From the NCBI GenBank assembly GCA_963796455.1, contig CAWCLO010000010.1, forward strand, positions 192,001-256,000: a stretch of DNA of 64,000 nucleotides, read 5' to 3'. The notes under the pieces are model-generated. The model made no database searches, had not been told where the DNA came from, and was given only the letters and a program-made list of their open reading frames with translations. The stretch comes from Candidatus Sulfomarinibacteraceae bacterium. Its GTDB lineage: Bacteria > Acidobacteriota > Thermoanaerobaculia > Thermoanaerobaculales > Sulfomarinibacteraceae. Positions within the stretch are counted from its first letter, which is position 1, and each line of letters starts with the position of its first letter. Below are positions 1-64,000 of the stretch, piece by piece. The position numbers and the translations under genes are program-made.

Positions 1-1547
1 CACTCTGAATTTGCCGGCCGTGTCCGAACACTGGACCGCAGATTTCGTCAGGGATCCGAACCACGAACTCGGTACCGGAAACGCTGACGACCTCGAGTTG
101 ATCCGCGCTGCCCTCCGGGAAGAAATACCTGCAGCGGATCTTCGAAACCCGATCCGTAGATGATGACCAGCTCGCCCACCCTGGGCCTCCGACGGCGTAT
201 TGCCCGAGATATAGAGGGCGTCGCCATAGGTAAAGCCACTCGCAGCGGTGGATTCCTTACCGGAGGTCATGTTGACGACCTTCACGTCGACGGTGACAGG
301 GGGTGTCTCTTCCTGTTGGCTGTAATCCGGCGCCACACAGGTTATCCGGTCATTGTTCGCCGGTGTCGTGTCGTTGAATACGTTCACATCGGTGGCTGTC
401 AGGTCACCGAAGAACACCTGCATCGGAACCTGGAACCCTTTACCGAAGATCGTCACCAAAGTGCCGCCGTCGAGCGGACCCGATGTCGGCGAGAGACTCG
501 TGATTTCCGGCTCCGGATTGTCGGCAAGAACCAGGAAGCCGTCCTCGAGTCTGGTCTGACCATCCAGGGTCGAAATATTGACGTCCTGGGGCAGAATCCT
601 GTTCGAGCGGGATCGTGCTGAACAGCGGAGTCTCGATTTGAATCTGCGAACCATCGGGAGCCACCGCCAACACCGGTGCCAGACGGACGACGCCACTTTC
701 GTCGGTAAAGCTGACGATGATGTCCGAGGCCACGGTGCCAAAGCCCTGACCGAGTACGTTGACGGTTTCACCACCTGAGGAGCTGCCCGAACTCGGCGAC
801 AGACCGAAGACGATGGGGCCGCCACCAGGCAGCAGAACGAATGCTTGCCCAAGGGTGTCCGACTCCTGCGATCCGGTGCCGGCGTTGGCGATGACGCGCA
901 CATCCGCCGCCTGCTGGATGGAGGAGTTCTCACCTGTGAATGCCGGCGTGATGACCGTCACCGATCCGTCCTCGCTTGGCGGATCACTTTCGACGACCGC
1001 AGCCACGATGGCCTGAAAGGACTGGCCGTTGAGATCAAAGAAGACATCGACCGGAGACAGAATACCCTTACCGGTTATGACCGCTTCTTCGCCGCCGCCG
1101 TAGGAGCCGCGCCGCGGAGAAATGCCATACAGCTGAAGCTCGTCGCTGGTGGCTCGATCCTCGTATTCGACGGTGATCTGGCGGGATGCGCCTTTTGACC
1201 TGCGCCTGGATGACGTAGGTGTCCGCTTCGGTGGCCACATAGGCGACCGATGCCTTGCCGTTTTCCGTCAAGACGGCAGCCTCGAACGTGCCACTGGCGA
1301 AGGCCCCACCCGAGGCGACAAATTTCACCGAGGTGTCATCTGGCGCCGGTGAACCATTTTGCGTCACCGTCGCCTCGATGAGGATCACGGTGTTGACGAA
1401 TGGTCCGGTGCTGCTCGCTGTGAGCGAGGTAATGCTCCACGCGTCCGGGACCACGGTCGGCACCTGAACCGGGCGGGGGCTGTCCCCGGAGCATCCGACG
1501 AGAGCGACCACCGTCAGGAGCGCGAGATACGGAATCAACCTTTTCAT
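1..1547 (-). pseudogene. Lipoprotein with an Ig-like domain and several IPT/TIG domains; runs off the window edge; interrupted by about 5 single-base insertions (likely sequencing errors)
   Basis: Lipobox LVGC in ORF 1068..1547. IPT-like repeats (ISPRRGSYGGGEEAVITGKG, LSPSSGSSSGGETVNVLGQGF, LSPTSGPLDGGTLVTIFGKGF, GELVIIYGSGF) continue across frame changes near 1195, 590, 180, 125 and 45. Confidence 0.7.
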
Positions 1548-1565
1548 GGTTTCAGACCCCCACTC

Positions 1566-2126
1566 TTACTGGCCATTGCAGAAGAAGTTGTACTGGATTG
1601 GGATTTTTTGAGTAGCTACCTGTTTTCCGGACACGGTGTTGCCAAATATCTGCAGCTCAAATGCCTGGCGAATATTTGTATTGCCCGTTTCGGGATCGAA
1701 CCCACCGTTTTCGGGATGCAGGTACGCGAGCGGCACTTCGGTCAGATACTCTTTCGGGTAGACCCGCCAGTTGTTGAGAGTGGCTGTGCCATCGGCCGGC
1801 ACGTAGACCCCCTGGTCGGTGATCCATTGCTCGGAGGCCGTCGTCCCGCCATCCGTGCGGTAAGGCGTCACGACCCAACGATTCAGCGTCACATCCTGAT
1901 TGGCTGAGAGTGATCCATCGGGGTCTTTCGACCTCGATTCGATCGTCATGTTGGAGACGGCGATATCCGTGAGCGACAGGCAGACATCGATGTCCGGATT
2001 GTATTCCGAGATATCGATCGTCAGGACAACCACCGACTCGGTGTTGTCCAACGCGCTGTTGCCGCCACACGATGCCACGATCGCCGTTAAGGCAAGCACG
2101 AAACTGGCTTTCAGGATGCGGTTCAT
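1566..2126 (-). CDS. Lipoprotein of unknown function directly downstream of pilQ
   Basis: MNRILKASFVLALTAIVASC lipobox; GGAGG RBS; Cys near both ends of the mature domain. Confidence 0.8.
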   Translation of the reverse strand: MNRILKASFVLALTAIVASCGGNSALDNTESVVVLTIDISEYNPDIDVCLSLTDIAVSNMTIESRSKDPDGSLSANQDVTLNRWVVTPYRTDGGTTASEQWITDQGVYVPADGTATLNNWRVYPKEYLTEVPLAYLHPENGGFDPETGNTNIRQAFELQIFGNTVSGKQVATQKIPIQYNFFCNGQ

Positions 2127-2138
2127 CTGACCCTCCAT

Positions 2139-4490
2139 CTAATACTTGACGATCCGGGGGGTAATGAAGATCAGCAACTCGTCGTGGCGCTTGAATACCC
2201 CCTTGTTTTTGAACAACCACCCGAATACGGGGATCTTGTGGAGCCCTGGAATCCGGTTTTCGTTGTTCTGGTCGTTGATCTGGTAGATACCGGCGATCAC
2301 GGTCGTGCCGCCGTCTCGAACCAATAGCTGGGTCTCCGCATCACGGGTAAAGATCGGCGCATTGTTGCCGCCCGTTACTCCGACACCAATGACCGGCTCT
2401 TGTTTCTTGATGTTGATATCGAGGTTGACCGTGCCTTCGGCGGTGATCTGCGGTGTGACCTCCAATTTGAGGGTCGCATCCACGTACTGAACCGTGACCG
2501 TGTTGTTGGCCACCGTCTGGACTGGAATCTGAAGACCCGAACGAATCGAGGCCGACATCAGGTTCTGTGTCGTGACACGCGGCGTGGACACGATTCTCAC
2601 CAAGCCGTCGGTCTCAGATGCCGACAACAGGAAGTCGAGGTTGAAGGTGTTCAGGATGTCGCCAAAGGTCATCGCGAGCACACCCGCATCTCCGCGTCGC
2701 AGATCGACCAGACCGTCTGCCGTGATCGAGTTCGGGAAGCGAAGACCGGTGTCGTTTCCGTGTTCGGCATCCATGACGCCGGAGAAACCCCAGGTCACAC
2801 CGAGCTCACGGGAGAAGTCGCGTGTTGTCTCGACGATCCGGCCCTCGATCACGACCTGAGGCGTCGGAAGATCCAGGGAGTCGATCAGTCGGAGAATGCC
2901 CTCGACCCGATCCACCACGTCACGAATGATGAGGGTGTTGGTGCGGGCGTCCACGGTGACCGATCCACGGGCCGAGAGGAGATAACTATCGCTCGAAAGC
3001 AGGGCTTTGATGTCATCCGCCTTCGAATACGATATGGGTTTCAGCACGGTCCGCAGCGGTTTTGCCTTCTCCTGCTCGAGTTCGAACGCGGCCTTTTGGG
3101 ATTTTTCCTGCGCCAGGCGCGAGATCGGCGCGACCCGCAGCACGTTGTTCTCGAGCACATAGTCGAGATTGTTGATCCTCAAGATGAGGTCGAGAGCCTG
3201 ATCCCAGGGAACATCCCGAAGCTCGACCGTGACGGATCCGGAAACACCAGGATCGAGCACGATGTTGAGGTCGGTCAGAACCGAGAAGGTCTTGAGAACG
3301 TCTTTGATGTCGGCGTCCTTGAGCGTCAGCGTGATCGGCTCGCCGGTGAATTGCTGTTCCTGCGTGGCGACTTCGGTCACCGCAAAGCCCTCAGCGGCGG
3401 TGGTCGGTGCATCGAGCACCGTCACGGCCTCGGCCTGTTCGATGAGCTGGGAGTCATTCGCCACCCACGGGCTGCGCTCGGGCTCCACATTGTCGGGAAC
3501 AGCGGCTTCTGCACGCACGTTTTCCGACGGGATATCGAAGAGATCCGAAACCACCTCGTTGGCCGGCTCGGGCTCAGGCTTCGCTTGCGGCTCGGAGCGG
3601 GTGATCTCGATGCTTCCCGCATCCGCAACCTGCACCGATTCGACGATCCCGGTGGCCGGCATCTCGCCGCCACCGATATAGATTTTTGCTCCGTTCGCGG
3701 TTTCAGCAACCGTGTAGGCCGTCTCCTCACGAAGATCGACCACGACCCGGGTGATCGGTTCGGGGCTGGCCTGGAATTGGGCCACCCGAACCTGGCTGAC
3801 CAACGGTGAGTTCACAGGCATCAATCGCCCGTCAACGCGGTTGATCACACCATTGAGATCGAGGACCAGGCGGCGTGGCTCGGGAAGCATGAATGCCTGA
3901 ACATCAAGACCGCGGTCGCTCTTGAGTTCAACCACGATGCCGTCACCGGTGCGAAGCGGGACGACCTCGTACAGACTGGCCAATCCCGTCAACGGCTGCG
4001 CGGGCCGCGTCTCGGTCTCCACCTTCGGTGGCACAATGACCTCTTCGCGGGTGACCGCGACCGGGGGAATTGTCGTCGCCCGATCGCCGAACACGGCGAA
4101 CTCGAGATCGAGGCCCCCATTTGCCGAGGTCAGCGTCAGTTGAGCAGGCTCCGTGAGCCAAACCGTGAGGCGGGAGACCTTTTTCCCAAACTCCTCCACA
4201 TGGCTCAGCTCCGCTCGGTCGATTCCGAGCTCGGGCCCGACAAAGAGCTCGGTGCCCTGGTCCCAATTTGCTTCGGGTAGCTCAACCACCCACACACCCG
4301 GCTGCGGTGAGTAGTGGACTGTCTCCAGCTCCCCTACCGCACTGAGGTGGAGCACAGGTCCCGCAGGCCCTGCCTCCGCACCCATTCCTTGTATCGTCGG
4401 AATGGCCTCCTCTGCGAGGAGCGGCCCACCGGCAGCCAGCAGTATGCAAGCTGCCGCCGCCACCAGGATGCGGACGTTTTTCATCAACAT
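2139..4490 (-). CDS. pilQ: Type IV pilus secretin PilQ with AMIN domain(s)
   Basis: AMIN motif (RRLVLDL...VRVAQFQ...TRVVVDL), FTGEPITLTLKDADI, VPWDQAL, DARTNTLII, C-terminal ELLIFITPRIV; follows pilMNOP. Confidence 0.96.
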   Translation of the reverse strand: MLMKNVRILVAAAACILLAAGGPLLAEEAIPTIQGMGAEAGPAGPVLHLSAVGELETVHYSPQPGVWVVELPEANWDQGTELFVGPELGIDRAELSHVEEFGKKVSRLTVWLTEPAQLTLTSANGGLDLEFAVFGDRATTIPPVAVTREEVIVPPKVETETRPAQPLTGLASLYEVVPLRTGDGIVVELKSDRGLDVQAFMLPEPRRLVLDLNGVINRVDGRLMPVNSPLVSQVRVAQFQASPEPITRVVVDLREETAYTVAETANGAKIYIGGGEMPATGIVESVQVADAGSIEITRSEPQAKPEPEPANEVVSDLFDIPSENVRAEAAVPDNVEPERSPWVANDSQLIEQAEAVTVLDAPTTAAEGFAVTEVATQEQQFTGEPITLTLKDADIKDVLKTFSVLTDLNIVLDPGVSGSVTVELRDVPWDQALDLILRINNLDYVLENNVLRVAPISRLAQEKSQKAAFELEQEKAKPLRTVLKPISYSKADDIKALLSSDSYLLSARGSVTVDARTNTLIIRDVVDRVEGILRLIDSLDLPTPQVVIEGRIVETTRDFSRELGVTWGFSGVMDAEHGNDTGLRFPNSITADGLVDLRRGDAGVLAMTFGDILNTFNLDFLLSASETDGLVRIVSTPRVTTQNLMSASIRSGLQIPVQTVANNTVTVQYVDATLKLEVTPQITAEGTVNLDINIKKQEPVIGVGVTGGNNAPIFTRDAETQLLVRDGGTTVIAGIYQINDQNNENRIPGLHKIPVFGWLFKNKGVFKRHDELLIFITPRIVKY

Positions 4491-4521
4491 GCCGGCCCCC
4501 ATTTTCCTCTCATATCAACGG

Positions 4522-5061
4522 CTAGTCCGTCAATTCTCTTACGATTTCGTCGTATTCTTTGATGCGCCCTGGATCACTCACTTGTTGCCTGAAAACCACT
4601 TTATTTTGGTGGATCTCTGCCACTTCTCCATTAAAGAGCTGGGTCCCAGGCCGAATGATGTACGACACGTTGTCGCGACCGAGCACGAAAGCGAGGATCC
4701 CACTCGGCGTTTCGATGATCCCCTCGACCTTGAGCTCTTCCACCAGCATCCCGGGGAGTCCGGGAGGACGGGCTTTTGCCGGTCCTTCTTCCTCGTTCTC
4801 CTCGAAACCTCGTAACAACGATCGGAACGGATCTCGTCGACCCGCGGGGTCGTAGGAGAAGATCCGGCCTTCCATGACTTCTTCTTCACCGCGCAGAATC
4901 TGCTCGATGCCCGAGACGTCGACGTCGTCACCAACCAGATCAAGCGCCGAGGTTTCCGCCGGCTGTTCGTCGGGAACAGGCTCCGCGTCCTGGGCCTCGA
5001 CCGCTCCGACTGAAAACATGACGAAGGTCAGTGCAAACGCAAGAAGGAGTTTCCGGTTCAT
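4522..5061 (-). CDS. pilP: Type IV pilus assembly protein PilP
   Basis: YDPAGRRDPFRSL motif; lies between pilO and pilQ. Confidence 0.85.
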   Translation of the reverse strand: MNRKLLLAFALTFVMFSVGAVEAQDAEPVPDEQPAETSALDLVGDDVDVSGIEQILRGEEEVMEGRIFSYDPAGRRDPFRSLLRGFEENEEEGPAKARPPGLPGMLVEELKVEGIIETPSGILAFVLGRDNVSYIIRPGTQLFNGEVAEIHQNKVVFRQQVSDPGRIKEYDEIVRELTD

Positions 5062-5645
5062 TCCTCGGCCTCCGGAGTCTCTTCCTTATATATAAAGGTC
5101 CTCTGAACAAAATCGGCGTGGATCGTGTGGCGGGAGCTGTCCGCTCCGCGTCCCCGAACCGGTGTGATGGTGAGATCGTTGACGTTGATGATCCGCGAGA
5201 AATTGCTCAACCGGTCGAAGAACTTCCCGAGCTCGTGATAGGTCCCATCAAGTCCGACCCGGATCGGCCACTCCTGATAGAAGCCACGGTCTTCGAAGAC
5301 CCCCGGTGTGAATTGGGTGAGCCTGAATCCTCCACTCTCAGTCAACTGTTTGGCGCGCTTGATCAGATTGTCCGTCTCGCGCTTCGTGGGAAGAATGCGG
5401 CGCAGCCGTTCGAGCTCCACCTCGTAGTTGCGGATGTCTTCTTCGAGCCGCGGCAGATCCGCCTTGGCCGCTCGTCCCTTTTCAATCTCACGCTGGAGAT
5501 CGTTGATTTTTTCGTCCAAGCGTTCGATGTCGACACGGATGTCCTTGAAGACATACATGTGCATCACCGCGAACAGCGCACCACCCAGCAGAAGACCGAC
5601 GATCACGGCCACGTACCAGGGCTTGGCGTTGAGATCAATAGCCAT
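5058..5645 (-). CDS. pilO: Type IV pilus assembly protein PilO
   Basis: N-terminal TM, coiled coil, ILP...FYQEWPI...GTYHELGKFFDRLSNFSRIINV. Confidence 0.93.
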   Translation of the reverse strand: MAIDLNAKPWYVAVIVGLLLGGALFAVMHMYVFKDIRVDIERLDEKINDLQREIEKGRAAKADLPRLEEDIRNYEVELERLRRILPTKRETDNLIKRAKQLTESGGFRLTQFTPGVFEDRGFYQEWPIRVGLDGTYHELGKFFDRLSNFSRIINVNDLTITPVRGRGADSSRHTIHADFVQRTFIYKEETPEAEE

Positions 5646-5663
5646 AGCTGCCGCCCTCCCCCG

Positions 5664-6278
5664 TCATTGCCCAGGACCAGCGGCCGGGCCGCCATCTTCA
5701 GTGCCTGCGATCTCGGGCGGTTCAACGATGAATGTGCAATCGAGGCTGAAGGTGAAGGTGTCACCCTGGGATCGAGCCATGTTCTTCAGCCTCGGTTCAT
5801 CGAAGAACGGAGAGGCGTCGATGTTTGAAATAAAGTTGGCGACCGCATTTTCGTCCATCGCGGTACCTGCGATCTGGACCGATTCAACCTTGAGGGTGAG
5901 CCTCGAAAGCCAGACCAGTTCGGGCAACGCCCGCGAAACCTCATCCATGATTCGGACGGGTCCGCGCTGGTTCTTTTTGAGTTCGTTGATCACACCGATT
6001 TTGTGGCGGAGCGCTTCGCGGCGGGCCTCGAGTTGTTCGACCTTCTTGATATAGACCAGCAACTCATCGCGCTCACGCCGTTTCTGACGTTCCACCTCCT
6101 GCATATTCGAGCGTTTGCTCGTCAGCAGGTACCACTGAGTGCCGACCACGATGGCGGCAATCGCGAGAACGATCAGGAGAATGATATCGCCTTGCTTGGC
6201 CCCCAGCGAAAACGAAGGCCGTTCCGCCTGCGATGCCGCTGCTGCCGGGGTCTCAGCAATCAGGTTGATCTTTATCAT
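5664..6278 (-). CDS. pilN: Type IV pilus assembly protein PilN
   Basis: MIKINL start motif, TM, coiled coil, LPELVWL, VANFISNI. Confidence 0.93.
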   Translation of the reverse strand: MIKINLIAETPAAAASQAERPSFSLGAKQGDIILLIVLAIAAIVVGTQWYLLTSKRSNMQEVERQKRRERDELLVYIKKVEQLEARREALRHKIGVINELKKNQRGPVRIMDEVSRALPELVWLSRLTLKVESVQIAGTAMDENAVANFISNIDASPFFDEPRLKNMARSQGDTFTFSLDCTFIVEPPEIAGTEDGGPAAGPGQ

Positions 6279-6282
6279 GGCG

Positions 6283-7332
6283 TCACTCTCCGACCCTACG
6301 CACCGCAAGACCCACCGCGACCGACATCGCCGATGCGTGTCGGTTGATCCATTCCGGATCGAAGTCGGACTCACTGTAACGAATGTTCCGGAAGGGGTTC
6401 ATGACTTCGACTGCCACCTGAAAGCGCTCGCGAATGACCTCATCGAGATTGAGGATTCCGGCGCTTCCACCAGCAAGTACGACCCGATCGATATGGTCCA
6501 CCGAAGAGGTGGCGACAAAGAAGTCGACGGTCTTCTGCAGTTCAGCCGTCAGATCCTCGGAGACACTGTTGAGCACACTCAATACCTGCTGCAGAGTGTT
6601 TTCGCCGACCCGCTCGCCGAGTTTCAGCCGTTCGGCATCATCGCGCGACAGGCTGAGTTCTCTTTGAATAGCCTCGGTGTACTGATTTCCGCCAAAGGCC
6701 ACATCGCGCCAGAAGATCGATGTCCCGTGATAGAGAACGTTGATGTTCATCACCGAGGCGCCGACGTTGACCAGCGCAATGGTCTCGGGGTCGACATCGT
6801 AATTGGTCTCGAAAGCATTCTGTACGGCAAAGACATCGACATCCACCAGAACCGGGTCTTTGCCGGCCTGGACAATCACCGACGTATAGTCCGCGATGCG
6901 GTCCTTTTTCACCGCCACCAACAACACGTCCATGGTGTCGCCGGCATCCGAGTCCAAAACGACGTAATCCAGGTTGACGTCGTTGATGTCGAATGGAATG
7001 TACTGCTCGGCTTCCCATTGAATCGATTCGGCGAGCTCAGCGTCCGTCATCGACGGCAACTGAATCTTTTTGATGATCACCGAATGGCCCGACAAAGAGC
7101 CGCCGAAACTTGAATTCTTGATGTTATTTTCGGCGATCAAACGGGACAATGCCTCGACCACAAGTGACGAGTCCATTATCGCGCCGTCGACAATCGCCTC
7201 CGGAGAGAGGTCCGCGATTGCCGCGTGGAGAAGTTGAAATTCGCCGCTTTTCAACGGCTTCAACTCGACCATCTTGATCGCAGACGATCCGATATCACAA
7301 CCAACGACTTGTTTTTTAGGCTTACCAAACAC
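6283..7332 (-). CDS. pilM: Type IV pilus assembly protein PilM
   Basis: VGCDIGSSAIKMVEL, WEAEQYIPF, LAGGSA, VAVGLAVR (FtsA/actin-like fold). Confidence 0.96.
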   Translation of the reverse strand: MFGKPKKQVVGCDIGSSAIKMVELKPLKSGEFQLLHAAIADLSPEAIVDGAIMDSSLVVEALSRLIAENNIKNSSFGGSLSGHSVIIKKIQLPSMTDAELAESIQWEAEQYIPFDINDVNLDYVVLDSDAGDTMDVLLVAVKKDRIADYTSVIVQAGKDPVLVDVDVFAVQNAFETNYDVDPETIALVNVGASVMNINVLYHGTSIFWRDVAFGGNQYTEAIQRELSLSRDDAERLKLGERVGENTLQQVLSVLNSVSEDLTAELQKTVDFFVATSSVDHIDRVVLAGGSAGILNLDEVIRERFQVAVEVMNPFRNIRYSESDFDPEWINRHASAMSVAVGLAVRRVGE

Positions 7333-7391
7333 GGCTTACACCTTGACCACAGAAGTTTCGCTGGACAGGATCATAAACCCCTCTACTTTCG

Positions 7392-7420
7392 AGGCTACCA
7401 AAGGCTTCCTCATAGGTCAA
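7392..7420 (-). promoter_or_regulatory. Putative sigma70 promoter of pilMNOPQ
   Basis: Minus strand TTGACC-17 nt-TAGCCT with TG extension, about 60 nt upstream of pilM. Confidence 0.5.
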
Positions 7421-7765
7421 GAACATGGATCACAAATAAAAGCGCAAAAGTAACCGACATAACCTGCGCGACTCCGGTGAAAAATTGATGACTTCTCATT
7501 GAAACTCCGCGACGAAAAAATTTCTTGCTCCGTCGCACTTACAATTTCGTCCTACAATTCTCTCACAAAGAGAAAAATAATTCGCGAAGGACCGCACAGC
7601 TTTCGAAAAAGAAATCTTCCCTTTCAATGTAATGCTTGATTGACGGCGTATTGATTGGGATACGAAAAAAACAGGCACAACATGATGGCCCTCGCTTGCA
7701 AAACGAGGCTTCCTGTGGTATTTAATTCCACCCTTGTAAAGGGGATCCCGAGGAGGAACACGACG

Positions 7766-7963
7766 ATGGCGCAGCGATGTGAAATCTGCGGCAAGGGCCC
7801 GATGACCGGTAGCAATATCTCCCACGCTCACAACGTGAGCAAAAGACGTTGGCTGCCGAATCTGCAGCGCGTCCGCGCAATGGTGGACGGACGTCCGAAG
7901 TATGTTCGGGTCTGCACCAGGTGCATCCGTTCCGGCAAGGTCACCAAGGCACCCCGCATTTAG
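7766..7963 (+). CDS. rpmB: 50S ribosomal protein L28 (Zn-ribbon form)
   Basis: MAQRCEICGKGP...SHAHNVSKRRWLPNLQRV...CTRCIRSGKV; AGGAGG RBS. Confidence 0.97.
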   Translation: MAQRCEICGKGPMTGSNISHAHNVSKRRWLPNLQRVRAMVDGRPKYVRVCTRCIRSGKVTKAPRI

Positions 7964-7977
7964 CGACGACAACCCAA

Positions 7978-10173
7978 TCATTGGCCGGCTCCAACTCTGC
8001 CGCGCCGTTCAACCCGCATCATCCCCTTGAGCCCTTCGAGCCGGGAGAGGATGCGGGCGAGTTGTGCGGCATCGTGAACAAGAATCGTCATCGCGGCCAT
8101 GCCGGTGTCGTTCTGCTCCGTGCGCAGTCGGCAACTGAGAATATCGGAGCCTTCGGTGGAGATCGCGTGAGAAATCGACGCCAGCATCCCTGAGCTATCG
8201 GTGAACGACATGTCCACATCGACCTGCGATTTGGGTGATTTGGTCGCCGCCGCGCTCGCTCCCCACTGCACATCGATCTCCCTCTCCGGGTGATACAGGA
8301 GATTCCGAACATTTGGACAGGTTCGGGAATGGACCGCAACACCCTTCCCGCGGGTCACAAAACCGACGATCTCCTCGCCGGGCAATGGCTTGCAGCATTT
8401 GGCGATATAGACCAGGAAATCGGCGTCACCGGTGACCTCGAGGGCTTGTCCGTTCTTCGCCGCCGTGGCCGTTGTCGTCGGTGCGGCCGGCGACGGCGCG
8501 GCTTCGGCTTCGTTCTCTTCGCGAAAGGCGTTGGAGATGGAACTGACCGGAAGTTTTCCGAAACCGACGGCTGCCAGAAGATCCTCTTCTCGGCCAAGAC
8601 CGCTGGCAGAAGCAACATCTTTGATTTCCTGACTGCCGCTGACTTTGCGCAGTGAGGTCCCGATTTTGCGCAGCTCCCGGTCGACCAACTTGCGGCCGAC
8701 CTCGATGGCGCGCTCCTTCTCTTCCTTTTTGAGCCACGCACGAATTCTCGACCGGGCGCGGTTGGTGGCGACAAGAGCCAACCAGTCGTGATGCGGGCGC
8801 TGCCGGTTGGAGGTTGTGATCTCGACGATGTCGCCATTTTTGATATTCGTCTTCAGCGGCACCCAGCGGCCGTTGAGGCGGCCCCCGACACAGGTGTGGC
8901 CGACCTGGGAGTGGACCCGATAGGCGAAATCGAGAATCGTCGCGCCGCGGGGAAAGGAAAAAACATCGCCACGGGGCGTGAAACAGTAGACCTCGTCAGG
9001 ATAGAGATCGACCTTGAGGGAGTCGAGGAACTCGCGCGGCGATGAGCCCTCGGAGTTGTCGAGTAAGGCGCGTAGCCACGCGACCCGCGAATCCTCAGCC
9101 GGTGCGTGGGACCCCTTCTCCTTGTAACTCCAGTGTGCGGCGATGCCGTACTCGGCGATCTTGTGCATATCGTCGGTGCGGATCTGAATCTCGAAAGGAT
9201 GCCCCTCGGGACCGATGACCGTGGTGTGCAGCGATTGGTAGGCATTCGGTTTCGGGATCGCAATATGGTCCTTGAGTCGGCCGGGGACCGGCGACCACTG
9301 CTGGTGGATCAATCCCAGGGTCGCATAACAGTCGGCGACCGAAGCGACGACAATTCGAAATGCCAGGTAATCGAAGACGTTGGCGACATCCACACCCTGC
9401 CTCTTGAGCTTTTCGAAGATCGAATAGAGGTGCTTGATGCGGCCCTGAATCGACCCTTCGATGCCGTTCTCCTCGAGAAGCCCCTCGAGCACACCCTGGA
9501 TCTCGGCAAACCACCGTGCCGCGGCGTCCTTTCGCTCTTCGATCTCGGATGAGAGCTTCTCCGCTTCCTTAGGATGCAGATAGCGGAAGCAGAGGTCTTC
9601 CATTTCGGTCTTGATGCTGCCGATTCCGAGCCGGTTGGCGATGGGCGCAAAGATCTCGAGGGTCTCGCGGGCGATCGCGATCTGGCGTTCGCGGCGGAGG
9701 TGTTCGAGGGTGCGCATATTGTGAAGCCGGTCCGCGAGTTTCACGAGGATGACCCGCACATCGTCCATCGAGGCGAGAAGCAGGCGTCTGAAGTTCTCCG
9801 CTTCGGTCGCCTCGCGACTCGAGTAACTCGACTCGAAATCGGCCATCTTGGTCAATGCGACCACCAGACGCGCGACCTCGGGCCCGAACTCGAGCTCGAG
9901 TTCCTCGGCGGTGGTCTCGGTGTCCTCGAGCAGATCGTGGAGCAACCCGGCCGCCACCGTCTCCTCGTCGAGCTCCATTTCGGCCAGGATCCACGCCACC
10001 GTCAGGGGATGCGTGAAATATGGCTCTCCGGAGCGCCGTATCTGGCCCTGGTGGCGATTCGCGGCGAAGACATAGGCATGGCGCAGCAGATCCTCGTCGA
10101 GGTCAGGGCGGTACCGTTCCATCCGGTTAAGGATGTTCTCGATCCGGATCTTGGAGCTCCGCGGCATCATCAC
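7978..10173 (-). CDS. relA: Bifunctional (p)ppGpp synthetase/hydrolase (long RSH)
   Basis: HD domain (GEPYFTHP, LLHDLLED, KLADRLHNMRT), synthetase (YQSLHT, EIQIRT), TGS, KCC zinc finger, ACT. Confidence 0.95.
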   Translation of the reverse strand: MMMPRSSKIRIENILNRMERYRPDLDEDLLRHAYVFAANRHQGQIRRSGEPYFTHPLTVAWILAEMELDEETVAAGLLHDLLEDTETTAEELELEFGPEVARLVVALTKMADFESSYSSREATEAENFRRLLLASMDDVRVILVKLADRLHNMRTLEHLRRERQIAIARETLEIFAPIANRLGIGSIKTEMEDLCFRYLHPKEAEKLSSEIEERKDAAARWFAEIQGVLEGLLEENGIEGSIQGRIKHLYSIFEKLKRQGVDVANVFDYLAFRIVVASVADCYATLGLIHQQWSPVPGRLKDHIAIPKPNAYQSLHTTVIGPEGHPFEIQIRTDDMHKIAEYGIAAHWSYKEKGSHAPAEDSRVAWLRALLDNSEGSSPREFLDSLKVDLYPDEVYCFTPRGDVFSFPRGATILDFAYRVHSQVGHTCVGGRLNGRWVPLKTNIKNGDIVEITTSNRQRPHHDWLALVATNRARSRIRAWLKKEEKERAIEVGRKLVDRELRKIGTSLRKVSGSQEIKDVASASGLGREEDLLAAVGFGKLPVSSISNAFREENEAEAAPSPAAPTTTATAAKNGQALEVTGDADFLVYIAKCCKPLPGEEIVGFVTRGKGVAVHSRTCPNVRNLLYHPEREIDVQWGASAAATKSPKSQVDVDMSFTDSSGMLASISHAISTEGSDILSCRLRTEQNDTGMAAMTILVHDAAQLARILSRLEGLKGMMRVERRGRVGAGQ

Positions 10174-10370
10174 CAGACGCCTCTCTCACCGCTGCAGGCG
10201 GGGATGGAGTCAGCTCCGTTGACGAGCCGCATCGAGGGAGGCAAAAATGCCATCCATCTATTCTATCTGCCGGGTCAAGGAATCTCCGAATTTTGGCTCG
10301 GAGGGCCCTCTCACACCGGTTGGATTGTGATGATTGTTACAACGCGCAGCCAACACCGGTCAGCATTCCT

Positions 10371-10752
10371 GTCCAAGACAGCTTCTTGTAAAGCTTTCAG
10401 GGACAGCGTCAGCAAACAGCGGTCAGCGTCAGTTTTCAGCCATCAGCGACAGCGAACAGCACTCATTTCTTCGGGTTCAACAGCCGCCAGGTCATGGCAC
10501 GGACCTGATCGAAGGCCAGCATCGCTTCACTGGCTCGATCCCGGCTGATCGCACCGGCGTGAGCGAGAAGCTTTAAGTGGTCGCCCACCGGCTACCCCTT
10601 CTGTTGAACGACCCGGAGGTGGCCACATCATCGCCTGTACTCCTGATCGCTGCCGCTGCTCTCCGTCGCTGAACACTGACCGCTGTCCCTGTTCGCTGTT
10701 GTCTGTCGCTGACCGCCGACCCTGATCGCTGTCACTACCGCTGCAATTCGGG
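10371..10752 (-). mobile_element. Copy 1 of the four-helix-bundle-associated repeat element (internally deleted)
   Basis: GTCCAAGACAG left end, CAGCGA-rich arm, 3' gene fragment, leader half GAACGACCCGGAGGTGGCCA, TCGCTG-rich arm, GCTGCAATTCGGG right end; all shared with 18568..19293. Confidence 0.7.
10463..10579 (-). pseudogene. 3' remnant of a four-helix-bundle protein gene
   Basis: Translates HLKLLAHAGAISRDRASEAMLAFDQVRAMTWRLLNPKK*, matching the C-terminus encoded at 18671..18790. Confidence 0.85.
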
Positions 10753-10844
10753 CACGGGCGCGGTGTGTGATGGATATTAAAACCTGCTCCAGCTCGTGAT
10801 ACTCGATCCTGGATGTTCGCTGCTTCCTCCACGCACACACATTT

Positions 10845-10917
10845 GCCCGCAGATCACGCAGATTGACACAGATAAGAAGAAGGAATCCATCTGCGTCTAT
10901 CTGCGTGATCTGCGGGC
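10845..10917. repeat. Long palindrome GCCCGCAGATCACGCAGAT...ATCTGCGTGATCTGCGGGC
   Basis: 19-bp perfect outer stem with an extra inner CAGAT/ATCTG unit, followed by a T run; a half copy lies at 30891..30917. Confidence 0.8.
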
Positions 10918-10991
10918 GTTTTTTTGCCGCGCCGTGAAAATGAAGTCAGCAATTCAGACCAGACCGCACCCGAATCGAATCGAAGATCCTC

Positions 10992-11023
10992 AAAAAAACG
11001 CCCCGCCAAAGTGGCGGGGCGTT
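10992..11023 (-). terminator. Intrinsic terminator after secF
   Basis: CGCCCCGCCA/TGGCGGGGCG hairpin followed by T7 on the minus strand. Confidence 0.85.
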
Positions 11024-11045
11024 GAGTTCATGAGATCAGAGCGTT

Positions 11046-12224
11046 CTATCTTTTCCCCTTGCGCCGTTTGCGGTTACGGCGGGCCACCAGGAGCTTGTTG
11101 ACGCCAAGAGCAACCGGCGAAGCCACAAAGATCGAAGAATAGGTACCGACGAGGATGCCGATCAAGAGCACAAAGGCAAATGTATTGATGACATCACCAC
11201 CGAAGATATACAGGCTCAATACGACAACCAGGGTGGTACCGGAGGTGATGAAGGTTCTCGACAGCGTCTGGTTGATCGAAACATCCATCAATTTTTCGAG
11301 ATCGTCACCTCGCCGGAGCCGTAAATTCTCGCGCACCCGGTCGAAGACAACCACGGTGTCATTCACCGAGTAACCGACCAGGGTCAGGAGTGCCGCGACC
11401 GTCGGAAGATTGATCTCGCGGTGGGTGACGGCGAGGGCGGTCAGGGTGATCAAGACGTCGTGGAAGAGCGCCGCCACCGCGCCGACCGCATAGGGCAGCT
11501 GGAACCGAATCCAGATATAGACCAACATTCCGACCAGCGAGAAGGCGATCGCCAGCAGGGCCTTCTTTTGCAGATCGGCGCCCACCGCCGGACCGACGCT
11601 CTCCGTCCCCAGAAGGGAATAGGCACCGACCATTGCGTTGCCCTTGAGGTAGTTCTTGGTGGCGGCAGTGATGTTGTCGATCCCGTCAACCTGGTCGATC
11701 GAGGCGAAGATCCCGTTTTCTTTTCGGAACTGGAGGACCGCCTCCGCCATGGGTTCGTAGTAGAGGCTCCGGGCCTCTTCGTCACCGCCCATGCCGTCGG
11801 GGTCCATGGCGACCAGACGGTTGGTCAGCTCGATCGTCCCTCTGGTATTGAGGTCGAAGCCATCACCGATATCGGAGTTGAACTCGGTGTTGAGGAGATC
11901 GAGAATCGGGCTCGCAAAGTCACCCTCCTCACCCATCGGGTTCTCGACCCGGATCAGGACCTCGTTCTTCTCGGGCTCGTCGAAGCGCTGAATCGTCGGG
12001 GTTCCGGCCGTCAGCCTGTCGACCGCGTCTCGCAATGCACCGAGATCCGGCTGCTCGCGAAACTTGAGCGTGACCTGCGTTCCGCCGGTGAAATCAATGC
12101 CGAGATTGAGGCCCGGACCAAGCAACTCGTAGGCCAGACCCGCAACGATGATCAGCAGCGAGATCGTGAGCGCGATCCGCCGGTAGGACAAAAAAGGAAT
12201 GCTGGTGTCGCCGATGATACGCAT
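11046..12224 (-). CDS. secF: Protein translocase subunit SecF with a periplasmic insertion
   Basis: GIDFTGG, VGPAVG, LFHDVLIT, GYSVNDTVVVFDRVREN, GTYSSIFVA. Confidence 0.96.
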   Translation of the reverse strand: MRIIGDTSIPFLSYRRIALTISLLIIVAGLAYELLGPGLNLGIDFTGGTQVTLKFREQPDLGALRDAVDRLTAGTPTIQRFDEPEKNEVLIRVENPMGEEGDFASPILDLLNTEFNSDIGDGFDLNTRGTIELTNRLVAMDPDGMGGDEEARSLYYEPMAEAVLQFRKENGIFASIDQVDGIDNITAATKNYLKGNAMVGAYSLLGTESVGPAVGADLQKKALLAIAFSLVGMLVYIWIRFQLPYAVGAVAALFHDVLITLTALAVTHREINLPTVAALLTLVGYSVNDTVVVFDRVRENLRLRRGDDLEKLMDVSINQTLSRTFITSGTTLVVVLSLYIFGGDVINTFAFVLLIGILVGTYSSIFVASPVALGVNKLLVARRNRKRRKGKR

Positions 12225-12236
12225 GGTTGAATCCAA

Positions 12237-13802
12237 TCAAATACTCAGCGTCTCGACCCGTTCGCGCCCCGCGAGCACGATCATGAAGATCGTGCGCGAC
12301 ACGAAAACGGCCGTGAAGACGCTCGCCAAAATGCCGATTGTCAGGGTCACCGCAAATCCCTTGACCGGCCCGGTGCCGAAGTTGAACAGGAAGAGGGCGG
12401 CGATCAAGGTGGTCAGATTGGCATCGAGGATGGTGCCGAAGGCGCGGGCAAAACCGGTATCGATTGCGGCACGCACCGTCTTACCGACCCGCAATTCTTC
12501 GCGGATACGCTCAAAAATGAGCACATTGGCATCCACTGCCATTCCGATGGTCAGGATCACGCCGGCAATTCCGGGCAAGGTCAGGGTGGCGCCGAAATAG
12601 GCCATGGCGCCGAGCAGGATGATGATGTTGAGGACCAGTGCAACGTTCGCGTTGAGGCCCGACAACCGGTAATACACCAGCATGAAGAGCATCACCACGA
12701 GCAGACCGGAAACAGCAGCTCTCACACCACGTACGACCGAGTCACGTCCCAGGGACGGCCCGACGGTCCGTTCCTCGAGATACGTGATTGTTGCAGGGAG
12801 CGCACCTGCACGGAGCTTGAGCGCGAGGTCTTCAGCGTCCTCGATCGTGAAGTTGCCGGTGATCCGGCCTTCTCCGGGAATCCTTGATTCGATGACCGGC
12901 GCCGAGATGACACGGTTGTCGAGGACGATCGCCATCCGGGTGCCGATGTGAGATCCGGTGTACTGACCGAACTTGTCGGCGGCATGCGGCTGGGTCGCGA
13001 AGCTCACCACCGATTGACCGTACTCGTCCTGGCTTCGGCGAGCCGACCGAAGTTCCTGGCCCGAAATGATCGCCGCCTTTTTGAGCAGATAATAATCGGT
13101 GCCGATCACCGCACCGGTAATGTCCGTTCGATCACCGGGGATGATCTCGGAATCAACCGGAACGATGCCTCCGATCGAGGTCAGCAGGCTCTGTCGATCC
13201 GGGGCCGGTGGGCCCGAAACTTCTTGAAACTCCAGAAAAGCGGTGGATGAGATGAGATCCTTGACACGGGCCGGGTCGTCCACGCCGGGCAACTGCACGA
13301 GAATCCGATCGCTCTCGAGGCCCTGACGCTGGATCACGGGCTCGGCGACCCCGAATTGATCGACACGGTTCCAGATCGTCTCGAGTGACGAACGAACTGC
13401 CATGTCGCGGACCGTCCGGTCCATATTCGGCGGCAGCTGGAATGTCCAGGAACCGACCCCCGGGGTTGCCTTGTATCCCGGCACCCAGGCGTTCGCCAAT
13501 TCGCGAAGCGCAACGGTATCCGTTGCAGCCGGCACACCCACGGTGAAGCTCAAATCGGCAGGGCTCGCTTCAACAGTGCCCAACTCGACTCCATCTTCTT
13601 GTGCCCGACTGATCAGCCGTTGCGCGGCGTCGTCGAGCTCCGCCTTGATGGCATCGTCGGTTTGAACCTGGAGCACCAGATGAATGCCCCCTGACAGGTC
13701 GAGACCGTAATTGATCTTCTCGCCCGGTGGATACAGCGACCACAAACACACGGCCGCGACCGCCAGGATAACCAGTACTCGCCACAGAACCTTCGATTCC
13801 AC
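12237..13802 (-). CDS. secD: Protein translocase subunit SecD
   Basis: GLDLSGG, RVDQFGVAEP, LRAGALPA, VGPSLG, GMAVDANVLIFERIREE. Confidence 0.97.
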   Translation of the reverse strand: MESKVLWRVLVILAVAAVCLWSLYPPGEKINYGLDLSGGIHLVLQVQTDDAIKAELDDAAQRLISRAQEDGVELGTVEASPADLSFTVGVPAATDTVALRELANAWVPGYKATPGVGSWTFQLPPNMDRTVRDMAVRSSLETIWNRVDQFGVAEPVIQRQGLESDRILVQLPGVDDPARVKDLISSTAFLEFQEVSGPPAPDRQSLLTSIGGIVPVDSEIIPGDRTDITGAVIGTDYYLLKKAAIISGQELRSARRSQDEYGQSVVSFATQPHAADKFGQYTGSHIGTRMAIVLDNRVISAPVIESRIPGEGRITGNFTIEDAEDLALKLRAGALPATITYLEERTVGPSLGRDSVVRGVRAAVSGLLVVMLFMLVYYRLSGLNANVALVLNIIILLGAMAYFGATLTLPGIAGVILTIGMAVDANVLIFERIREELRVGKTVRAAIDTGFARAFGTILDANLTTLIAALFLFNFGTGPVKGFAVTLTIGILASVFTAVFVSRTIFMIVLAGRERVETLSI

Positions 13803-13848
13803 ATTCGCCTCCGCTTCTAATAAATCCGGAAGAGGACCTCAGTCCGGA

Positions 13849-14148
13849 TCAACTGTCGCTTGCAATGCCATCCGCCCCGATGGGGCCGCCGATTGCGCCC
13901 TTTGAGATCCGGATCTTCGTGTTCTCCGAGATCTTGAGCAGAATCGAATGGTCTTCAACCGCAGCAACAGTGCCGTAGATACCGCCCGTGGTGACGACCT
14001 TGTCACCTTTTTTGAGGGCGGAGATCATGGCTTCTTTTTTCTTTTGTTGTTTCTTTGCCGGCATGATCACGAGAAAATAAAACACCCCGAAAATCAGGGC
14101 GAACATGACCATCATCGACAGGGGTCCACCCCCAGCACCTGCTTCCAT
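13849..14148 (-). CDS. yajC: Preprotein translocase subunit YajC
   Basis: FYFLVIMP...LKKGDKVVTTGGIYG; tgt-yajC-secD-secF synteny. Confidence 0.95.
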   Translation of the reverse strand: MEAGAGGGPLSMMVMFALIFGVFYFLVIMPAKKQQKKKEAMISALKKGDKVVTTGGIYGTVAAVEDHSILLKISENTKIRISKGAIGGPIGADGIASDS

Positions 14149-14156
14149 GAATCACC

Positions 14157-15305
14157 TCACGTCGTCGTTGAACTCTGACCGACTTCGCGCTCACACTCCA
14201 CCCGCTCGCGAAACCGCTTGTAGCGGCCCGCCATGATAGCTTCCCGAGCGCCGCGCATCAAGCTCAAGAAGTACCAGAGATTGTGCATCGTCAACAAAAC
14301 CACCGAAGTGACCTCGTTGCTGACAAAAAGATGGCGCAACGCGGCGCGGGAGTAAGCGGCGCAGGTGGGGCAGGAACAGTCTGCATCGAGTGGTCTCAGA
14401 TCATCGGCAAAGCGCGCATTTTTGATCGGAAAATCACCACTCGAGGTGAAGACCTTGCCAGTTCTGGCCGAGCGGGTCGGCAATACACAGTCAAAAAGAT
14501 CGACCCCACAGGCCATTGCGTGGAGCAGATCCTCCGGATAACCGACCCCCATCAGGTAGCGTGGTCTCTCGGAAGGCAACAAGGGTGCCGCCATCGCAAC
14601 GCCGTCGTGCAATTCGGCCGTCGACTCCCCCACCGCCAGCCCGCCGATGGCATAACCATCAAACTCCGCGGCAGCCAACTCGTCGCTGCACCGGGTCCGC
14701 AGTTTTTGATCGAGGGATCCCTGCTGGATCGCAAACACCCCCCCGCCCCAACCCGAACCCTGCTCGCGTACGGTTTGCGCCCGGGCGAGCCCACGCAGGG
14801 CCCACTCGACGCTGGTGGCGGTGGAACGATCGGCCCGCTCACGATCAACCGGGTAGGGAAGGCACTCATCGAGGACCATGGCGACATCGACTCCGATGCC
14901 GATCTGGGTTTCGATCACATTCTCGGGGGTCAGACGGTGCTTGGCACCGTCGATGTGGGAGGCAAAAGTGACACCCTCAGCATCCATCGCTCGACGACCG
15001 GCCAGTGAAAAGACCTGAAAGCCCCCGGAATCGGTCAGGATCGGTCCATCCCATGCCATCAGCTTGTGCAAACCGCCGAGACGGATGATTCGCTCGACTC
15101 CGGGCCGCAGCAGCAGATGGTAGGTGTTGCCGAGGATCATCTGCGGGCCGAGACGCTTCAGATCCCAGGCTGCGATGCCCTTCACCGTCCCGGCGGTGCC
15201 GACCGGCATGAAGGCCGGCGTTTCGACGACCCCGTGGGGCGTCTCCAACACCGCGGCCCGCGCCGGCCCGTCGGGGCCCTCGGCAGTTATCGAAAACGGC
15301 AGCAT
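14157..15305 (-). CDS. tgt: tRNA-guanine(34) transglycosylase
   Basis: TPAFMPVGT, NTYHL, LTDSGGFQVFSL, PRYLMGVG, FDCVLPTR, CxCxxC...HN zinc site. Confidence 0.97.
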   Translation of the reverse strand: MLPFSITAEGPDGPARAAVLETPHGVVETPAFMPVGTAGTVKGIAAWDLKRLGPQMILGNTYHLLLRPGVERIIRLGGLHKLMAWDGPILTDSGGFQVFSLAGRRAMDAEGVTFASHIDGAKHRLTPENVIETQIGIGVDVAMVLDECLPYPVDRERADRSTATSVEWALRGLARAQTVREQGSGWGGGVFAIQQGSLDQKLRTRCSDELAAAEFDGYAIGGLAVGESTAELHDGVAMAAPLLPSERPRYLMGVGYPEDLLHAMACGVDLFDCVLPTRSARTGKVFTSSGDFPIKNARFADDLRPLDADCSCPTCAAYSRAALRHLFVSNEVTSVVLLTMHNLWYFLSLMRGAREAIMAGRYKRFRERVECEREVGQSSTTT

Positions 15306-15339
15306 TGGATCAATCGTCCGGTGGCCGGAGGAGGCCGTC

Positions 15340-16053
15340 TCAGCCGACGCCGGAAGAGGCGTCGATGAATTCCAGGTTCACATCTTCACCGAGCTCGAGA
15401 CGAAAACGATCTTCGTCGAGATCCGGGTTGATCGTCAGGTTCTTGAACTCGTACCGAGTGCTGTCTCCGTCGGCCTCGTTGTATTTGATCACCACCGGCA
15501 GGTAGAGCGAACGGTCGATTTCGATCTCTACCGAATGCAGTTTCTTTTTCAACAGATTGCCGATCGGCTTCAGGGTGAGCAGGTAGTGAGCGTTGCCGCC
15601 GGGGTCGGCAAGCCGCAGCGAGAAGTGTTCCCTGAGATCGTCGAGGGGCTGGGTTCCCGCCAGCACCCGCACGAATCGGCGCTGTTTTTTCGAGACCTTG
15701 ATTCGCTCCGCGCGGTCCTGTGCCGGATGAAAGGTCGTGACCGTGTCGTCGGCGAAAAGCACGACCATCGCATCGGGTGCCAGATAATCCCACCGAACCT
15801 TGTCGGGAGCCTTAAAAAGGAATTCGCCGGTGGACTCCACCGGATCGAGCAACATCGCGCTTGATTTGTACTGGACGAACTCCGCCCGCAGCGTCCGGAT
15901 CGCGTTCTGGCTCTCCACCACCCGGGCGATCAGCGCATCGAGCTTGGCGCTTCCATCGAGGGCATCGATCGGGTCCGCCGGCGACGTCGCAGCAGCAACG
16001 GCGGCCAACAGCCCGAGCAATAGCGCCAACAAAGATCTTTTCAGTTCTCGCAC
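15340..16053 (-). CDS. lolA: Outer-membrane lipoprotein carrier LolA family protein
   Basis: Signal peptide, LRAEFVQ...GEFLFKAPDKVRWDY, C-terminal INPDLDEDRF. Confidence 0.8.
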   Translation of the reverse strand: MRELKRSLLALLLGLLAAVAAATSPADPIDALDGSAKLDALIARVVESQNAIRTLRAEFVQYKSSAMLLDPVESTGEFLFKAPDKVRWDYLAPDAMVVLFADDTVTTFHPAQDRAERIKVSKKQRRFVRVLAGTQPLDDLREHFSLRLADPGGNAHYLLTLKPIGNLLKKKLHSVEIEIDRSLYLPVVIKYNEADGDSTRYEFKNLTINPDLDEDRFRLELGEDVNLEFIDASSGVG

Positions 16054-16431
16054 GGGGCGAACTCTAACACAAAGTGGGCTCGAAACACGGCACGTTCCTT
16101 CGTCATTCGGTGATCCGCTGGCTCAAAAGCTCCCGGGGCACTCTTTCAAAAACCGATGGCTCGCTGCCGTCAACGCCAAACCCGGACCGCAGGGAAGACA
16201 TGGCGGCGATATCGGCTTCACTCACATCCTTTCCCGAGTCGGCCACGAGAACGCGGCGGAGACCGCGGTCCAGCGCGAGTTCAAGCAACACCCGGGTCCC
16301 CGCGACGGTTCGTCGCCGCCGCCGTGAAGACCTCAGATATCTGACCGACAGTCATGCCCTTGCCGAGAAATGTGCCATGACCGGCAGAGTACAATGAGCA
16401 CCGGTTTGATTGATCAAAAATCGGAGGAACC

Positions 16432-16740
16432 ATGAGCGACAAGAAGGCGCGAAACCCGAAAGGCCCCCGTCTGACGATCGACGCCGAGGTCGGGATCGGG
16501 CAGTACTCGAACTTCGTCAGTATCGCCCACAACTTCTCCGAGGTCCTTCTCGATTTTGGCCGAGCCCTCCCTGGGCGCGAGGACATTCCGGTGGTGTCGC
16601 GGATCATCATGCACCCATTCCACGCCAAACAGTTGTTGCGGGCCTTGACCCACAACGTGCAGCTCTATGAGAAGAACTTCGGGCCGATCAGCGATCCACC
16701 ACAGGGAGCGGACATCACGCCGACCGGCGGCACCAACTAG
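16432..16740 (+). CDS. DUF3467 family protein
   Basis: GQYSNFVSIAHNFSEVLLDF...VVSRIIMHPFHAKQLLRAL...YEKNFGPI; GGAGG RBS. Confidence 0.85.
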   Translation: MSDKKARNPKGPRLTIDAEVGIGQYSNFVSIAHNFSEVLLDFGRALPGREDIPVVSRIIMHPFHAKQLLRALTHNVQLYEKNFGPISDPPQGADITPTGGTN

Positions 16741-16753
16741 ATCGAGAGCGGGC

Positions 16754-16785
16754 AAAAAAAGGGCGCGCCCGGCGGCGCGCCCTTT
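16754..16785 (-). terminator. Intrinsic, possibly bidirectional, terminator between convergent DUF3467 and degP
   Basis: A7-GGGCGCGCC-loop-GGCGCGCCC-TTT. Confidence 0.8.
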
Positions 16786-16804
16786 GACTGTCTTGAACGA
16801 ACGA

Positions 16805-18310
16805 TCAGTCTTCGAGTTGGAGGATCACAAAGCGAGAGAGATCCGCCCGCGGCACGTACACATACAGGCGCAGATATCCTCCGCTTTCGATTTCTTTGAT
16901 GGCATCCCGTAGATCGGATGGGCTGTCGATGGGTTCGCCATTGGCTTCGGTGATCACAAAGCCTTGTTGCATACCCGCTTCAGAAGCCGGCGAGAGTGGC
17001 CGCACCTCGGTGACAACCACACCTTCGACGTCCGGTTCGATCCGGTAGTTCTGACGCGACAGTTCGTTGAGCCCGGTGACGGTGACACCGACCCGCTCGA
17101 AGACGTCTCCCTCTTCTCCCGGTCCCTCGGCGGGCTCGGCATCCGAATCGGCCGCTTCCCGTTCTTCGAGGGTGACCTCGATGGTCATCTTTTTACCGTT
17201 GCGGATCACTCCGAGATCGACCTTGGTCCCCGGAGGCATCGCCGAAACGGTATCGATGAGCTCTCGGGTGTCTTCAATCGATTCTCCCGAAACAGAAACG
17301 ATCACATCTCCGTGGCGCACACCCGCTTTGGCGGCGGCATGTCCTTCGACAACCGCCTCGACCAGGGCTCCATCCGAACTCTTCAGACCAAAGGCCTCGA
17401 CCTCGTCTTTGCTGAGGTTGTTGATTGAAACACCGAGATAACCACGGATGACCCTGCCGTTTTCACGCAACTGCGGCAGAATTCTACGCGCCACATCGAT
17501 CGGAATCGCAAAGCCGATGTTCTGGCCGGCGGCATTGATCGCGGTGTTGATGCCGATGACGTTGCCGTAGAGATCCACCAGGGGACCTCCGGAGTTTCCG
17601 AAATTGATCGCCGCGTCGGTCTGAATGAAGTTTTCAAAGGACGTCGATTCGGCGGACAGGCCGAGCGCCCGGCCCTTTGCCGAAACCACCCCGACGGTGA
17701 CCGTGTGCTCCATGTTGAGGGGATTGCCGGTCGCCATCACCCACTGCCCGACCCGGACTTTGTCGGAGTCACCGAGGGCGAGATAGTCGAATTCGCGGTC
17801 CGGTTCGATCACCCTGAGAAGCGCGATGTCGGTGGCTGGGTCGATGCCGACCACCTCGGCCTCATATTCGTCATCATTGGCAAGCCGAACCCGGATCTGG
17901 TCCGCGCCATCGATGACGTGATGGTTGGTGACGATTTCACCGCTGGATGAAATAAAGAAACCCGAGCCCGATGAGCGCTGCACCCGCGGCCGATTCCCTT
18001 GCTCGCCCTGATCACGGGGGCCGAAGAAGAAATGGAAAGGATCATTCGGCATCCCTTCACGGCGTTCCGATGGATCCTGAACATCAGCCGAAAAGACCGA
18101 AACAACCGAGGGCACCACGTGCTCGGCCAACTCGGCAAAATCCGGAAGCGGCATTCCGTTGTTGGTGGCGGCCGGAACCGGGCCCGGCGCCGGCGGATCG
18201 GCTTCACTCCGACGGGTGAAATCCAGGCCTCCCGACAGAATCATTCCGAACAAAATGGCTGCGACGACAACTGCCGCCAGAGAGAAGACCTTTTGCGATT
18301 CACTTTTCAT
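16805..18310 (-). CDS. degP: DegP/DegQ (HtrA) serine endoprotease with two PDZ domains
   Basis: SGSGF, TNHHV, DIALL, IQTDAAINFGNSGGPL, two PDZ domains. Confidence 0.93.
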   Translation of the reverse strand: MKSESQKVFSLAAVVVAAILFGMILSGGLDFTRRSEADPPAPGPVPAATNNGMPLPDFAELAEHVVPSVVSVFSADVQDPSERREGMPNDPFHFFFGPRDQGEQGNRPRVQRSSGSGFFISSSGEIVTNHHVIDGADQIRVRLANDDEYEAEVVGIDPATDIALLRVIEPDREFDYLALGDSDKVRVGQWVMATGNPLNMEHTVTVGVVSAKGRALGLSAESTSFENFIQTDAAINFGNSGGPLVDLYGNVIGINTAINAAGQNIGFAIPIDVARRILPQLRENGRVIRGYLGVSINNLSKDEVEAFGLKSSDGALVEAVVEGHAAAKAGVRHGDVIVSVSGESIEDTRELIDTVSAMPPGTKVDLGVIRNGKKMTIEVTLEEREAADSDAEPAEGPGEEGDVFERVGVTVTGLNELSRQNYRIEPDVEGVVVTEVRPLSPASEAGMQQGFVITEANGEPIDSPSDLRDAIKEIESGGYLRLYVYVPRADLSRFVILQLED

Positions 18311-18361
18311 GAAATACCTCCGAGATATCGGCGAACCTCGTTCGCCAGCAGATCGTGCAAC

Positions 18362-18377
18362 AGCAAGAAGCCTGCCA
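18362..18377 (-). promoter_or_regulatory. Putative sigma54 (-24/-12) promoter of degP
   Basis: Minus strand TGGCAGGCTTCTTGCT with exact GG-N10-GC spacing, about 50 nt upstream of the ATG. Confidence 0.65.
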
Positions 18378-18567
18378 ACGTTCCCGAAACAGCCATATTG
18401 CAGGTCTTCTGCGGAAATTCGGCGCTTTTTTTACAATTTCGCAACCTTATCCCCTGGATACGGCTGTTTGGCCGATGAGTTTCCAGCCCGGACATCAAGT
18501 ACCCCTGCCATTTTGGCGCGGTTAGGCCACCGGCACCAGGCTCCCCTCACGACGAAAAACCCATCGA

Positions 18568-19293
18568 GTCCAAGACAGAGTCTCGGATAACGTTCAGGGA
18601 CAGCGACGGCGAACAATGGCCAGCGGCAGCGAACAGCGGCCGGGGCAGCGACAGCGTCAGCGAACAGCCCTTACTTGGTCGGGTTCAAGAGCCGCCAGGT
18701 CATCGCGCGGACTTGATCGAAGACGTTCATCGTTTCACGGGCTCCGTTCGGGCTGATCGCCCCGGCGTCGGCGAGGAGCTGCAAGTGGCTGTCGACCTCT
18801 TTCGCCGAGGCGTAGGCGATCCTCCAGTGGTTCGATCGGTCTCTACCGAAGCGGCCGTGCCCTTCAGCCAGGTTCGCGGGGACTGAACTTGCCGACCGGA
18901 TCACCTGATCGGCAATAGGCTTCAGCGGAGCGGGAACCCTCATCACGAGCTTGATCGCAATCCTGCTGCCTCGAGGGCCTTCGAGTGGGCAACGAGGTTG
19001 GTGTTCGTGGCGGCGTTGGACATGGTCACCTCCGGGTCGTTCATGCCCATACCCACAAGCCGGTGAGGCGGCCGATGTCAAGGATGCCCTGCACCCTGCC
19101 TGTCCTTGACATCGGCCGCCCACCGGCTACCCCTTCCTTGGAACGACCCGGAGGTGGCCATTTCGCCGACTGGACTGCTGATCGCTGCCGCTGATCACTG
19201 AACACTGATCGCTGTTCCCGGTCGCTGCTCCCCGTCGCTGGCGCTGGACGCTGTCGCTGTCCCTGGACACAGTGGCTGCCGCTGCAATTCGGG
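18568..19293 (-). mobile_element. Copy 2 (fullest) of the four-helix-bundle-associated repeat element
   Basis: Inverted CAGCGA/TCGCTG arms (CAGGGACAGCGACGGCG vs CGCTGTCGCTGTCCCTG) flank the gene and structured leader; ends shared with the other copies. Confidence 0.7.
18671..19023 (-). pseudogene. Four-helix-bundle protein (23S rRNA IVP / Avd-like, TIGR02436-type) with a 1-nt deletion near 18962
   Basis: GGAGGT RBS and ATG at 19023 give MSNAATNTNLVAHSKALEAAG; after the frameshift: IAIKLV...DQVIRSASSVPANLAEGHGR...WRIAYASAKEVDSHL, the family motif. Confidence 0.85.
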
Positions 19294-19335
19294 CACGGAT
19301 GCGGACGCGGTCTAGGAAACGGGCAGGGAAAGGGA

Positions 19336-20448
19336 TTAGTCCGCGATACGGATCTGATTCTTGCCATCTTCCTTGCCGCGGTACATGGCCAGATCGGCGG
19401 CGCGCAACAGGAGGTTCTTTTTGAGGTCCGTGGTTCCCTGCCGAGGGAGGTGGTGCGGGTAGACGGCAACGCCGATCGAGCTGGTCAGCGGCTGACGCCA
19501 GTAGACCGGACCTTCGGCCCACGAGAAGGATCCCTGGAGAAACCTCGTATCGGCCAATTGGCGCTGAATCGAGGTTGCCACCTCGCAGGCCATCTCGAGA
19601 TCGTGGTCGGGGAGAATCACGACGAACTCGTCCCCGCCATAACGGGCGAGCGTCGCGTTCTCGTCCTCCACCGCCTTGGTCAAGAGATAGCCGAATTCTT
19701 TGAGCACCTGCGACCCGGCAAGGTGGCCGTGGGTGTCATTGACGCTTTTGAAATTGTCGATATCGAGAAAGAGCAAAGCCACCGTCGAACGGGTCACGTC
19801 CGAACGAATCAACTCTTCGCTGAGCCGGTGGTGAAAAAACCGATCGTTGTACAGACCGGTCAGATCGTCGCGACGGGCCATTTCATTGGCCCGCTGGGCA
19901 TCCAGCAGGTTTTCGATCGAGATCGAGGTATAGCGCGCAAAGATCTCGAGCATGTCCATGTTGCGCTCGGTGTAGTGCTTGTTGTCCGATCGGTTGAGAA
20001 GTTCGAGCACACCACACACCGCGCGCTCGATCCGCACCGGCACGGCCACCACGCCGGTTGTGTGAAACTGGTTGTCCTCGTCGATCTTGGAATAGAATTT
20101 TGGATCGTTTTGAGGATCCGCCATCAGATACGGTTCGCCGGTTCGGTAGACGTGCCCGACCACACCCTGGTCGGCAGGTACCGAGTTGCCGATCAGACCG
20201 GCGCCGGTTGGACCGAATGCCGCCACGAAGTAGAGCATGGTTTCCGAGGGCTTCTCGTGCTTGTCAACCGGCCGGTCCATGAGGATCGATCCCGCCATCG
20301 ACGGGACGAAATCGTTGGCCTTGCGGAGGATCTCACCGAGAAACGACGGCAGCTGCAGCTGTGACATCGCAAACGCGGAATAACGTTTGCGGTCGAGGAA
20401 GGGCTCAAGATCGCCCAACGGAAGGCTGTAGACCTCGGGTGGGCCCAT
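19336..20448 (-). CDS. GAF-GGDEF diguanylate cyclase
   Basis: GAF domain, DDLTGLYN, DIDNFKSVNDTHGHLAG, RYGGDEF, ADLAMYRGK. Confidence 0.93.
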   Translation of the reverse strand: MGPPEVYSLPLGDLEPFLDRKRYSAFAMSQLQLPSFLGEILRKANDFVPSMAGSILMDRPVDKHEKPSETMLYFVAAFGPTGAGLIGNSVPADQGVVGHVYRTGEPYLMADPQNDPKFYSKIDEDNQFHTTGVVAVPVRIERAVCGVLELLNRSDNKHYTERNMDMLEIFARYTSISIENLLDAQRANEMARRDDLTGLYNDRFFHHRLSEELIRSDVTRSTVALLFLDIDNFKSVNDTHGHLAGSQVLKEFGYLLTKAVEDENATLARYGGDEFVVILPDHDLEMACEVATSIQRQLADTRFLQGSFSWAEGPVYWRQPLTSSIGVAVYPHHLPRQGTTDLKKNLLLRAADLAMYRGKEDGKNQIRIAD

Positions 20449-20460
20449 CTATCGATCGTA

Positions 20461-22134
20461 TCACGCACGCCGCATCAGACCCCGGAGACGCTCTTCAAGA
20501 TCAACCACGGTCTCGGTGTGATCGGCTCGCCCAGGAGCAAAACGAATCGCCTCGAGCTCACGGCGAAGCCGGTTCATCTCTTCCTCCAAGGGGCGTCCCT
20601 TGGGACGATCCCTGGCGTCGAGCCACCACCGCTCGAGGGCGATATGGAGCTCGCGCGCCCGTTCGGCGGGACTCTCCCCCGATCGTCTCGGTGGCAAGCC
20701 CGAACGGCGGCGGCGCGAGATGATCAGTGGTACGACGCCGCCGGCCAAACCACCGAGCAACAAAGCGCCGGCGATCCAGACCCAGGTCGGAGTTCCGCCT
20801 ACGGCTACGCCCGGTGCATCTTCGGAGACGGCTTCTTGTTCTTCCGCCGCTTCAGGCGTTTGGTCCGCGCTCGCGACCGGGGCCGGTGTGGGCTCCGGTG
20901 CAACCACCTCGAGGTGCAGAGGACCGATGGTCTGTTTCTGATAGGTACCCGCTGAGGGGTCGAAGACCGCCAACTGCACCGGCTTGAGTTCGAGGGCTCC
21001 CGGGATCCGCGGTACAAGAGTCATGCTCCAGGTCCGTGATCCGTGGATTCCCTGTGCGTCGACCTTGAAATTGCTGTCTTCTTCTGGTGGGTAGGTCTCA
21101 CAATCGGTGCAATTCGGCCACAGCGCCGGCGCCTCGACCATCGGCAGGTTGCCGTTGCCGCGTAGTCTGATCGTGACGACCGCCGACTCACCGAATTTGA
21201 TGGTCTTCGGCTCGACGCTCGCGGTGTAACGCAGGTCGCCCACCGCGCCGGCAAAGCCGTCGGTCATCGGTGGTCTGGAGGAGACCTCGATCACGCGTTC
21301 CCGCGACGACCGTTCCACCACCTGTTGCGGCCCGAAGACACTGGCATTGCGGAAACCGATTCGTGCCGACACCGAGGGCACGCTGACACTGCCGGTCTTG
21401 AGCGGGACCAACACGTTGCGGGCGACTACGAATCGATTGAAACGCACACCGTCCACCTCGACGACCTCGCCCGCGATCCGCTCCGGGGGCTCGACGCGTT
21501 GTGCCCACCAGCCCGGAAAAGCGGGCGGCGTCACCCATTCGAATCCATCGGGCGCGCCGGCGGTTGTGTCGAGCACGATGGTGGCGATGACGGTCTCACC
21601 GAGCGCCACCTCTTGGTGAGTCACGAGTTGGCGAAGCGCGACCCGAACCGAGCGCGCGGGTTGTCGCCGTCCAAAGAGATCTTCGAAAGGATCCGAGCCA
21701 AAGGGCGATCGACCGCGGCTGCGGCGCTGGGGCACCACGCTTCCGGGTACGACCTCGGCGGCTACCCGTTCGGCGGTCAACACCTGTTCCCCGAGCGTCA
21801 CCGTCACCGGACCGAGCGAAGCCTTGCCCACCGATTTGCCCTGCAGCACATAATTGAAGCTGACCGACCGGGTCGACGCACCGTTGACCCACGAAAACTC
21901 GGTATTGGTGGACGGACCAGAGACGATCTCGAGGTTGTTCAAATCCCCGAGATCCACTTCCGGGTTGCCGCTCGGCTCGGTGATGCGGACCGTCAACCGA
22001 GCCACATCCTCGATTCCGAATTCGCGCGGATCGAGGCGCACTTCCAGACTCGACTCGACGGCACCGAGACCCGCAGCGAGTAGCACCGCGGCGGCGGCAA
22101 ACCCGAGCACCATCCCGGGTCGAGGTCCCATCAC
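20461..22134 (-). CDS. batD: BatD family protein
   Basis: Signal peptide, repeated Ig-like BatD domains (GAVG, GNGNL), C-terminal TM; lies in the MoxR/Bat operon. Confidence 0.85.
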   Translation of the reverse strand: MMGPRPGMVLGFAAAAVLLAAGLGAVESSLEVRLDPREFGIEDVARLTVRITEPSGNPEVDLGDLNNLEIVSGPSTNTEFSWVNGASTRSVSFNYVLQGKSVGKASLGPVTVTLGEQVLTAERVAAEVVPGSVVPQRRSRGRSPFGSDPFEDLFGRRQPARSVRVALRQLVTHQEVALGETVIATIVLDTTAGAPDGFEWVTPPAFPGWWAQRVEPPERIAGEVVEVDGVRFNRFVVARNVLVPLKTGSVSVPSVSARIGFRNASVFGPQQVVERSSRERVIEVSSRPPMTDGFAGAVGDLRYTASVEPKTIKFGESAVVTIRLRGNGNLPMVEAPALWPNCTDCETYPPEEDSNFKVDAQGIHGSRTWSMTLVPRIPGALELKPVQLAVFDPSAGTYQKQTIGPLHLEVVAPEPTPAPVASADQTPEAAEEQEAVSEDAPGVAVGGTPTWVWIAGALLLGGLAGGVVPLIISRRRRSGLPPRRSGESPAERARELHIALERWWLDARDRPKGRPLEEEMNRLRRELEAIRFAPGRADHTETVVDLEERLRGLMRRA

Positions 22135-23879
22135 CAGTCCTTCTCGACCTTGCCGGGTTTCGGCGTCGGAGACCGCATGGCGTCGCGTGCCTCGGCCTCG
22201 GCCCGATCGAGAGCCGCATAGAGCGGTTGGTTGGGATCCGGAGTCGGGGTCGGCGCCGCTCCCTGGCCCTGTGATGGAGTCGGCGTCGGAGACGGTTCCT
22301 GGTCTTCTCCCTGTTGTTGCTCCTGATCCTGTTGCTGCTCCTGGTCCTGATCCTGCTCTTGCTGCTGTTGTTGTTCCTGTTCTTCGCGCAGCTTGAGAGC
22401 GAGTTCGTAGTTGTGCTTGGCCTGCAAATCGTTCGGATCGGCCAACATCGCACGCTGCAACCAGTGCAGGGCCTGATCGAGCTGTTGTCCCGAGAGCGCG
22501 GCGGTCCCCGAGTTGTAGGAAGCGCCGGCCACTCCTCCCTGATCGGCCGATGAGAGCAGCGGCGCAGCCCGCTCCAGATCGCCGGAAGCCGCAAGGGTGG
22601 TCCCGAGATCATAGAGACGTTCGGGGTTCTCAGGCTCGAGTTCAGCGGCGCCGGCAAAGGCCTTTGTTGCGGACTCGAGATCACGGGCCTGATACTGCTG
22701 GCTGCCTCGCCTCGCCAACCGCCGGCCTCCACCCGGAATGAGTCGTTGCCACCACGAGGCCGGTGGCAATGGGGCCGGCTCGGCGCGCTCGCCGGGGGGC
22801 GCTCCCTGCACTCTCGGTGGGGAAACTGCCGATGCATCCTGTTGTGCCGAGGCACCACCGGCCCAAAGCACACAGATCAGTCCCGCGGCGGCAAAACGAC
22901 GCCACGGCGACAGGGCAAAACCGACGAAAAGGAAGAGGGCCGCAAACCCCAGGAAGATCGGGAAGCGCTCGACGCGTCGAATCGAATTGCTCTCTTCCAC
23001 CTCCCTGGTCTGGAGATGGGAGATCGCGGCCGCGATCTGCGACACAACATCGGTCTCGTTCAAACTCACCACCTCGCCATCCACCTCGTCGGCGATCTCG
23101 CGCAAAACCTCAGGGTGAGCGCGGGTCACAACCGGTTGACCACCGCTGTCGCGTTTGTAGTGAACCCCTCCCTTACCGTCCGACTCCGGGATGGGTCCAC
23201 CGCGTTCGGTCCCCGCCACGATACCGAGCAGACCGACGCTGGCATCAAGCAATGAGGAAATTGCCGTTTCGACGTCACCCTGGAGATTCTCGCCATCGGT
23301 GAAGAGCATGAGGACCCGTCCGTCGCCCTCTTCAGGAAGCAGTTCGATGGAGCCCGCCACCGCCCGCTCCAGATTGGAGCCCGGCAGGGCGACCATCCCT
23401 GGTTGCACGCCCTCCAAAAAAACGGCGATTGCGCCGAGGTCCCTTGTCAGCGGCACCAATGGATAGGATTCGCCGGCGAAGATGACGACCGCCATGCGAT
23501 TGCCCTCAAGAAGCGGCAACAGCCGCTGTAGCGTCTCGATGCTGCGGGCAAGACGCGACGGCCTCACGTCTTCACACAACATGGAATCGGAAAGATCCAG
23601 CGCCACCACGAGGTCACGAGTTCGAACCGTCTCGACGGCCGGAAGCTCACCCCATTGCGGTCTCGCCAAGGCGACAACCAACAGGACCGCCGCCCCACAC
23701 CAGGCCAGCAGCCGCAACAAACCCGTCGATGGAATGCCACCGAGGAGTCGTAGCCACACCCCGGGCGCAGCCAGGCGCCGCTGTTGTTCGATCCGCCGGC
23801 GGTGCCGCAGCAACGACAGCAGGATCGCCACAACCGGGATCGCCAGCAGTGTGAGCCGAAACGGTTCCGCAAAACTCAC
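22131..23879 (-). CDS. batB: BatB/BatC-like vWA + TPR protein
   Basis: ALARPQWG, ALDLSDSM...PSRL, VPLT, LFTDGE, TPR (YNSG...AKHNYELAL), Gln-rich linker, C-terminal KDW. Confidence 0.85.
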   Translation of the reverse strand: MSFAEPFRLTLLAIPVVAILLSLLRHRRRIEQQRRLAAPGVWLRLLGGIPSTGLLRLLAWCGAAVLLVVALARPQWGELPAVETVRTRDLVVALDLSDSMLCEDVRPSRLARSIETLQRLLPLLEGNRMAVVIFAGESYPLVPLTRDLGAIAVFLEGVQPGMVALPGSNLERAVAGSIELLPEEGDGRVLMLFTDGENLQGDVETAISSLLDASVGLLGIVAGTERGGPIPESDGKGGVHYKRDSGGQPVVTRAHPEVLREIADEVDGEVVSLNETDVVSQIAAAISHLQTREVEESNSIRRVERFPIFLGFAALFLFVGFALSPWRRFAAAGLICVLWAGGASAQQDASAVSPPRVQGAPPGERAEPAPLPPASWWQRLIPGGGRRLARRGSQQYQARDLESATKAFAGAAELEPENPERLYDLGTTLAASGDLERAAPLLSSADQGGVAGASYNSGTAALSGQQLDQALHWLQRAMLADPNDLQAKHNYELALKLREEQEQQQQQEQDQDQEQQQDQEQQQGEDQEPSPTPTPSQGQGAAPTPTPDPNQPLYAALDRAEAEARDAMRSPTPKPGKVEKDW

Positions 23880-24874
23880 CACGGCATCCTCCCCATGACA
23901 CCCTCGAGGAGAGCTCCGGCGAGCACCAGAGCCAGAGCGGCAAAGGCCCACGGTTCAAAACGCTCCCGGTAGCGCACCAGGCGAGTCGAGGTGAAGACGG
24001 TCTTTTCCATGATGTCGATCTGGGCAAAGACCTCCTCCAGCGCCTCCGGATCGCGAGCACGAAAGGAAGCACCACCAGTTCCGCGCGCGATTTCCGCCAG
24101 GAGTTCGGGATTGACCTCGACCTCGACATTTCGGATCTGGGAAATTTCGCGGCCGCTGCGTGGATCGCGCATCCTGACCGGGATCGGGACGGTACCGCCG
24201 CGTCCGACCAGAACCGTGTGGACTGTGATCTTCTCGTCCCGCGCCAGTTCCGCCGCCGTGCGGGGGTCGAGTTGGCCGGCGTTGTTCGAACCATCGGTCA
24301 CCAGGATGATGACCTTGGAGTCCGCGTCCGAGTTGCGCAGACGATTGACCGCCGTGCCGATTCCGAGACCGATCGCGGTGCCATCGGGAAGTGTCCGCAG
24401 CTTGACCTGTTGCAGCAAGTGGCGGGCGACATCGTGATCGAGGGTGAGCGGACAGATGGTGACGGCCGCACCGGCAAAGACCACCAGACCGATCCGATCA
24501 TCCGGTCTCTGATCGAGGAAACCAGCGATGGTTTCCTTGGCCACACCGAGGCGGTCGCTGGGTTGGAAATCAAGCGCAGCCATCGATCCCGAGATATCGA
24601 GGGCAATCACCATGTCGACGCCCTCGGCGTGTTCGAGTTGCCTCGAAAGGACCTCCTGGGGCCTGGCGAGGGAAACCGCGAGCGGCGCGAAGGCCAGGGC
24701 TGCAAGAACGCCCGCCACCACCGTCAAACCGAAAAACCCCCGTCGGCTCTTTTCGGTACGGGCGGTCAGCGGAAATGGATAGCGCTGCCATCGGCGACGG
24801 AGAATCCACACCGCCATCGCCGCCAAGGCGACAGCCATGAGGACGAGCCACCACGGTTCAGCGAGCCGCATCAT
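23876..24874 (-). CDS. batA: BatA-like vWA protein
   Basis: LARPQ, ALDISGSM, DRIGLVVFAG, PLTLDH, GTAIG, LVTDGSNNAG. Confidence 0.9.
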   Translation of the reverse strand: MMRLAEPWWLVLMAVALAAMAVWILRRRWQRYPFPLTARTEKSRRGFFGLTVVAGVLAALAFAPLAVSLARPQEVLSRQLEHAEGVDMVIALDISGSMAALDFQPSDRLGVAKETIAGFLDQRPDDRIGLVVFAGAAVTICPLTLDHDVARHLLQQVKLRTLPDGTAIGLGIGTAVNRLRNSDADSKVIILVTDGSNNAGQLDPRTAAELARDEKITVHTVLVGRGGTVPIPVRMRDPRSGREISQIRNVEVEVNPELLAEIARGTGGASFRARDPEALEEVFAQIDIMEKTVFTSTRLVRYRERFEPWAFAALALVLAGALLEGVMGRMPW

Positions 24875-25812
24875 CCGGCCACCTCCTCTGCCGCCGCTTC
24901 CTGCTCGGGCGAAAGCAGCGCGTCGATAGCTCGAGCGGCCTCGGCCGAGGTCCCGAGAATGGTCCGCATCTCCGATTCATCAGATGGAATCCGTCCGAAG
25001 CGCACCCGGTCGACCGTCGTCATGACGCCGTGAATGCCGCGCTGGATGCCCTCCGGCCAGCCCAAACGACGGACCAGCAACCGGAGCTCGAAGGAGGTCA
25101 TATCTTCGGCCGGCTCGCCGCACTGTCGCTGCAGATAGTGGCGAAGGCCCGAAGCAAGGCGATCACACACGCCTTCGGAGGGCTCACGACCAATTCGGTC
25201 CCCCAGCCGCGACAACAAGTCTTCGAATTCATCGAGCGGGGACACCACCGGCCGACCCGAAACAGCCTGTCCGAGGAGCCGCCGGCTGACACCGAACACC
25301 ATCCACGCAACACCGACCAGCGGCACGAGAAGCAGGGCCACCAGAGGCAGAACCCACTCCCACGGAAACCCGGTGACGCCGACAGGATCACGCAAGGGTT
25401 GGGGCTCCGCATCGCCCTCTTCGGGGAGTACCGAAACCACGGTCACGGCCGGGAGCTTCGCGGCGGAGACCTCAGAGGTCGTGCCGTCGTCTGATCGAAC
25501 CACCGCCAACGGCGACGGCAATTCCAGTTCGCCGAGTTCAAGGGGGGCCACCACAGCCTCCCATGCCGGCGGGCGGGCTTCGGGTATCTCCCGTGGTCCC
25601 TCCACCAATGCCCACCGACCCTCGGCATCGGCGGCGAGCTGCAATTCTCCCCACAAAAGGTTTTCACCACCCCGGGCCACCACTCGGATCGCAACCCGGT
25701 CGCCGACCCGAAAGGTGTCACCCGAGACCATCACATCGAGCGTCGGTTCCTCGGCCGCAACGCCACAGGTCACCGCGAGCAGAACGAGCAAAATGGAAAT
25801 TTCAGTGCGCAC
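24871..25812 (-). CDS. Membrane protein of the MoxR/Bat operon
   Basis: Signal peptide, Ig-like domain, TM, LRHYL...MTSFEL...DRVRF. Confidence 0.75.
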   Translation of the reverse strand: MRTEISILLVLLAVTCGVAAEEPTLDVMVSGDTFRVGDRVAIRVVARGGENLLWGELQLAADAEGRWALVEGPREIPEARPPAWEAVVAPLELGELELPSPLAVVRSDDGTTSEVSAAKLPAVTVVSVLPEEGDAEPQPLRDPVGVTGFPWEWVLPLVALLLVPLVGVAWMVFGVSRRLLGQAVSGRPVVSPLDEFEDLLSRLGDRIGREPSEGVCDRLASGLRHYLQRQCGEPAEDMTSFELRLLVRRLGWPEGIQRGIHGVMTTVDRVRFGRIPSDESEMRTILGTSAEAARAIDALLSPEQEAAAEEVAG

Positions 25813-26692
25813 GCCGTCGCTCCCGACGTTCGAGCATCGATCGCACCGCCGGCAGGTAGTCCTCTCCGGTGTTGAGATCGATCACATCGATGCCCGGAGG
25901 GGGCACTTCGCGCGCAATCCTGCCGGGACCACGGATCACTCCGCGATCGCCGGTTTCGGGATCGATCGCAGGCAACGCCATGGCGCCGGCACCGTTTTCG
26001 AGCAGGGCATCACCAAGACGGACCACCACAACCTCGTGTCGACCGGACAGAGCGATCAGCTCGCGCCGAGGCAGAGGGCAAACCTGGTCGGCAAGGATGA
26101 TGACCACACCACGACGACGTAGCATCCGTCCGGCCGCACCAATCGCCTCGTCGAGAGCGGTTGCATCGCCCCGGGGCTCGGCAGCGAGGATTTCGCGCAC
26201 GACCCGCAGACCGTGGCGCCATCCGAGTCTTGGTGGAATGACTTTCCGGACTCCATCATCAAAAAGGATGGCTCCGACTCGGTCGCGCCGGGCCGCCGCG
26301 AGAGCAAAAAGCCCTGCGACCTCGGCGATGAGGTCGTGCACGGTCATCACCCCGGAACCAAAACGGGTCGAGGCGGAGAGATCAACCAGCAGGAGCACGT
26401 TGAGGTCTCGCTCCTCACGATAGCGTTTAACGTGCAGAAAACCGCTGCGCGCGGTCACGTTCCAGTCGATGGTGCGGACATCGTCGCCCGCCCGGTATTC
26501 GCGCACCTCCTCGAACTCGAGGCCGAGACCGCGAAAAGCGCTCTGATAGTCCCCGGACAGCCCCGATTCCATCGCCTGGCGGGCCCTGATCTCGAGGCGT
26601 CGAACCTGGGCGCGCAGCTCGGCCCCGGCCTCTCTGACCGGCGCCACCGGCTTCGGCCGCCCGAGGTACTTGGAAAACTTAAACCGAAACAC
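25802..26692 (-). CDS. DUF58 family protein
   Basis: GLEFEEVREYRAGDDVRTIDWNVTAR...EER, DLSAS. Confidence 0.92.
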   Translation of the reverse strand: MFRFKFSKYLGRPKPVAPVREAGAELRAQVRRLEIRARQAMESGLSGDYQSAFRGLGLEFEEVREYRAGDDVRTIDWNVTARSGFLHVKRYREERDLNVLLLVDLSASTRFGSGVMTVHDLIAEVAGLFALAAARRDRVGAILFDDGVRKVIPPRLGWRHGLRVVREILAAEPRGDATALDEAIGAAGRMLRRRGVVIILADQVCPLPRRELIALSGRHEVVVVRLGDALLENGAGAMALPAIDPETGDRGVIRGPGRIAREVPPPGIDVIDLNTGEDYLPAVRSMLERRERRRAH

Positions 26693-26763
26693 GACCCGGC
26701 CTCTTCAGGCGCCCACGATTCCTGGGCATCCGATCGTTGCTTGAATACCAGATCCGGCGCTGC

Positions 26764-27747
26764 TCACGGCACCTCCACAGCGAGCAGGATCCGGTCCACG
26801 ATTTCTTCCACTGTCGCCCCCTCAGCCTCCGCCTCGTAGGTAAGTACCAGGCGATGACGGAGGACCGAAGGCGCGAGCTCCTTGACGTCTTCAGGAGTCA
26901 CAAAGGAACGCCCACGCACCAGCGCCAACGCGCGGGAGCCGATCGCCAGGGCGATCGATGCTCGCGGCGAGGCCCCAAAAGACAGCAGTGGCACCAGATC
27001 GCCGAGACCCACATCCGCCGGGGTCCGGGTGGCGGCCACCAGATTGACGATGTATGAACGAATCCGGTCGTCGAGATAAACCTCGCGAACGATTTTTTCG
27101 AGCTCCATGAGCTCCTCGACCGAACTGATCTGCCGGGGCGTCGGAAAAGTCTCACCGAGGTGGTATTCGAGAACCCGGCGCTCCTCTTCGGGCGCGGGGT
27201 AGCCGACAAATACCTTGAAGAGAAAACGATCCAACTGGGCCTCGGGCAAGGGATAGGTGCCCTCCTGCTCGATCGGATTCTGGGTTGCCAGCACGACAAA
27301 GGGCTCGGGCAGATCGTGGGTGGTGTCGCCGATGGTCACCTGACGCTCCTCCATGGCCTCGAGGAGGGCCGATTGAACCTTGGCCGGGGCGCGGTTGATT
27401 TCATCGGCAAGCACCAGGTTGCAGAACACCGGTCCGCGATGCGGCACGAACTGGGAAGTCCTGGGATCAAAAATCTGGGTTCCGGTGACATCCGCTGGAA
27501 GAAGATCCGGAGTGAACTGGAGGCGTTGGAAACTGCCGCCGATGACACCGGCCAGGGTCCGCACCGTCAAGGTCTTGGCAAGACCGGGAACTCCTTCGAG
27601 CAGAACATGACCGCGACACAGCATCGCGACCAGCAGGGACTCGATGAGACGGTCCTGTCCGACGACGACCTCTGCCACCGCACGTTGGATCTCACCGAGG
27701 CGAGCAGCCGCCCGATCGATGTTTCTGTTTTCCGCAGGTGTATCCAT
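26764..27747 (-). CDS. moxR: MoxR family AAA+ ATPase
   Basis: GVPGLAKT, RLQFTPDLLPAD, ADEINRAPAKVQSALLEAM, ATQNPIEQEGTYPLPEAQLDRF. Confidence 0.95.
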   Translation of the reverse strand: MDTPAENRNIDRAAARLGEIQRAVAEVVVGQDRLIESLLVAMLCRGHVLLEGVPGLAKTLTVRTLAGVIGGSFQRLQFTPDLLPADVTGTQIFDPRTSQFVPHRGPVFCNLVLADEINRAPAKVQSALLEAMEERQVTIGDTTHDLPEPFVVLATQNPIEQEGTYPLPEAQLDRFLFKVFVGYPAPEEERRVLEYHLGETFPTPRQISSVEELMELEKIVREVYLDDRIRSYIVNLVAATRTPADVGLGDLVPLLSFGASPRASIALAIGSRALALVRGRSFVTPEDVKELAPSVLRHRLVLTYEAEAEGATVEEIVDRILLAVEVP

Positions 27748-27950
27748 AACTCCTCCATGAGCCAACGGGCCCGCGTCGTTCAGACGCAAAGATCATGCCC
27801 GCACCAGACCTCTTTCACCGGACTCGAACGGCGTCGATTCGACCCGCCGACGCCAGATCGGCAGATTGAACCGCCCAAACCTCCCGCAAGTGTCGCAAAA
27901 ACCCAACATCAAGTAGAGGCATGGCGGCCGGTCAGTTTACAATGATCTTC

Positions 27951-29846
27951 ATGTCTCCGACCCATATCGGACGCTATGAGATCCAGTCGACTCTCGGCCG
28001 CGGTGCCATGGGAGTGGTGTATCTGGCGCTTGATCCGATTATCGATCGCAAGGTGGCGCTCAAAACAATGCGAGTTGACCTCGATGCCGAACACGCCGGA
28101 GAATTCCGCGAACGATTCGTTCGGGAAGCCCGGGCGGCGGGCCGGCTCAACCACCCCGGCATCGTGACGGTTCACGATGTTGGTGAGGACCCCGAATCCG
28201 GGCTGATGTACATCGCGATGGAGTATGTCGAAGGCCAGGACCTCAAATCGATCGCTTCCGAACATCGATTCCGACCCTCGGAGGCTGCACGAATCGCATC
28301 CGATGTCGCGACGGCCCTCGATTATGCCCACGGTCTGGGGGTCATCCACCGGGACATCAAACCCGCCAATATCATCCTCACACCTGACGGTTCCGCCAAG
28401 ATCACGGATTTCGGCATTGCCCGCTTCGAAACCTCGAATCTGACGGTCGACGGGCAATTCATCGGCACTCCCAACTTCATGTCGCCGGAACAGATCACGG
28501 GCAGACAGGTCGATGGGCGTTCCGATCTCTTCTCCCTCGGTGTGGTCCTCTTCAGCCTTCTCACCGGACGCCGCCCATTTGTCGGTGACACCATGCACGA
28601 GGTCACCCTCCGAATCGTTCAAGAACCAAGCCCGATACCGTCCACCCTCAGCGACGAGATTCCGGCCGCGCTGAATCCCATTGTTCTCAAGTGTCTCGAA
28701 AAAAACCCTGACAAACGCTTTCAAACCGGTCGCGAGTTGGCCCGTGTTCTGGCCGCCGTTGCCGGTTCGTTGGTCGATCGAGAACCCGACGACAAAGGAA
28801 GCACGGGTGTGTTCCAGCCCGACCTTGAAACCCGTATCCACGGTGAATCGCCAACCGCGGAGTCGGGGCCAGGGAGGGCGCGGAGCCCGGCCTCGGTTTT
28901 TTCGTTGTGGAAGCGCATTCCAATGCCGGAGTGGCTGCAATGGGAGATCGATCTGCGCTGGTTCCTGGCCCTCTCGGCGGCCATGGTGCTGATCCTGGTC
29001 CTTACCCTGACCATCCTCCGTTCAACCATCGATCGCGGGCCCTTTGCGGCCCCGTCGCTCGCCTCGACAAAGAACCTCAATGGGGTGGTGGCGGCAATGG
29101 ATCGCGCCCGCAGCCAACTGGCCGCCGGTCAACTCGATGCCGCTGAGGCCTCGGCGATGGCAGCAGTCGATCAGGCCCCGACCTCGCCAAAGGCCCGTGA
29201 GTTGGCGCAAAGAATTCACCGGGCGGTGGAGGAGCAGCGAACCAGCGCCGCCAACCAGCTGTTGGTCGCCGAGCTGATCGAGGAGGGCCGCAGGCTCTAT
29301 CGCCGTGAGGATTATCCCGAAGCGGCGGCGCAACTCAGAGAGGCCCTCGAACTCGACCCCAAGAACGAGGTCGCCGCCTCCTACCTCGATCTTTCGCTCG
29401 AACGGATGCGCGCCAGGTCGAGCAGCCGATCAAATCCTTCGAGCACCCGCGGCGCGACCGGTGCGGTTCCGACGACGGAAGCGCCACCTCTCGCAACGCC
29501 CACCGCCGGCATCGCCAGACTCACGCTGTCGTTCGATTCGCCGGTGAGCTCCGGAACGATTCTGATCACCCTCGACGGCGAGTCGTTGTCAGAGATTCCC
29601 TTCGATTTTTCGGCCAAGGCATTTCTCGGGTTCCGCCGCAAGGGAACCGGAACCATCAAACGCGTCGTTCTCACCCCGTCGGGCCGCCACCAGATCGGCG
29701 TTCAACTCATGCGGCCGCAACAGGGTCTGCTTGGATCGAAAGAATTTGGCGTCGAGCTTGCTCCCGACAGCCTATGGTCACTCCGAATCGACATGCCTTC
29801 CGCAACGGCCGCACCGAATTTCTTTCTCGTGCAATCGGCCCGGTGA
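27951..29846 (+). CDS. Membrane-anchored Hanks-type Ser/Thr kinase with TPR and C-terminal extracytoplasmic domain
   Basis: LGRGAMG, VALK, HRDIKPAN, DFGIA, GTPNFMSPEQ; TM; TPR (ALELDPKN). Start codon uncertain. Confidence 0.92.
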   Translation: MSPTHIGRYEIQSTLGRGAMGVVYLALDPIIDRKVALKTMRVDLDAEHAGEFRERFVREARAAGRLNHPGIVTVHDVGEDPESGLMYIAMEYVEGQDLKSIASEHRFRPSEAARIASDVATALDYAHGLGVIHRDIKPANIILTPDGSAKITDFGIARFETSNLTVDGQFIGTPNFMSPEQITGRQVDGRSDLFSLGVVLFSLLTGRRPFVGDTMHEVTLRIVQEPSPIPSTLSDEIPAALNPIVLKCLEKNPDKRFQTGRELARVLAAVAGSLVDREPDDKGSTGVFQPDLETRIHGESPTAESGPGRARSPASVFSLWKRIPMPEWLQWEIDLRWFLALSAAMVLILVLTLTILRSTIDRGPFAAPSLASTKNLNGVVAAMDRARSQLAAGQLDAAEASAMAAVDQAPTSPKARELAQRIHRAVEEQRTSAANQLLVAELIEEGRRLYRREDYPEAAAQLREALELDPKNEVAASYLDLSLERMRARSSSRSNPSSTRGATGAVPTTEAPPLATPTAGIARLTLSFDSPVSSGTILITLDGESLSEIPFDFSAKAFLGFRRKGTGTIKRVVLTPSGRHQIGVQLMRPQQGLLGSKEFGVELAPDSLWSLRIDMPSATAAPNFFLVQSAR

Positions 29847-29881
29847 TGCATCCCGACCGCCCAACCCGGGGCGATTGATTT

Positions 29882-30739
29882 ATGCCCACCGATCTTCACC
29901 GCATCCAACTCGACACCTCATGGGGACCCCTTCACCTGGTCGGTGGTTCGCGCGCCGGGGACGGCACCCTGATCCTCCTGCCTCAACTTCACCTCGCGCT
30001 CGATGCCGGACGGGCTCACCGGGCGCTGCCATCGATGACGACGGTCTGCATCAGCCACGGTCACATGGATCATCTCGGCGGCATCGGCTACTGGGCAAGT
30101 CAGCGCCAGCTCCAGAATATGGGACATGCCGCCGTCCTCGCACCGGGAGCGATCGCTCCGGACATCGAACAACTCCTCGCGACCCACGCCAGGCTCGAAG
30201 GCGGGACGGGTTATGACATTGAGGTCATTCCGGTTGCCGACGGCGGCGCTCAACGGTTGCGAAACGACATGGATCTGCACTTCTTCACCACCGACCACTG
30301 GGTCCCAACTCTGGGATCACGCTTGTCGTGGCGCCGCCGTTGTCTGCTGCCGGAGTTTGCCGGTCTCACCGGGGAAGAGATCGCTACGAGGAGACGGTCC
30401 GGTCGGCGGGTCACCGAAGATATCGAAACCAATCTCCTCGCCTATTGCGCCGATTCGGGGCCGCGCATATTTGCCGGCGGGGCGGAAATCCTGTCGTCCG
30501 AGATCGTTCTCATCGAATGTTCGTTTTTTCGCCCCGGCGACCGCGACCGGGCGAAACGATTCGGCCACATGCACATCGAGGATCTGCTCGCCGCCATCGA
30601 GTTGTTCCATTGTCGTCATCTTGTGCTGCTGCACGCCTCGCGCCGCCACCGCCTGCGCGAGGTGGAAACCGTGATCAACGAACGTTTGCGGCCGGAATTC
30701 GACTGCCAGCTCCACCATCTGATGGTCGACTGGGACTGA
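29882..30739 (+). CDS. MBL-fold hydrolase, RNase Z-like
   Basis: LDAG, SHGHMDH, HWVPTLG, ECSF, GHMH, LLHAS. Confidence 0.75.
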   Translation: MPTDLHRIQLDTSWGPLHLVGGSRAGDGTLILLPQLHLALDAGRAHRALPSMTTVCISHGHMDHLGGIGYWASQRQLQNMGHAAVLAPGAIAPDIEQLLATHARLEGGTGYDIEVIPVADGGAQRLRNDMDLHFFTTDHWVPTLGSRLSWRRRCLLPEFAGLTGEEIATRRRSGRRVTEDIETNLLAYCADSGPRIFAGGAEILSSEIVLIECSFFRPGDRDRAKRFGHMHIEDLLAAIELFHCRHLVLLHASRRHRLREVETVINERLRPEFDCQLHHLMVDWD

Positions 30740-31106
30740 GAAGGGGAAAGGGAGAAAGGGCGCAGGGGAGAAGGGGAGAGGCTCGTTCTGAGCTTTCACC
30801 AACCACCAGCTCTCGATAACAAAGCCGACCACAACTCTCTCAAAACCAGATCGCAGGAAACGGAGAGAGACACGGGTCAAATTATCCGTTATCTGCGTTC
30901 ATCTGCGTGATCTGCGGTTTCTCCGATGGCTGTGCACTCCAGCAACCGATGGTCGACCGGGACGAAAGAGAGTTCGGATTTCGGATTTCGGAATTGTCGG
31001 GCACTTTTCCAGAAAGAGAGGAGGTTGCGGAGAGGTGAGTGGTCTCCCTTTCTCCCTTTCTCCCCTGCTCCCTTTCTCCCTCTCCCTCTCCCTTTCTCCC
31101 TTTCCC
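30738..31106. repeat. Composite intergenic repeat with inverted polypurine/polypyrimidine arms
   Basis: GGGAGAAA-type units at 30738..30781, TTTCTCCC units at 31043..31106, internal ATCTGCGT decamers and TTCGGAT heptamers. Confidence 0.75.
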
Positions 31107-31110
31107 GAGA

Positions 31111-32397
31111 TTACTCTCCAAAATCTCCGGCAGCGGTCAGTACCAACTGGTCGGGGTGCAGGTGCTCTTTGATTGCCGCCATGACCTCGTCACGGCTGAC
31201 CTCGAGCAACTGTTCGGGAAAACGATCGAGCCTTTCCACACCTTCGGATGAGGTCAACGCGGTCACGAGCTCACGTGCGACCCCCGAATTCGTGGCCAGC
31301 CCGACTCGATAGGCCCCCGAGAGAGCGGTGCGCTCATCCTCGAGCTCCGGCTCCGAGGGGCCATTTTTGACGTAATCCGATATGACGTCCCGGCTCGCCG
31401 AAACGGCCTTGTCGAGGTTTTCGGCGGAAACTCCCAGGGAGGTGGCCCACAACCCGGGCACGTGGAGCGTGCCAAAAAAACGGCTATAGATGCCGTAGGT
31501 GAGCCCCTGGCGATCACGAACCTCCACGCCCAGTCTCGAGGTCAGCGTCGATTGACCGAGGCACGAGTTGGCGAGAATCGCGGCAGCATAGCCGTCTGCA
31601 CCGCGGAGCAAGTGACCACGGTGGCCGAGAAAGACGTCGAGGTTGGGGCGATCCTTGATCTGAATCCGTTGCTCGGAGGGAGGAGGAGGATCCCCACCCG
31701 GCAATTCGAGCTCCGGCTCATTGCCGCCCCCCCAACCTTCCATTGACTCGGCAAACACCGAAGTAACGAAGGAGGCGTCCACATCGCCGACCACCGCCAT
31801 CACCACGGTTGCCGGACCATATATTGAATGGTGAAAGGAGCTGAGATCCTCACTCGAAAGTGATGCCACCTCCTGCTCACGGACCTCGATCGTCCGGCGC
31901 TGAAGCGGGTGCCCATTTGGATAGAGTCTCCGGCTGAGGGCAGCGTAGGCGCGGGCATGGGTTTCCTGGCGCTCCCTCACCAGTGACCCGAGCACCTGCT
32001 CGCGGAGTTTCTCGAACTCCGCGGGCGGGAAGGTCGGCCGCCGCAGGATTTCAAACAGGAACTCGGCCATCCGCGGCAGTTCTTCCGCCAGACCCTGGGC
32101 AGAAAACGAGACGATGGTGGGCGTCGAGGATGAGGCTCGAACCATGATTTGCAGCCCGCGGTCCTCGAGTTCGCGGGCGAGCTCGAGGCGATCGTAGTTT
32201 CCGGTTCCACGATCGAGCATTGCGGCGGTGATTCCCGGAATAGAAAAACGATCCTCCGGCGCAAAAGCCGGACCGGCGCGGAGGGTGCCGGCAATGGTCA
32301 CGGTTGGCGCATGCGGATTTGCCAACACCGCCAGACTCGCACCGTTTGCATAACTGTGCACGCTGACGCGGTCAGCAAATGCCTTTCTACTCTTCAT
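31111..32397 (-). CDS. M16 peptidase, non-catalytic subunit
   Basis: MLDRGT in place of HxxEH; SRLGVEVRDRQGLTY. Confidence 0.88.
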   Translation of the reverse strand: MKSRKAFADRVSVHSYANGASLAVLANPHAPTVTIAGTLRAGPAFAPEDRFSIPGITAAMLDRGTGNYDRLELARELEDRGLQIMVRASSSTPTIVSFSAQGLAEELPRMAEFLFEILRRPTFPPAEFEKLREQVLGSLVRERQETHARAYAALSRRLYPNGHPLQRRTIEVREQEVASLSSEDLSSFHHSIYGPATVVMAVVGDVDASFVTSVFAESMEGWGGGNEPELELPGGDPPPPSEQRIQIKDRPNLDVFLGHRGHLLRGADGYAAAILANSCLGQSTLTSRLGVEVRDRQGLTYGIYSRFFGTLHVPGLWATSLGVSAENLDKAVSASRDVISDYVKNGPSEPELEDERTALSGAYRVGLATNSGVARELVTALTSSEGVERLDRFPEQLLEVSRDEVMAAIKEHLHPDQLVLTAAGDFGE

Positions 32398-33691
32398 GGT
32401 TTACCACCGCATTTCCCTCGGGCACAAATCGACCGACGGTGAGGTTGTTGTCGCGCAGGTAGGTCTCGGCCACTCGCAGCAGATCGGCGGCCGAAACCGC
32501 CTTGATCAGATCGAGGTCGCGGACAAAGCGGCGCCAGTCTCCCATCGCAACCGCCTCGGTGAGACCGGTCATGATCTGGCCCGGAGACTCACGGTGAAAG
32601 GCGAGATCGGTACGAGTCTGCGCCAGCGCCCTGGAAACCTCCTCGTCGGTGGGCGGAGCAAGAGACAAGGCCGCGACCTGGGATCGGATGACACTTTCGA
32701 CCTCGCCCGGATCGACTCCGGGCGCCACCGTTGCAAAGATCTGGAAAACTCCCGGGTCGTGAAGCTCCATCGCGAATGCGTGAACACCGAGACACATATT
32801 TGTTTCCACCAGCCGTTGATGGAGCCTCGAGGTCACCCCGTCGCCGAGAATCTGGGTCAGGACCGAAAGCGGTGCCATATCGGGATGCAGACCCTCGGCG
32901 ATGTGCCACGTCAACGCGAGAGAAGCGAGTTCGCCGGCGCGGTGTATTTCAAAGCGCCGTTCGCCGCGTTGTTCGCTTTCCCTGATATCGAGGACCGGGC
33001 GTTCGACTTCACCCGGTGGAATCGAACCAAAGGCCGACTCCACCTGATCGAGGGCCTCGTCTTCGTCGATATCGCCAACGATGATCACGCTGGCATTGTC
33101 GGGATGGTAGAAAGTGTCGTAGAAACCGCGGAGCGTCTGCCCGCTCATGGTCTCCACATCTCCTTTCCAGCCGATGGTCGGGTGGCGGTAGGGGTGTTCG
33201 AGATAGGCCATGGCAAAAGAGGACTTCATCAACAAGTCGAAGGGGTCATTTTCTCCCGAATCAAGCTCGTTGAGGACCACGTTGCGCTCGCTCTCGAGAT
33301 CCGAGTCGCGCACCAGGGAACCCCGCATACGATCGGATTCGATCTCCACTCCAAGCCCCAGGTGTTCGCGCGGCAGCACTTCATAATAATTCGTTCGATC
33401 GAGCCAGGTTGTGGCGTTGAAGCCCGCACCGACCCGATGCAGTTGCCGCGCGATCTCGGTGCCGAGGTCGCGGTTGAACTTTTTTGTGCCCTTGAACATC
33501 AGATGTTCGAGGATATGGGTCGCCCCGGTGTGGCCGGTCTTTTCATTTCGTGAACCGACCCGATAGACGATCCCGAAACCCACCACCGGAGCGACCGGTG
33601 TCGGCATGGTCAAAACTCGAAGACCATTGCCACGATGGCGCCATTCGCCGACTCCGGTTTCACGCTCGACCAGTTCAAACTGAGTTGCCAT
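32387..33691 (-). CDS. M16 zinc peptidase, catalytic subunit
   Basis: VGSRNE...GATHILEHLMFKGT, NATT.LDRTNY, ERNVVLNE. Confidence 0.92.
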   Translation of the reverse strand: MATQFELVERETGVGEWRHRGNGLRVLTMPTPVAPVVGFGIVYRVGSRNEKTGHTGATHILEHLMFKGTKKFNRDLGTEIARQLHRVGAGFNATTWLDRTNYYEVLPREHLGLGVEIESDRMRGSLVRDSDLESERNVVLNELDSGENDPFDLLMKSSFAMAYLEHPYRHPTIGWKGDVETMSGQTLRGFYDTFYHPDNASVIIVGDIDEDEALDQVESAFGSIPPGEVERPVLDIRESEQRGERRFEIHRAGELASLALTWHIAEGLHPDMAPLSVLTQILGDGVTSRLHQRLVETNMCLGVHAFAMELHDPGVFQIFATVAPGVDPGEVESVIRSQVAALSLAPPTDEEVSRALAQTRTDLAFHRESPGQIMTGLTEAVAMGDWRRFVRDLDLIKAVSAADLLRVAETYLRDNNLTVGRFVPEGNAVVNHEE

Positions 33692-33744
33692 CTCACCCCC
33701 GAAGGACAGAGTACCGCAACGCAGAGCGAGGGAGCAGAAGTTCC

Positions 33745-33842
33745 GGAAAAGGGGGCTGGTGAGAATGGGGGCTGGGCAGCCGGGAGGACCGAAGGAGGCT
33801 CTTCTCCCTTCTCTCCCTTTCTCCCTTTCTCCCTTTCTCTCA
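33745..33842. repeat. Purine/pyrimidine repeat patch with TTTCTCCC tandem units
   Basis: TCTCCCTTTCTCCCTTTCTCCCTTTCTC preceded by a GA-rich arm. Confidence 0.65.
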
Positions 33843-33871
33843 GATTGTCATCGACTGAGTTGGGGTGGGGG

Positions 33872-34339
33872 TCATTCCATGGGGGTTGGTGTCGGTGCTC
33901 CCGGGCGGTAGCTCGACGCAAGCTGCAGGGTCACCCGATCCACCCGATCCACCGGGACCGGCGGTCTCTGGGCTCTGGCGATTCGCATGGTCTCACCCTG
34001 GTGCGCATCGACCCGGCCCGCGATCAGCAGTATCTGATCCACTCCGAGCGATTGGTACGCGACCTCCAATTGCACGTCCCCGTGACAGCCCTCAGGCTCG
34101 GCACAGGTCAACAGACAGGCCCAATCGATGTAATCGGGGTGGACGGTGCCGCGGATGCCGATCAGATCGACCGCGAGATCCGGAGAATCGACGGCGACCC
34201 GGTCAACCTCGAAATCCGACGGCTCCGAATTGAATTCCACCGGCGCCGGACCGCAACCGCGAAACGCCAGAACCAGCGCCACGGCGACGATGACCGCAGC
34301 GGCAAAAACCAGCCACAGAACGCGGCCGGTCAGCACCAC
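33872..34339 (-). CDS. Membrane-anchored hypothetical protein, paralog of 44329..44793
   Basis: N-terminal TM; SPDLAVDL...W.C...C.E..GCH.DV.LE shared with the paralog. Confidence 0.8.
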   Translation of the reverse strand: MVLTGRVLWLVFAAAVIVAVALVLAFRGCGPAPVEFNSEPSDFEVDRVAVDSPDLAVDLIGIRGTVHPDYIDWACLLTCAEPEGCHGDVQLEVAYQSLGVDQILLIAGRVDAHQGETMRIARAQRPPVPVDRVDRVTLQLASSYRPGAPTPTPME

Positions 34340-35187
34340 TATTCGATTGGCGTCGGCCGCGCCACAACCTCGGCCCCGCTGACGCCACCGTGTTCGAGCG
34401 GCAAGTTGCTCGGGTGCGGCACGCCACCCGCCTTGGTGTAGTCGGGCTCGCGGCGCGTCTGTTCCTGCATCCAGATGACGCTGGCGCGGACATCAGGTTG
34501 TGTCTTGTTGGTCGGGATCTCGGCTGAGAAGGAGTGCGAGAAGAGCCCCTTTTCGTTGGGCTGCAGCACGCTCGCCACTGAAACCTCGCCCGTCCACGGC
34601 TCAGCGCCGGAGGTGGAGGCTTGAAGTTGTACGCGGACGTTTGTGACAGGATCGGGAAGTCGATTGATGATCTCCCCTTCCACGTTCCAGCTGCCCTCGC
34701 CGGCCGCAGAAACCCGCATATTGTTGAGGACGACGCCGCCCCCTTGCTGGAAACCGTCGGGGACCCCACCGGCTGCGGCCGAACCATCGCCCTCTTCACC
34801 TTCACCGACACCGCTGCCCCGAACATGGCGGACATCGCGGTCGGTGATGGTGAGCTTGCCGGTCTCCTCACCGCCCACATCGGCGGCGTTCTTCAGAGAT
34901 CGACCACCGGTCAGGGAGTCGCCACTCTCCGGCGCCGGTGCCTGAGGGTTGGCTGCAGCAGCATCTGCTGCCGCGGTTGCTTCTGCTGCACGAAGAGCAT
35001 CGAGGTCGACATCGGCTGAGTCATATGCAACCTGTGAGCCGTTCGGCATGGTGATCATGATGTAGGACCCGGTCAGCCGATAGCTCTCGGCGGTGATAAC
35101 CGATCCGTCGCGCATCGGCACGTCTACGGCAGCAACCACACCGGTGATCAAAAACGCTGCACACACGCACAAAATGATTTGCTTCAT
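34339..35187 (-). CDS. Secreted protein with FxLYD-like Ig domain, paralog of 44796..45614
   Basis: Signal peptide, ITDRDVRHVRGSG, GEIINR...V.V.L...LQPNEK..F. Confidence 0.8.
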   Translation of the reverse strand: MKQIILCVCAAFLITGVVAAVDVPMRDGSVITAESYRLTGSYIMITMPNGSQVAYDSADVDLDALRAAEATAAADAAAANPQAPAPESGDSLTGGRSLKNAADVGGEETGKLTITDRDVRHVRGSGVGEGEEGDGSAAAGGVPDGFQQGGGVVLNNMRVSAAGEGSWNVEGEIINRLPDPVTNVRVQLQASTSGAEPWTGEVSVASVLQPNEKGLFSHSFSAEIPTNKTQPDVRASVIWMQEQTRREPDYTKAGGVPHPSNLPLEHGGVSGAEVVARPTPIE

Positions 35188-35190
35188 TCC

Positions 35191-38100
35191 TCAGTCCTGT
35201 CGCCAGTTGGTGACGATATGCCCCGCCACATTCGGGAACTCCTCGGTTTCTCCGGGAGTGACGTGGCTGTCGGTGAATGACACATAGGTCGTTCCATCGA
35301 TATTGTATTCCTCACTCCCAGTATAGAAGTCATTGCTCTCGGTGTAATCACCGAGACCACACTGGAACCACAGTTTATAGGTTCGGCCGAGCCCGGATGC
35401 CTTACAGATTAGCGGATCGCCGGAACCGCCGGGGTCCGGGGTCGGGGTGGGGCTGGGACCGGATCCTCCACACTGGTCGGGCACATTGTGGCTCGCCGTT
35501 GCTCCTTCGGTCGGATCAAAGGTGGGGAAGAGGACGTATCCATTGACGACATTGGCGCGGTACATCACCTTTTCGTTGGGTCGCAGGCTGAGATACCAAC
35601 CGTAAAACCCGTCGTTGGGTCGGAGGGCGCTGTCGGTGCAATCGTAGGACCCATCGAGTTGGTCGTAACTCTCTCCCACGAGATCACCTGCATCACGCAG
35701 GACGTCATCGCCGACGTCGAGCAGGAAGAAGAAATGATCCACGTTGCCGACTTCGGTATCGAGATCGGCGCGGTCACCGGAGCCGAGGGCCAGGCCCCAG
35801 GTGTAGTCGGAACCATCAAAGATCGCCGGGACCGTGATGGGACGGAAAAAGAACTCCTGACGATGGGGGAAATCGAGTTTGAAATCAAAAATTGGGGTCA
35901 GCGTACCGGCGTCACCACCGGTGGCCAGCGGATCTTTGGGCCCCGGGAAACTGAGCCGGTGGACTCCACCATTCGAATCTGCAAAGTAGATTCGATCGTG
36001 GAAACCATCGATGTCGGAATCCAGCGCTGTCGGGCCCGCCGGAACCGCGTAACCGATGTTGGCGGTATAGACGACGGCACCGGTTTCGATATCGACGCCG
36101 TAGATGTGCCGCCCCGTAAGATCGTTCTGTGTCTCGTCGTAACCACCGCCAAAGAAGGCGATGAAGACGTCGTCGGGTTCTTCGGGCGTCGCCCCGTTGT
36201 ACACGGCGATCCGTGCGATGGCAGGTCGGGACCAGGTCCACCCGAGATCCCAGAACTGCGGGCAATCGGCCACAGGGGTACCGATCGGACACTGGGAATC
36301 CCGGTCCGTTTCGTCTTTGAATTCCCAGAGAACCTTCGGATATTCGCTGTCACAACCGGCAGTGCTGCCGTTCAGACAACCGGGGAAAACGGGCGAACCG
36401 GAAGAGATCGACGGAATGTAGGCCGGCGCCGAGCCCAGGGGATCGGGCTGAGTCACATCCAAAGCGGTCATCCCGCGACCGCCCCGACGCATGGTCGCGA
36501 TGGCGATGGTCCGCCACTCACGATCGCCGTCACCATCGTGGTCGATGTAGACATCACTTGATTCGATGAACCCATCCACCATGTATCTCGGTTCCTCTTG
36601 ATAGGTCAGGGCCTTGAGCCGGTACATGACCGCGTCGGGAACAAATGCAAAGAGTTCACTGCCATCGCCGAGATCGTGTGCGAGGTCGTAGGTTTCGTCC
36701 GAGGTCACCCGGTCGCGATCCCAGATGCCGGCATCAAAGGCGTGCAGCATCCCGTCATTGGCTCCGGCAAAGACCACTCTGCGACGCTTGGCGTGCTTGT
36801 CCATGAACAATGGGTAGTCATGGGCCCCGACCTCGGTCGAGCCGCCGTAACCATAGTCAAAGAAGAACATCGAACGATTGGGCGGATTCACCACCACCGG
36901 TTGTGAGTGGTAGATGTCGCCCAGAACCGATGTGCCGACCGGGCGCGGATTGGGCCGCGGGTTCGGCGTCACGGCCGTATCATCGTCCATCCAGATATCG
37001 CGGACAAAATTCACAACCTCCTGGACCTCGAGGCTGCCCTCGGTCCCGGTGAATTTCAACCGCGCCAACAGATCGGTCTGCAGATCCGTACTGGTTGCGA
37101 CATCGGCAAGATTGTAGCGTTCGAGATCGCCGGAGTAATCGCTGGCCATGAAAACGTAGCGCTTGGGATTGCCTTCGGTATGGGCCGCAATCTGTGCCTC
37201 GAGGCGCTGGTTGGAGTTCCAGGCGTTGCCGCTCACCTGCTCGATGATGATCTGACTGACATCGATCTCGCAGTCGGGTGTGCTCGGCAGAGTCGGCTGG
37301 CTGGCGTCGAACTTGAAGCCATAGAGGTTGCCTCGCCACAGCGAGTTGCTTGGCTGCGGTTGGAAGAAGGGATAAACCGAAAGAAAGTGCTGTTGTTCGG
37401 CCGGAGCGCCTTCCTGCGGTGGCGGCGGCGATACCTTGAACGGGATGAAAGACCGGTTGTCCGTCTGCAGCGAGTTGATGACTTCGTGCAGGGCAGTCGC
37501 GAGTTCGGAGGCGTTCCGCGCCCCAAAATACTGCCCGCCCGTGGTATCCGAGATACAGGTCAACTGCGGCGGCGCATCGGCCACCGTCTCCGAGAAACCG
37601 ATGGTAAAGACCTGCATCGGCTCGATACCATTTTCCGGAGCCGCGAACTTCGACGCCGACTGTCCTGGATCGCACGAGAACTCACCAGGCCCGGCGCAAC
37701 TTTCCGCACCGTCGGTGATCAATACGACGTACCACTTCCGACAGTCGACAAGGGGATCGTCGGCCCAGTCTCCGTTGGTCACCTGCTCGATATACCAATC
37801 GTATGCGTCGAGCAAGGAGTTGTTGATGGGCGTCGCGCCGTCGGCGACCATCGGAACCGGATTATAGGTCGGGGACGCGGGGTCGTTGTCGAAGTCGTCC
37901 TGCCACGAGAAACCGCCGGCTCCGTCGCTGAGATAGTCGACCGCCGAGGACATGGGCTCGAGGAAGGAGCGGATCGAGGCAAAGTCCGTGCCGTCGCCCG
38001 GCACCGGCAGATCCGTCAGCAGATTCCAGCCGTTGCAGTAATTGGTTGTCGTCGTGTTGTTGGGTGACGTGACCGCGGGCGGCGAGGTGTTGACATCGAT

Positions 38101-39189
38101 CTTGCGCCCCGCCACCTGGCGACCGGCCGAGTAGTCCACCAACCCGCCTTCGTAGAGAAGTTTGAAGGGTATTTCCTCAGAATCCACTTCCGTCCAGGCG
38201 CTCCACGGGTCGCAGACCAGACCGCAAGTGTCTCCCCAGGCTCCGACTCTGAAGTTGTCGAAGAGGGTCGTATTTTGACCGGCCCCGGAAGTGCTGTAGC
38301 GCCCACCCTGATAAAAGCCGGCGGCGCCCGGGGTCAGAGGGGCCGCTGATTCCGTCCACTCCATGAGAGTGCACCAGCATCTCTCGGGATCGGTGCCTCC
38401 CTGGCTCGAACAACAACCAAAGAACTGCAGATCGATGCCCTGGTGTTGCAGACGTTGGATCTGCACCCGCAGGTTGCTGCAATACCACTCGAGACGCAGA
38501 CGGTAGGCGTGATACGGGATGAGATACTGGGTATAGGGGTCACTGGTCGGAAGACTGATGCTGCCGCTGCCGAGGACCGACCACGAACCTTCAGCAACAA
38601 AACGGAGCAGGACCCAGGACGCCCGGTATCCTGCAGCGGCTTGGACTGCGGTGGGGAAGTTTCTGACACCAAAGAGATAACCTTGGTCGGGATTGTTGTC
38701 GCCATCGGGGTCCTGCATGCCCCACACCAAGCCGGGTTTTCCGCCTTGGGAGATTCCGATATCGAGCTCCATTCGGATGTTCGTCCAATCGGCCGGAACA
38801 TAACCGGGATTCGTGGGCTGTGACTGCTTCGCGATGAGATATCCCCACCAGCCGCTCCTGACCAGGGTTTCCTCGATGCAACGGGAACCCCAGACTCCAC
38901 CGCCAACCTCGGGGGGAATGAGGGGGAGGGTCGTGCGGTACGTGAAGTCCATCGAACCACCGTTGACCAGCCACTCATCCCAGATCGCCCCGGTCCCATC
39001 GAGAGGATCGTCCGGTGGCCGCGGCGAGGTTGTGGTCTCGAAGTCGTCATAAAAAACCAGCGCCGGCGCCGCGGCGGGGAAGACCCCACCCCAGGCGACA
39101 GGAGCGCTTGCCATCACGAGCAGAACACCGCACAACAGTGCGCGGGCTCCGGATGGGAGCGTTGTTTCGGATCGCAGTTGACTATTCAT
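35191..39189 (-). CDS. pilY1: PilY1 chain B, module 2: lectin-like domain + C-terminal half of vWA + beta-propeller
   Basis: Signal peptide; VFYDDFE...FDNFRV ConA-like domain; GATPINNSL, VVLITDG, VFTIGF; LGDIYHSQP, GANDGMLHAFD, DSDIDGFHDR Ca site, terminal NWRQD. Confidence 0.88.
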   Translation of the reverse strand: MNSQLRSETTLPSGARALLCGVLLVMASAPVAWGGVFPAAAPALVFYDDFETTTSPRPPDDPLDGTGAIWDEWLVNGGSMDFTYRTTLPLIPPEVGGGVWGSRCIEETLVRSGWWGYLIAKQSQPTNPGYVPADWTNIRMELDIGISQGGKPGLVWGMQDPDGDNNPDQGYLFGVRNFPTAVQAAAGYRASWVLLRFVAEGSWSVLGSGSISLPTSDPYTQYLIPYHAYRLRLEWYCSNLRVQIQRLQHQGIDLQFFGCCSSQGGTDPERCWCTLMEWTESAAPLTPGAAGFYQGGRYSTSGAGQNTTLFDNFRVGAWGDTCGLVCDPWSAWTEVDSEEIPFKLLYEGGLVDYSAGRQVAGRKIDVNTSPPAVTSPNNTTTTNYCNGWNLLTDLPVPGDGTDFASIRSFLEPMSSAVDYLSDGAGGFSWQDDFDNDPASPTYNPVPMVADGATPINNSLLDAYDWYIEQVTNGDWADDPLVDCRKWYVVLITDGAESCAGPGEFSCDPGQSASKFAAPENGIEPMQVFTIGFSETVADAPPQLTCISDTTGGQYFGARNASELATALHEVINSLQTDNRSFIPFKVSPPPPQEGAPAEQQHFLSVYPFFQPQPSNSLWRGNLYGFKFDASQPTLPSTPDCEIDVSQIIIEQVSGNAWNSNQRLEAQIAAHTEGNPKRYVFMASDYSGDLERYNLADVATSTDLQTDLLARLKFTGTEGSLEVQEVVNFVRDIWMDDDTAVTPNPRPNPRPVGTSVLGDIYHSQPVVVNPPNRSMFFFDYGYGGSTEVGAHDYPLFMDKHAKRRRVVFAGANDGMLHAFDAGIWDRDRVTSDETYDLAHDLGDGSELFAFVPDAVMYRLKALTYQEEPRYMVDGFIESSDVYIDHDGDGDREWRTIAIATMRRGGRGMTALDVTQPDPLGSAPAYIPSISSGSPVFPGCLNGSTAGCDSEYPKVLWEFKDETDRDSQCPIGTPVADCPQFWDLGWTWSRPAIARIAVYNGATPEEPDDVFIAFFGGGYDETQNDLTGRHIYGVDIETGAVVYTANIGYAVPAGPTALDSDIDGFHDRIYFADSNGGVHRLSFPGPKDPLATGGDAGTLTPIFDFKLDFPHRQEFFFRPITVPAIFDGSDYTWGLALGSGDRADLDTEVGNVDHFFFLLDVGDDVLRDAGDLVGESYDQLDGSYDCTDSALRPNDGFYGWYLSLRPNEKVMYRANVVNGYVLFPTFDPTEGATASHNVPDQCGGSGPSPTPTPDPGGSGDPLICKASGLGRTYKLWFQCGLGDYTESNDFYTGSEEYNIDGTTYVSFTDSHVTPGETEEFPNVAGHIVTNWRQD

Positions 39190-39207
39190 GGCTGCCTCCT
39201 GCCCCCA

Positions 39208-41397
39208 TCACTCGATCTCGGTCGGTGTCGGCGGCGGCACGGTCGGTGTCCGCGTCGGCGTCGGCGGCGGTGTGTTGGTCCGGGTCGCAGTGGCTGCGAC
39301 GGTCGGCGTCAGCGTCCGGGTCGGTGTCGACACGGCTGTGGTCGGCGTCAGCGTCCGGGTTGGCGTCGCCACGGCTGTGGTCGGCGTCAGTGTCCGGGTC
39401 GGGGTCGACACGGCCGTGGTCGGCGTCAATGTCCGGGTCGGTGTCGACGCCGCTGTGGTCGGGGTCTGAGTCCGGGTCGAGGTGCCCCACGGAGTCGGTG
39501 TCAGCGTCCGCGTCGGGGTCGACCAAGGCGTCAGCGTCTGCGTCGGGGTCCGCGTCGAGGTGCCCCACGGAGTCGGCGTCAGCGTCCGGGTCGGGGTCGA
39601 CCACGGCGTCAAGGTCATTGTCGGGGTCCGCGTCCGCGTCGCCGTGCCAAACACCGTCGGGGTCCTGGTCGGCGTCGGTGTGATCCACCACGGAGTCTGG
39701 GTCGGGCTCGGCGTAATGGAAGCCGAGGTGGGTGTTCGCGTCCGGGTCGGGGTCGCAGACAAGCTGCCGTAGTCGTCACAGATGTCGTTGCAGCTGACAC
39801 CCATGGTCAGCACGTCGAAGTCGAGGCAGAGCTCGTGATAGGCCGTGTGTGTGAAGTTGTTGTCGATGTCCGCATACCAGTTCCGGCTCGAGGTCGCCGG
39901 AATGCGGGCCAGTGACGGCACGGTCGTCGTCTGGATGCTCGGGGTGTTGTAGTCGGTTGAGGGCGATCCATCACCCCAGTAGTGGGTGTTGGTGGAGTGC
40001 GAGTAACCACCCGAGAAAACGCCGAACCAGTCCAAACGGTAACTCGGCGAGAGCGGCTGCCAATCGACCACCGTGCGGGTGATCTCGATCTGGAACGAGG
40101 TCTGGTTGTTGATGACCGCGCGCAGGATCCCGCTCTGGGGTGAGGCCATGGTGACGGTGATATCGCTGCAGTCGATCATCGGTGTCGGCGTCGGAGTGAT
40201 CGTCCGGGTCGGCGTCTGGGTACTGGTGGCGGTTCCAGTCGGAGTGAAGGTCGGCACAACCGGAACCGAGCAGGTTCGGCTCTGCTGCTCCTCCACCGCT
40301 TCGATATAGAGCATCCAGTCGTTGGACTCGTCGCCGTCGAAATCCGGGTCATCGGTTGAAGCATCCAGGTCATAATTGTCGACGCCCGGATCGGCCACCA
40401 GTTCGTTACCGACCAGAGAGCCTGCACCGTTGACAGCAAGTGGGTGGTTTGCGTTACCCGAAGTATTGACCGCCGGAATCCGGAGCTGCACCCGCCGTCG
40501 ATACTGGGTGACATCGCTTCCGGAAACTGTTTCCCACTCCGCACTGCACCCGTCATCCGGGTTGCTCGCGTCGGGAGCCCTGTTGGGCACACAATCCGGG
40601 AAACCGTTGGTGGTCGGATCGCCGTAGTACCACTCGTCAGGGATCATCTTCCCGAGACCATCGCGCTCGCCGGAGGCGTAAAATGGAAAGACGTTGTCTT
40701 TGCAGATGGTCTCGTCGTCACTCGGGTCGTCGGTTTCTTTGCTGTCGACAAAACAGTTGCCGAAGTAAACCGGCATCAAATCATAGGGGAGGCGCGTCGT
40801 GGAGTCGCCCGGGACGTCCTCGAGCCCGGTGTCCCAACCGGTGACCGGGCCAAAACGATCAGTGACCACCGAAGCGTCGGGGTCGAAGTACGGGCTGTAC
40901 CCGATAAGCTCGTTTTTCAATATGTCAGCTGGATTGTCGACCAGGGCACCGGCAAAGGTCTCGTTGTAGCCGATGCGATAGGCATAGTTGGCCTCGATGA
41001 GGCTGAATCGATCGGCCGCGCGGGACTCATATATCCAATGCTTCTGGGGGATCGGGTTGGATCCATCGGTGGGTTGGGCTTGAGCGTAGCCCGCGAGCGC
41101 ATAGTTGGCGTCAGAAACTTCTTCGAGGAAATCGGCGAGCACCGTCTTGGCGATACCCATCCGCGAGTAGGGATCGTCGCCACCACCCGGCACCATTCCG
41201 TAACCCACACGGGCGCCCTCGACCTTGCCCGGCGCTTCCGGGCTACCCACCATCGACTTGGAAGTGTCGAGGATGAATATCAGATTGGGTGGAGCGGCCG
41301 TCTCGCGAAGGAAATCCCGATCTTCGGCGTCGAGAGCTCCGGCCAGACCGACCGCCAGGGCCAGTGCGAGCCACGTTGTCCATCGTCTCTGTCTCAT
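39208..41397 (-). CDS. PilY1 chain A, module 2: N-terminal half of vWA + variable domain + Thr/Pro stalk
   Basis: Signal peptide; [14 protein letters not shown]...[10 protein letters not shown]...NYALAGY as in PilY1 N-termini; ends in a long TPT-repeat tail. Confidence 0.82.
39301..39462 (-). repeat. 39-bp coding tandem repeat ([12 protein letters not shown][S/A]), about 4 copies; 78-bp repeats adjoin to about 39620
   Basis: Units start at 39301, 39340, 39379, 39418. Confidence 0.85.
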
Positions 41398-41417
41398 GAC
41401 AGCCCCCTCGGCGCGCA

Positions 41418-41948
41418 TCAGTAACACAGCTGAACCGGCGTGAATTGCTCCTCCAGGAATGGGAAGGAGGTCACGTCCACCTCGACCGTCGCACGGCTCA
41501 CGCCCGCGAGGCCGCCGATGGTCCTCTGGGCGTCACTGCGCATGTGAAAGTGACGTGTTTGGTACTCGGGAAACGAGGACGGAACCCCGCCTGCAAAAAC
41601 CGGCGTCACCGGTTGGGTTTCGCAGAAATCGCTGACTGTGACCGTGAACTGGCCTTTGAGAAGTCCCTGAATATTTGGATCGTCTTCGAGAATGAATGTG
41701 CCGGGAGCACCAACGGCGCCGAGTTGGATCATCTCGATCTGCATCATCGCCCCCGCGTCGGCTGCGTACATCGCCTTGGCCACCCATCGATCCGTGCCCG
41801 AAGCCTGCAGACCAAGAGAGGTCTGCAACAGGAGCCCCATCCCGAGAAAGACCAGCACCAGGGACACCAGGAGGGCCATGATCAGAGCTGCACCTTTCTC
41901 GCCGGAATCGGCTCGAGCCGGGCACTCAGGAGTCACTCGGTGCTTCAT
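41418..41948 (-). CDS. pilX: Minor pilin PilX-like, module 2
   Basis: [15 protein letters not shown] prepilin site without Glu5; AMYAADAG PilX N-terminal motif. Confidence 0.82.
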
Positions 41949-41958
41949 CGCGCCTCCA

Positions 41959-43044
41959 TCAGAAAAGAAAATTGCGGAGCGCGGCCGCAACCTCGATGCG
42001 CCGCCACTTGGCGCCGCGGTCATAATCATCGATGTCCGCATCCTCGATCTGGAAAGTTGATTCCGGTTCGTTCCACCCTGAAACCTGCCAGGGGGTCCGT
42101 CCGAGCACCGTGATCCGGATACCGATGTTGCGGCTGTCCACAGCGTCAGCTGCCGTCGGGGACTGCTCCCACTCGTTTTGATCCACCAACCCGTTGTTGT
42201 TGGCGTCGATCCCGAGGGCGATCTGAAGACCGCCGATATTCGTCGCCACCGGTAGATCGGAGGCGCCAAATCTGTCGGCACGCATCCGTCTCAGCTCGAG
42301 GGCCGGGTTGACGTAATAAACATAGGACTCGAAAACGCCGATACGGTAGACGTCGAAGTTGGGCGGCATCGCGGCACCCGAGGGGTTGAGACCCCAGAAC
42401 CACGCGGCCGTCGAACCCTGAGCTTTGATGGGGATGGTCAGCGTCCGGTTGGGATTGACCCCCGCCAACACCGATCCGGAAGCGATCTGGCCGACCACGT
42501 ACCGCGACTGGTCGAGGTTGCCCATCATGACCACTCCGCGGCCCTCGAGGCCGGCAACATCCACGTCCCCGATCAGATTCATGATGGTATTGCCGCCATC
42601 GATCGATGTTGTCTCACGGACCACGACCTGCAGCGAGCCGGTCGAAAAATCCGATCTGTCGACAAAAAATGGAGGGATTTCGAAAAAGCCCCGCATCATC
42701 AGCACGTCGGAGCCCTCTTTGACTGCCACCGAAGTGCCGAAGGGGGTGGTAAAAGAACCCGACACATCGTTGGCGACACCACCCGCGATCCAGGTCGGCG
42801 TCCCTGCCACATTGACGGCAAGCAACATCGTGGCACCGCCCATCATGCGCGCTGTGCGCATCATGTGATAGGCGGCAAAACGCACGTTTTCCTGGGTGTC
42901 GGCAAGTGCGGTTTCGATTCGCGACACCTTGGCCGACGAGTCGAGGAGGTTGAGGATTCCAATCATGAAGATTGCAAAGACGGCCATTGCCACCATGACC
43001 TCAACCAGGGTATAACCCGCACGACCGCGTAAACCGATTTTCAT
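41959..43044 (-). CDS. pilW: Minor pilin PilW-like, module 2
   Basis: AG|YTLVEVMVAM, QENVRFA...RMMG, NIGGLQIALGID, terminal LRN. Confidence 0.88.
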   Translation of the reverse strand: MKIGLRGRAGYTLVEVMVAMAVFAIFMIGILNLLDSSAKVSRIETALADTQENVRFAAYHMMRTARMMGGATMLLAVNVAGTPTWIAGGVANDVSGSFTTPFGTSVAVKEGSDVLMMRGFFEIPPFFVDRSDFSTGSLQVVVRETTSIDGGNTIMNLIGDVDVAGLEGRGVVMMGNLDQSRYVVGQIASGSVLAGVNPNRTLTIPIKAQGSTAAWFWGLNPSGAAMPPNFDVYRIGVFESYVYYVNPALELRRMRADRFGASDLPVATNIGGLQIALGIDANNNGLVDQNEWEQSPTAADAVDSRNIGIRITVLGRTPWQVSGWNEPESTFQIEDADIDDYDRGAKWRRIEVAAALRNFLF

Positions 43045-43048
43045 GACC

Positions 43049-43507
43049 TTATCCCGGAACCTTGAGGCTGGTCACTGTAAGCACTCGGCGGCCTTCGAGA
43101 ATCTGATTGGTCGAAGCGACGGTCATCGAAATCCGCTTGAGGTTCGCGTCAGCAGCCGTCGCGGCTTCCGTCCATGCCGCGGAGGCCTCGGTCCAGTTCT
43201 GCACCCGAAAGTCTTCGACCGTGTAGTTGATCGTGAAATTCGGACTCTGAGGATCCAATGTTGCCGGGGTGCCGGCAGTGTCGACCAAGGCGGCATCATC
43301 AAATGCCAGCGCCTGCAATCCTTCGAGAGCAAATCGAGCCTCGGCCGCCAACAGGGCATAATCGTGTCCCGAGGCGTTGGTCACCATCGCGTGCGAAAAC
43401 AGACCGGCAATGCCCAGCGCGACAAAGCTCAATATCATCAAGGCCACCAGGACCTCAACGAGGGTAAAGCCGTCATGCCCACCACGGTTCTGATCAAAAC
43501 CGCCCAT
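43049..43507 (-). CDS. pilV: Minor pilin PilV-like
   Basis: DG|FTLVEVLVALMILSFVALGIAGL; between fimT-like and pilW-like genes. Confidence 0.82.
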   Translation of the reverse strand: MGGFDQNRGGHDGFTLVEVLVALMILSFVALGIAGLFSHAMVTNASGHDYALLAAEARFALEGLQALAFDDAALVDTAGTPATLDPQSPNFTINYTVEDFRVQNWTEASAAWTEAATAADANLKRISMTVASTNQILEGRRVLTVTSLKVPG

Positions 43508-44148
43508 CAGTACCTCCAGTGCCTCAGCTCGGGAACCCAACCGTTGGCTTCTTCCGCATCCCACATCCGTTCTTCCACGGTTCCCGAGGCACGAACCTGA
43601 ATCATGATTCGGTTGTTGTATCGATCCGACAGCACGAATGCGCCGATGCCCGCACCCACATCGTTGGCGTGGACGATGGCGCTGCCGTCGGGAAGAAAGA
43701 CCACGCCCCGGGTCGTCCCCGACATCGGATGCAGCGACCAGTTCGTCTCGGTCGGTTCCGGTCCGATAAAAGTATTTGGTCCCATGGGCCAGCGGCCGAC
43801 CACCTCATCGCCCGGATCCGGCGCCTCATCAGAGGTCTCATCGACCCAGGCCACCACCGTATGATTGGGTTGCACCGAGTCTTCAGGCGTCAGTAAGACC
43901 GCCACGCGGCGGCTGTTCTTGATCGCGTTGATTCGCGCCACCGCCAGCGCCTGGCGGGTCATCTTGACCTCGTCCATGAGATCCGCCCGCACCATGGCTC
44001 GGCGCAGATTCGGAATGGCGATGCCGACGATCAAACCGATGATGGCCAACACCACGAGCAGCTCGATCAGAGTGTAACCGCGCTGCGAATCTTCGCGGCG
44101 GTAGTCGGCAAACGATTCGGGCCCTTGACACTTCATCAATTCAAGCAT
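43507..44148 (-). CDS. fimT: Minor pilin FimT/FimU (GspH)-like
   Basis: RG|YTLIELLVVLAIIG...AIP, ARINAIK, VVFLPDGSA; GGGAGG RBS. Confidence 0.82.
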   Translation of the reverse strand: MLELMKCQGPESFADYRREDSQRGYTLIELLVVLAIIGLIVGIAIPNLRRAMVRADLMDEVKMTRQALAVARINAIKNSRRVAVLLTPEDSVQPNHTVVAWVDETSDEAPDPGDEVVGRWPMGPNTFIGPEPTETNWSLHPMSGTTRGVVFLPDGSAIVHANDVGAGIGAFVLSDRYNNRIMIQVRASGTVEERMWDAEEANGWVPELRHWRY

Positions 44149-44328
44149 GCGTTGCCTCCCCGTGGGCCGTCAAGACCTCGGCCCCTACCTTAAAAAACCT
44201 TTGACAATAGTAATTTGCGAACATTTGGTCGAAATGCCTGCGAATCTGATGATTAGGTGATAAATGACTATGCGGCCGGGTCATCAAATCCTCCGATCGA
44301 CGGTTTGAGCCCGCCACATCATCCACCG

Positions 44329-44793
44329 CTACATCATCGGCGTCGGCATCATTTCGACCGGCACGATCTCTCCTTCGACCACCACGGTCAACCGATCGAT
44401 CCGGCCGATCTCGATGGGGGGTCGCTGAACCCTGCCGATCCGCATCCTTTCGCCATCATCAGCGTCAAACCGGCCCGCAATATTGATTTTTCGTTCTTCC
44501 CTACCTGAACGGTAGAGGATTTCCAGGCGCACATCCACGTGGCAGCCGTCCTTCTCACGACAGACGAAAAAGCAGGACCACTCGGTGTACTCAGGTTTGA
44601 CGAGGGCCTTGAGATCAACGAGGTCGACCGCGATATCGGGAGACTCCAGGGAGATTCCATCCACACTGAAGCCATCCCCACCCGGAGAAGCAGACGACCC
44701 GGAAGGGCCCCATGCCCGCCAAGCGACCAATGCGATCGCCACCACTGCGACCGAAGCCAAGGCAACAATCCAGGTTGTTCGATTCGACATCAT
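44329..44793 (-). CDS. Membrane-anchored hypothetical protein, paralog of 33872..34339
   Basis: TM; SPDIAVDL...WSCFFVCREKDGCHVDV. Confidence 0.8.
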   Translation of the reverse strand: MMSNRTTWIVALASVAVVAIALVAWRAWGPSGSSASPGGDGFSVDGISLESPDIAVDLVDLKALVKPEYTEWSCFFVCREKDGCHVDVRLEILYRSGREERKINIAGRFDADDGERMRIGRVQRPPIEIGRIDRLTVVVEGEIVPVEMMPTPMM

Positions 44794-44795
44794 TC

Positions 44796-45614
44796 CTACT
44801 GAATCGGGGTCGGTTGGGAGGGCGGTCCCGTACCGACTCGTCGCGCGGGTGCCTGACCGAGATCCTCGGGCGAACCCGAATCCGCCGGTCGTTCCCTTTC
44901 CATCCAGATAACGGTTGCACGGACATCGGGATGGTTCTTGTCAACCGGTTTCGCGGCCGAAAACACCTGCTCGAAGACCGCCTTTTCACCGGGTTCGAGA
45001 TAGGTGGCAACCTGAACTTGCGAACGCCAGATTTCCTCACCGGGTCCGGGCTGGCTTTCCAGACGAACGGAAATATTGTTGGCGGGAAAACGATTGCGAT
45101 TGACGATCTCGCCCGAAATCTGCCACTCGTCTTCACCGACCGAGATCACCCGAACTCTGTTGACGAGCACGTTCCCACCCTGTCGATAACCCTCAGGCAT
45201 TTCCCCGGAGGCCTCGACCTCAGGTTCCTCCGCAAGCTCGTCATCGCCCAGCACACCGCTGCCGCGAACATGCCGCACCTCGCGATCGGTGATGGCGAAA
45301 CCAGAAGCCGGTTCCCCACCGACGTTCTGGGGGCTCTTGAGCGTTCTTCCCGAGGTCAGTCGTTCAACGCTGTCGTTGCTTGGATCTTCGGCATCCGCCG
45401 ATCCGTCGTCAGCCTGGAGGAGGGCCTCCACATCCACATCGACGACGTCGTAGGCAACCCGTCGGCCATCCGCCAGTTCGAGCATCACGTAGGACCCGGT
45501 AATCCGAACCGAAGAGGCCTCGAGCACCGTGCCGTCACGCAGTCGGACCTCGACCGCCGCCACGGCGCCGGCCAACAATAGCGCGCAGCTCAGAGCCCAA
45601 AGGACACGTCTCAC
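44796..45614 (-). CDS. Secreted FxLYD-like protein, paralog of 34339..35187
   Basis: Signal peptide, ITDREVRHVRGSG, GEIVNR...LEPGEKAVF. Confidence 0.8.
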   Translation of the reverse strand: MRRVLWALSCALLLAGAVAAVEVRLRDGTVLEASSVRITGSYVMLELADGRRVAYDVVDVDVEALLQADDGSADAEDPSNDSVERLTSGRTLKSPQNVGGEPASGFAITDREVRHVRGSGVLGDDELAEEPEVEASGEMPEGYRQGGNVLVNRVRVISVGEDEWQISGEIVNRNRFPANNISVRLESQPGPGEEIWRSQVQVATYLEPGEKAVFEQVFSAAKPVDKNHPDVRATVIWMERERPADSGSPEDLGQAPARRVGTGPPSQPTPIQ

Positions 45615-45618
45615 ATGA

Positions 45619-48600
45619 TTACTCTTGTCGCCAGTTGGTAACGCTGTGCTCCCTGATCAACGGGAATTCCTCGGTCTCTCCGGGACCATCAGTGGTCCCC
45701 GTGAAAGTGACGTAGGTATCGCCGCCGATCGAGTAGTCCTCACTGCCGGTAATAATATCATTGTGTTCGGTGTACTCGCCGATCCCGCACTCGTACCACA
45801 ATTTGTAGGTTCGACCGATGCCCGTGGCGCGACACACGACGTCGACCTCGGTTGTCGAACCGGTTCCGGAACCGCACTGGTTCGGAGCATTCGTCGCGGT
45901 GTCGGTGGACGGGTCAAAAGTCGGGAAGAGCACGTAGCCGTCGATCACAGTGGAGTCGAAAACGACTTTCTCCGTGTCGCGCAAGGTGAGATACCAACCA
46001 TAGTCACCGCCCGTGGGATTCAGCACACTCCCGTCCGGACAAACAAAATCAAGGCTGTCGTCGAGATCAGCATCGCTGAAAACCAGGCTGCTGTAGTCCA
46101 TCTCGACCAGGTCCGCCTCCCCGCGTGTGGTCGTGTCACCTACATCCATCACAAAGAAGAAATGGTCGATTCCGGAATCATCGCGGGCCAGATCGGCGCG
46201 GTCACCCGATCCCATCGCCAGGGCCCACGTGTAACCGGTGCCGTCAAAGACCACTGGGACCAGGGTCGGCTTGGTGAAGAACTCCTGCCGGTCAACAAAG
46301 TCCGTCTGGAAGTTGAAGATATCGGTCAAGGTTCCAGCGGTCGCACCGGTCTGGCCCACATCCGTGGGCGAAAGATACTGGAGCCTGAAAATGCGGCCAT
46401 GGGAGTCGCCGAAATAGATCCGATCGTGGAAGCCGTCGATATCCGAGTCGAGGGCCGTCACTCCACCGGGGACATCGACACCGATCGCCTCCTTGACCAG
46501 GACGGTCCCGGTCTCGAGATCCACGCCGTAGAAGAAGGTCCCCGTGGCATCGGAGTCGGTCTCGTCCCAACCGCCACCGAAGAAGGCCACGAAGACATCG
46601 TCGGGATCGCTGGGATCGGAGGAGTTGTACACGGCGATCCGCGCGATGGCCGGCTTCGACCAGGTCCACCCGAGATCCCACCACGGCGCACAATCATCCC
46701 CTGAGAGACCACCGAGACAATTGGTGTCTTGATCCAACTCGTCTTTGAATTCCCACATCAGACGCGGCCACTCGCCGTCACAACCCGAAATGGATCCTAC
46801 CCGGCAACCGGCAAACTCTGAAACCTCGGGAAGATAATCCGGTGAGGCACCGATCGGGTCGGGTTGGGTGATATCGAAAGCCGCCATGCCCCGGCCGCCG
46901 CGCCGCATGGTCGTGATGGCAACCGTCCGCCACTCGCGGTCGCCGTCGCCATCCGAGTCGATGAAAGCATCGGACTTGGTGATCGGACCGTCCACCATGT
47001 ACTGGGGCTCGATGTGGTCGAGGCCCCCACCCGAGGTCAGATCATAGAGCCGGTGCATGATCGCCTGGGGCACCCAGGCTGCCAGCTCAGTTCCGGTCCC
47101 GAGATCGTGCACCAGGTGATAGTCCTCTGTGGTATCGACACGATCGCGGTCCCAGACACCACCATCGAAGAAGTGGAGCATGCCATCGTTGCCGCCCACC
47201 AGGATCATGCGCCGCCGTTTGGCCTGTTTCGTCATGAAGTCAACATAGCTGCTGGCGCCATAACCATAGTCGTAATAATAGGTTGGTGTATTTGGCGGAT
47301 TCACGATCAAGGGTTGGGAATGATAGAACTCGCCATAGACCGGATAACCCGTCGGTCGCGGCTCGGCCGGCGGCCCGGCGTTCCCCGCGGTGAAGTCGTT
47401 GTCCATATAGATATTCCGGACAAAGTTGGCGATCTGCTGCGACAGCACATCGTCTTGGGCTCCAGGCCGATTGAGATGATCCCAGAACTCGGAACGAAGG
47501 GTCGCGTTGTCCGGCAGCGTCGCCAGATCGTGGCGCGCCCATTCACCGGTGCTGTCCGAGCCCATATAGACGAATCGTTTCGGGTTGCCCTCGGTGTGGG
47601 CGGCGAGCTGTTCGGCCAGTCTTTCGCTTGCGTCCCACACCAGTTCGTCGGTGTCGAGTTCACAGTCACCGGTGGTGGGCAGGGTCGGCTGGGCTTCGTT
47701 CAAAGCAAAGCCGTAGAGCGAACCGCCCCACAAGGTAAAGCCCTCTTGCGGTTGGAAGAGCGGGAAGATCGCCAGCGAATCGAGCGAGGGCTCGCCGCCG
47801 GTCGAGGGCGGCGGTGGGGCGACCTTGAAGGGAACGAAGGACCGCGTGCCGGCCTCCAGGCGATAGAAGACCTGGTACAAGGCCTCGGAGAGCTGGCCGG
47901 CGTCTTCGGCGGTCAGGAAGAGGCCACCGGTCTGTTCGGCAATACAACTCAAGGGTGAGTCTTCGGCGACCGATTCCGAAAAACCGATGGTATAGACCGG
48001 CAGTGGCGGCACTCCCGGGATCCCCGGATCGGCGAACTTGGAGGCCGCCTCGCCCGGATCGCACACCTTGTCCGGATCCGGTTTGAAACCATTGGCCGGG
48101 CAATCGCCGACACCTGCCGGGGCGCAGGCCTCGAACTCGCATCCTTCTTCGCCATCGGTGATCAGCACCACCCACCAGTTGCGACAGTCCTCGTAGGAGT
48201 CGGTGGCCCAGGCCCCGGTGGTCTTCTGATCCACATACCAGTCGAAGGCCTCGAGCAACGAGCCGTTGATGGGCGTGGTGCCGTCCGCGATCATCGGCAC
48301 CGGGTCGTAATCCGGGCTCGCCGGGTCGTTGTCAAAGCTGTCGACCCACGAAAAACCGGAGTTCGATTCGTACTGAACCGCCGATGTCATGGGTTCGAGG
48401 AAGGTCCGAATGGCGCTCAAATTGGTCGAATCGGTGGGCCCGGGAAGGTCCTCGAGCAGATTCCATCCGTTGCAATAGGGGTTCGAGTCGATCGAACCGT
48501 TGTAGGAGCTGTCGAAGACGGGCGCTTCGGTGTTGACATCGATCTTGCCGAGTTCGGGCGCCGGTTGGATGTGGCGGCCGGCCGAGTAGTCGAACAGCGC

Positions 48601-49838
48601 GCCCTCGTAGAGATACTTGAAGGGAACGATATCGGTACGCTCGTGGGCCCATCCCTGCCACGGGTCGCAGACCAGACTGCCACCTGGGCCCAGATCTGAG
48701 ATTCTGAGGTTGTCGTGCTTGTATTCCCAGCTGGGGCTGAGGAAGGTCCACAGCTGGCTGCGATAAAAGCCGACCATCCCCGGGGTCGTGATGGGAGAGG
48801 GGTCGATCGAGTCGACCGGGCCCTGGAGGATTTCACACCAACAGTCGTCGATGTTGGCGTCGGTGCAGATCCCGGTCGGCGCGGCGGCCGAGGCGCAACC
48901 GTAGTAGAGGGTGTCGACACCCGGAGTATCGCCCCATGGCATCAGGTACTGAACCCGGAAGCTCGGGTACATCCAATCGAGGCGGAAACGAAACGCTCGA
49001 CCCGTCCTCAGGCATTGCAGTGAGGTCGTCGACAGGGTGGCCGCGGTCTCGGTCCCCGGCATCTTCGCGACCACGGGACCATTGGCGAGCTCGACCCAGT
49101 CCTGCTGGCCGGAGATGTTGCCGAGTCGATCCCAGCCCTTGACCCGTGCAAGGTGCCAGGTGGATTGGTAGGCCGGGAGCACGCAGTTGGCGCTGCTGCC
49201 AGTGAAGCCGTTCGAACTGCCGGGGGTGATGTAGAAGATGTAGCCGTCGGCCGGTTTGCGGTCGGCCGGACCGAAGTTGGTATCGACGGTCGACGAGAGA
49301 TTCCAGACCAACCCGGGCAAACCGAGCTGATGCCAGGCGATGTCGACCTCGTAGCGGATATTGGTCCACTGGGCGGGGTCGTAGTTCCCCGGATAGGGGT
49401 TCTCCGCGCCGTCATCAGGATCGCTCGGCGGGATCGAGTCGCGGATCACGTGGAAAACGCTGTTGGTCGGCGAACCGTAGAGGGCGAGTGCGTGCTGCTG
49501 GCCCCACATGAAATAGGGGTCGTTGTCAGCCCACGAGGGCTTGATGGCATAGACAAAGAACTTGGCCTTCCAGGACGAGCCGCTCTCCCACTGTTGCCAC
49601 TGCCACCAATTCTGGCGTCGGAGTCCCAGGGGATGCTCTGCGAGGTACTGTAGCTCTCGAAGTCCTCGAAGAAGACCTCGGTCGCGGCGGCGGGAAAGAC
49701 CTGGGCCTCGACCGCCGGCGCTAAGATCAGCGCCGCCAGTGCCAGGGCACCAAGCGCCAATGAGGCAAAACGACCGGTTTTTATTCGCCACCCGACGGGG
49801 GCCGATGTATTTGCGATGAGTCGTGGATAGTAATCCAT
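45619..49838 (-). CDS. pilY1: PilY1 chain B, module 1 (one frameshift near 49610)
   Basis: Signal peptide and VFPAAA..VFFEDF in ORF 49446..49838; remainder in 45619..49791 with GTTPINGSL, VVLITDG, VYTIGF, GGNDGMLHFFD, DSDIDGFHDR, NWRQE. Confidence 0.85.
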
Positions 49839-49856
49839 GGCTTTCTCCCGTTCTCG

Positions 49857-51874
49857 TCAGGTGGTCGGCGTCGACGTCTTGGTAGCCGTCGATGTCGGGG
49901 TCGGCGGACGCGGCGTGGCGGTCGCCACCGGCGTCGGAGTCGAAGTGGCCAGGGGCACCGGGGTATTTGTCGGACCCGGGTCGGGGTGTTGGTTACACTC
50001 CCGTTGTCGGCGTCCTGGTCGCTGTTGACGCAGAAGTCGGCCACGGCGTGTTGGTCGCCGGGACGGATGTGTTCGTCGGCGTCCTGGTCGGCGTCGGCGT
50101 GCCGTAGCTGCCCTCGTAGGTCACGGCACAGACGTCGTCGCAGTACAGATCGCTCCCATCACCCGCACCGCCGGCGATCTTGAAATCGAAGCACACCGTG
50201 TAGATGCCGTCCCAGATGATATAGGGCGCGCTGTCCCTGAGATAGGCCCACCAATGGGTGGTGACCCCTGCGCCGATATTTTCCGTACCCGCGTATCCCC
50301 CGGTGGCCGGGAGGGTCGTCAGTTCAACCGGGCGCACATATCTGCCCGGTATAGGGCACAACGCTGTAGCTGCCGGTGCTTTCGTCCCAGATCTCTTCCG
50401 AGGTGGAACCACATTAGTTGGTGGCACCGTCGGTGCAGATCCGCATCCAATCGTGGTAGGCCCACTTGCGCATGTTCTGGCCCCAGTCAAAATAGAGGCG
50501 TTCGATGGTGGCGGTCTGTGGGTGGCCGTTGTAGAGCGTGGCCCCCATTTGACCGGCATAGCCCGAACTCGAGCCCTTCCGCATGTTGGTGACCGAGACC
50601 CGGCAGGTCGGGGTCTGGGTCGGGGTCGGGGTGAAGGTCTCCGTCGGCGTCGGGGTGATCGTGAAGGTCGGGGTCCAGGTCGGTAGAGTCCCGGCCGGCA
50701 CACACACCTGCGTATCGCGCTCCTCGACCGAATTGACATAAAGCATCCAGTCGGAGGTGTCGTCACCGTCGTAGTCACCTTCATTGACGCTGTCGAGGTC
50801 GTAGTCCTCGGGTTGGCCGGTCTCCGCCACAGCCTCGTTGCCGACTGGGCTCCCGCCGCTGTCGACTGCAAGAAAGTGGTTGGGGTTCCCGCCGACCGTG
50901 GTTGGGATCTCGAGCCGAATCCGCCTTTTGTACTTGATGAGATTCGGGCCGACCATCTCTTCCCACGCATTCTCGCAGGCGCCGGCGACCGGGCTGCCGG
51001 TGCCGTCGTCCCAGATCGGATCGTTGGGGTCGCAGCCGGGATAGTCCTCATCGGCCGGGTCGAGTTGGCCGTAATACCACTCCTCGGGGATGATCTGCCC
51101 GGTTCCGCCATCGCGGATTCCGGAGTCGTAGAAGGGAAAGACATTGTCCTTGCAAAGGGTCACGTCGTCGGTATCGTCTGCCGGAGTCTGCATGTTGTCT
51201 ACAAAGCAGTTACCGAAGTAGATCGGCATCAAATCGTACGGCGGGGGCACATCGACCTGGGTCACCGGCGGTCCAGGGTCGGTGTAGGTGTAGTCGATCC
51301 AACCCGTGTCGTAGGCGTTCACCGGACCAAAGCGGTCGGTGGTCGCGGTCGTGGCGGGGTCGAAGTAGAGCTTGTAACCGATCAAGCGGTTTTTGATGAT
51401 ATCCGCCGGAACATCGAGAATGATGCCCGAGTGGTTTTCCGAATAACCCATCCGGTAGGCGTAGGTGGCCTCGATCATGTGGAAACGATCCTGGGCGCGC
51501 GCCTCGTAGACCCAGTGTTTCTGCGGAATCGGGTTCGAGGCATCGGTGGGTTGGGCCTGGGCATATCCGGCCAGCGCGAAGTTCGCCTGGCCGACCGTGT
51601 CCAGGAAATCATCCAGAACCTTTTTGGCGATACCCATCCTCGAGTAAGGATCGTCGCCCGCGCCGGGCACCATGGCGGCGTTGACCTTGGCGCCGTCAAG
51701 GATTCCGGGCACCTCGGGGCTGGCCACCATCGAACTCGATGAATCGAGGATGAAAATGATATTCGGAGGCGCCGCCACCTCGCGCAAAAAATCGCGATCA
51801 TCGGCGAGGGCAACCCCGCACAGACCGACAGCGGCCACCAGCACCAACCATCTCGTGAGTCGACTATGTCTCAT
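49857..51874 (-). pseudogene. PilY1 chain A, module 1: N-half vWA + variable domain + Thr/Pro stalk; disrupted in this assembly
   Basis: PPNIIFILDSSSSM...SRMGIAKKVL; in-frame TAA at 50414..50416 and frameshifts near 50345, 50000 and 49978; TPT tail ends with TGA at 49857. Confidence 0.75.
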
Positions 51875-51896
51875 GACTGCTCCCTCGATCGGCACA

Positions 51897-52421
51897 TCAG
51901 TAACACTCCCCTACGGCTTCGAACGCCTCTTCGTGAAATGGGCTGGCAACCACATCGGCCTGTACCGCCGCACGGGTCGTGCCCGCGAGACCGCCGATGC
52001 TTCGGGTCGCTTCGCTGCGAAGATAAAAATGGCGTTCGAGATAACCTTCTTGAAAACCCACCATCGGTTGCGCGGGTTCGGTTTCGCAAAACTGGTCCAC
52101 GGTGACGCTGAACTGTCCTTTGAGGAGACCCGGCAGATTGCCGTCATCCTCCAGAATGAAGGTCCCGGGTGCGCCCACAACCCCCATTTGAATCATTTCA
52201 ATCTGCATCATCGCACCGGCATCGGCGGCATAGAGCGCCTTGGTCACCCAACGATCGGTTCCGGAGGCCTGGAGCCCGAGCGAGGTCTGCAACAGCAGAC
52301 CCATGCCCAGAAAGACCAGCACCAGCGAGACCAGAAGCGCCATGATCAAGGCCGCACCGCGCTCGGATTCCCGATTTGCGTGGCGGGTCAGCGGCTGGGG
52401 AATGTTTTGGTTCAGCATCAT
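51897..52421 (-). CDS. pilX: Minor pilin PilX-like, module 1
   Basis: [24 protein letters not shown]-terminal half nearly identical to 41418..41948. Confidence 0.82.
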   Translation of the reverse strand: MMLNQNIPQPLTRHANRESERGAALIMALLVSLVLVFLGMGLLLQTSLGLQASGTDRWVTKALYAADAGAMMQIEMIQMGVVGAPGTFILEDDGNLPGLLKGQFSVTVDQFCETEPAQPMVGFQEGYLERHFYLRSEATRSIGGLAGTTRAAVQADVVASPFHEEAFEAVGECY

Positions 52422-52427
52422 GCCCCC

Positions 52428-53576
52428 TTAGATCATGAAGTTCCGGAGAGTGGCCCTGAGCTGGATGCGACGCCATTTGGCGGAGCGATCCACATCACTG
52501 GCTTCCATGTCCTCGATATTTTCGAAAGTTTCGGCCGGTTCCTGCCACTCGGGAACCGGAAATGGCGTGCGGCCCAGAACGGTGATCCGCATCCCGATCA
52601 CCTGGTCGCCGGTGAGATCGCCGGGACCGGTCGGGGCGTTTTCCCACTCGCCGGCCTCGACCACACCGTTGCCGTTCGTATCGACCCCGAGCGCGATCTG
52701 CAGGCTGCCGATGTTGACCGCCACCGGCTCCGGACCGCTGGAAGAATCAGAAGTCCGAAAACGCATCAGGGTGTTGTCGTTGCGGACATAAAAAGTGTAG
52801 GACTCGAGGATTCCGACCCGGTAGACCCTGAAGGTCGGGGGGTAGGACGCCAGTGCAGAATTCATCTCCGGCCAGAAGGTTCCGTCGCCGGCCTGGTGTT
52901 GAAGCACCAACTGCTGGTCGGGGGAGCTTCCCGAAAGGATCGAACCGGAGGCTATCTCACCGACACAGTAGAGACCCTCACCCATGAAGATGATTCCCCG
53001 ACCGGCAAGACCGCTGACCGTTAGCGCATTGAAATTGTTGACCGCAGTTCCGGCAGGGTTTTTCTGGTTGATATCGAAGGTCCCGGAGCCACTGGCGTTG
53101 TATCCATTGGCATCGACAAAAAAGGGAGCCACCTCGAAGAAACCCCGAAGCGTGATCACATCACTACCCTCGGCCACCTGGACGTTCGGGACATAGCCCG
53201 GGATAGTGACCGAACCGCTTTGGTTCGAGGCAAGCTGGCCACTGACCCAATAGTCGGTCCCGCCGTTTCGGGTGGCAAATGGCATGTCGCCGCCGCCGAC
53301 CATCCGCGCGGTGCGCATGATGTGATATGCCGAAAAACGGACATTCTCCTGGGTATCGGAGAGGGCCTTTTCGAGCTCGGAAACCTTGGTCGAGGTATCG
53401 AGGAGGTTGAGGATTCCAACCATGAAGATCACAAAGACCACCGTGGCGACCAGCATCTCGATGAGCGTGTAACCCGCGCTGGACCGGGATCCTGCGCGAA
53501 AGACACGCACAGCGATCGCCCGCTCGCATCGCCGCTCGGTGTGTTCTGAATCACAAAGTTGACCTGGATGGTTCAT
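52428..53576 (-). CDS. pilW: Minor pilin PilW-like, module 1
   Basis: AG|YTLIEMLVA, QENVRFS, NIGSLQIALGVD, terminal LRNF. Confidence 0.86.
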   Translation of the reverse strand: MNHPGQLCDSEHTERRCERAIAVRVFRAGSRSSAGYTLIEMLVATVVFVIFMVGILNLLDTSTKVSELEKALSDTQENVRFSAYHIMRTARMVGGGDMPFATRNGGTDYWVSGQLASNQSGSVTIPGYVPNVQVAEGSDVITLRGFFEVAPFFVDANGYNASGSGTFDINQKNPAGTAVNNFNALTVSGLAGRGIIFMGEGLYCVGEIASGSILSGSSPDQQLVLQHQAGDGTFWPEMNSALASYPPTFRVYRVGILESYTFYVRNDNTLMRFRTSDSSSGPEPVAVNIGSLQIALGVDTNGNGVVEAGEWENAPTGPGDLTGDQVIGMRITVLGRTPFPVPEWQEPAETFENIEDMEASDVDRSAKWRRIQLRATLRNFMI

Positions 53577-53783
53577 GAATTGGACAAACCTCCATATTCA
53601 GAATGAGTAAACGAGCGACAGAATGCAAGGGCTCTCAGCCAACGTTGAAAGTTCTTTAACAGTCGTGTCACCTGATGATTAGCACCCATTTCCGTCAACC
53701 TGGCCGATCCGAAGACTCACGGTGGGCTCTCCGCTTGGATGAGGGAGAGTCGTCGAATCCCGGAGAATCCCACTGTTCACGTC

Positions 53784-56204
53784 CTATTCAGGTGATGGAG
53801 AGGCGGCGTCTGCGATCGCGGTGGCGTCGCCAAAGGCCCACACCCTTGATTCCAGATCGGCAACGAAGAGCTCCTTGCCGTCGTCGGTCAGCCCGGTCGG
53901 TACGATTCCGGCTTCTGCCAGATCGATCTTCGTCACCTCGCCCGATTCAACGAGCCAGATCGATTGCGACGGGACATCGGTCACCAACCAGCGGCCCCGG
54001 CGGTCGATCGCGAGCTGAGGCCGCGAATAAAAATCGCTCCACGCCCCGGGGAGATCAACAATCTCGAGGGCGCGACCCTGGCGATCGAGAACCTGGAGTC
54101 TTCGATTGCCGGTGTCCGCCACCAAGAGTCTCCGGTTGTCGATCCATGCCAAACCGACCGGTTCGACGAATTCCCCGGGACCGGAACCCTCGCGGCCGAT
54201 GGTCACGACACGGGGGGTCCCGCCGACCACGGTCATCATGACGATCCTTTTGTGACCGGTGTCGGTGACCGCCACCGAACCGTCCGCGGCGACCGCGACC
54301 CCGCGCGGACCAAACCATCCGTCGACGGGCAAGGGCATGGGACGGACGGCGCCGGTGGCAGGATTGAAGATCAGGACCCGATGGTTCCAGGTGTCGGCGA
54401 TCACCAGCAGACCGTCGGGGGTCCATGCCACCGACTCCGGCTGATTGAGAGAGTCCGGAACCCGAATCTCGGCCAGGATCCCATCGGGGTTGAAGAAAAG
54501 AACATCGTTGGCAGCGCTGTCGGCCACTGCCAACAGACCATCCTCATTGACCGATATGCCCCTGGGCTCCACCAGCCATCCTTCTCCGATGACTCGTGAT
54601 GAATCCCCACCGAGCGTCCCGGCAATCGAACCCGGGGTCTCGACCGTTCTGGCTCCCTCATCGACCTCACCCGTGTAGCGAAGAACGACGGTGTCGGTGG
54701 ATCCGATGATGCCCCAGGGCCTGCGGGTGAAGAGGTATCGGATGAGCTCGGCGACCGTCGGACGTTGATCCGCCATCACCCACCAACCACGCAAGGGAAT
54801 TCGTTCCGAACTGTAGCCGGGACCCAGACGGCGCCGCACCTCGGGCTCTTGCGAGGGATCGCAGAAAACCAGGGGCTGGCGTTGGCCTGGGTTCGGATCC
54901 GCCCACCAAACCGGAGTGGTTCGCCAATACCAGGTGGCCGGCCATGCCACTTCGCCGCCGGCGGCGGCGGCGGGGTCGTGGCCTTCGGCGGCCAACACCA
55001 CCCCTTCTGCCAATGGCTGCAACAGTTCCGGACAGGTCTGGACATAGACCAGAGCCTCGACCCGATCGAGGTTGGGACTGATTTCATCGAGCACGAAATT
55101 GGCCGTCACGGTGGTCACCAGGGTCGCAGCCAGGCCGATGCCTGCCAGAGTCCGGCTCCACCAGACACCGCGCGGCCCAAAGGTTCGCGCCATCTGCAGA
55201 CCGGCCAACGGGAGAAAGGCCCACACCTGGTGAACACCCAACCACGGAACTTTCTCCCCGAGGTAACTGTACATCGCGATCGAGGCGAGACCGAAGACGA
55301 GCAATGACCACTCGACGAGACGCATCCGACGCCCTCGTCTCACGGCCCACGACAATGCAGCCACTATCGGAAGAAACTCGTAAATAGCGAGACGCGGCAG
55401 GTGGTACCACGGAGGGCCGGCAACCCGTTCGATAGTGTGCTGCCCCCACCAGTAGGAGATGGCCTTGTAGGGGAAGAACCAATCCCGGAGATGGGTGAAT
55501 CCGACGGTGAACATGGGAACGGTGACAAGCACCGCTGCGGCAACCGAAGCGATCAAACCCCAACGATGACGGGAGATCCAATCGACGGTGTTTGGAACCA
55601 TCGAGCGGGGGCCCGCACGGATGAGGAGCACGAGGGCAACCACCCCGACCAGGGCCGAGGACACAAAGGCATTCTCTTTGGTGGCGAAGGCGAGTCCCAC
55701 CCAGACGCCGAACCACATCCATGCCTTCCAACTGCCGTTGACGGCGCGCCACGCCGCGACTGCCGCCGCGGACGCGACAAAGACCTCCAGGATGTCCATT
55801 CGAAGGAAGCGGCCGTAATACAGCCATATAGGTGAAATCGTCGCCAGCAGCCCGGTCCACCAGGCGGCGCGCGGACCCAGGGGCCGACGGGCGGCAAATG
55901 CCACTCCGATCAGCGCCACCCCGGCGAGGGCGATCGAAAGCCTGGCGGTGAAATCCGAATCGCCGAACACCGCCAGAAAAATAGCTGTGAGGTAGTAAAG
56001 CAAAGGCCCGTGGTAGGTCGGGTCGTAACGATATGTCCCTTCCTGCAACAGCACCCACGATGCGTGGGCATGGATCGACTCGTCGTGATGGTAGGACCTC
56101 TCTCCAAGACCCCACAGATGCAGCGTCAGCGAGAAGAGCACGAGCAGCAACCACGGCAGATACCGGCGAGCTGTCGATCTCCAGTTTTCGGCCAAAAATG
56201 CCAC
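53784..56204 (-). CDS. GT-C/PMT-like membrane glycosyltransferase (TIGR03663/Agl23-like) fused to NHL repeats
   Basis: YHHDESIHA, YRYDPTYHGPLL, SDFTARL, RFLRMD, ATKENA, EKVPW, LVYVQT, WPATWY; NHL repeats (IADTWNHRV, FGPRGVAV, VADTGNRRLQ). Confidence 0.82.
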   Translation of the reverse strand: MAFLAENWRSTARRYLPWLLLVLFSLTLHLWGLGERSYHHDESIHAHASWVLLQEGTYRYDPTYHGPLLYYLTAIFLAVFGDSDFTARLSIALAGVALIGVAFAARRPLGPRAAWWTGLLATISPIWLYYGRFLRMDILEVFVASAAAVAAWRAVNGSWKAWMWFGVWVGLAFATKENAFVSSALVGVVALVLLIRAGPRSMVPNTVDWISRHRWGLIASVAAAVLVTVPMFTVGFTHLRDWFFPYKAISYWWGQHTIERVAGPPWYHLPRLAIYEFLPIVAALSWAVRRGRRMRLVEWSLLVFGLASIAMYSYLGEKVPWLGVHQVWAFLPLAGLQMARTFGPRGVWWSRTLAGIGLAATLVTTVTANFVLDEISPNLDRVEALVYVQTCPELLQPLAEGVVLAAEGHDPAAAAGGEVAWPATWYWRTTPVWWADPNPGQRQPLVFCDPSQEPEVRRRLGPGYSSERIPLRGWWVMADQRPTVAELIRYLFTRRPWGIIGSTDTVVLRYTGEVDEGARTVETPGSIAGTLGGDSSRVIGEGWLVEPRGISVNEDGLLAVADSAANDVLFFNPDGILAEIRVPDSLNQPESVAWTPDGLLVIADTWNHRVLIFNPATGAVRPMPLPVDGWFGPRGVAVAADGSVAVTDTGHKRIVMMTVVGGTPRVVTIGREGSGPGEFVEPVGLAWIDNRRLLVADTGNRRLQVLDRQGRALEIVDLPGAWSDFYSRPQLAIDRRGRWLVTDVPSQSIWLVESGEVTKIDLAEAGIVPTGLTDDGKELFVADLESRVWAFGDATAIADAASPSPE

Positions 56205-56221
56205 GATGGAAGCTTATCAGA

Positions 56222-56320
56222 GGCTGGGGGCTGGGGGCTTGGGGCTTGGGGCCTGAGGACAGGCGGAGGAGAAAGGGAGAAAGGGAGAAGGGGAGAGCGG
56301 GAGACGGGGAACGGGGAACG
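56222..56320 (+). repeat. G-rich heptamer and GGGAGAAA octamer tandem repeats
   Basis: GGGGGCT GGGGGCTT GGGGCTT GGGG, then GGAGAAAG repeats and two GGGGAAC units. Confidence 0.75.
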
Positions 56321-56329
56321 GCAGACAGG

Positions 56330-56595
56330 ATCGGCGTACAGAAGTCAGAGGCAGAGGCAGCGAACAGCACTCACTTCTTCGGGGCCCTGGCTTTTGTGGT
56401 GCGGCCGTATCGGCCGCACGGTGTGCAGGCGAGACGCCTGCACCACAACGGGCTGTTCCTTCTGTTGAACGACTCGGAGGCGGCCACGCCGTCGCTGCAT
56501 CTGATCGCTACCGCTGACCGCTGTGCCCTGTCGCCGTATCCGGTCCCTGCTCCCTGCCGCTGTAGCTGTCGCTGTCGCTGCCGCTGCAATTCGGG
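56330..56595 (-). mobile_element. Copy 3 of the repeat element, gene replaced by a REP doublet
   Basis: CAGCGAACAGCAC, last gene codons (PKK*), REP pair, TTGAACGACTCGGAGGCGGCCAC, TCGCTG arm, GCTGCAATTCGGG. Confidence 0.68.
56394..56448. repeat. REP doublet (REPIN-like)
   Basis: GTGG-TGCGGCCG-TAT-CGGCCGCA followed by inverted TGCAGGCG-AGA-CGCCTGCA-CCAC. Confidence 0.75.
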
Positions 56596-56617
56596 TACTG
56601 GGACGGAATCGAAGACC

Positions 56618-58981
56618 TCAAGACGCCGCGATCACGCCCAGATTGCGGAGAGCCTCGAGAACTGCGGCGGGGCTCGACTCGCTCTGAATCCGTACGACGC
56701 CCGAGCCCCAGGAATCGGTGCCGGTGCTCTCACTCTCCGAGATCACCACCACCGGCACGTGGTAAGCGCGCAACCACGCAGCAAGGCCCTCTTCGGCCGG
56801 ATCTCCGGAAACGACAACGACGCTGGGCGCCCACCGGTCCAGGAGTTCACCTGCAACCGCGATGGTGGGAGCGTGACGCACCTCCAGCGATTCATCCGCC
56901 AGACCCTCGATGATGTGGGCGGCGGCTCGACCGTCGGGCTCGAACAAAAGCACCCCGGCCCTTGATTCCGAAGCGCCACGGCCCTCGAGGGTCTCGATCT
57001 TCGAAACATCTCCGAGGGGGAAGCGGACGATGAAACGGGCCCCATGGCCTGCCGTCGATCGCACATCCACCTCACCGTCGTGGGCCGTCACGATGCCGTA
57101 GACAACCGCCAAACCAAGTCCCGCGCCCCGACCTTGCCGCCGGAGCGTGAAAAAAGGCTCGAAGAGGTGCTGGCGAACCTCGGGCGGAATGCCGGGACCG
57201 TCGTCAGCAACCTCGAGCACCGCGCGTCCGGCGGTGTGTTCGACCCGGACAGTGATTGTTCCGCCACTCTCGGTGACTGCATCCCGAGCATTGAGCACCA
57301 GATTCAGAAGCAGACGGCGGAGACCGACCACGTCAGCGACCACCGGCACCGGTTCGTCGTCAAGCTCGAGGTGCAGCTCCGCCGCCTCGGCAACCACATG
57401 CTGGAGAACCCCCTCCTGCTGCTGCACCAGATCCACCAGATCGACGGTACTCGGCGGCGAACTTTCGCGGCGGGCGAAGAGCAGGAGTTCGCGCACGACT
57501 TCGGTTCCCTGCTCGGCGAGATCTCCAATGGCAGCTGCCGCATCCGCCATCGATTCCGGCTGTCGCTCGACCAATCGAATGTGCAGCAGGATGGCGGCCA
57601 GGAGATTGTTGAAATCATGTGCCACGCCGCTGGCCAGGGTGCCGACCGCCTGCATCTTTTCTGCGTTCCGAAGTCGCCCCTCGGCATCGACGGCTTCGGT
57701 CACGTCCCGGACCACCAGCACGGCGTGCTGCATGCCTTCGGGGCAATTCAGCGAACAATCGAGCAATCGACCCACGTTCTCGGCCCGCCAGGACAGGGGA
57801 GATTTGCCCTGGAGACGTTGCTCGAGATTCTCCGAGACCGCTTCCGCGTGGGCTTCGAGGGCCTGGTTGGCAAGCGCGATGCGGCCCTGCCGGTCAACCA
57901 ACGCCACTCCATCCACCATCGCATCAAAGGTCCGGCGCCACCGTTCACCCATCCTCCGGACACGATCGGTCACATCGTGGATCGCCAGCAGATATCCCTT
58001 GGTCTCGTCCTCACCGGCCGCCACCAGGCGCAGCTCGACCTCGGCAAGCTCATCCTCGCCGATCCGCCAATCGGCCTCCAGCACAACCTCGGGATCAGAG
58101 TCGGTCGACCGCAGAGCGGTCAACACCTCGGCGAGCGTCGGCCTCGCGAGGAAACCGGCAAGAGACGAACCGACGGATCTCGAGGCGTCACCGCCAAGGT
58201 ACGGCTCGGCTGCCGGGTTTGCGCCACGGAGACAGAGATCCTGATCGAGCCGCAACAGTGGTGATGGCGATGCGGTGAAGAGCTCCCTGAATCGTTGTTC
58301 AGAAGCTACCAGCGACCTTCGCTGTGCCGCCAGACGCTGCGCCATATCTTCAAACGCCACAGCGAGATCACCGACCTCGGCCGTCGTTCCACTGTCATCG
58401 GGAAGATCGATAGGTTGTTCGGGGTCGAAATTACGCACCCATGAGGCCAGATCCTGCAGTGGCCGGACCACTCGACCGATCAATGCGAGACCTGCCACCA
58501 GGGCGAGCGTGAGGGCGATTCCGAGCCCAGCCAGCAGACGCATCGCGGCCATCGCGAGATGAGACCGCATCCTGGCGCGCGAAACGATCAGCAGAACTTC
58601 AACCGAGTCGCCTTCGCCAAGCGGACCGGGACTCACCACCACCCGTTGCCGGACGCGGAGAAAACCGGTGTCCAGCGCTTCGATCTCAGCGGCAGAGGGC
58701 CCGAACTGCCACAGCAGTTGGCCGTTTTCCGAACGCACTTCTCCCGCACGCAAATCAGTCATCGAGATGATCGCGAGATATTCCGCGGATCCGCCGTCGG
58801 CAGCGGCAAAGGCGAGCATGTGGGCCAATAGATCGGCCCGGGCCCGAAGCTCGTCCTCGAGGATTTGTTCTTCGTGCCAGAGAACCAGGGCACTGACCAC
58901 CACCATGGTCACCACCAGCACCCCGAGCAGCCACAACAAGAAGGTGCGCCCGAGCGTCAGCCGGCGGGTCTCAACCCGCAT
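56618..58981 (-). CDS. Hybrid sensor histidine kinase (HAMP-PAS-PAS-HisKA-HATPase-degenerate receiver)
   Basis: Two TMs, GVAHDFNNLL, NLVLNARDA, DDGPGI, FEPFFT, GAGLGL. Confidence 0.9.
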   Translation of the reverse strand: MRVETRRLTLGRTFLLWLLGVLVVTMVVVSALVLWHEEQILEDELRARADLLAHMLAFAAADGGSAEYLAIISMTDLRAGEVRSENGQLLWQFGPSAAEIEALDTGFLRVRQRVVVSPGPLGEGDSVEVLLIVSRARMRSHLAMAAMRLLAGLGIALTLALVAGLALIGRVVRPLQDLASWVRNFDPEQPIDLPDDSGTTAEVGDLAVAFEDMAQRLAAQRRSLVASEQRFRELFTASPSPLLRLDQDLCLRGANPAAEPYLGGDASRSVGSSLAGFLARPTLAEVLTALRSTDSDPEVVLEADWRIGEDELAEVELRLVAAGEDETKGYLLAIHDVTDRVRRMGERWRRTFDAMVDGVALVDRQGRIALANQALEAHAEAVSENLEQRLQGKSPLSWRAENVGRLLDCSLNCPEGMQHAVLVVRDVTEAVDAEGRLRNAEKMQAVGTLASGVAHDFNNLLAAILLHIRLVERQPESMADAAAAIGDLAEQGTEVVRELLLFARRESSPPSTVDLVDLVQQQEGVLQHVVAEAAELHLELDDEPVPVVADVVGLRRLLLNLVLNARDAVTESGGTITVRVEHTAGRAVLEVADDGPGIPPEVRQHLFEPFFTLRRQGRGAGLGLAVVYGIVTAHDGEVDVRSTAGHGARFIVRFPLGDVSKIETLEGRGASESRAGVLLFEPDGRAAAHIIEGLADESLEVRHAPTIAVAGELLDRWAPSVVVVSGDPAEEGLAAWLRAYHVPVVVISESESTGTDSWGSGVVRIQSESSPAAVLEALRNLGVIAAS

Positions 58982-59086
58982 ATCTCACCGTCCTTTGCAG
59001 AGGGCCAGAGATCGAGTGATTCCCGGTGCACGGTGTGGCTTCGAGGGGGGTGATTGTGTCACGACCCTTCAACCGAAAAGCAACGG

Positions 59087-59392
59087 TCAAAAATCGAAGA
59101 AATCACCCTCGAAGACGTCCGACAGCTGCCTCATGATCCCCGCCGAAAGACCAGCCGTGATCCCGGCCATGATCGATGCGCCCTTGGCGCGGCCAATCAA
59201 ATAACCGACCAGACCGACGCTGGCGACCGAACCAAAGGGATGACGTCTGACCGTGTCCCGCCAGTCGATCGAATGCGGGACCAGTGAGTCGAGAATCGTA
59301 TCGGCGTCCAGGCGCCGCGCAGAGTCCGCATCACCGGTCATATCGTCGAGGGGCGTATCTTCGACGTCGTCAACCATGGTGTCATCCATCAT
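59087..59392 (-). CDS. Small hypothetical membrane protein
   Basis: GGAGG RBS; VRRHPFGSVASVGLVGYLIG. Confidence 0.7.
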   Translation of the reverse strand: MMDDTMVDDVEDTPLDDMTGDADSARRLDADTILDSLVPHSIDWRDTVRRHPFGSVASVGLVGYLIGRAKGASIMAGITAGLSAGIMRQLSDVFEGDFFDF

Positions 59393-59405
59393 AGCCTCCG
59401 AGCGG

Positions 59406-59894
59406 TCAGTCACGAGGCCGTGTTGCGTAGCCGACGACAAAACCGACCGCCAACGCGATCAGAACAGCCTTGCCGGGGTTCTCGCGCACATATTCGACAA
59501 CCTCGTCACCCTTTTGTTTGAAATCGACCTCAGCCACCCGGGTCCGCGCCTTGGCGTAGAAGTCTTTCGTTTTTTCCGAAAGCCCTTCGTACTGTTCCTT
59601 AGCGTTGGCGTAGAGGACCTCAGCCTGATCACGACTCTTGGTCGCCAGTGAACCCATCTTTTCGCGCGCTTCGGCGAGGTATTTCTTGGCGTCGTCGAGA
59701 TAGACCTTTGCATGATCCGCACCGACGGAGGCCTTGTCCCTGGCCTTGCCGTAGGCATCCTGCATCGCGCTCTTTGCGCTTTCCATCGACTGCTGGGCTT
59801 TGGCCAGCGAGTCTTTGACGCCGCTCAATCCACCCGATGCGTCGGCCGCCACTTCTTCAATGGCTTCGTCGACACTTTTCTTCTTTTCTGCCAT
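59406..59894 (-). CDS. DUF883/ElaB/YqjD-like protein with amphipathic repeats
   Basis: C-terminal YVRENPGKAVLIALAVGFVVG; AGGAGG RBS. Confidence 0.8.
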   Translation of the reverse strand: MAEKKKSVDEAIEEVAADASGGLSGVKDSLAKAQQSMESAKSAMQDAYGKARDKASVGADHAKVYLDDAKKYLAEAREKMGSLATKSRDQAEVLYANAKEQYEGLSEKTKDFYAKARTRVAEVDFKQKGDEVVEYVRENPGKAVLIALAVGFVVGYATRPRD

Positions 59895-59993
59895 CTTCGA
59901 CCTCCTGTAAAGAACGCGACCATTCTACGGGGAAGCTCTGCAGACGTCTACCCATTATTGTTAGGTGTGTGTTTTCAGTGAAAAGGCGCCCGC

Positions 59994-60043
59994 CAGCTCG
60001 ATACTCGATGCACGATGCACGATGCACGATGCTGGATGCCGGA
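59994..60043 (+). repeat. CGATGCA-type heptamer tandem repeat
   Basis: CTCGATA CTCGATG CACGATG CACGATG CACGATG CTGGATG; related copy at about 10789..10815. Confidence 0.75.
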
Positions 60044-60051
60044 TCACTCTT

Positions 60052-60405
60052 GTCCAAGACAGAGTCTCAGACAGCGACCGAGGACAGCCTCAGTGACCAG
60101 GAGTCGGCGGCAGCGACAGCGGACAGGGTCAGCTAACAGTCGACAGCGAACAGCGGCCGGGACAGCGAACAGCACTCACTTCTTCGGGGCTCCGGCCTTT
60201 GTGGTGCGGCCGTCTCGGCCGCACGGTGTGCAGGCGAGACGCCAACACCACCACTGCTGTTCCTTCTGTTGAACGACCTGGAGGTGGCCACTTCGTCGCC
60301 TGTACTCCTGACCGCTGCTGCCGAACACTGATCGCTGTTCACTGTCGCTGCTCCCTGTTCGCTGTTGGCTGACGCTGGACACTGTCGCTGCCGCTGCAAT
60401 TCGGG
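60052..60405 (-). mobile_element. Copy 4 of the repeat element, gene replaced by a REP doublet (60201..60250)
   Basis: GTCCAAGACAGAGTCTC left end as in copy 2; same PKK*/REP junction as copy 3; GCTGCAATTCGGG right end. Confidence 0.7.
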
Positions 60406-60458
60406 ATCGGGATCGGGATCGAAAAAACGGATGCGCTACGATCGCCCGCGGAGGTTCA

Positions 60459-61847
60459 ATGAAGATCACAGTGCTCGGCGCGGGTCGTTGCGTCACCGGC
60501 TCGAAGTACCTGATGTCGTGGAAAAACTTCAATGCGCTGCTCGATTGTGGACTTTTCCAGGGGCCCGCGGAGAAACGCCGCCTCAACTGGGAGCCTCTCC
60601 CGCACCCGGCACACGACATCGGCGCCGTGGTTCTGACCCACGCTCACATCGATCACTCGGGGTTCCTGCCGCGCCTCAGTCGTCAGGGCTTCACCGGCAA
60701 GATCTACTGCACCCCTCCCACCAAGGCGCTGCTCGGCGTCTTGCTCCCCGACGCCGCCCACATCAACGAGGAGGAGGCACGCTACGCCAACAAACAGGGC
60801 TATTCAAAACACGAACCCGCGTTGCCCCTGTTCCGTCAAGCGGATGCCCGTGCGGCCCTCAAACTGATTGAAAAGGTACCCTTCGATCACTGGCAGGAGC
60901 TGCACCCGGGGGTGCGTTTTCGTTATCACCGCCAGGGCCACATCCTCGGCGCCGCTGCCGTCGAACTCGAGACAAAGGTGGCGGGCGGAAAACGCAAGAC
61001 GGTCTATTTCTCGGGCGACGTGGGGCGTTATGGAGTGCCCATCCTCCGTGAGCCGGTTTCTTATCCGGGTTCTGACGTGCTGTTTGTCGAGTCGACTTAC
61101 GGAGACCGGCTTCACCAAAATCTGAATCCTCGGGTTGCACTCGCTGACGAAGTTCGAGCCGGGATCGATCGCGGCGGCGTCATCATCATTCCGGCCTTCG
61201 CCATCGATCGCACGCAGGAACTGCTCTATATGTTGCACGAGTTGATGGTCGACGGCGATCTGCCGCCCATTCCGATTTATCTCGACTCGCCGATGGGCAT
61301 CGAGGCCACCGCCCTCTACACCCGCTTCATCAACGAGCACGACACGGAGATGCAACATTTCTTCGCCGATCAGGAAAACCCGATCTTTCCTCCCAACCTG
61401 CAGGTGACGAAGACTTCAAGGGAGTCTCGCAAAATCAACTCGATGGGCGGACCGATCATCATCATTTCGGCCTCCGGAATGGCCACCGGAGGACGAATCC
61501 TCCACCACCTCAAGCTCCGCCTGCCCGATGCAAAGAACAGCGTGATCTTTGTCGGATACCAGGCCCAGGGGACCAAGGGACGACGGCTGGTGGAGGGTGA
61601 AGAACAGATCAAGATCCACGGCGAGTGGATTCCCGTCAGAGCCCACATAGCATCGGTTTCGGGGCTCTCGGCCCACGCCGATGCCAGCGAGCTCATGGTC
61701 TGGCTCAGCCGCCGGGAGCGCGAACCCGAACAGGTCGTTCTGATTCACGGCGAGTACCCAGCTCAAGAGGCCCTCGCCGAGCGCTTGCGCGATGAGTTCG
61801 GATGGAAGAGTTCAATTCCTGAACTCGGAGAGGTCTTCACTGTCTGA
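60459..61847 (+). CDS. Beta-CASP metallo-beta-lactamase RNA-processing nuclease
   Basis: VTGS, DCGLFQG, LTHAHIDHSG, GHILG, ESTYGDR, SASGMATGGR, SAHAD, HGE. Confidence 0.92.
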   Translation: MKITVLGAGRCVTGSKYLMSWKNFNALLDCGLFQGPAEKRRLNWEPLPHPAHDIGAVVLTHAHIDHSGFLPRLSRQGFTGKIYCTPPTKALLGVLLPDAAHINEEEARYANKQGYSKHEPALPLFRQADARAALKLIEKVPFDHWQELHPGVRFRYHRQGHILGAAAVELETKVAGGKRKTVYFSGDVGRYGVPILREPVSYPGSDVLFVESTYGDRLHQNLNPRVALADEVRAGIDRGGVIIIPAFAIDRTQELLYMLHELMVDGDLPPIPIYLDSPMGIEATALYTRFINEHDTEMQHFFADQENPIFPPNLQVTKTSRESRKINSMGGPIIIISASGMATGGRILHHLKLRLPDAKNSVIFVGYQAQGTKGRRLVEGEEQIKIHGEWIPVRAHIASVSGLSAHADASELMVWLSRREREPEQVVLIHGEYPAQEALAERLRDEFGWKSSIPELGEVFTV

Positions 61848-61917
61848 TGCCATTGGGCCGATGCTTGAGCTCTTTCGCATACAATTGAGAGGTCCGTCCA
61901 CGATTGAGGAGGGTCCG

Positions 61918-62508
61918 GTGCAGAAGAAGAAACAAACTATTCTCCGTCTGATAATCGCTAGCTTTCTGTTCGTCGGGATCGGTTGTGGAAATCCGCCAAC
62001 GACGACTTCGGACGGGCAACGTGTCCCGCCACGTGATTCGCCGGTTCCAACGCCCACCCGAAGTATCGTGTCCGGTTCTTTGAGCGATGATGAGATGGCT
62101 GAAATGCTGCCCGACTACTCCTTGACCCGCGCCGGTGGGAACTGGATCCAGCTGCAACATCGCGTCAACCAAGAAATCACCATCGTGGTCGGGGTCGAAA
62201 TGGGTCTATCCGGAGCAGACCTCGATTCACAAATCGAAGACCACAGAGAATCGATTCACTACCCACCGCGAAATCAGCACCGCGGTTCCGGGCACACCGA
62301 ACTGCCATTTCTCGGCAACGCCACCTGGTCGTGGGGGAGCCTCGATATCGGCGAAGACCCGATCGACGAAATCGCCCTTTTCGCCTTTCATCCGGTTTTC
62401 GAAGCGCTGTTGATCGCACGCTACGAGGGCCCTTCAGAAAACGACGAAGTGCAACCAGAGCTCGACGAACTCCTGAGAGTCGCTGATATCGTCGCACAGG
62501 GTCTCTAG
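61918..62508 (+). CDS. Hypothetical lipoprotein, paralog of the next gene
   Basis: GGAGG + GTG; GIGC lipobox; SG...LG.A.WS...DE...HP...RY..PS pattern. Confidence 0.7.
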   Translation: MQKKKQTILRLIIASFLFVGIGCGNPPTTTSDGQRVPPRDSPVPTPTRSIVSGSLSDDEMAEMLPDYSLTRAGGNWIQLQHRVNQEITIVVGVEMGLSGADLDSQIEDHRESIHYPPRNQHRGSGHTELPFLGNATWSWGSLDIGEDPIDEIALFAFHPVFEALLIARYEGPSENDEVQPELDELLRVADIVAQGL

Positions 62509-62537
62509 AAATCGGCTCGTCGGTATTGGAGGAGAAC

Positions 62538-63116
62538 GTGAACGATCGTTTGAACTTTGTCGCCATCGTGTTCATCTTTGCTGCCCTGACCGGCTGCGGA
62601 AGCAACGAGGAACCACCGGTTCAGGTCCAGGCGCCAGCCCCCGCGGCGGAAAGCACGGAACAACAATATCGTCACCAACCGGCAGGCCCGATGGGATATC
62701 ACTTCGAGGGACTTCCCGACGGATGGTCCGTGCAATCACAAGAGGGTGATCGGACGATGCTGGTCAGCAATCGCCCGGTGGACACTTGGATCGTGGCTTT
62801 TGTCGAACCCACGATCCTCGGCGACGAGCTTCAGAAAGGGGTCGAGATGCACCGCCGTGATACCGAGAGATCGGAAGGTGGGCGGCACCTGGACAGCGGA
62901 GCGATCGACACGACCCTCGGTCCCGCAATGTGGTCCCTGGCCAGGTTTGACGAGGACGAAGAAATACACGATGAGCTCATCGTTTATGCAGGCCACCCCA
63001 GCGAGTACGCTGCCGTCTCTTTGAGATATGTCTACCCAAGTTCCGAGAGCATCGATCCATCGGCCCGTCTTGTCGAATTGGTCGAGATCCTACAGACGAT
63101 GAAGCCCGGAATCTGA
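62538..63116 (+). CDS. Hypothetical lipoprotein
   Basis: GGAGGAG + GTG; LTGC lipobox; C-terminal pattern shared with the previous gene. Confidence 0.75.
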   Translation: MNDRLNFVAIVFIFAALTGCGSNEEPPVQVQAPAPAAESTEQQYRHQPAGPMGYHFEGLPDGWSVQSQEGDRTMLVSNRPVDTWIVAFVEPTILGDELQKGVEMHRRDTERSEGGRHLDSGAIDTTLGPAMWSLARFDEDEEIHDELIVYAGHPSEYAAVSLRYVYPSSESIDPSARLVELVEILQTMKPGI

Positions 63117-63118
63117 CC

Positions 63119-63150
63119 AAAAAAAAGACGCCGCAGAAACCTGCGGCGTC
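63119..63150 (-). terminator. Intrinsic terminator after rplQ
   Basis: GACGCCGCAG/CTGCGGCGTC stem followed by T8 on the minus strand. Confidence 0.85.
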
Positions 63151-63174
63151 GGTGATCATATTTCAGGAAGGAAA

Positions 63175-63831
63175 TCAGTCCTTCTTTTCTTCAGTCTCTT
63201 CAGCCGCCTCAGCATCCCCGGCAGGCTCGTCATCAACCGCATCCGCGCTCGATGAGTCCTCGGGCTCCTCAGCCTCCGCAGCAGGCTCAGCCTCGACATT
63301 CTCTGGAGAGGCATCTTCGGCCGGTTCCGCTTCCGCAGCTTTCTCCGCGACGGTTTCTTCAGCTTCCTGAGAGTCTGACTCCGCCTTGGCGCCGCCTCCG
63401 AACATTCCCTTGGCGCGATCCATCAACGACGATTTGCTCGCCGACGAAGAGCCGTCGTCCTCATGATCGGCGAGATCGTAATCGACAAACTCGATGATCG
63501 CCAATTCGGCACCATCGCCGCGCCGGCGACCGAGCCGCATGATGCGGGTGTAACCGCCAGGCCGGTCGGTGAATCTCGGCGCGATCTCATTAAAGAGACG
63601 TCTCACGATGTCCTTGTCAGAAACCATCGTCAGAACCTTACGCCGGGCCGGCAGGGTGCCGGTGCCCGCGAGGGTCACCATTCTCTCTGCCAACGGACGA
63701 AGCTCTTTTGCCTTGGCGAGCGTCGTCACGATCCGTTCGTGGGTGAACAGAGCGGTCAACTGATTGCGAAACATCGCTTTTCGGTGGGCTGTGGTACGGC
63801 CCAGCTTGCGGCCTTGAACTCGGTGTCGCAT
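63175..63831 (-). CDS. rplQ: 50S ribosomal protein L17 with acidic C-terminal extension
   Basis: MRHRVQGRKLGRTTAHRKAM, TTLAKAKELR, RPGGYTRI, RRGDGA. Confidence 0.97.
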   Translation of the reverse strand: MRHRVQGRKLGRTTAHRKAMFRNQLTALFTHERIVTTLAKAKELRPLAERMVTLAGTGTLPARRKVLTMVSDKDIVRRLFNEIAPRFTDRPGGYTRIMRLGRRRGDGAELAIIEFVDYDLADHEDDGSSSASKSSLMDRAKGMFGGGAKAESDSQEAEETVAEKAAEAEPAEDASPENVEAEPAAEAEEPEDSSSADAVDDEPAGDAEAAEETEEKKD

Positions 63832-63847
63832 CGCGGTCTCCCGGTCC

Positions 63848-64000
63848 CTAAAGGTCGAGGTTCATACCGAAACCGAGGCCCATGACCTCGAGCTTCGAGC
63901 GGACCTCTTTGAGGGATTTTTCACCGAAATTGCGGATCTCCACCATCTCCTTCTCGGAGCGGCTGACGAGATCGCGCAGGGTTCGGATATTTGCGTTTTT
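63848..64000 (-). CDS. rpoA: RNA polymerase alpha subunit, C-terminal part (partial)
   Basis: KNANIRTLRDLVSRSEKEMVEIRNFGEKSLKEV...GLGFGMNLDL*; directly upstream of rplQ. Confidence 0.95.
   Translation of the reverse strand, partial: KNANIRTLRDLVSRSEKEMVEIRNFGEKSLKEVRSKLEVMGLGFGMNLDL

Follow-up and report, generated by a model that had tools for sequence, protein, structure and literature searches.

MIC231, of the IS231/IS4 family, consists of IS4-family ends around a passenger gene, with no transposase inside, and has deleted derivatives. Passages of PMC2266710 describe the modularity of IS231 and its passenger genes, and MIC231 is mentioned in a passage of PMC6542083. For the IS4Sa subgroup, the row in Table 1 of PMC2266710 gives ends CA------T and DR 8-10. 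PF05635 genes are carried by the ORF-bearing intervening sequences (IVSs) of 23S rRNA (S23p; Coxiella, Leptospira), within complementary ends that form a long stem. The role of this 23S-IVS/S23p family and whether IVSs move are old open questions in the relevant part of PMC4990558, where the ideas that IVSs are remnants of transposition, or encode a component of mobility, are cited as old, untested hypotheses. Avd, of the DGRs, is described in part of bioRxiv 2023.10.23.563531 as a positively charged pentamer resembling S23 proteins, and the family is mentioned near cas genes, in DGRs, and as strain-specific genes in passages of PMC3936711, PMC10053308 and PMC8700078. The literature that we covered on the gene family and its mobility, with most subscription journals outside that coverage, describes no cassettes such as those reported here.

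The DNA considered here, called the window, is a 64,000-nucleotide stretch whose source assembly (G000) has 5.02 Mb in 10 contigs and is 90.5% complete. The window contains four copies, A to D, of a small transposase-less element that the genome has in about 240 copies, about 60 of them with an intact, strongly conserved gene of the PF05635 family, the IVP gene. Our preferred reading, which we consider probable while well short of certain, is that the element is a transposase-less cassette with IS4-type ends, making 9-bp target site duplications (TSDs) and likely spread in trans by an IS4Sa-like transposase, and that inside it lies a separate hairpin core. Purifying selection would act on the gene of this core, probably for the reason that its protein, a predicted pentamer, binds the core's own hairpin.

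Like MIC231 and IS-derived MITEs, the element has IS4-family ends round a passenger gene, no internal transposase, and deleted derivatives. It is unlike IS231, which has CAT ends and 10-12 bp duplications, in that its ends are IS4Sa-like and its TSD is 9 bp; and it is unlike MIC231 in being present in about 240 copies, in having a hairpin-wrapped cargo gene that appears to be selected in about 60 of them, and in that the same cargo occurs in ISL3 shells within the genus. With IS4Sa elements, whose NF033592 transposase has a DUF4372 domain, it shares the CA------T ends, the 9-bp TSD, and terminal inverted repeats (TIRs) near-identical to those of three loci discussed below (L030, L091 and L131), but neither the element nor the assembly has their transposase gene. 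The PF05635 gene within complementary ends forming a long stem, here a predicted one, is common to the element and the IVSs of 23S rRNA, but the element lies outside rRNA, is dispersed in intergenic spacers, and is bounded by IS ends and TSDs; its gene is conserved, whereas the ORF of the Coxiella IVS is reported to be decaying and is probably untranslated. Avd has the same fold (TM 0.79-0.82 to 4DWL and 8UB7 chains) and likewise a structured nucleic acid, here a predicted one, beside the gene, but identity is 9-11%, sequence searches give no match at E up to 5, the genome yielded no RT, and there is no adenine excess. As in REPIN-RAYT systems, copies C and D and some 74 loci hold a doublet of palindromes that, in this genome, also flank the gene of a REP-associated tyrosine transposase (RAYT), but here the doublet is nested in an IS4-ended cassette at a fixed junction and travels with it.

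What this brings to the old questions is a gene of the family in a defined unit of about 850 bp whose ends and target are known. A congener has a candidate transposase, about 60 intact alleles supply natural variation, and the gene-less copies serve as natural controls, so that the protein's part in movement or conversion is open to direct experiment. Two aspects were unexpected, namely that dozens of redundant passenger genes in a non-autonomous element should be so strongly constrained, and that the shell should apparently have been swapped between two IS families inside one genus.

Ends, targets and the four window copies

A blastn search of G000 with the four window copies as queries gives 252 merged loci, 238 of them scoring at least 90 bits and 14 below that. 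This is far above chance expectation, and answers the suggestion in the original prediction that a genome-wide search be made for further copies. A near-full PF05635 gene is present in 65 of the 238, a partial gene in 40, and none in 133; complete copies are about 850 bp long. All four window copies are members of this family, are present at the positions first given for them, and contain no transposase, integrase or RT, as had been said. Their common orientation is real within the window but is a matter of chance and no property of the family, the 238 loci being divided into 119 per strand.

Comparing the flanks of 40 long copies, we find 19-bp TIRs, the left being CACTCTTGTCCAAGACAGA and the right, read inward, CACTGCTGTCCAAAACAGA. 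The ends proposed from the window alone were wrong on both sides. The left end is 7 nt further out, with the TIR at 10364, 18561 and 60045, and the true right end, an inverted repeat of the left, is about 110 bp past the right-hand motif GCTGCAATTCGGG, a motif which was itself correctly recognized (its ends are at 10752, 19293, 56595 and 60405). Allowing up to 3 mismatches, the ends form 69 pairs, of which 60 are left-right pairs less than 1 kb apart (341-887 bp), and the interior of these 60 is the IVP gene, its remnants, or the REP doublet, with no transposase. Identity between the two flanks of the 60 pairs is maximal at 9 bp, where it is 0.81 versus 0.53 with shuffled partners. The target consensus is ATGCWGGAT, which is supplied by the GGATGCT arrays of the genome. 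A 2-bp (AT) or zero-length target duplication, an idea prompted by these heptamer arrays, was rejected because targets outside the arrays show 9 bp, the 18 pairs located there having a 9-bp flank identity of 0.70 versus 0.31 when shuffled (the best of 200 shuffles reaching 0.49). Perfect TSDs are found in 7 of 28 to 8 of 26 full elements. Mismatches may come partly from chimeric ends or slippage of the arrays, which weakens the TSD as an age clock. In one copy (G000:C7:133820-134343), the interior is turned round with respect to the ends.

All four window copies are defective relics, and the right TIR is absent from each of them. In copy B, the left TIR (18561..18579, + strand) is of IS4 type, with ends as in the autonomous elements L030, L091 and L131, and is decayed, with mismatches at 4 of 19 positions. 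It is followed by the arm downstream of the gene (18580..18670, + strand), which is CAGCGR-rich and which fold prediction pairs with the other arm. The four-helix-bundle gene (18671..19023, - strand) matches the PF05635 and TIGR02436 profiles, as expected from the first reading, and its fold is predicted by a structure model of an intact copy; it encodes 117 aa when intact, and the copy in B, which had been taken as full-length, is broken. One base is missing at about 18960, and the start ATG at 19023 and the gene body are in different frames. The 150-aa ORF at 18671-19123 has a false start, the real start being the ATG at 19023. The base lost in B is present in other copies (contigs from other sequencing runs), and the loss may be real or an assembly error. 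Beyond the leader, copy B has the TCGCTG-rich upstream arm, GCTGCAATTCGGG and a hexamer run (19161..19310, + strand), and is without the subterminal stretch of about 100 bp and the right TIR of complete copies. The CAGCGA and TCGCTG arms common to the four copies are borne out, as is the leader motif, which lies at 10606, 19141, 56467 and 60271.

Copy A (10364..10752, + strand) has the left TIR with 3 mismatches, the arm, and the final ~118 nt of the gene (10463-10580), which are fused to the outer half of the leader. Next to it are two CGCAGATYACGCAGAT repeats in inverted orientation (10848-10914, the repeat being found also at 30916), belonging to another dispersed family with about 120 motif matches in the genome. 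Copy C (56330..56606, + strand) has lost both TIRs and retains the arms and the last codons, with a REP doublet (about 56396-56448) replacing the gene. Where its left end would be expected (56220-56330), there are GGGGCTT and GGGAGAA tandem arrays, which recur at 31064 and 33833 and have 44 and 142 motif matches genome-wide; spacers with these arrays collect several repeat families. Copy D (60045..60417, + strand) has a perfect left TIR (60045-60063), the arms, and a REP doublet (about 60201-60253) replacing the gene. Beside it is a GATGCWS heptamer array (60007..60044, + strand), of the kind that the shell prefers as its target.

The original prediction of a mobile element, present as full-length and MITE-like copies, draws support from the TIRs, the 9-bp TSDs, the 238 loci, and the spacers between degP and the GGDEF gene in relatives, a locus that had been put forward for comparison. 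The IVP element is absent from this spacer in 16 of the 16 relatives examined (15 have no match, and G004 has a 56-nt arm-like match), which are about 80% identical, with spacers too diverged to display the exact target in single copy. Sites shared with relatives were considered as proof of inheritance and rejected, repeat hot spots being sufficient to explain them. Among 22 orthologous gaps, G000 has its element in 10, versus a background of 9.8%. We take these gaps to be general hot spots because the enrichment extends to three of the four other repeat types tested (4, 5 and 2 of 22 versus 3.9, 6.0 and 3.7%, with the fourth type in 0 of 22).

Autonomous relatives of the shell and the REP-bearing form

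An exact search of 185,579 genomes with the 17-mer of the right end found at least 118 stretches, and 117 loci were looked at. Among the matches listed, two are whole insertion sequences, L030 of 1344 bp and L091 of 1409 bp, each having both ends and 9/9 TSDs. Their transposases score 240 and 259 bits to NF033592 (cut-off 115), and have DUF4372 and DDE_Tnp_1 domains and the Y-R-E-K motif in sequence. The congener G017 has an IS4 transposase element with matching ends (L131). Autonomous elements of the IS4 family (IS4Sa-like), with ends almost identical to those of the cassette, are thereby known from other phyla and from one congener. Placement in the IS4Sa subgroup is by ends, TSD and size only. 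As judged from these ends, the shell belongs to a known kind, the mobile insertion cassettes, and its way of moving is ordinary; mobilization by an unknown mechanism, as first proposed, is unsupported for the shell, whose ends match those of transposase-carrying elements, an outcome that the original prediction had itself named as refuting.

Because searches of G000 by tblastn and with PF14294 and NF033592 gave no cognate transposase (in an assembly 90.5% complete), and one was found in just 1 of 25 genus genomes (G017), it is from the ends that we infer mobilization in trans. Other mobilizers were considered for G000 and rejected. The single PF01609 transposase (C7:291107) has different ends. 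For ISL3, there is no ISL3-type end, no AACGTT array and no PF01610 match. RT- or DGR-type mobility was set aside in that G000 has no RVT_1 match and the gene copies have no adenine-specific variation, with 377 changes at 83 A sites, 566 at 113 C sites, and 448 at 104 G sites. IS4-type ends are also found in related genomes around elements of 139-388 bp with palindromic non-coding cargo and no IVP gene (L108, L022-L024, L027, L033, L037, L055).

Gene-less copies had been described as deleted derivatives, and copies C and D are more than plain deletions, a REP doublet standing in the gene's place. The same is found at 74 of the 133 gene-less loci. Among 84 short motif loci, some of which are free REPs, the left junction is common to 55 and the right to 66. 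The same palindromes are found on both flanks of a RAYT gene, L198 (NF047646 at 80.6 bits, cut-off 80). G000 has six Y1_Tnp matches (L193-L198), and the REP palindromes beside L197 differ from those beside L198 but are related to them. REP-bearing copies with both TIRs number 23, of which 7 have perfect TSDs, as compared with 7 of 28 full copies. In a poorly resolved tree of the shell, gene-bearing and REP-bearing copies interleave, with 12 changes versus 16.8 when shuffled. We infer that the REP form arose by a single replacement event and afterwards reached as wide a spread as its gene-bearing counterpart, in which case the protein would not be needed in cis for movement of the shell. Spread of the REP form by conversion and not by transposition could also be the case, because of that interleaving on a poorly resolved tree.

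These results lead to a proposed history of the shell that rests on direct sequence evidence and in which, taken together, we have high confidence. A miniature shell derived from IS4 would have captured the core once, in an ancestor of the copies in G000 and the congener G006. Amplification in trans would have followed, by a transposase now lost or unassembled. A RAYT-type REP doublet would then have replaced the gene once, with deletions and the REP replacement giving rise to gene-less forms that would also have spread.

The hairpin core and its other shells

Between the TIRs, the order is repeat arm, double palindrome, gene, and complementary arm. The whole element is predicted to form one long hairpin with z -10.0 (0 of 20 shuffles). 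The double palindromic leader (19023..19160 in copy B, - strand) has a predicted fold with z -7.6, in which the GGAGGT ribosome site beside the ATG pairs with an upstream copy of itself. In copy B, the outer stem joins 19023-19042 with 19141-19160 and covers that site, and the inner stem joins 19059-19084 with 19103-19127 and has TTGACA on both arms. The fold is supported by covariation in a set made of copy B and 41 of the 53 leaders extracted from metagenome relatives, where 97% of cells pair and both sides have changed in 19 of 39 pairs (0 of 500 shuffles; slid controls are at most 48% paired); with the structure predicted from the same alignment and the sequences related to one another, this is support and not a probability. 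A DNA palindrome fits the leader as well as an RNA stem, because most of the changes are Watson-Crick swaps. As modeled, the leader would hide the ribosome site, which counts against our preferred reading.

Mismatches in the inner stem (alignment A2) are mostly A-C on the gene strand, in about 18 cells versus 3 that are G-U, and the opposite strand would give G-U pairs. A conserved TA is 16-17 nt from the outward-facing TTGACA of this stem. The inner stem hints at an antisense RNA, in sequences that are not independent. A promoter scan found no sigma-70 site, and Rfam returned miRNA-hairpin chance matches far under the gathering score. The sequencing runs, with shares of at most 0.31 and a single RNA run whose reads cover the flank only, gave no sign that the gene is expressed, which, like the negative promoter scan, also counts against our preferred reading.

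The gene product matches PF05635 at 54.2 bits (cut-off 33.8) and TIGR02436 at 56.6 (cut-off 24), and intact genes encode 117 aa. The model of an intact copy has four helices with pLDDT 89.5 (the best of five models, made with no alignment). It matches 2GSC (TM 0.82-0.84) and 2RLD (TM about 0.8) with E down to 1.5e-5, and Avd 4DWL with TM 0.79, E = 0.07 and 10% identity. By analogy with 2GSC, 2RLD and Avd, the protein is probably a homopentamer.

Given the same protein family and the folding of the whole element into one long hairpin, the element might act as a 23S rRNA IVS does, lying in transcribed spacers and forming a long hairpin that RNase III cuts from the RNA, with the hairpin serving mainly to render the insertion harmless, and such excision is shown for the Coxiella IVS in part of PMC4990558. 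We regard this as very improbable here. The single 23S rRNA match in G000 is 3011 nt against a model of 2925 positions and has no large insert, and elements are enriched between convergent genes (82 of 606 convergent gaps versus 102 of 2818 tandem gaps), with 20 antisense and 11 sense among the full copies in tandem gaps, counts that rest on gene calls made for this analysis. Furthermore, an IVS-like role would leave the TIRs, the TSDs and the selection on the protein without an explanation.

The core is present in 14 of 18 congeners, where it is found in more than one shell. Among 51 congener loci, picked by hand from the best matches, 30 have an ISL3-type end, 3 an IS4 end (all in G006), and 18 neither. 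Many of the ISL3-type loci have 8-bp duplications in AACGTT arrays, and the genus also has autonomous ISL3 elements bounded by the same ends (L279, L282). Among 80 metagenome loci, 39 are ISL3-type, 5 IS4, 13 neither, and 23 too short to score, hence 13 of 57 scoreable loci have neither. In a tree of 66 genes, which took in 12 of the 54 clean copies of G000, the IS4-shelled genes are one group (100/98) among ISL3-shelled and shell-less ones, three named rows being near-identical to G006 copies and so not independent. In the same tree, genes mostly cluster by genome and not by site. The direction of the shell swap, from the position of that group, would have been into IS4, a polarity that depends on the midpoint root. 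The inner GCTGCAATTCGGG motif was considered as a relic ISL3 end, which we do not claim, as it is a resemblance only and is absent upstream in the G006 copies.

The occurrence of the same core with IS4, ISL3 or no shell argues for the main rival of our reading, which is that the core is itself selfish. The protein would act in cis to help an intact core overwrite other copies, in a homing-like biased conversion via arms and leader, or to enter new sites, and the IS shells would be vehicles captured repeatedly. The protein has the fold of Avd, whose part in DGR homing is played together with an RNA according to part of bioRxiv 2023.10.23.563531, and the clustering of genes by genome, with copies that are mosaic, fits as well. 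However, no RT was found in G000 or in 14 of 25 genus genomes, some of them with many copies, there is no excess of changes at A, gene-less copies are more numerous than intact ones, and scans of the congener and metagenome loci found for the shell-less cores no convincing TIR or TSD of their own. We think this rival unlikely but worth keeping in sight. We know of no catalytic motif in the four-helix fold, which also counts against it.

In the congener G017, L282:948-3186 is an intact ISL3 element with AACGTT-array targets that adjoins an IVP core with one ISL3-type end, and the two could be a composite unit. In some relatives, further palindromic repeats are inserted in the upstream arm of the core (L003, L020, L168-L169, L180, L227), indicating that the arms tolerate nested elements.

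Constraint and exchange among the gene copies

Gene copies in G000 differ by a median of 10%, and nearest neighbors by a median of 20 of 330 nt, so there has been no recent burst. The pN/pS ratio is about 0.17; when pairs are binned, five bins have values of 0.15-0.22, and the six pairs that are closest (less than 12 of 330 nt apart) reach 0.30. Nearest neighbors have pS 0.165 and pN 0.028. Across 65 copies there are 0 stops in codons 3-112, where a rough neutral estimate is about 57. A stop at codon 113 occurs in one copy and frameshifts in five, and a further copy is apparently out of frame at the start; broken copies in the genome have indels and not internal stops. An earlier test, in which singletons appeared neutral (pN/pS 0.82), was abandoned on account of saturation among the synonymous alleles (172 of about 253 seen), and was replaced by the pairwise comparison and by a comparison with dead remnants. 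That control used 36 of 38 remnants, 2 being too short, and remnants with a common deletion are not independent. Over the same codons, remnants and full copies have pS 0.120 versus 0.123, pN 0.048 versus 0.025, private missense changes 55 versus 10.7, and stops 3 versus 0. This suggests that the resident intact copies are under constraint.

The gene might instead be an ordinary passenger, with the constraint inherited from a diverse donor pool selected elsewhere and the intact copies being younger insertions that decay neutrally. Full shells are slightly nearer to the majority sequence (median 0.080 versus 0.125, p 0.064), and may be somewhat younger, in agreement with this; otherwise they are not clearly younger, with p of 0.064, 0.25 and 0.81 for full versus other copies on three measures of shell divergence. 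The highest pN/pS falling in the six closest pairs, and 5 or 6 of 65 copies being frameshifted, also agree with it. What makes it improbable to us is the nearest-neighbor distance, which leaves no room for a recent burst, and the five-fold fewer private missense changes, and no stops, in full copies as compared with remnants of equal pS. The TSD mismatch is also the same in full and gene-less copies (71 elements with both ends, p 0.92), but TSD mismatches may not measure age.

Conversion between copies is indicated by the decay of linkage between variable positions, where r2 is 0.127 for distances within 10 nt and about 0.025 for those beyond 60 nt (permutation p 0.002). Under the reading that we prefer, resident copies would swap sequence by gene conversion, and selection would purge expressed copies of missense and nonsense alleles but would tolerate silencing deletions. 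The protein would be an Avd-like nucleic-acid-binding pentamer acting on the core's hairpin, a role that we draw from fold and anatomy. The purging of damaged alleles together with tolerance of silencing deletions would be expected if mutant subunits spoil a hairpin-binding pentamer. We give these two steps, jointly, slightly less than an even chance.

The same data bear on the selfish core. It is difficult to see how selection at the level of the host could act on each one of about 60 redundant copies, and at one site common to two relatives (one pair), the gene has diverged faster than its upstream neighbor (pS 0.233 versus 0.131) with pN still 0.045. Another pair, L005/L167, was left aside here, as a gap made its dN/dS unusable. 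In its fullest form, the IVP core with its arms, covarying double palindrome and Avd-fold gene would be a parasite of transposons, captured by miniature shells of unrelated IS families, and the gene would be kept intact at dozens of resident sites through its protein, which would bias copying or conversion by an action in cis on the hairpin of its own core. We are doubtful of this form too, to the same degree as of the rival set out with the shells. If it were true, the 23S-IVS protein family would gain a role in mobility, and Avd would be an offshoot of such elements.

Another transposase was seen at locus L001 (1290-2670 and 3080-3469), where a DUF772/DDE transposase with its own inverted ends lies between two direct copies of another repeat. 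The fragment adjoining it is presumably from an IS110 transposase.

Follow-up and report, generated by a model that had tools for sequence, protein, structure and literature searches.

PilY1 is treated as a single-chain protein. Pseudomonas aeruginosa PilY1 and Myxococcus xanthus PilY1.3, as presented in the accessible text of PMC11525922 and PMC13190605, are encoded after fimU-pilV-pilW-pilX and carry a signal peptide, a vWA domain with a MIDAS and an insert domain, a PF05567 propeller and many cysteines. The locus described here resembles them in these respects, its signal peptides being putative; it lies in a window of 64,000 nucleotides (the whole stretch of DNA analysed) from the sediment-dwelling family Sulfomarinibacteraceae (Thermoanaerobaculales; names taken from record labels). 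In contrast to the single-chain PilY1/PilC proteins, however, it comprises two genes, encoding chains A and B, with the cut in the vWA insert and extra domains at the new ends. The adhesion domain and propeller that form one polypeptide in PilY1/PilC are spread over two separate ORFs, as they are in 40 of the 41 loci carrying both halves (33 genomes, 9 genera); a fused form was found in one relative. The insert is also placed differently: in P. aeruginosa PilY1 it comes after the first strand and before the first helix (accessible part of PMC11525922), whereas the large insert of A/B follows strand B.

In Geobacter sulfurreducens a type IVa pilus subunit likewise comes from two genes as a two-chain unit, PilA-N/PilA-C (PMC11046646, in the portion available), but there the split runs between the two domains of the major pilin, whereas the A/B cut passes within a single fold and leaves its metal site shared between the chains. 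The C-terminus of PilY1/PilC joins PilX/PilK by β-strand addition, which also completes a sheet in trans (available portion of PMC13533445), and B keeps this terminal strand; a single terminal strand is donated in that case, whereas the contribution of A would be two strands from the middle of the sheet, together with a helix and the greater part of the insert domain. Streptococcus sanguinis PilB (vWA) and PilC (lectin) similarly bring both modules to the pilus tip (PMC11046646, same portion), but as whole domains on separate pilins with no fold split. Adjacent two-gene copies of PilY1 are ascribed to annotation error in the accessible text of PMC13190605, and the literature searched, largely in non-subscription journals, gave no account of a PilY1 with a split vWA. 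Very probably, in our view, an old gene fission divided a PilY1 tip adhesin of the type IVa pilus into A and B, and the two chains co-fold in trans.

Table 1. Features of the two-gene PilY1 locus and its surroundings (positions within the window)
Feature	Position	Strand	Details
pilM-pilQ operon, type IVa pilus machine	2139..7332	-	TIGR01175 and TIGR02515 above cut-off
Two conserved downstream genes	33872..35187	-	282 aa and 155 aa
Chain B gene	35191..39189	-	1332 aa, PilY1 back half; 58 homologs
Chain B C-terminal strand	35194..35223	-	ends NWRQD; putative PilX anchor
Chain B PilY1 β-propeller region	35224..37422	-	PF05567
Chain B insert-domain share and vWA strands C-F	37423..38223	-	Cys326, strand 342-345; MIDAS T453, D493
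Chain B ConA-like (L-type lectin/CBM66-like) domain, 36-322	38224..39084	-	pLDDT 87.7; fold match
Chain B putative signal peptide, residues ~1-34	39088..39189	-	hydrophobic stretch, in 27/27 intact relative junctions
A-B spacer	39190..39207	-	18 nt, AGGAGG ribosome-binding site
Chain A gene	39208..41397	-	729 aa, PilY1 front half, passenger domain, Thr/Pro tail
Chain A Thr/Pro-rich tail	39211..39759	-	75 Thr and 36 Pro in 183 aa
Chain A passenger β-sandwich, ~405-545	39763..40185	-	model pLDDT 86.6; differs among homologs
Chain A share of insert domain, 105-376	40270..41085	-	last residue Cys376; model contacts, Cys patterns
Chain A vWA helix 1 and strand B, 78-104	41086..41166	-	A101-102 contacts B390-392 in model
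Chain A vWA strand A, MIDAS DxSxS (D44, S46, S48)	41251..41286	-	invariant; model contact with B488-491
Chain A putative signal peptide, residues 1-24	41326..41397	-	sequence; Ala24 nearly invariant
Minor pilins	41418..44148	-	fimU-like 44148..43507, pilV-like 43564..43049, pilW 43044..41959, pilX ~41948..41418
Module 1, tandem paralog	44329..53576	-	pilW, pilX, A', B', two small genes; broken in this assembly

The two genes occupy the PilY1 position of the fimU-pilV-pilW-pilX cluster, and the minor pilin gene order is kept in relatives. As the preliminary description had claimed, the vWA motifs are divided between the ORFs, with ILDTSKSM (A42), SRMGIAK (A78) and NYALAGY (A98) in chain A, GATPIN (B451), VVLITDG (B488) and VFTIGF (B527) in chain B, and neither chain having its partner's motifs. 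Both chains begin with hydrophobic leaders ending at Ala-x-Ala-like sites, judged by eye and hydrophobicity, which may be the two signal peptides proposed earlier. Chain A had been read as the first vWA elements followed by an insert and a Thr/Pro tail; the motifs and tail stand, but a separate β-sandwich precedes the tail, and the insert assigned to A is in the structural model a domain common to both chains. A fold search with this passenger domain gave no clear family (best Z 8.1, to ApaG-like and Ig-like sandwiches), and some of the 79 chain A homologs (400-1276 aa) carry PA14 (PF07691; P0077, P0142 and P0157). Pfam and NCBIfam searches assigned no family to chain A and no vWA to chain B, a profile of its core matched none of the PDB sequences at E up to 1, and the leads from the ESM Atlas for the core were all under 0.9 (DUF8355, VWA_2).

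Chain B has the ConA-like domain and propeller attributed to it. The former matches 3zr5 (Z 18.7, rmsd 2.9, 184 residues; a jelly-roll β-sandwich) and the CBM66 structure 4b1m (Z 18.3, rmsd 2.1 over 155); such a fold tells nothing on function, and carbohydrate binding is putative. The latter matches PF05567 with E 1.3e-13 (51.1 bits against a cut-off of 28.1). The terminus NWRQx is kept in 52 of 58 homologs and, by analogy with PilY1/PilC, likely anchors B to PilX by β-strand addition.

Chains A and B are in the same frame in this genome, with a single TGA between them (GAG TGA TGGGGGC AGGAGG CAGCC ATG), and one could suppose a single polypeptide, with the TGA either introduced by the assembly or translated through. 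Module 1 is indeed broken, by an in-frame TAA at 50414-50416 and frameshifts near 50345, 50000 and 49610, and the fused relative might be taken the same way. Among 27 intact relative junctions, however, 13 are out of frame, which excludes sequencing error or stop readthrough, and all 27 have a stop codon and a hydrophobic leader. The halves are moreover separated here by the Thr/Pro tail, the ribosome-binding site that had been noted for chain B, and its putative signal peptide. Public sequencing runs, compared as contigs with at most 0.33 of words matched, add that, among the differences listed for contigs covering the spacer, 16 substitution rows apart, the only one is in a single contig with 2 bases inserted at 39203. 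A single polypeptide is therefore disfavoured to the point of being hardly credible. The earlier argument that the same split in module 1 speaks against an assembly error is partly sound: the split is present there, but in a broken copy it is weak evidence, and it is the conserved split among relatives that bears the conclusion out strongly. No fimU or pilV was found upstream of module 1. One 381-base piece from an RNA run in public data matches the chain A gene except at 3 bases; this does not prove that the gene is expressed.

The residues of the metal site are partitioned without overlap. D44, S46 and S48 of chain A are invariant in 74 of 74 ungapped rows, as are T453 and D493 of chain B in 57 of 57. 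DxSxSM occurs in 74 of 79 A homologs and in none of 58 B homologs, while [TS]DG is present in all 58 B homologs and the TDG strand in none of the 79 A homologs, so that DxSxS...T...D is complete only with the chains together, and neither alone holds a complete vWA. The Pfam VWA profile gave no match in chain A or chain B, nor in the fused homolog P0143; among five distant single-chain homologs PF00092 was above its cut-off in one and below it in two. A B-half profile gave a weak match to 4rck in the PDB (E 0.0018). Divalent metal binding by the split MIDAS is putative, the model being ion-free.

We then consider the predicted complex of A and B. It scored 0.90 against 0.00 for the best control. 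Of 157 solved pairs 116 attain the mark for this score, and of 215 mismatched pairs only 2 do; split-gene halves tend to pass such a test through likeness to solved vWA folds, and the alignments were author-built, so the calibration holds roughly. At least 85% of contacts agree between runs, with partner pLDDT of at least 82, falling with unrelated partners to 59 for B and 46-64 for A. The model has about 500 contacts and places strands of A within the sheet of B, as the preliminary description had anticipated for one sheet built from both chains. A strand 38-43 adjoins B strand 486-491 in parallel register, A101-102 adjoins B390-392 antiparallel, and the edge strand 388-392 of B contributes to the sheet, giving a predicted strand order of B(C)-A(B)-A(A)-B(D,E,F). 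In the Rossmann-like sheet of canonical vWA domains strand A is likewise parallel to strand D, and strand C is antiparallel. The cut lies in the insert domain of the fold, after strand B. In that domain A122-124 and A363-364 flank B342-345, and A370 touches B332, a second, predicted mixed-chain sheet. Together with the partitioned invariant MIDAS, the model supports the proposal that the vWA fold and metal site may assemble in trans, and none of the outcomes named in the preliminary description as contradicting it was observed. DYSAG of chain B (352) was considered as a degenerate replacement MIDAS and rejected, since the model puts this region in the insert-domain interface and the A strand next to VVLITDG of B.

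These data also bear on whether A and B are now independent proteins, each half-domain being a relic or finding its complement in a homodimer or in some other protein. Such a history would allow for the separate tail at the end of A and for the unrelated domain acquired at the N-terminus of B. B nevertheless follows A in every locus long enough to tell, the halves are complementary, model confidence for either chain drops steeply without its partner, and cysteine loss is matched in the two. Independence thus appears very unlikely.

The cysteines suggest a covalent link within the proposed pair. The cysteine count is odd in 38 of 38 split A cores. C376A in A marks a single clade of 10, C326N in B a single clade of 6, and the two clades occupy corresponding places in the trees (the A/B pairing of the Cys-less clades rests on three pairs put together by equal contig size), and the co-loss amounts to a single event. 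In the fused homolog the cysteines equivalent to A Cys376 and B Cys326 are spaced 11 residues apart, and the antiparallel contact A370-B332 extrapolates to 376-326, although this pair is absent among the contacts listed for the model. Taken on its own, an interchain disulfide A Cys376-B Cys326 is reasonably likely. The bond would be dispensable in the Cys-less clade, since both cysteines are lost there; a metagenome scan for this clade returned one short contig.

In the fused homolog (L046, identical to P0143) the A core is joined directly to the B half, and its MIDAS is degenerate (DTSTAM, VTGSEE). It is the only close fused homolog; in distant single-chain PilY1s both parts lie ~350-700 residues apart. 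Trees were made from sets of 22 and 35 of 59 rows. The fused homolog clusters with a split B at weak support (81/73), and a constraint that unites the split rows is not rejected (p-AU 0.22, 22/59 rows). The trees are compatible with the fused form being either ancestral or re-fused.

From sequence, then, there are two genes with signal-like leaders, DxSxS of the MIDAS on A and its Thr and Asp on B. Both chains would be Sec-exported and fold together in the periplasm, as prefolded halves could not interleave as modelled. The last ten residues of B would anchor the pair to PilX, and A would gain the pilus tip only via B. The new ends carry the extra modules, a variable β-sandwich or PA14 and the Thr/Pro tail on A and the ConA-like domain on B; such a tip would combine a metal-dependent site with probable sites for glycan binding. 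We infer both the tip location and A-B binding in the cell. Alternatively, the chains might associate only transiently: A would assist folding or act as a plug in the periplasm and then be released, leaving B by itself at the pilus tip. In favour of this, A is without the C-terminal anchor strand of PilY1, the linking cysteines are missing in one clade, and pili can be assembled with no more of the protein than its C-terminal propeller (PMC13533445, portion available); yet the ~500 predicted contacts with A at the sheet centre, the invariance of the MIDAS on both chains and the variable PA14 and β-sandwich modules of A, which fit surface exposure, make this very unlikely.

A split through the vWA fold across the whole lineage would show that two secreted chains can together form a MIDAS site that still works at a force-bearing tip. 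It would also offer a tool for the open role of the PilY1 vWA, as deleting one small gene would remove or swap the metal site with propeller and anchor intact. About 80 'hypothetical' proteins can be named as PilY1 front halves. More speculatively, and with considerable doubt, co-folding, disulfide-locked chains may form a load-bearing fold in which A is an exchangeable front half (PA14, β-sandwich, a possibly glycosylated tail), tandem modules mix chains into combinatorial tips, and release of A by force or reduction acts as a detachment switch. It counts against the two-chain reading that an A+B pair of ~2,000 residues with a flexible tail would still have to get through the secretin.

The two genes of the split PilY1, chain A and chain B, lie at the places given in the preliminary description (see table), in the same frame, with one TGA and 18 nt between them; the gap contains an AGGAGG site, in keeping with its claim that B has its own ribosome-binding site. 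The vWA motifs that it named map to A42, A78 and A98 and to B451, B488 and B527 (numbering of the window's own chains), and neither chain carries the motifs of the other. When each chain was searched, no Pfam vWA profile match was found in A or in B, and the propeller reported for B matched the Pfam PilY1 profile (E 1.3e-13). Ahead of A are fimU-, pilV-, pilW- and pilX-like genes, and a pilM-pilQ operon is present in the same window. PilT-family ATPases are present in the genome, where six matches pass the family cut-off (C10:303114, C1:552210, C1:91707, C1:90612, C1:1167311 and C1:463116), and a profile search of the genome found PilY1 propellers only here and in the tandem paralog, module 1. 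Homolog records are labeled Thermoanaerobaculales or Ca. Sulfomarinibacteraceae. The pair has the sequence and gene context of the PilY1 family and would work alike, but it lacks the single-chain character of PilY1.

Coordinates of the split PilY1 genes and their neighbors in the window
Feature	Position	Strand	Length
Chain A	41397..39208	-	729 aa
Chain B	39189..35191	-	1332 aa
First unnamed-family gene after B, module 2 (the A/B locus)	34339-35187	-	
First unnamed-family gene after B, module 1	44796-45614	-	
Second unnamed-family gene after B, module 2	33872-34339	-	
Second unnamed-family gene after B, module 1	44329-44793	-	
M16 peptidase gene pair	31111-33691	-	
Glycosyltransferase	53784-56204	-	

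Taken alone, a lone in-frame stop between A and B could be an error. The same split in module 1 had been offered as evidence against this; however, module 1, which spans 44329-53576 on the minus strand, is itself damaged, with an in-frame TAA at 50414-50416, at least three frameshifts (near 50345, 50000 and 49610) and a pilW without the fimU and pilV found ahead of it in relatives. Because public contigs carry indels there (at 50345, 50002 and 49977-49978), these breaks may stem from misassembly or from variation between strains, or else from decay. The split itself is upheld by relatives instead. Of 77 genomes of the family, 51 (34 of the 46 of high quality) have a match to the profile of the A core, the vWA-bearing portion of A. 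In 40 regions fetched from a subset of these, together with the window, 41 of 46 A-core ends have the vWA half of B downstream, as a separate ORF in 40 (some of which also contain frameshifts) and in the same ORF in one. Among the 27 junctions in relatives where the A tail is intact, 14 are in frame and 13 out of frame, and a hydrophobic leader precedes the first domain of B in all 27. In protein searches, DxSxSM was found in 74/79 A homologs (proteins above 1276 aa being left out) and the TDG strand in none, while [TS]DG was present in 58/58 B homologs and DxSxSM in 0/58. We consider that the sequences of these relatives settle the reality of the split.

The one fused homolog (L046:4044-8198, protein P0143 of genome G034, 1316 aa) joins A core and B half without passenger, tail or ConA-like domain, and its MIDAS is degenerate (DTSTAM, VTGSEE) at residues retained in the split forms. 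In a profile search with no length limit, only 1 of the 12 new close matches of at least 400 aa among those listed carries the B half, namely P0143. Distant matches cover only the first ~100 A-core positions, and among those listed nearly all that are long enough carry the B half further on; judged by sequence, they are ordinary single-chain PilY1 proteins in which strand B is followed by a large insert. Across a class sample of 301 genomes (two of them, G104 and G180, unpublished), full-length A cores occur in Sulfomarinibacteraceae only; outside the family, matches never extend beyond position 117 and mostly fall in open frames of 1,200-2,200 aa. Hence the fission took place within the vWA insert and, in the genomes covered, is limited to Sulfomarinibacteraceae. 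Close split and fused forms make up one clade (100/100) against single-chain outgroups, and the G034 form is either ancestral or a re-fusion (p-AU 0.22, 22 of 59 rows used).

The proposal that one vWA forms in trans from two chains is borne out at the level of prediction. MIDAS residues D44, S46 and S48 on A are kept in 74/74 ungapped rows, and T453 and D493 on B in 57/57. Modeled over three runs, with 502-521 contacts, A25-382 and B316-590 together scored 0.90, and the highest score among three controls was 0.00. The mark for this score is attained by 116/157 solved complexes and 2/215 mismatched pairs, rates that apply only approximately to the alignments used here, and split-gene halves tend to pass it through likeness to solved folds. 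Contacts agreed by at least 85% between runs with partner pLDDT of at least 82, and unrelated partners lowered pLDDT to 59 (B) and 46-64 (A). The top predicted contacts place A38-43 parallel with B486-491 and A101-102 antiparallel with B390-392, so that the two strands of A would sit between B strands in the canonical vWA order. In a second mixed sheet of the model, B342-345 is flanked by A122-124 and A363-364. The A-core profile has no sequence match in the PDB, and the one obtained for the B half is weak (4rck, E 0.0018), which makes recall of a close solved complex unlikely, though the Rossmann part may be driven by what is already known of the vWA fold. The model supports A-B binding.

The two chains may also be linked covalently. 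Paired cysteines accompany Cys376 in 38/38 split A cores, and in module 1 B, C237 and C322 are jointly lost and C326 is kept. C376A in one A clade of 10 and C326N in one B clade of 6 are single changes at matching tree positions; three A/B pairs from these clades lie on equal-sized contigs (13785, 10860 and 8726), which suggests that the Cys-less genes are adjacent. The predicted antiparallel contact A370-B332 extrapolates to 376-326, and the fused protein has its two linking cysteines 11 residues from each other. From this one evolutionary event and the model, an A Cys376-B Cys326 disulfide seems reasonably likely. Thr/Pro linkers between the ConA-like domain and vWA half of B (P0088-P0090, P0114, P0118, P0121, P0124 and P0125) are longest in the clade without both linking cysteines.

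The ConA-like domain already noted on B is a predicted sandwich (B36-322, pLDDT 87.7) resembling the galactocerebrosidase C-terminal domain (Z 18.7) and CBM66 (Z 18.3). A405-545 is likewise a predicted beta-sandwich, for which a fold search gave no clear match, and distant A chains additionally bear PA14 domains. The A tail has 75 Thr and 36 Pro in 183 residues. Upstream, the cluster adjoins a membrane glycosyltransferase (Agl23/TIGR03663-family, PMT_2, fused to NHL repeats), also found upstream of clusters L039, L042, L044 and L050; it is a candidate for glycosylating this tail or pilins. B ends in NWRQx in 52/58 homologs, fitting the PilX-anchoring terminal strand of PilY1 (PMC13533445); A lacks this ending.

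Gene structure and conservation are read directly from the sequences; together with the predicted interface, they lead us to consider the following very probable. Both chains would be exported and, once in the periplasm, fold jointly to give a single lobe of vWA and insert on the B propeller, with the putative disulfide locking them in most lineages. Through the B C-terminus they would cap the minor-pilin complex, and the tip would present a presumably metal-binding MIDAS together with at least one module that probably binds glycans. Geobacter PilA-N/PilA-C is a precedent for a two-chain pilus part (PMC11046646), and a recent survey regards PilY1s encoded by two neighboring genes as errors of annotation (PMC13190605). 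As in the preliminary description, no split-vWA PilY1 was found in the literature searched, supplements and most subscription papers lying outside its scope.

Most loci have, 3' of B, two small genes of no known family, which are possibly dedicated tip-assembly factors. The first of them also lies 3' of the fused PilY1 and falls in unnamed Acidobacteriota clusters of the ESM Atlas (0.95). Beyond the cluster is the M16 peptidase gene pair; many relatives likewise have one M16 gene.
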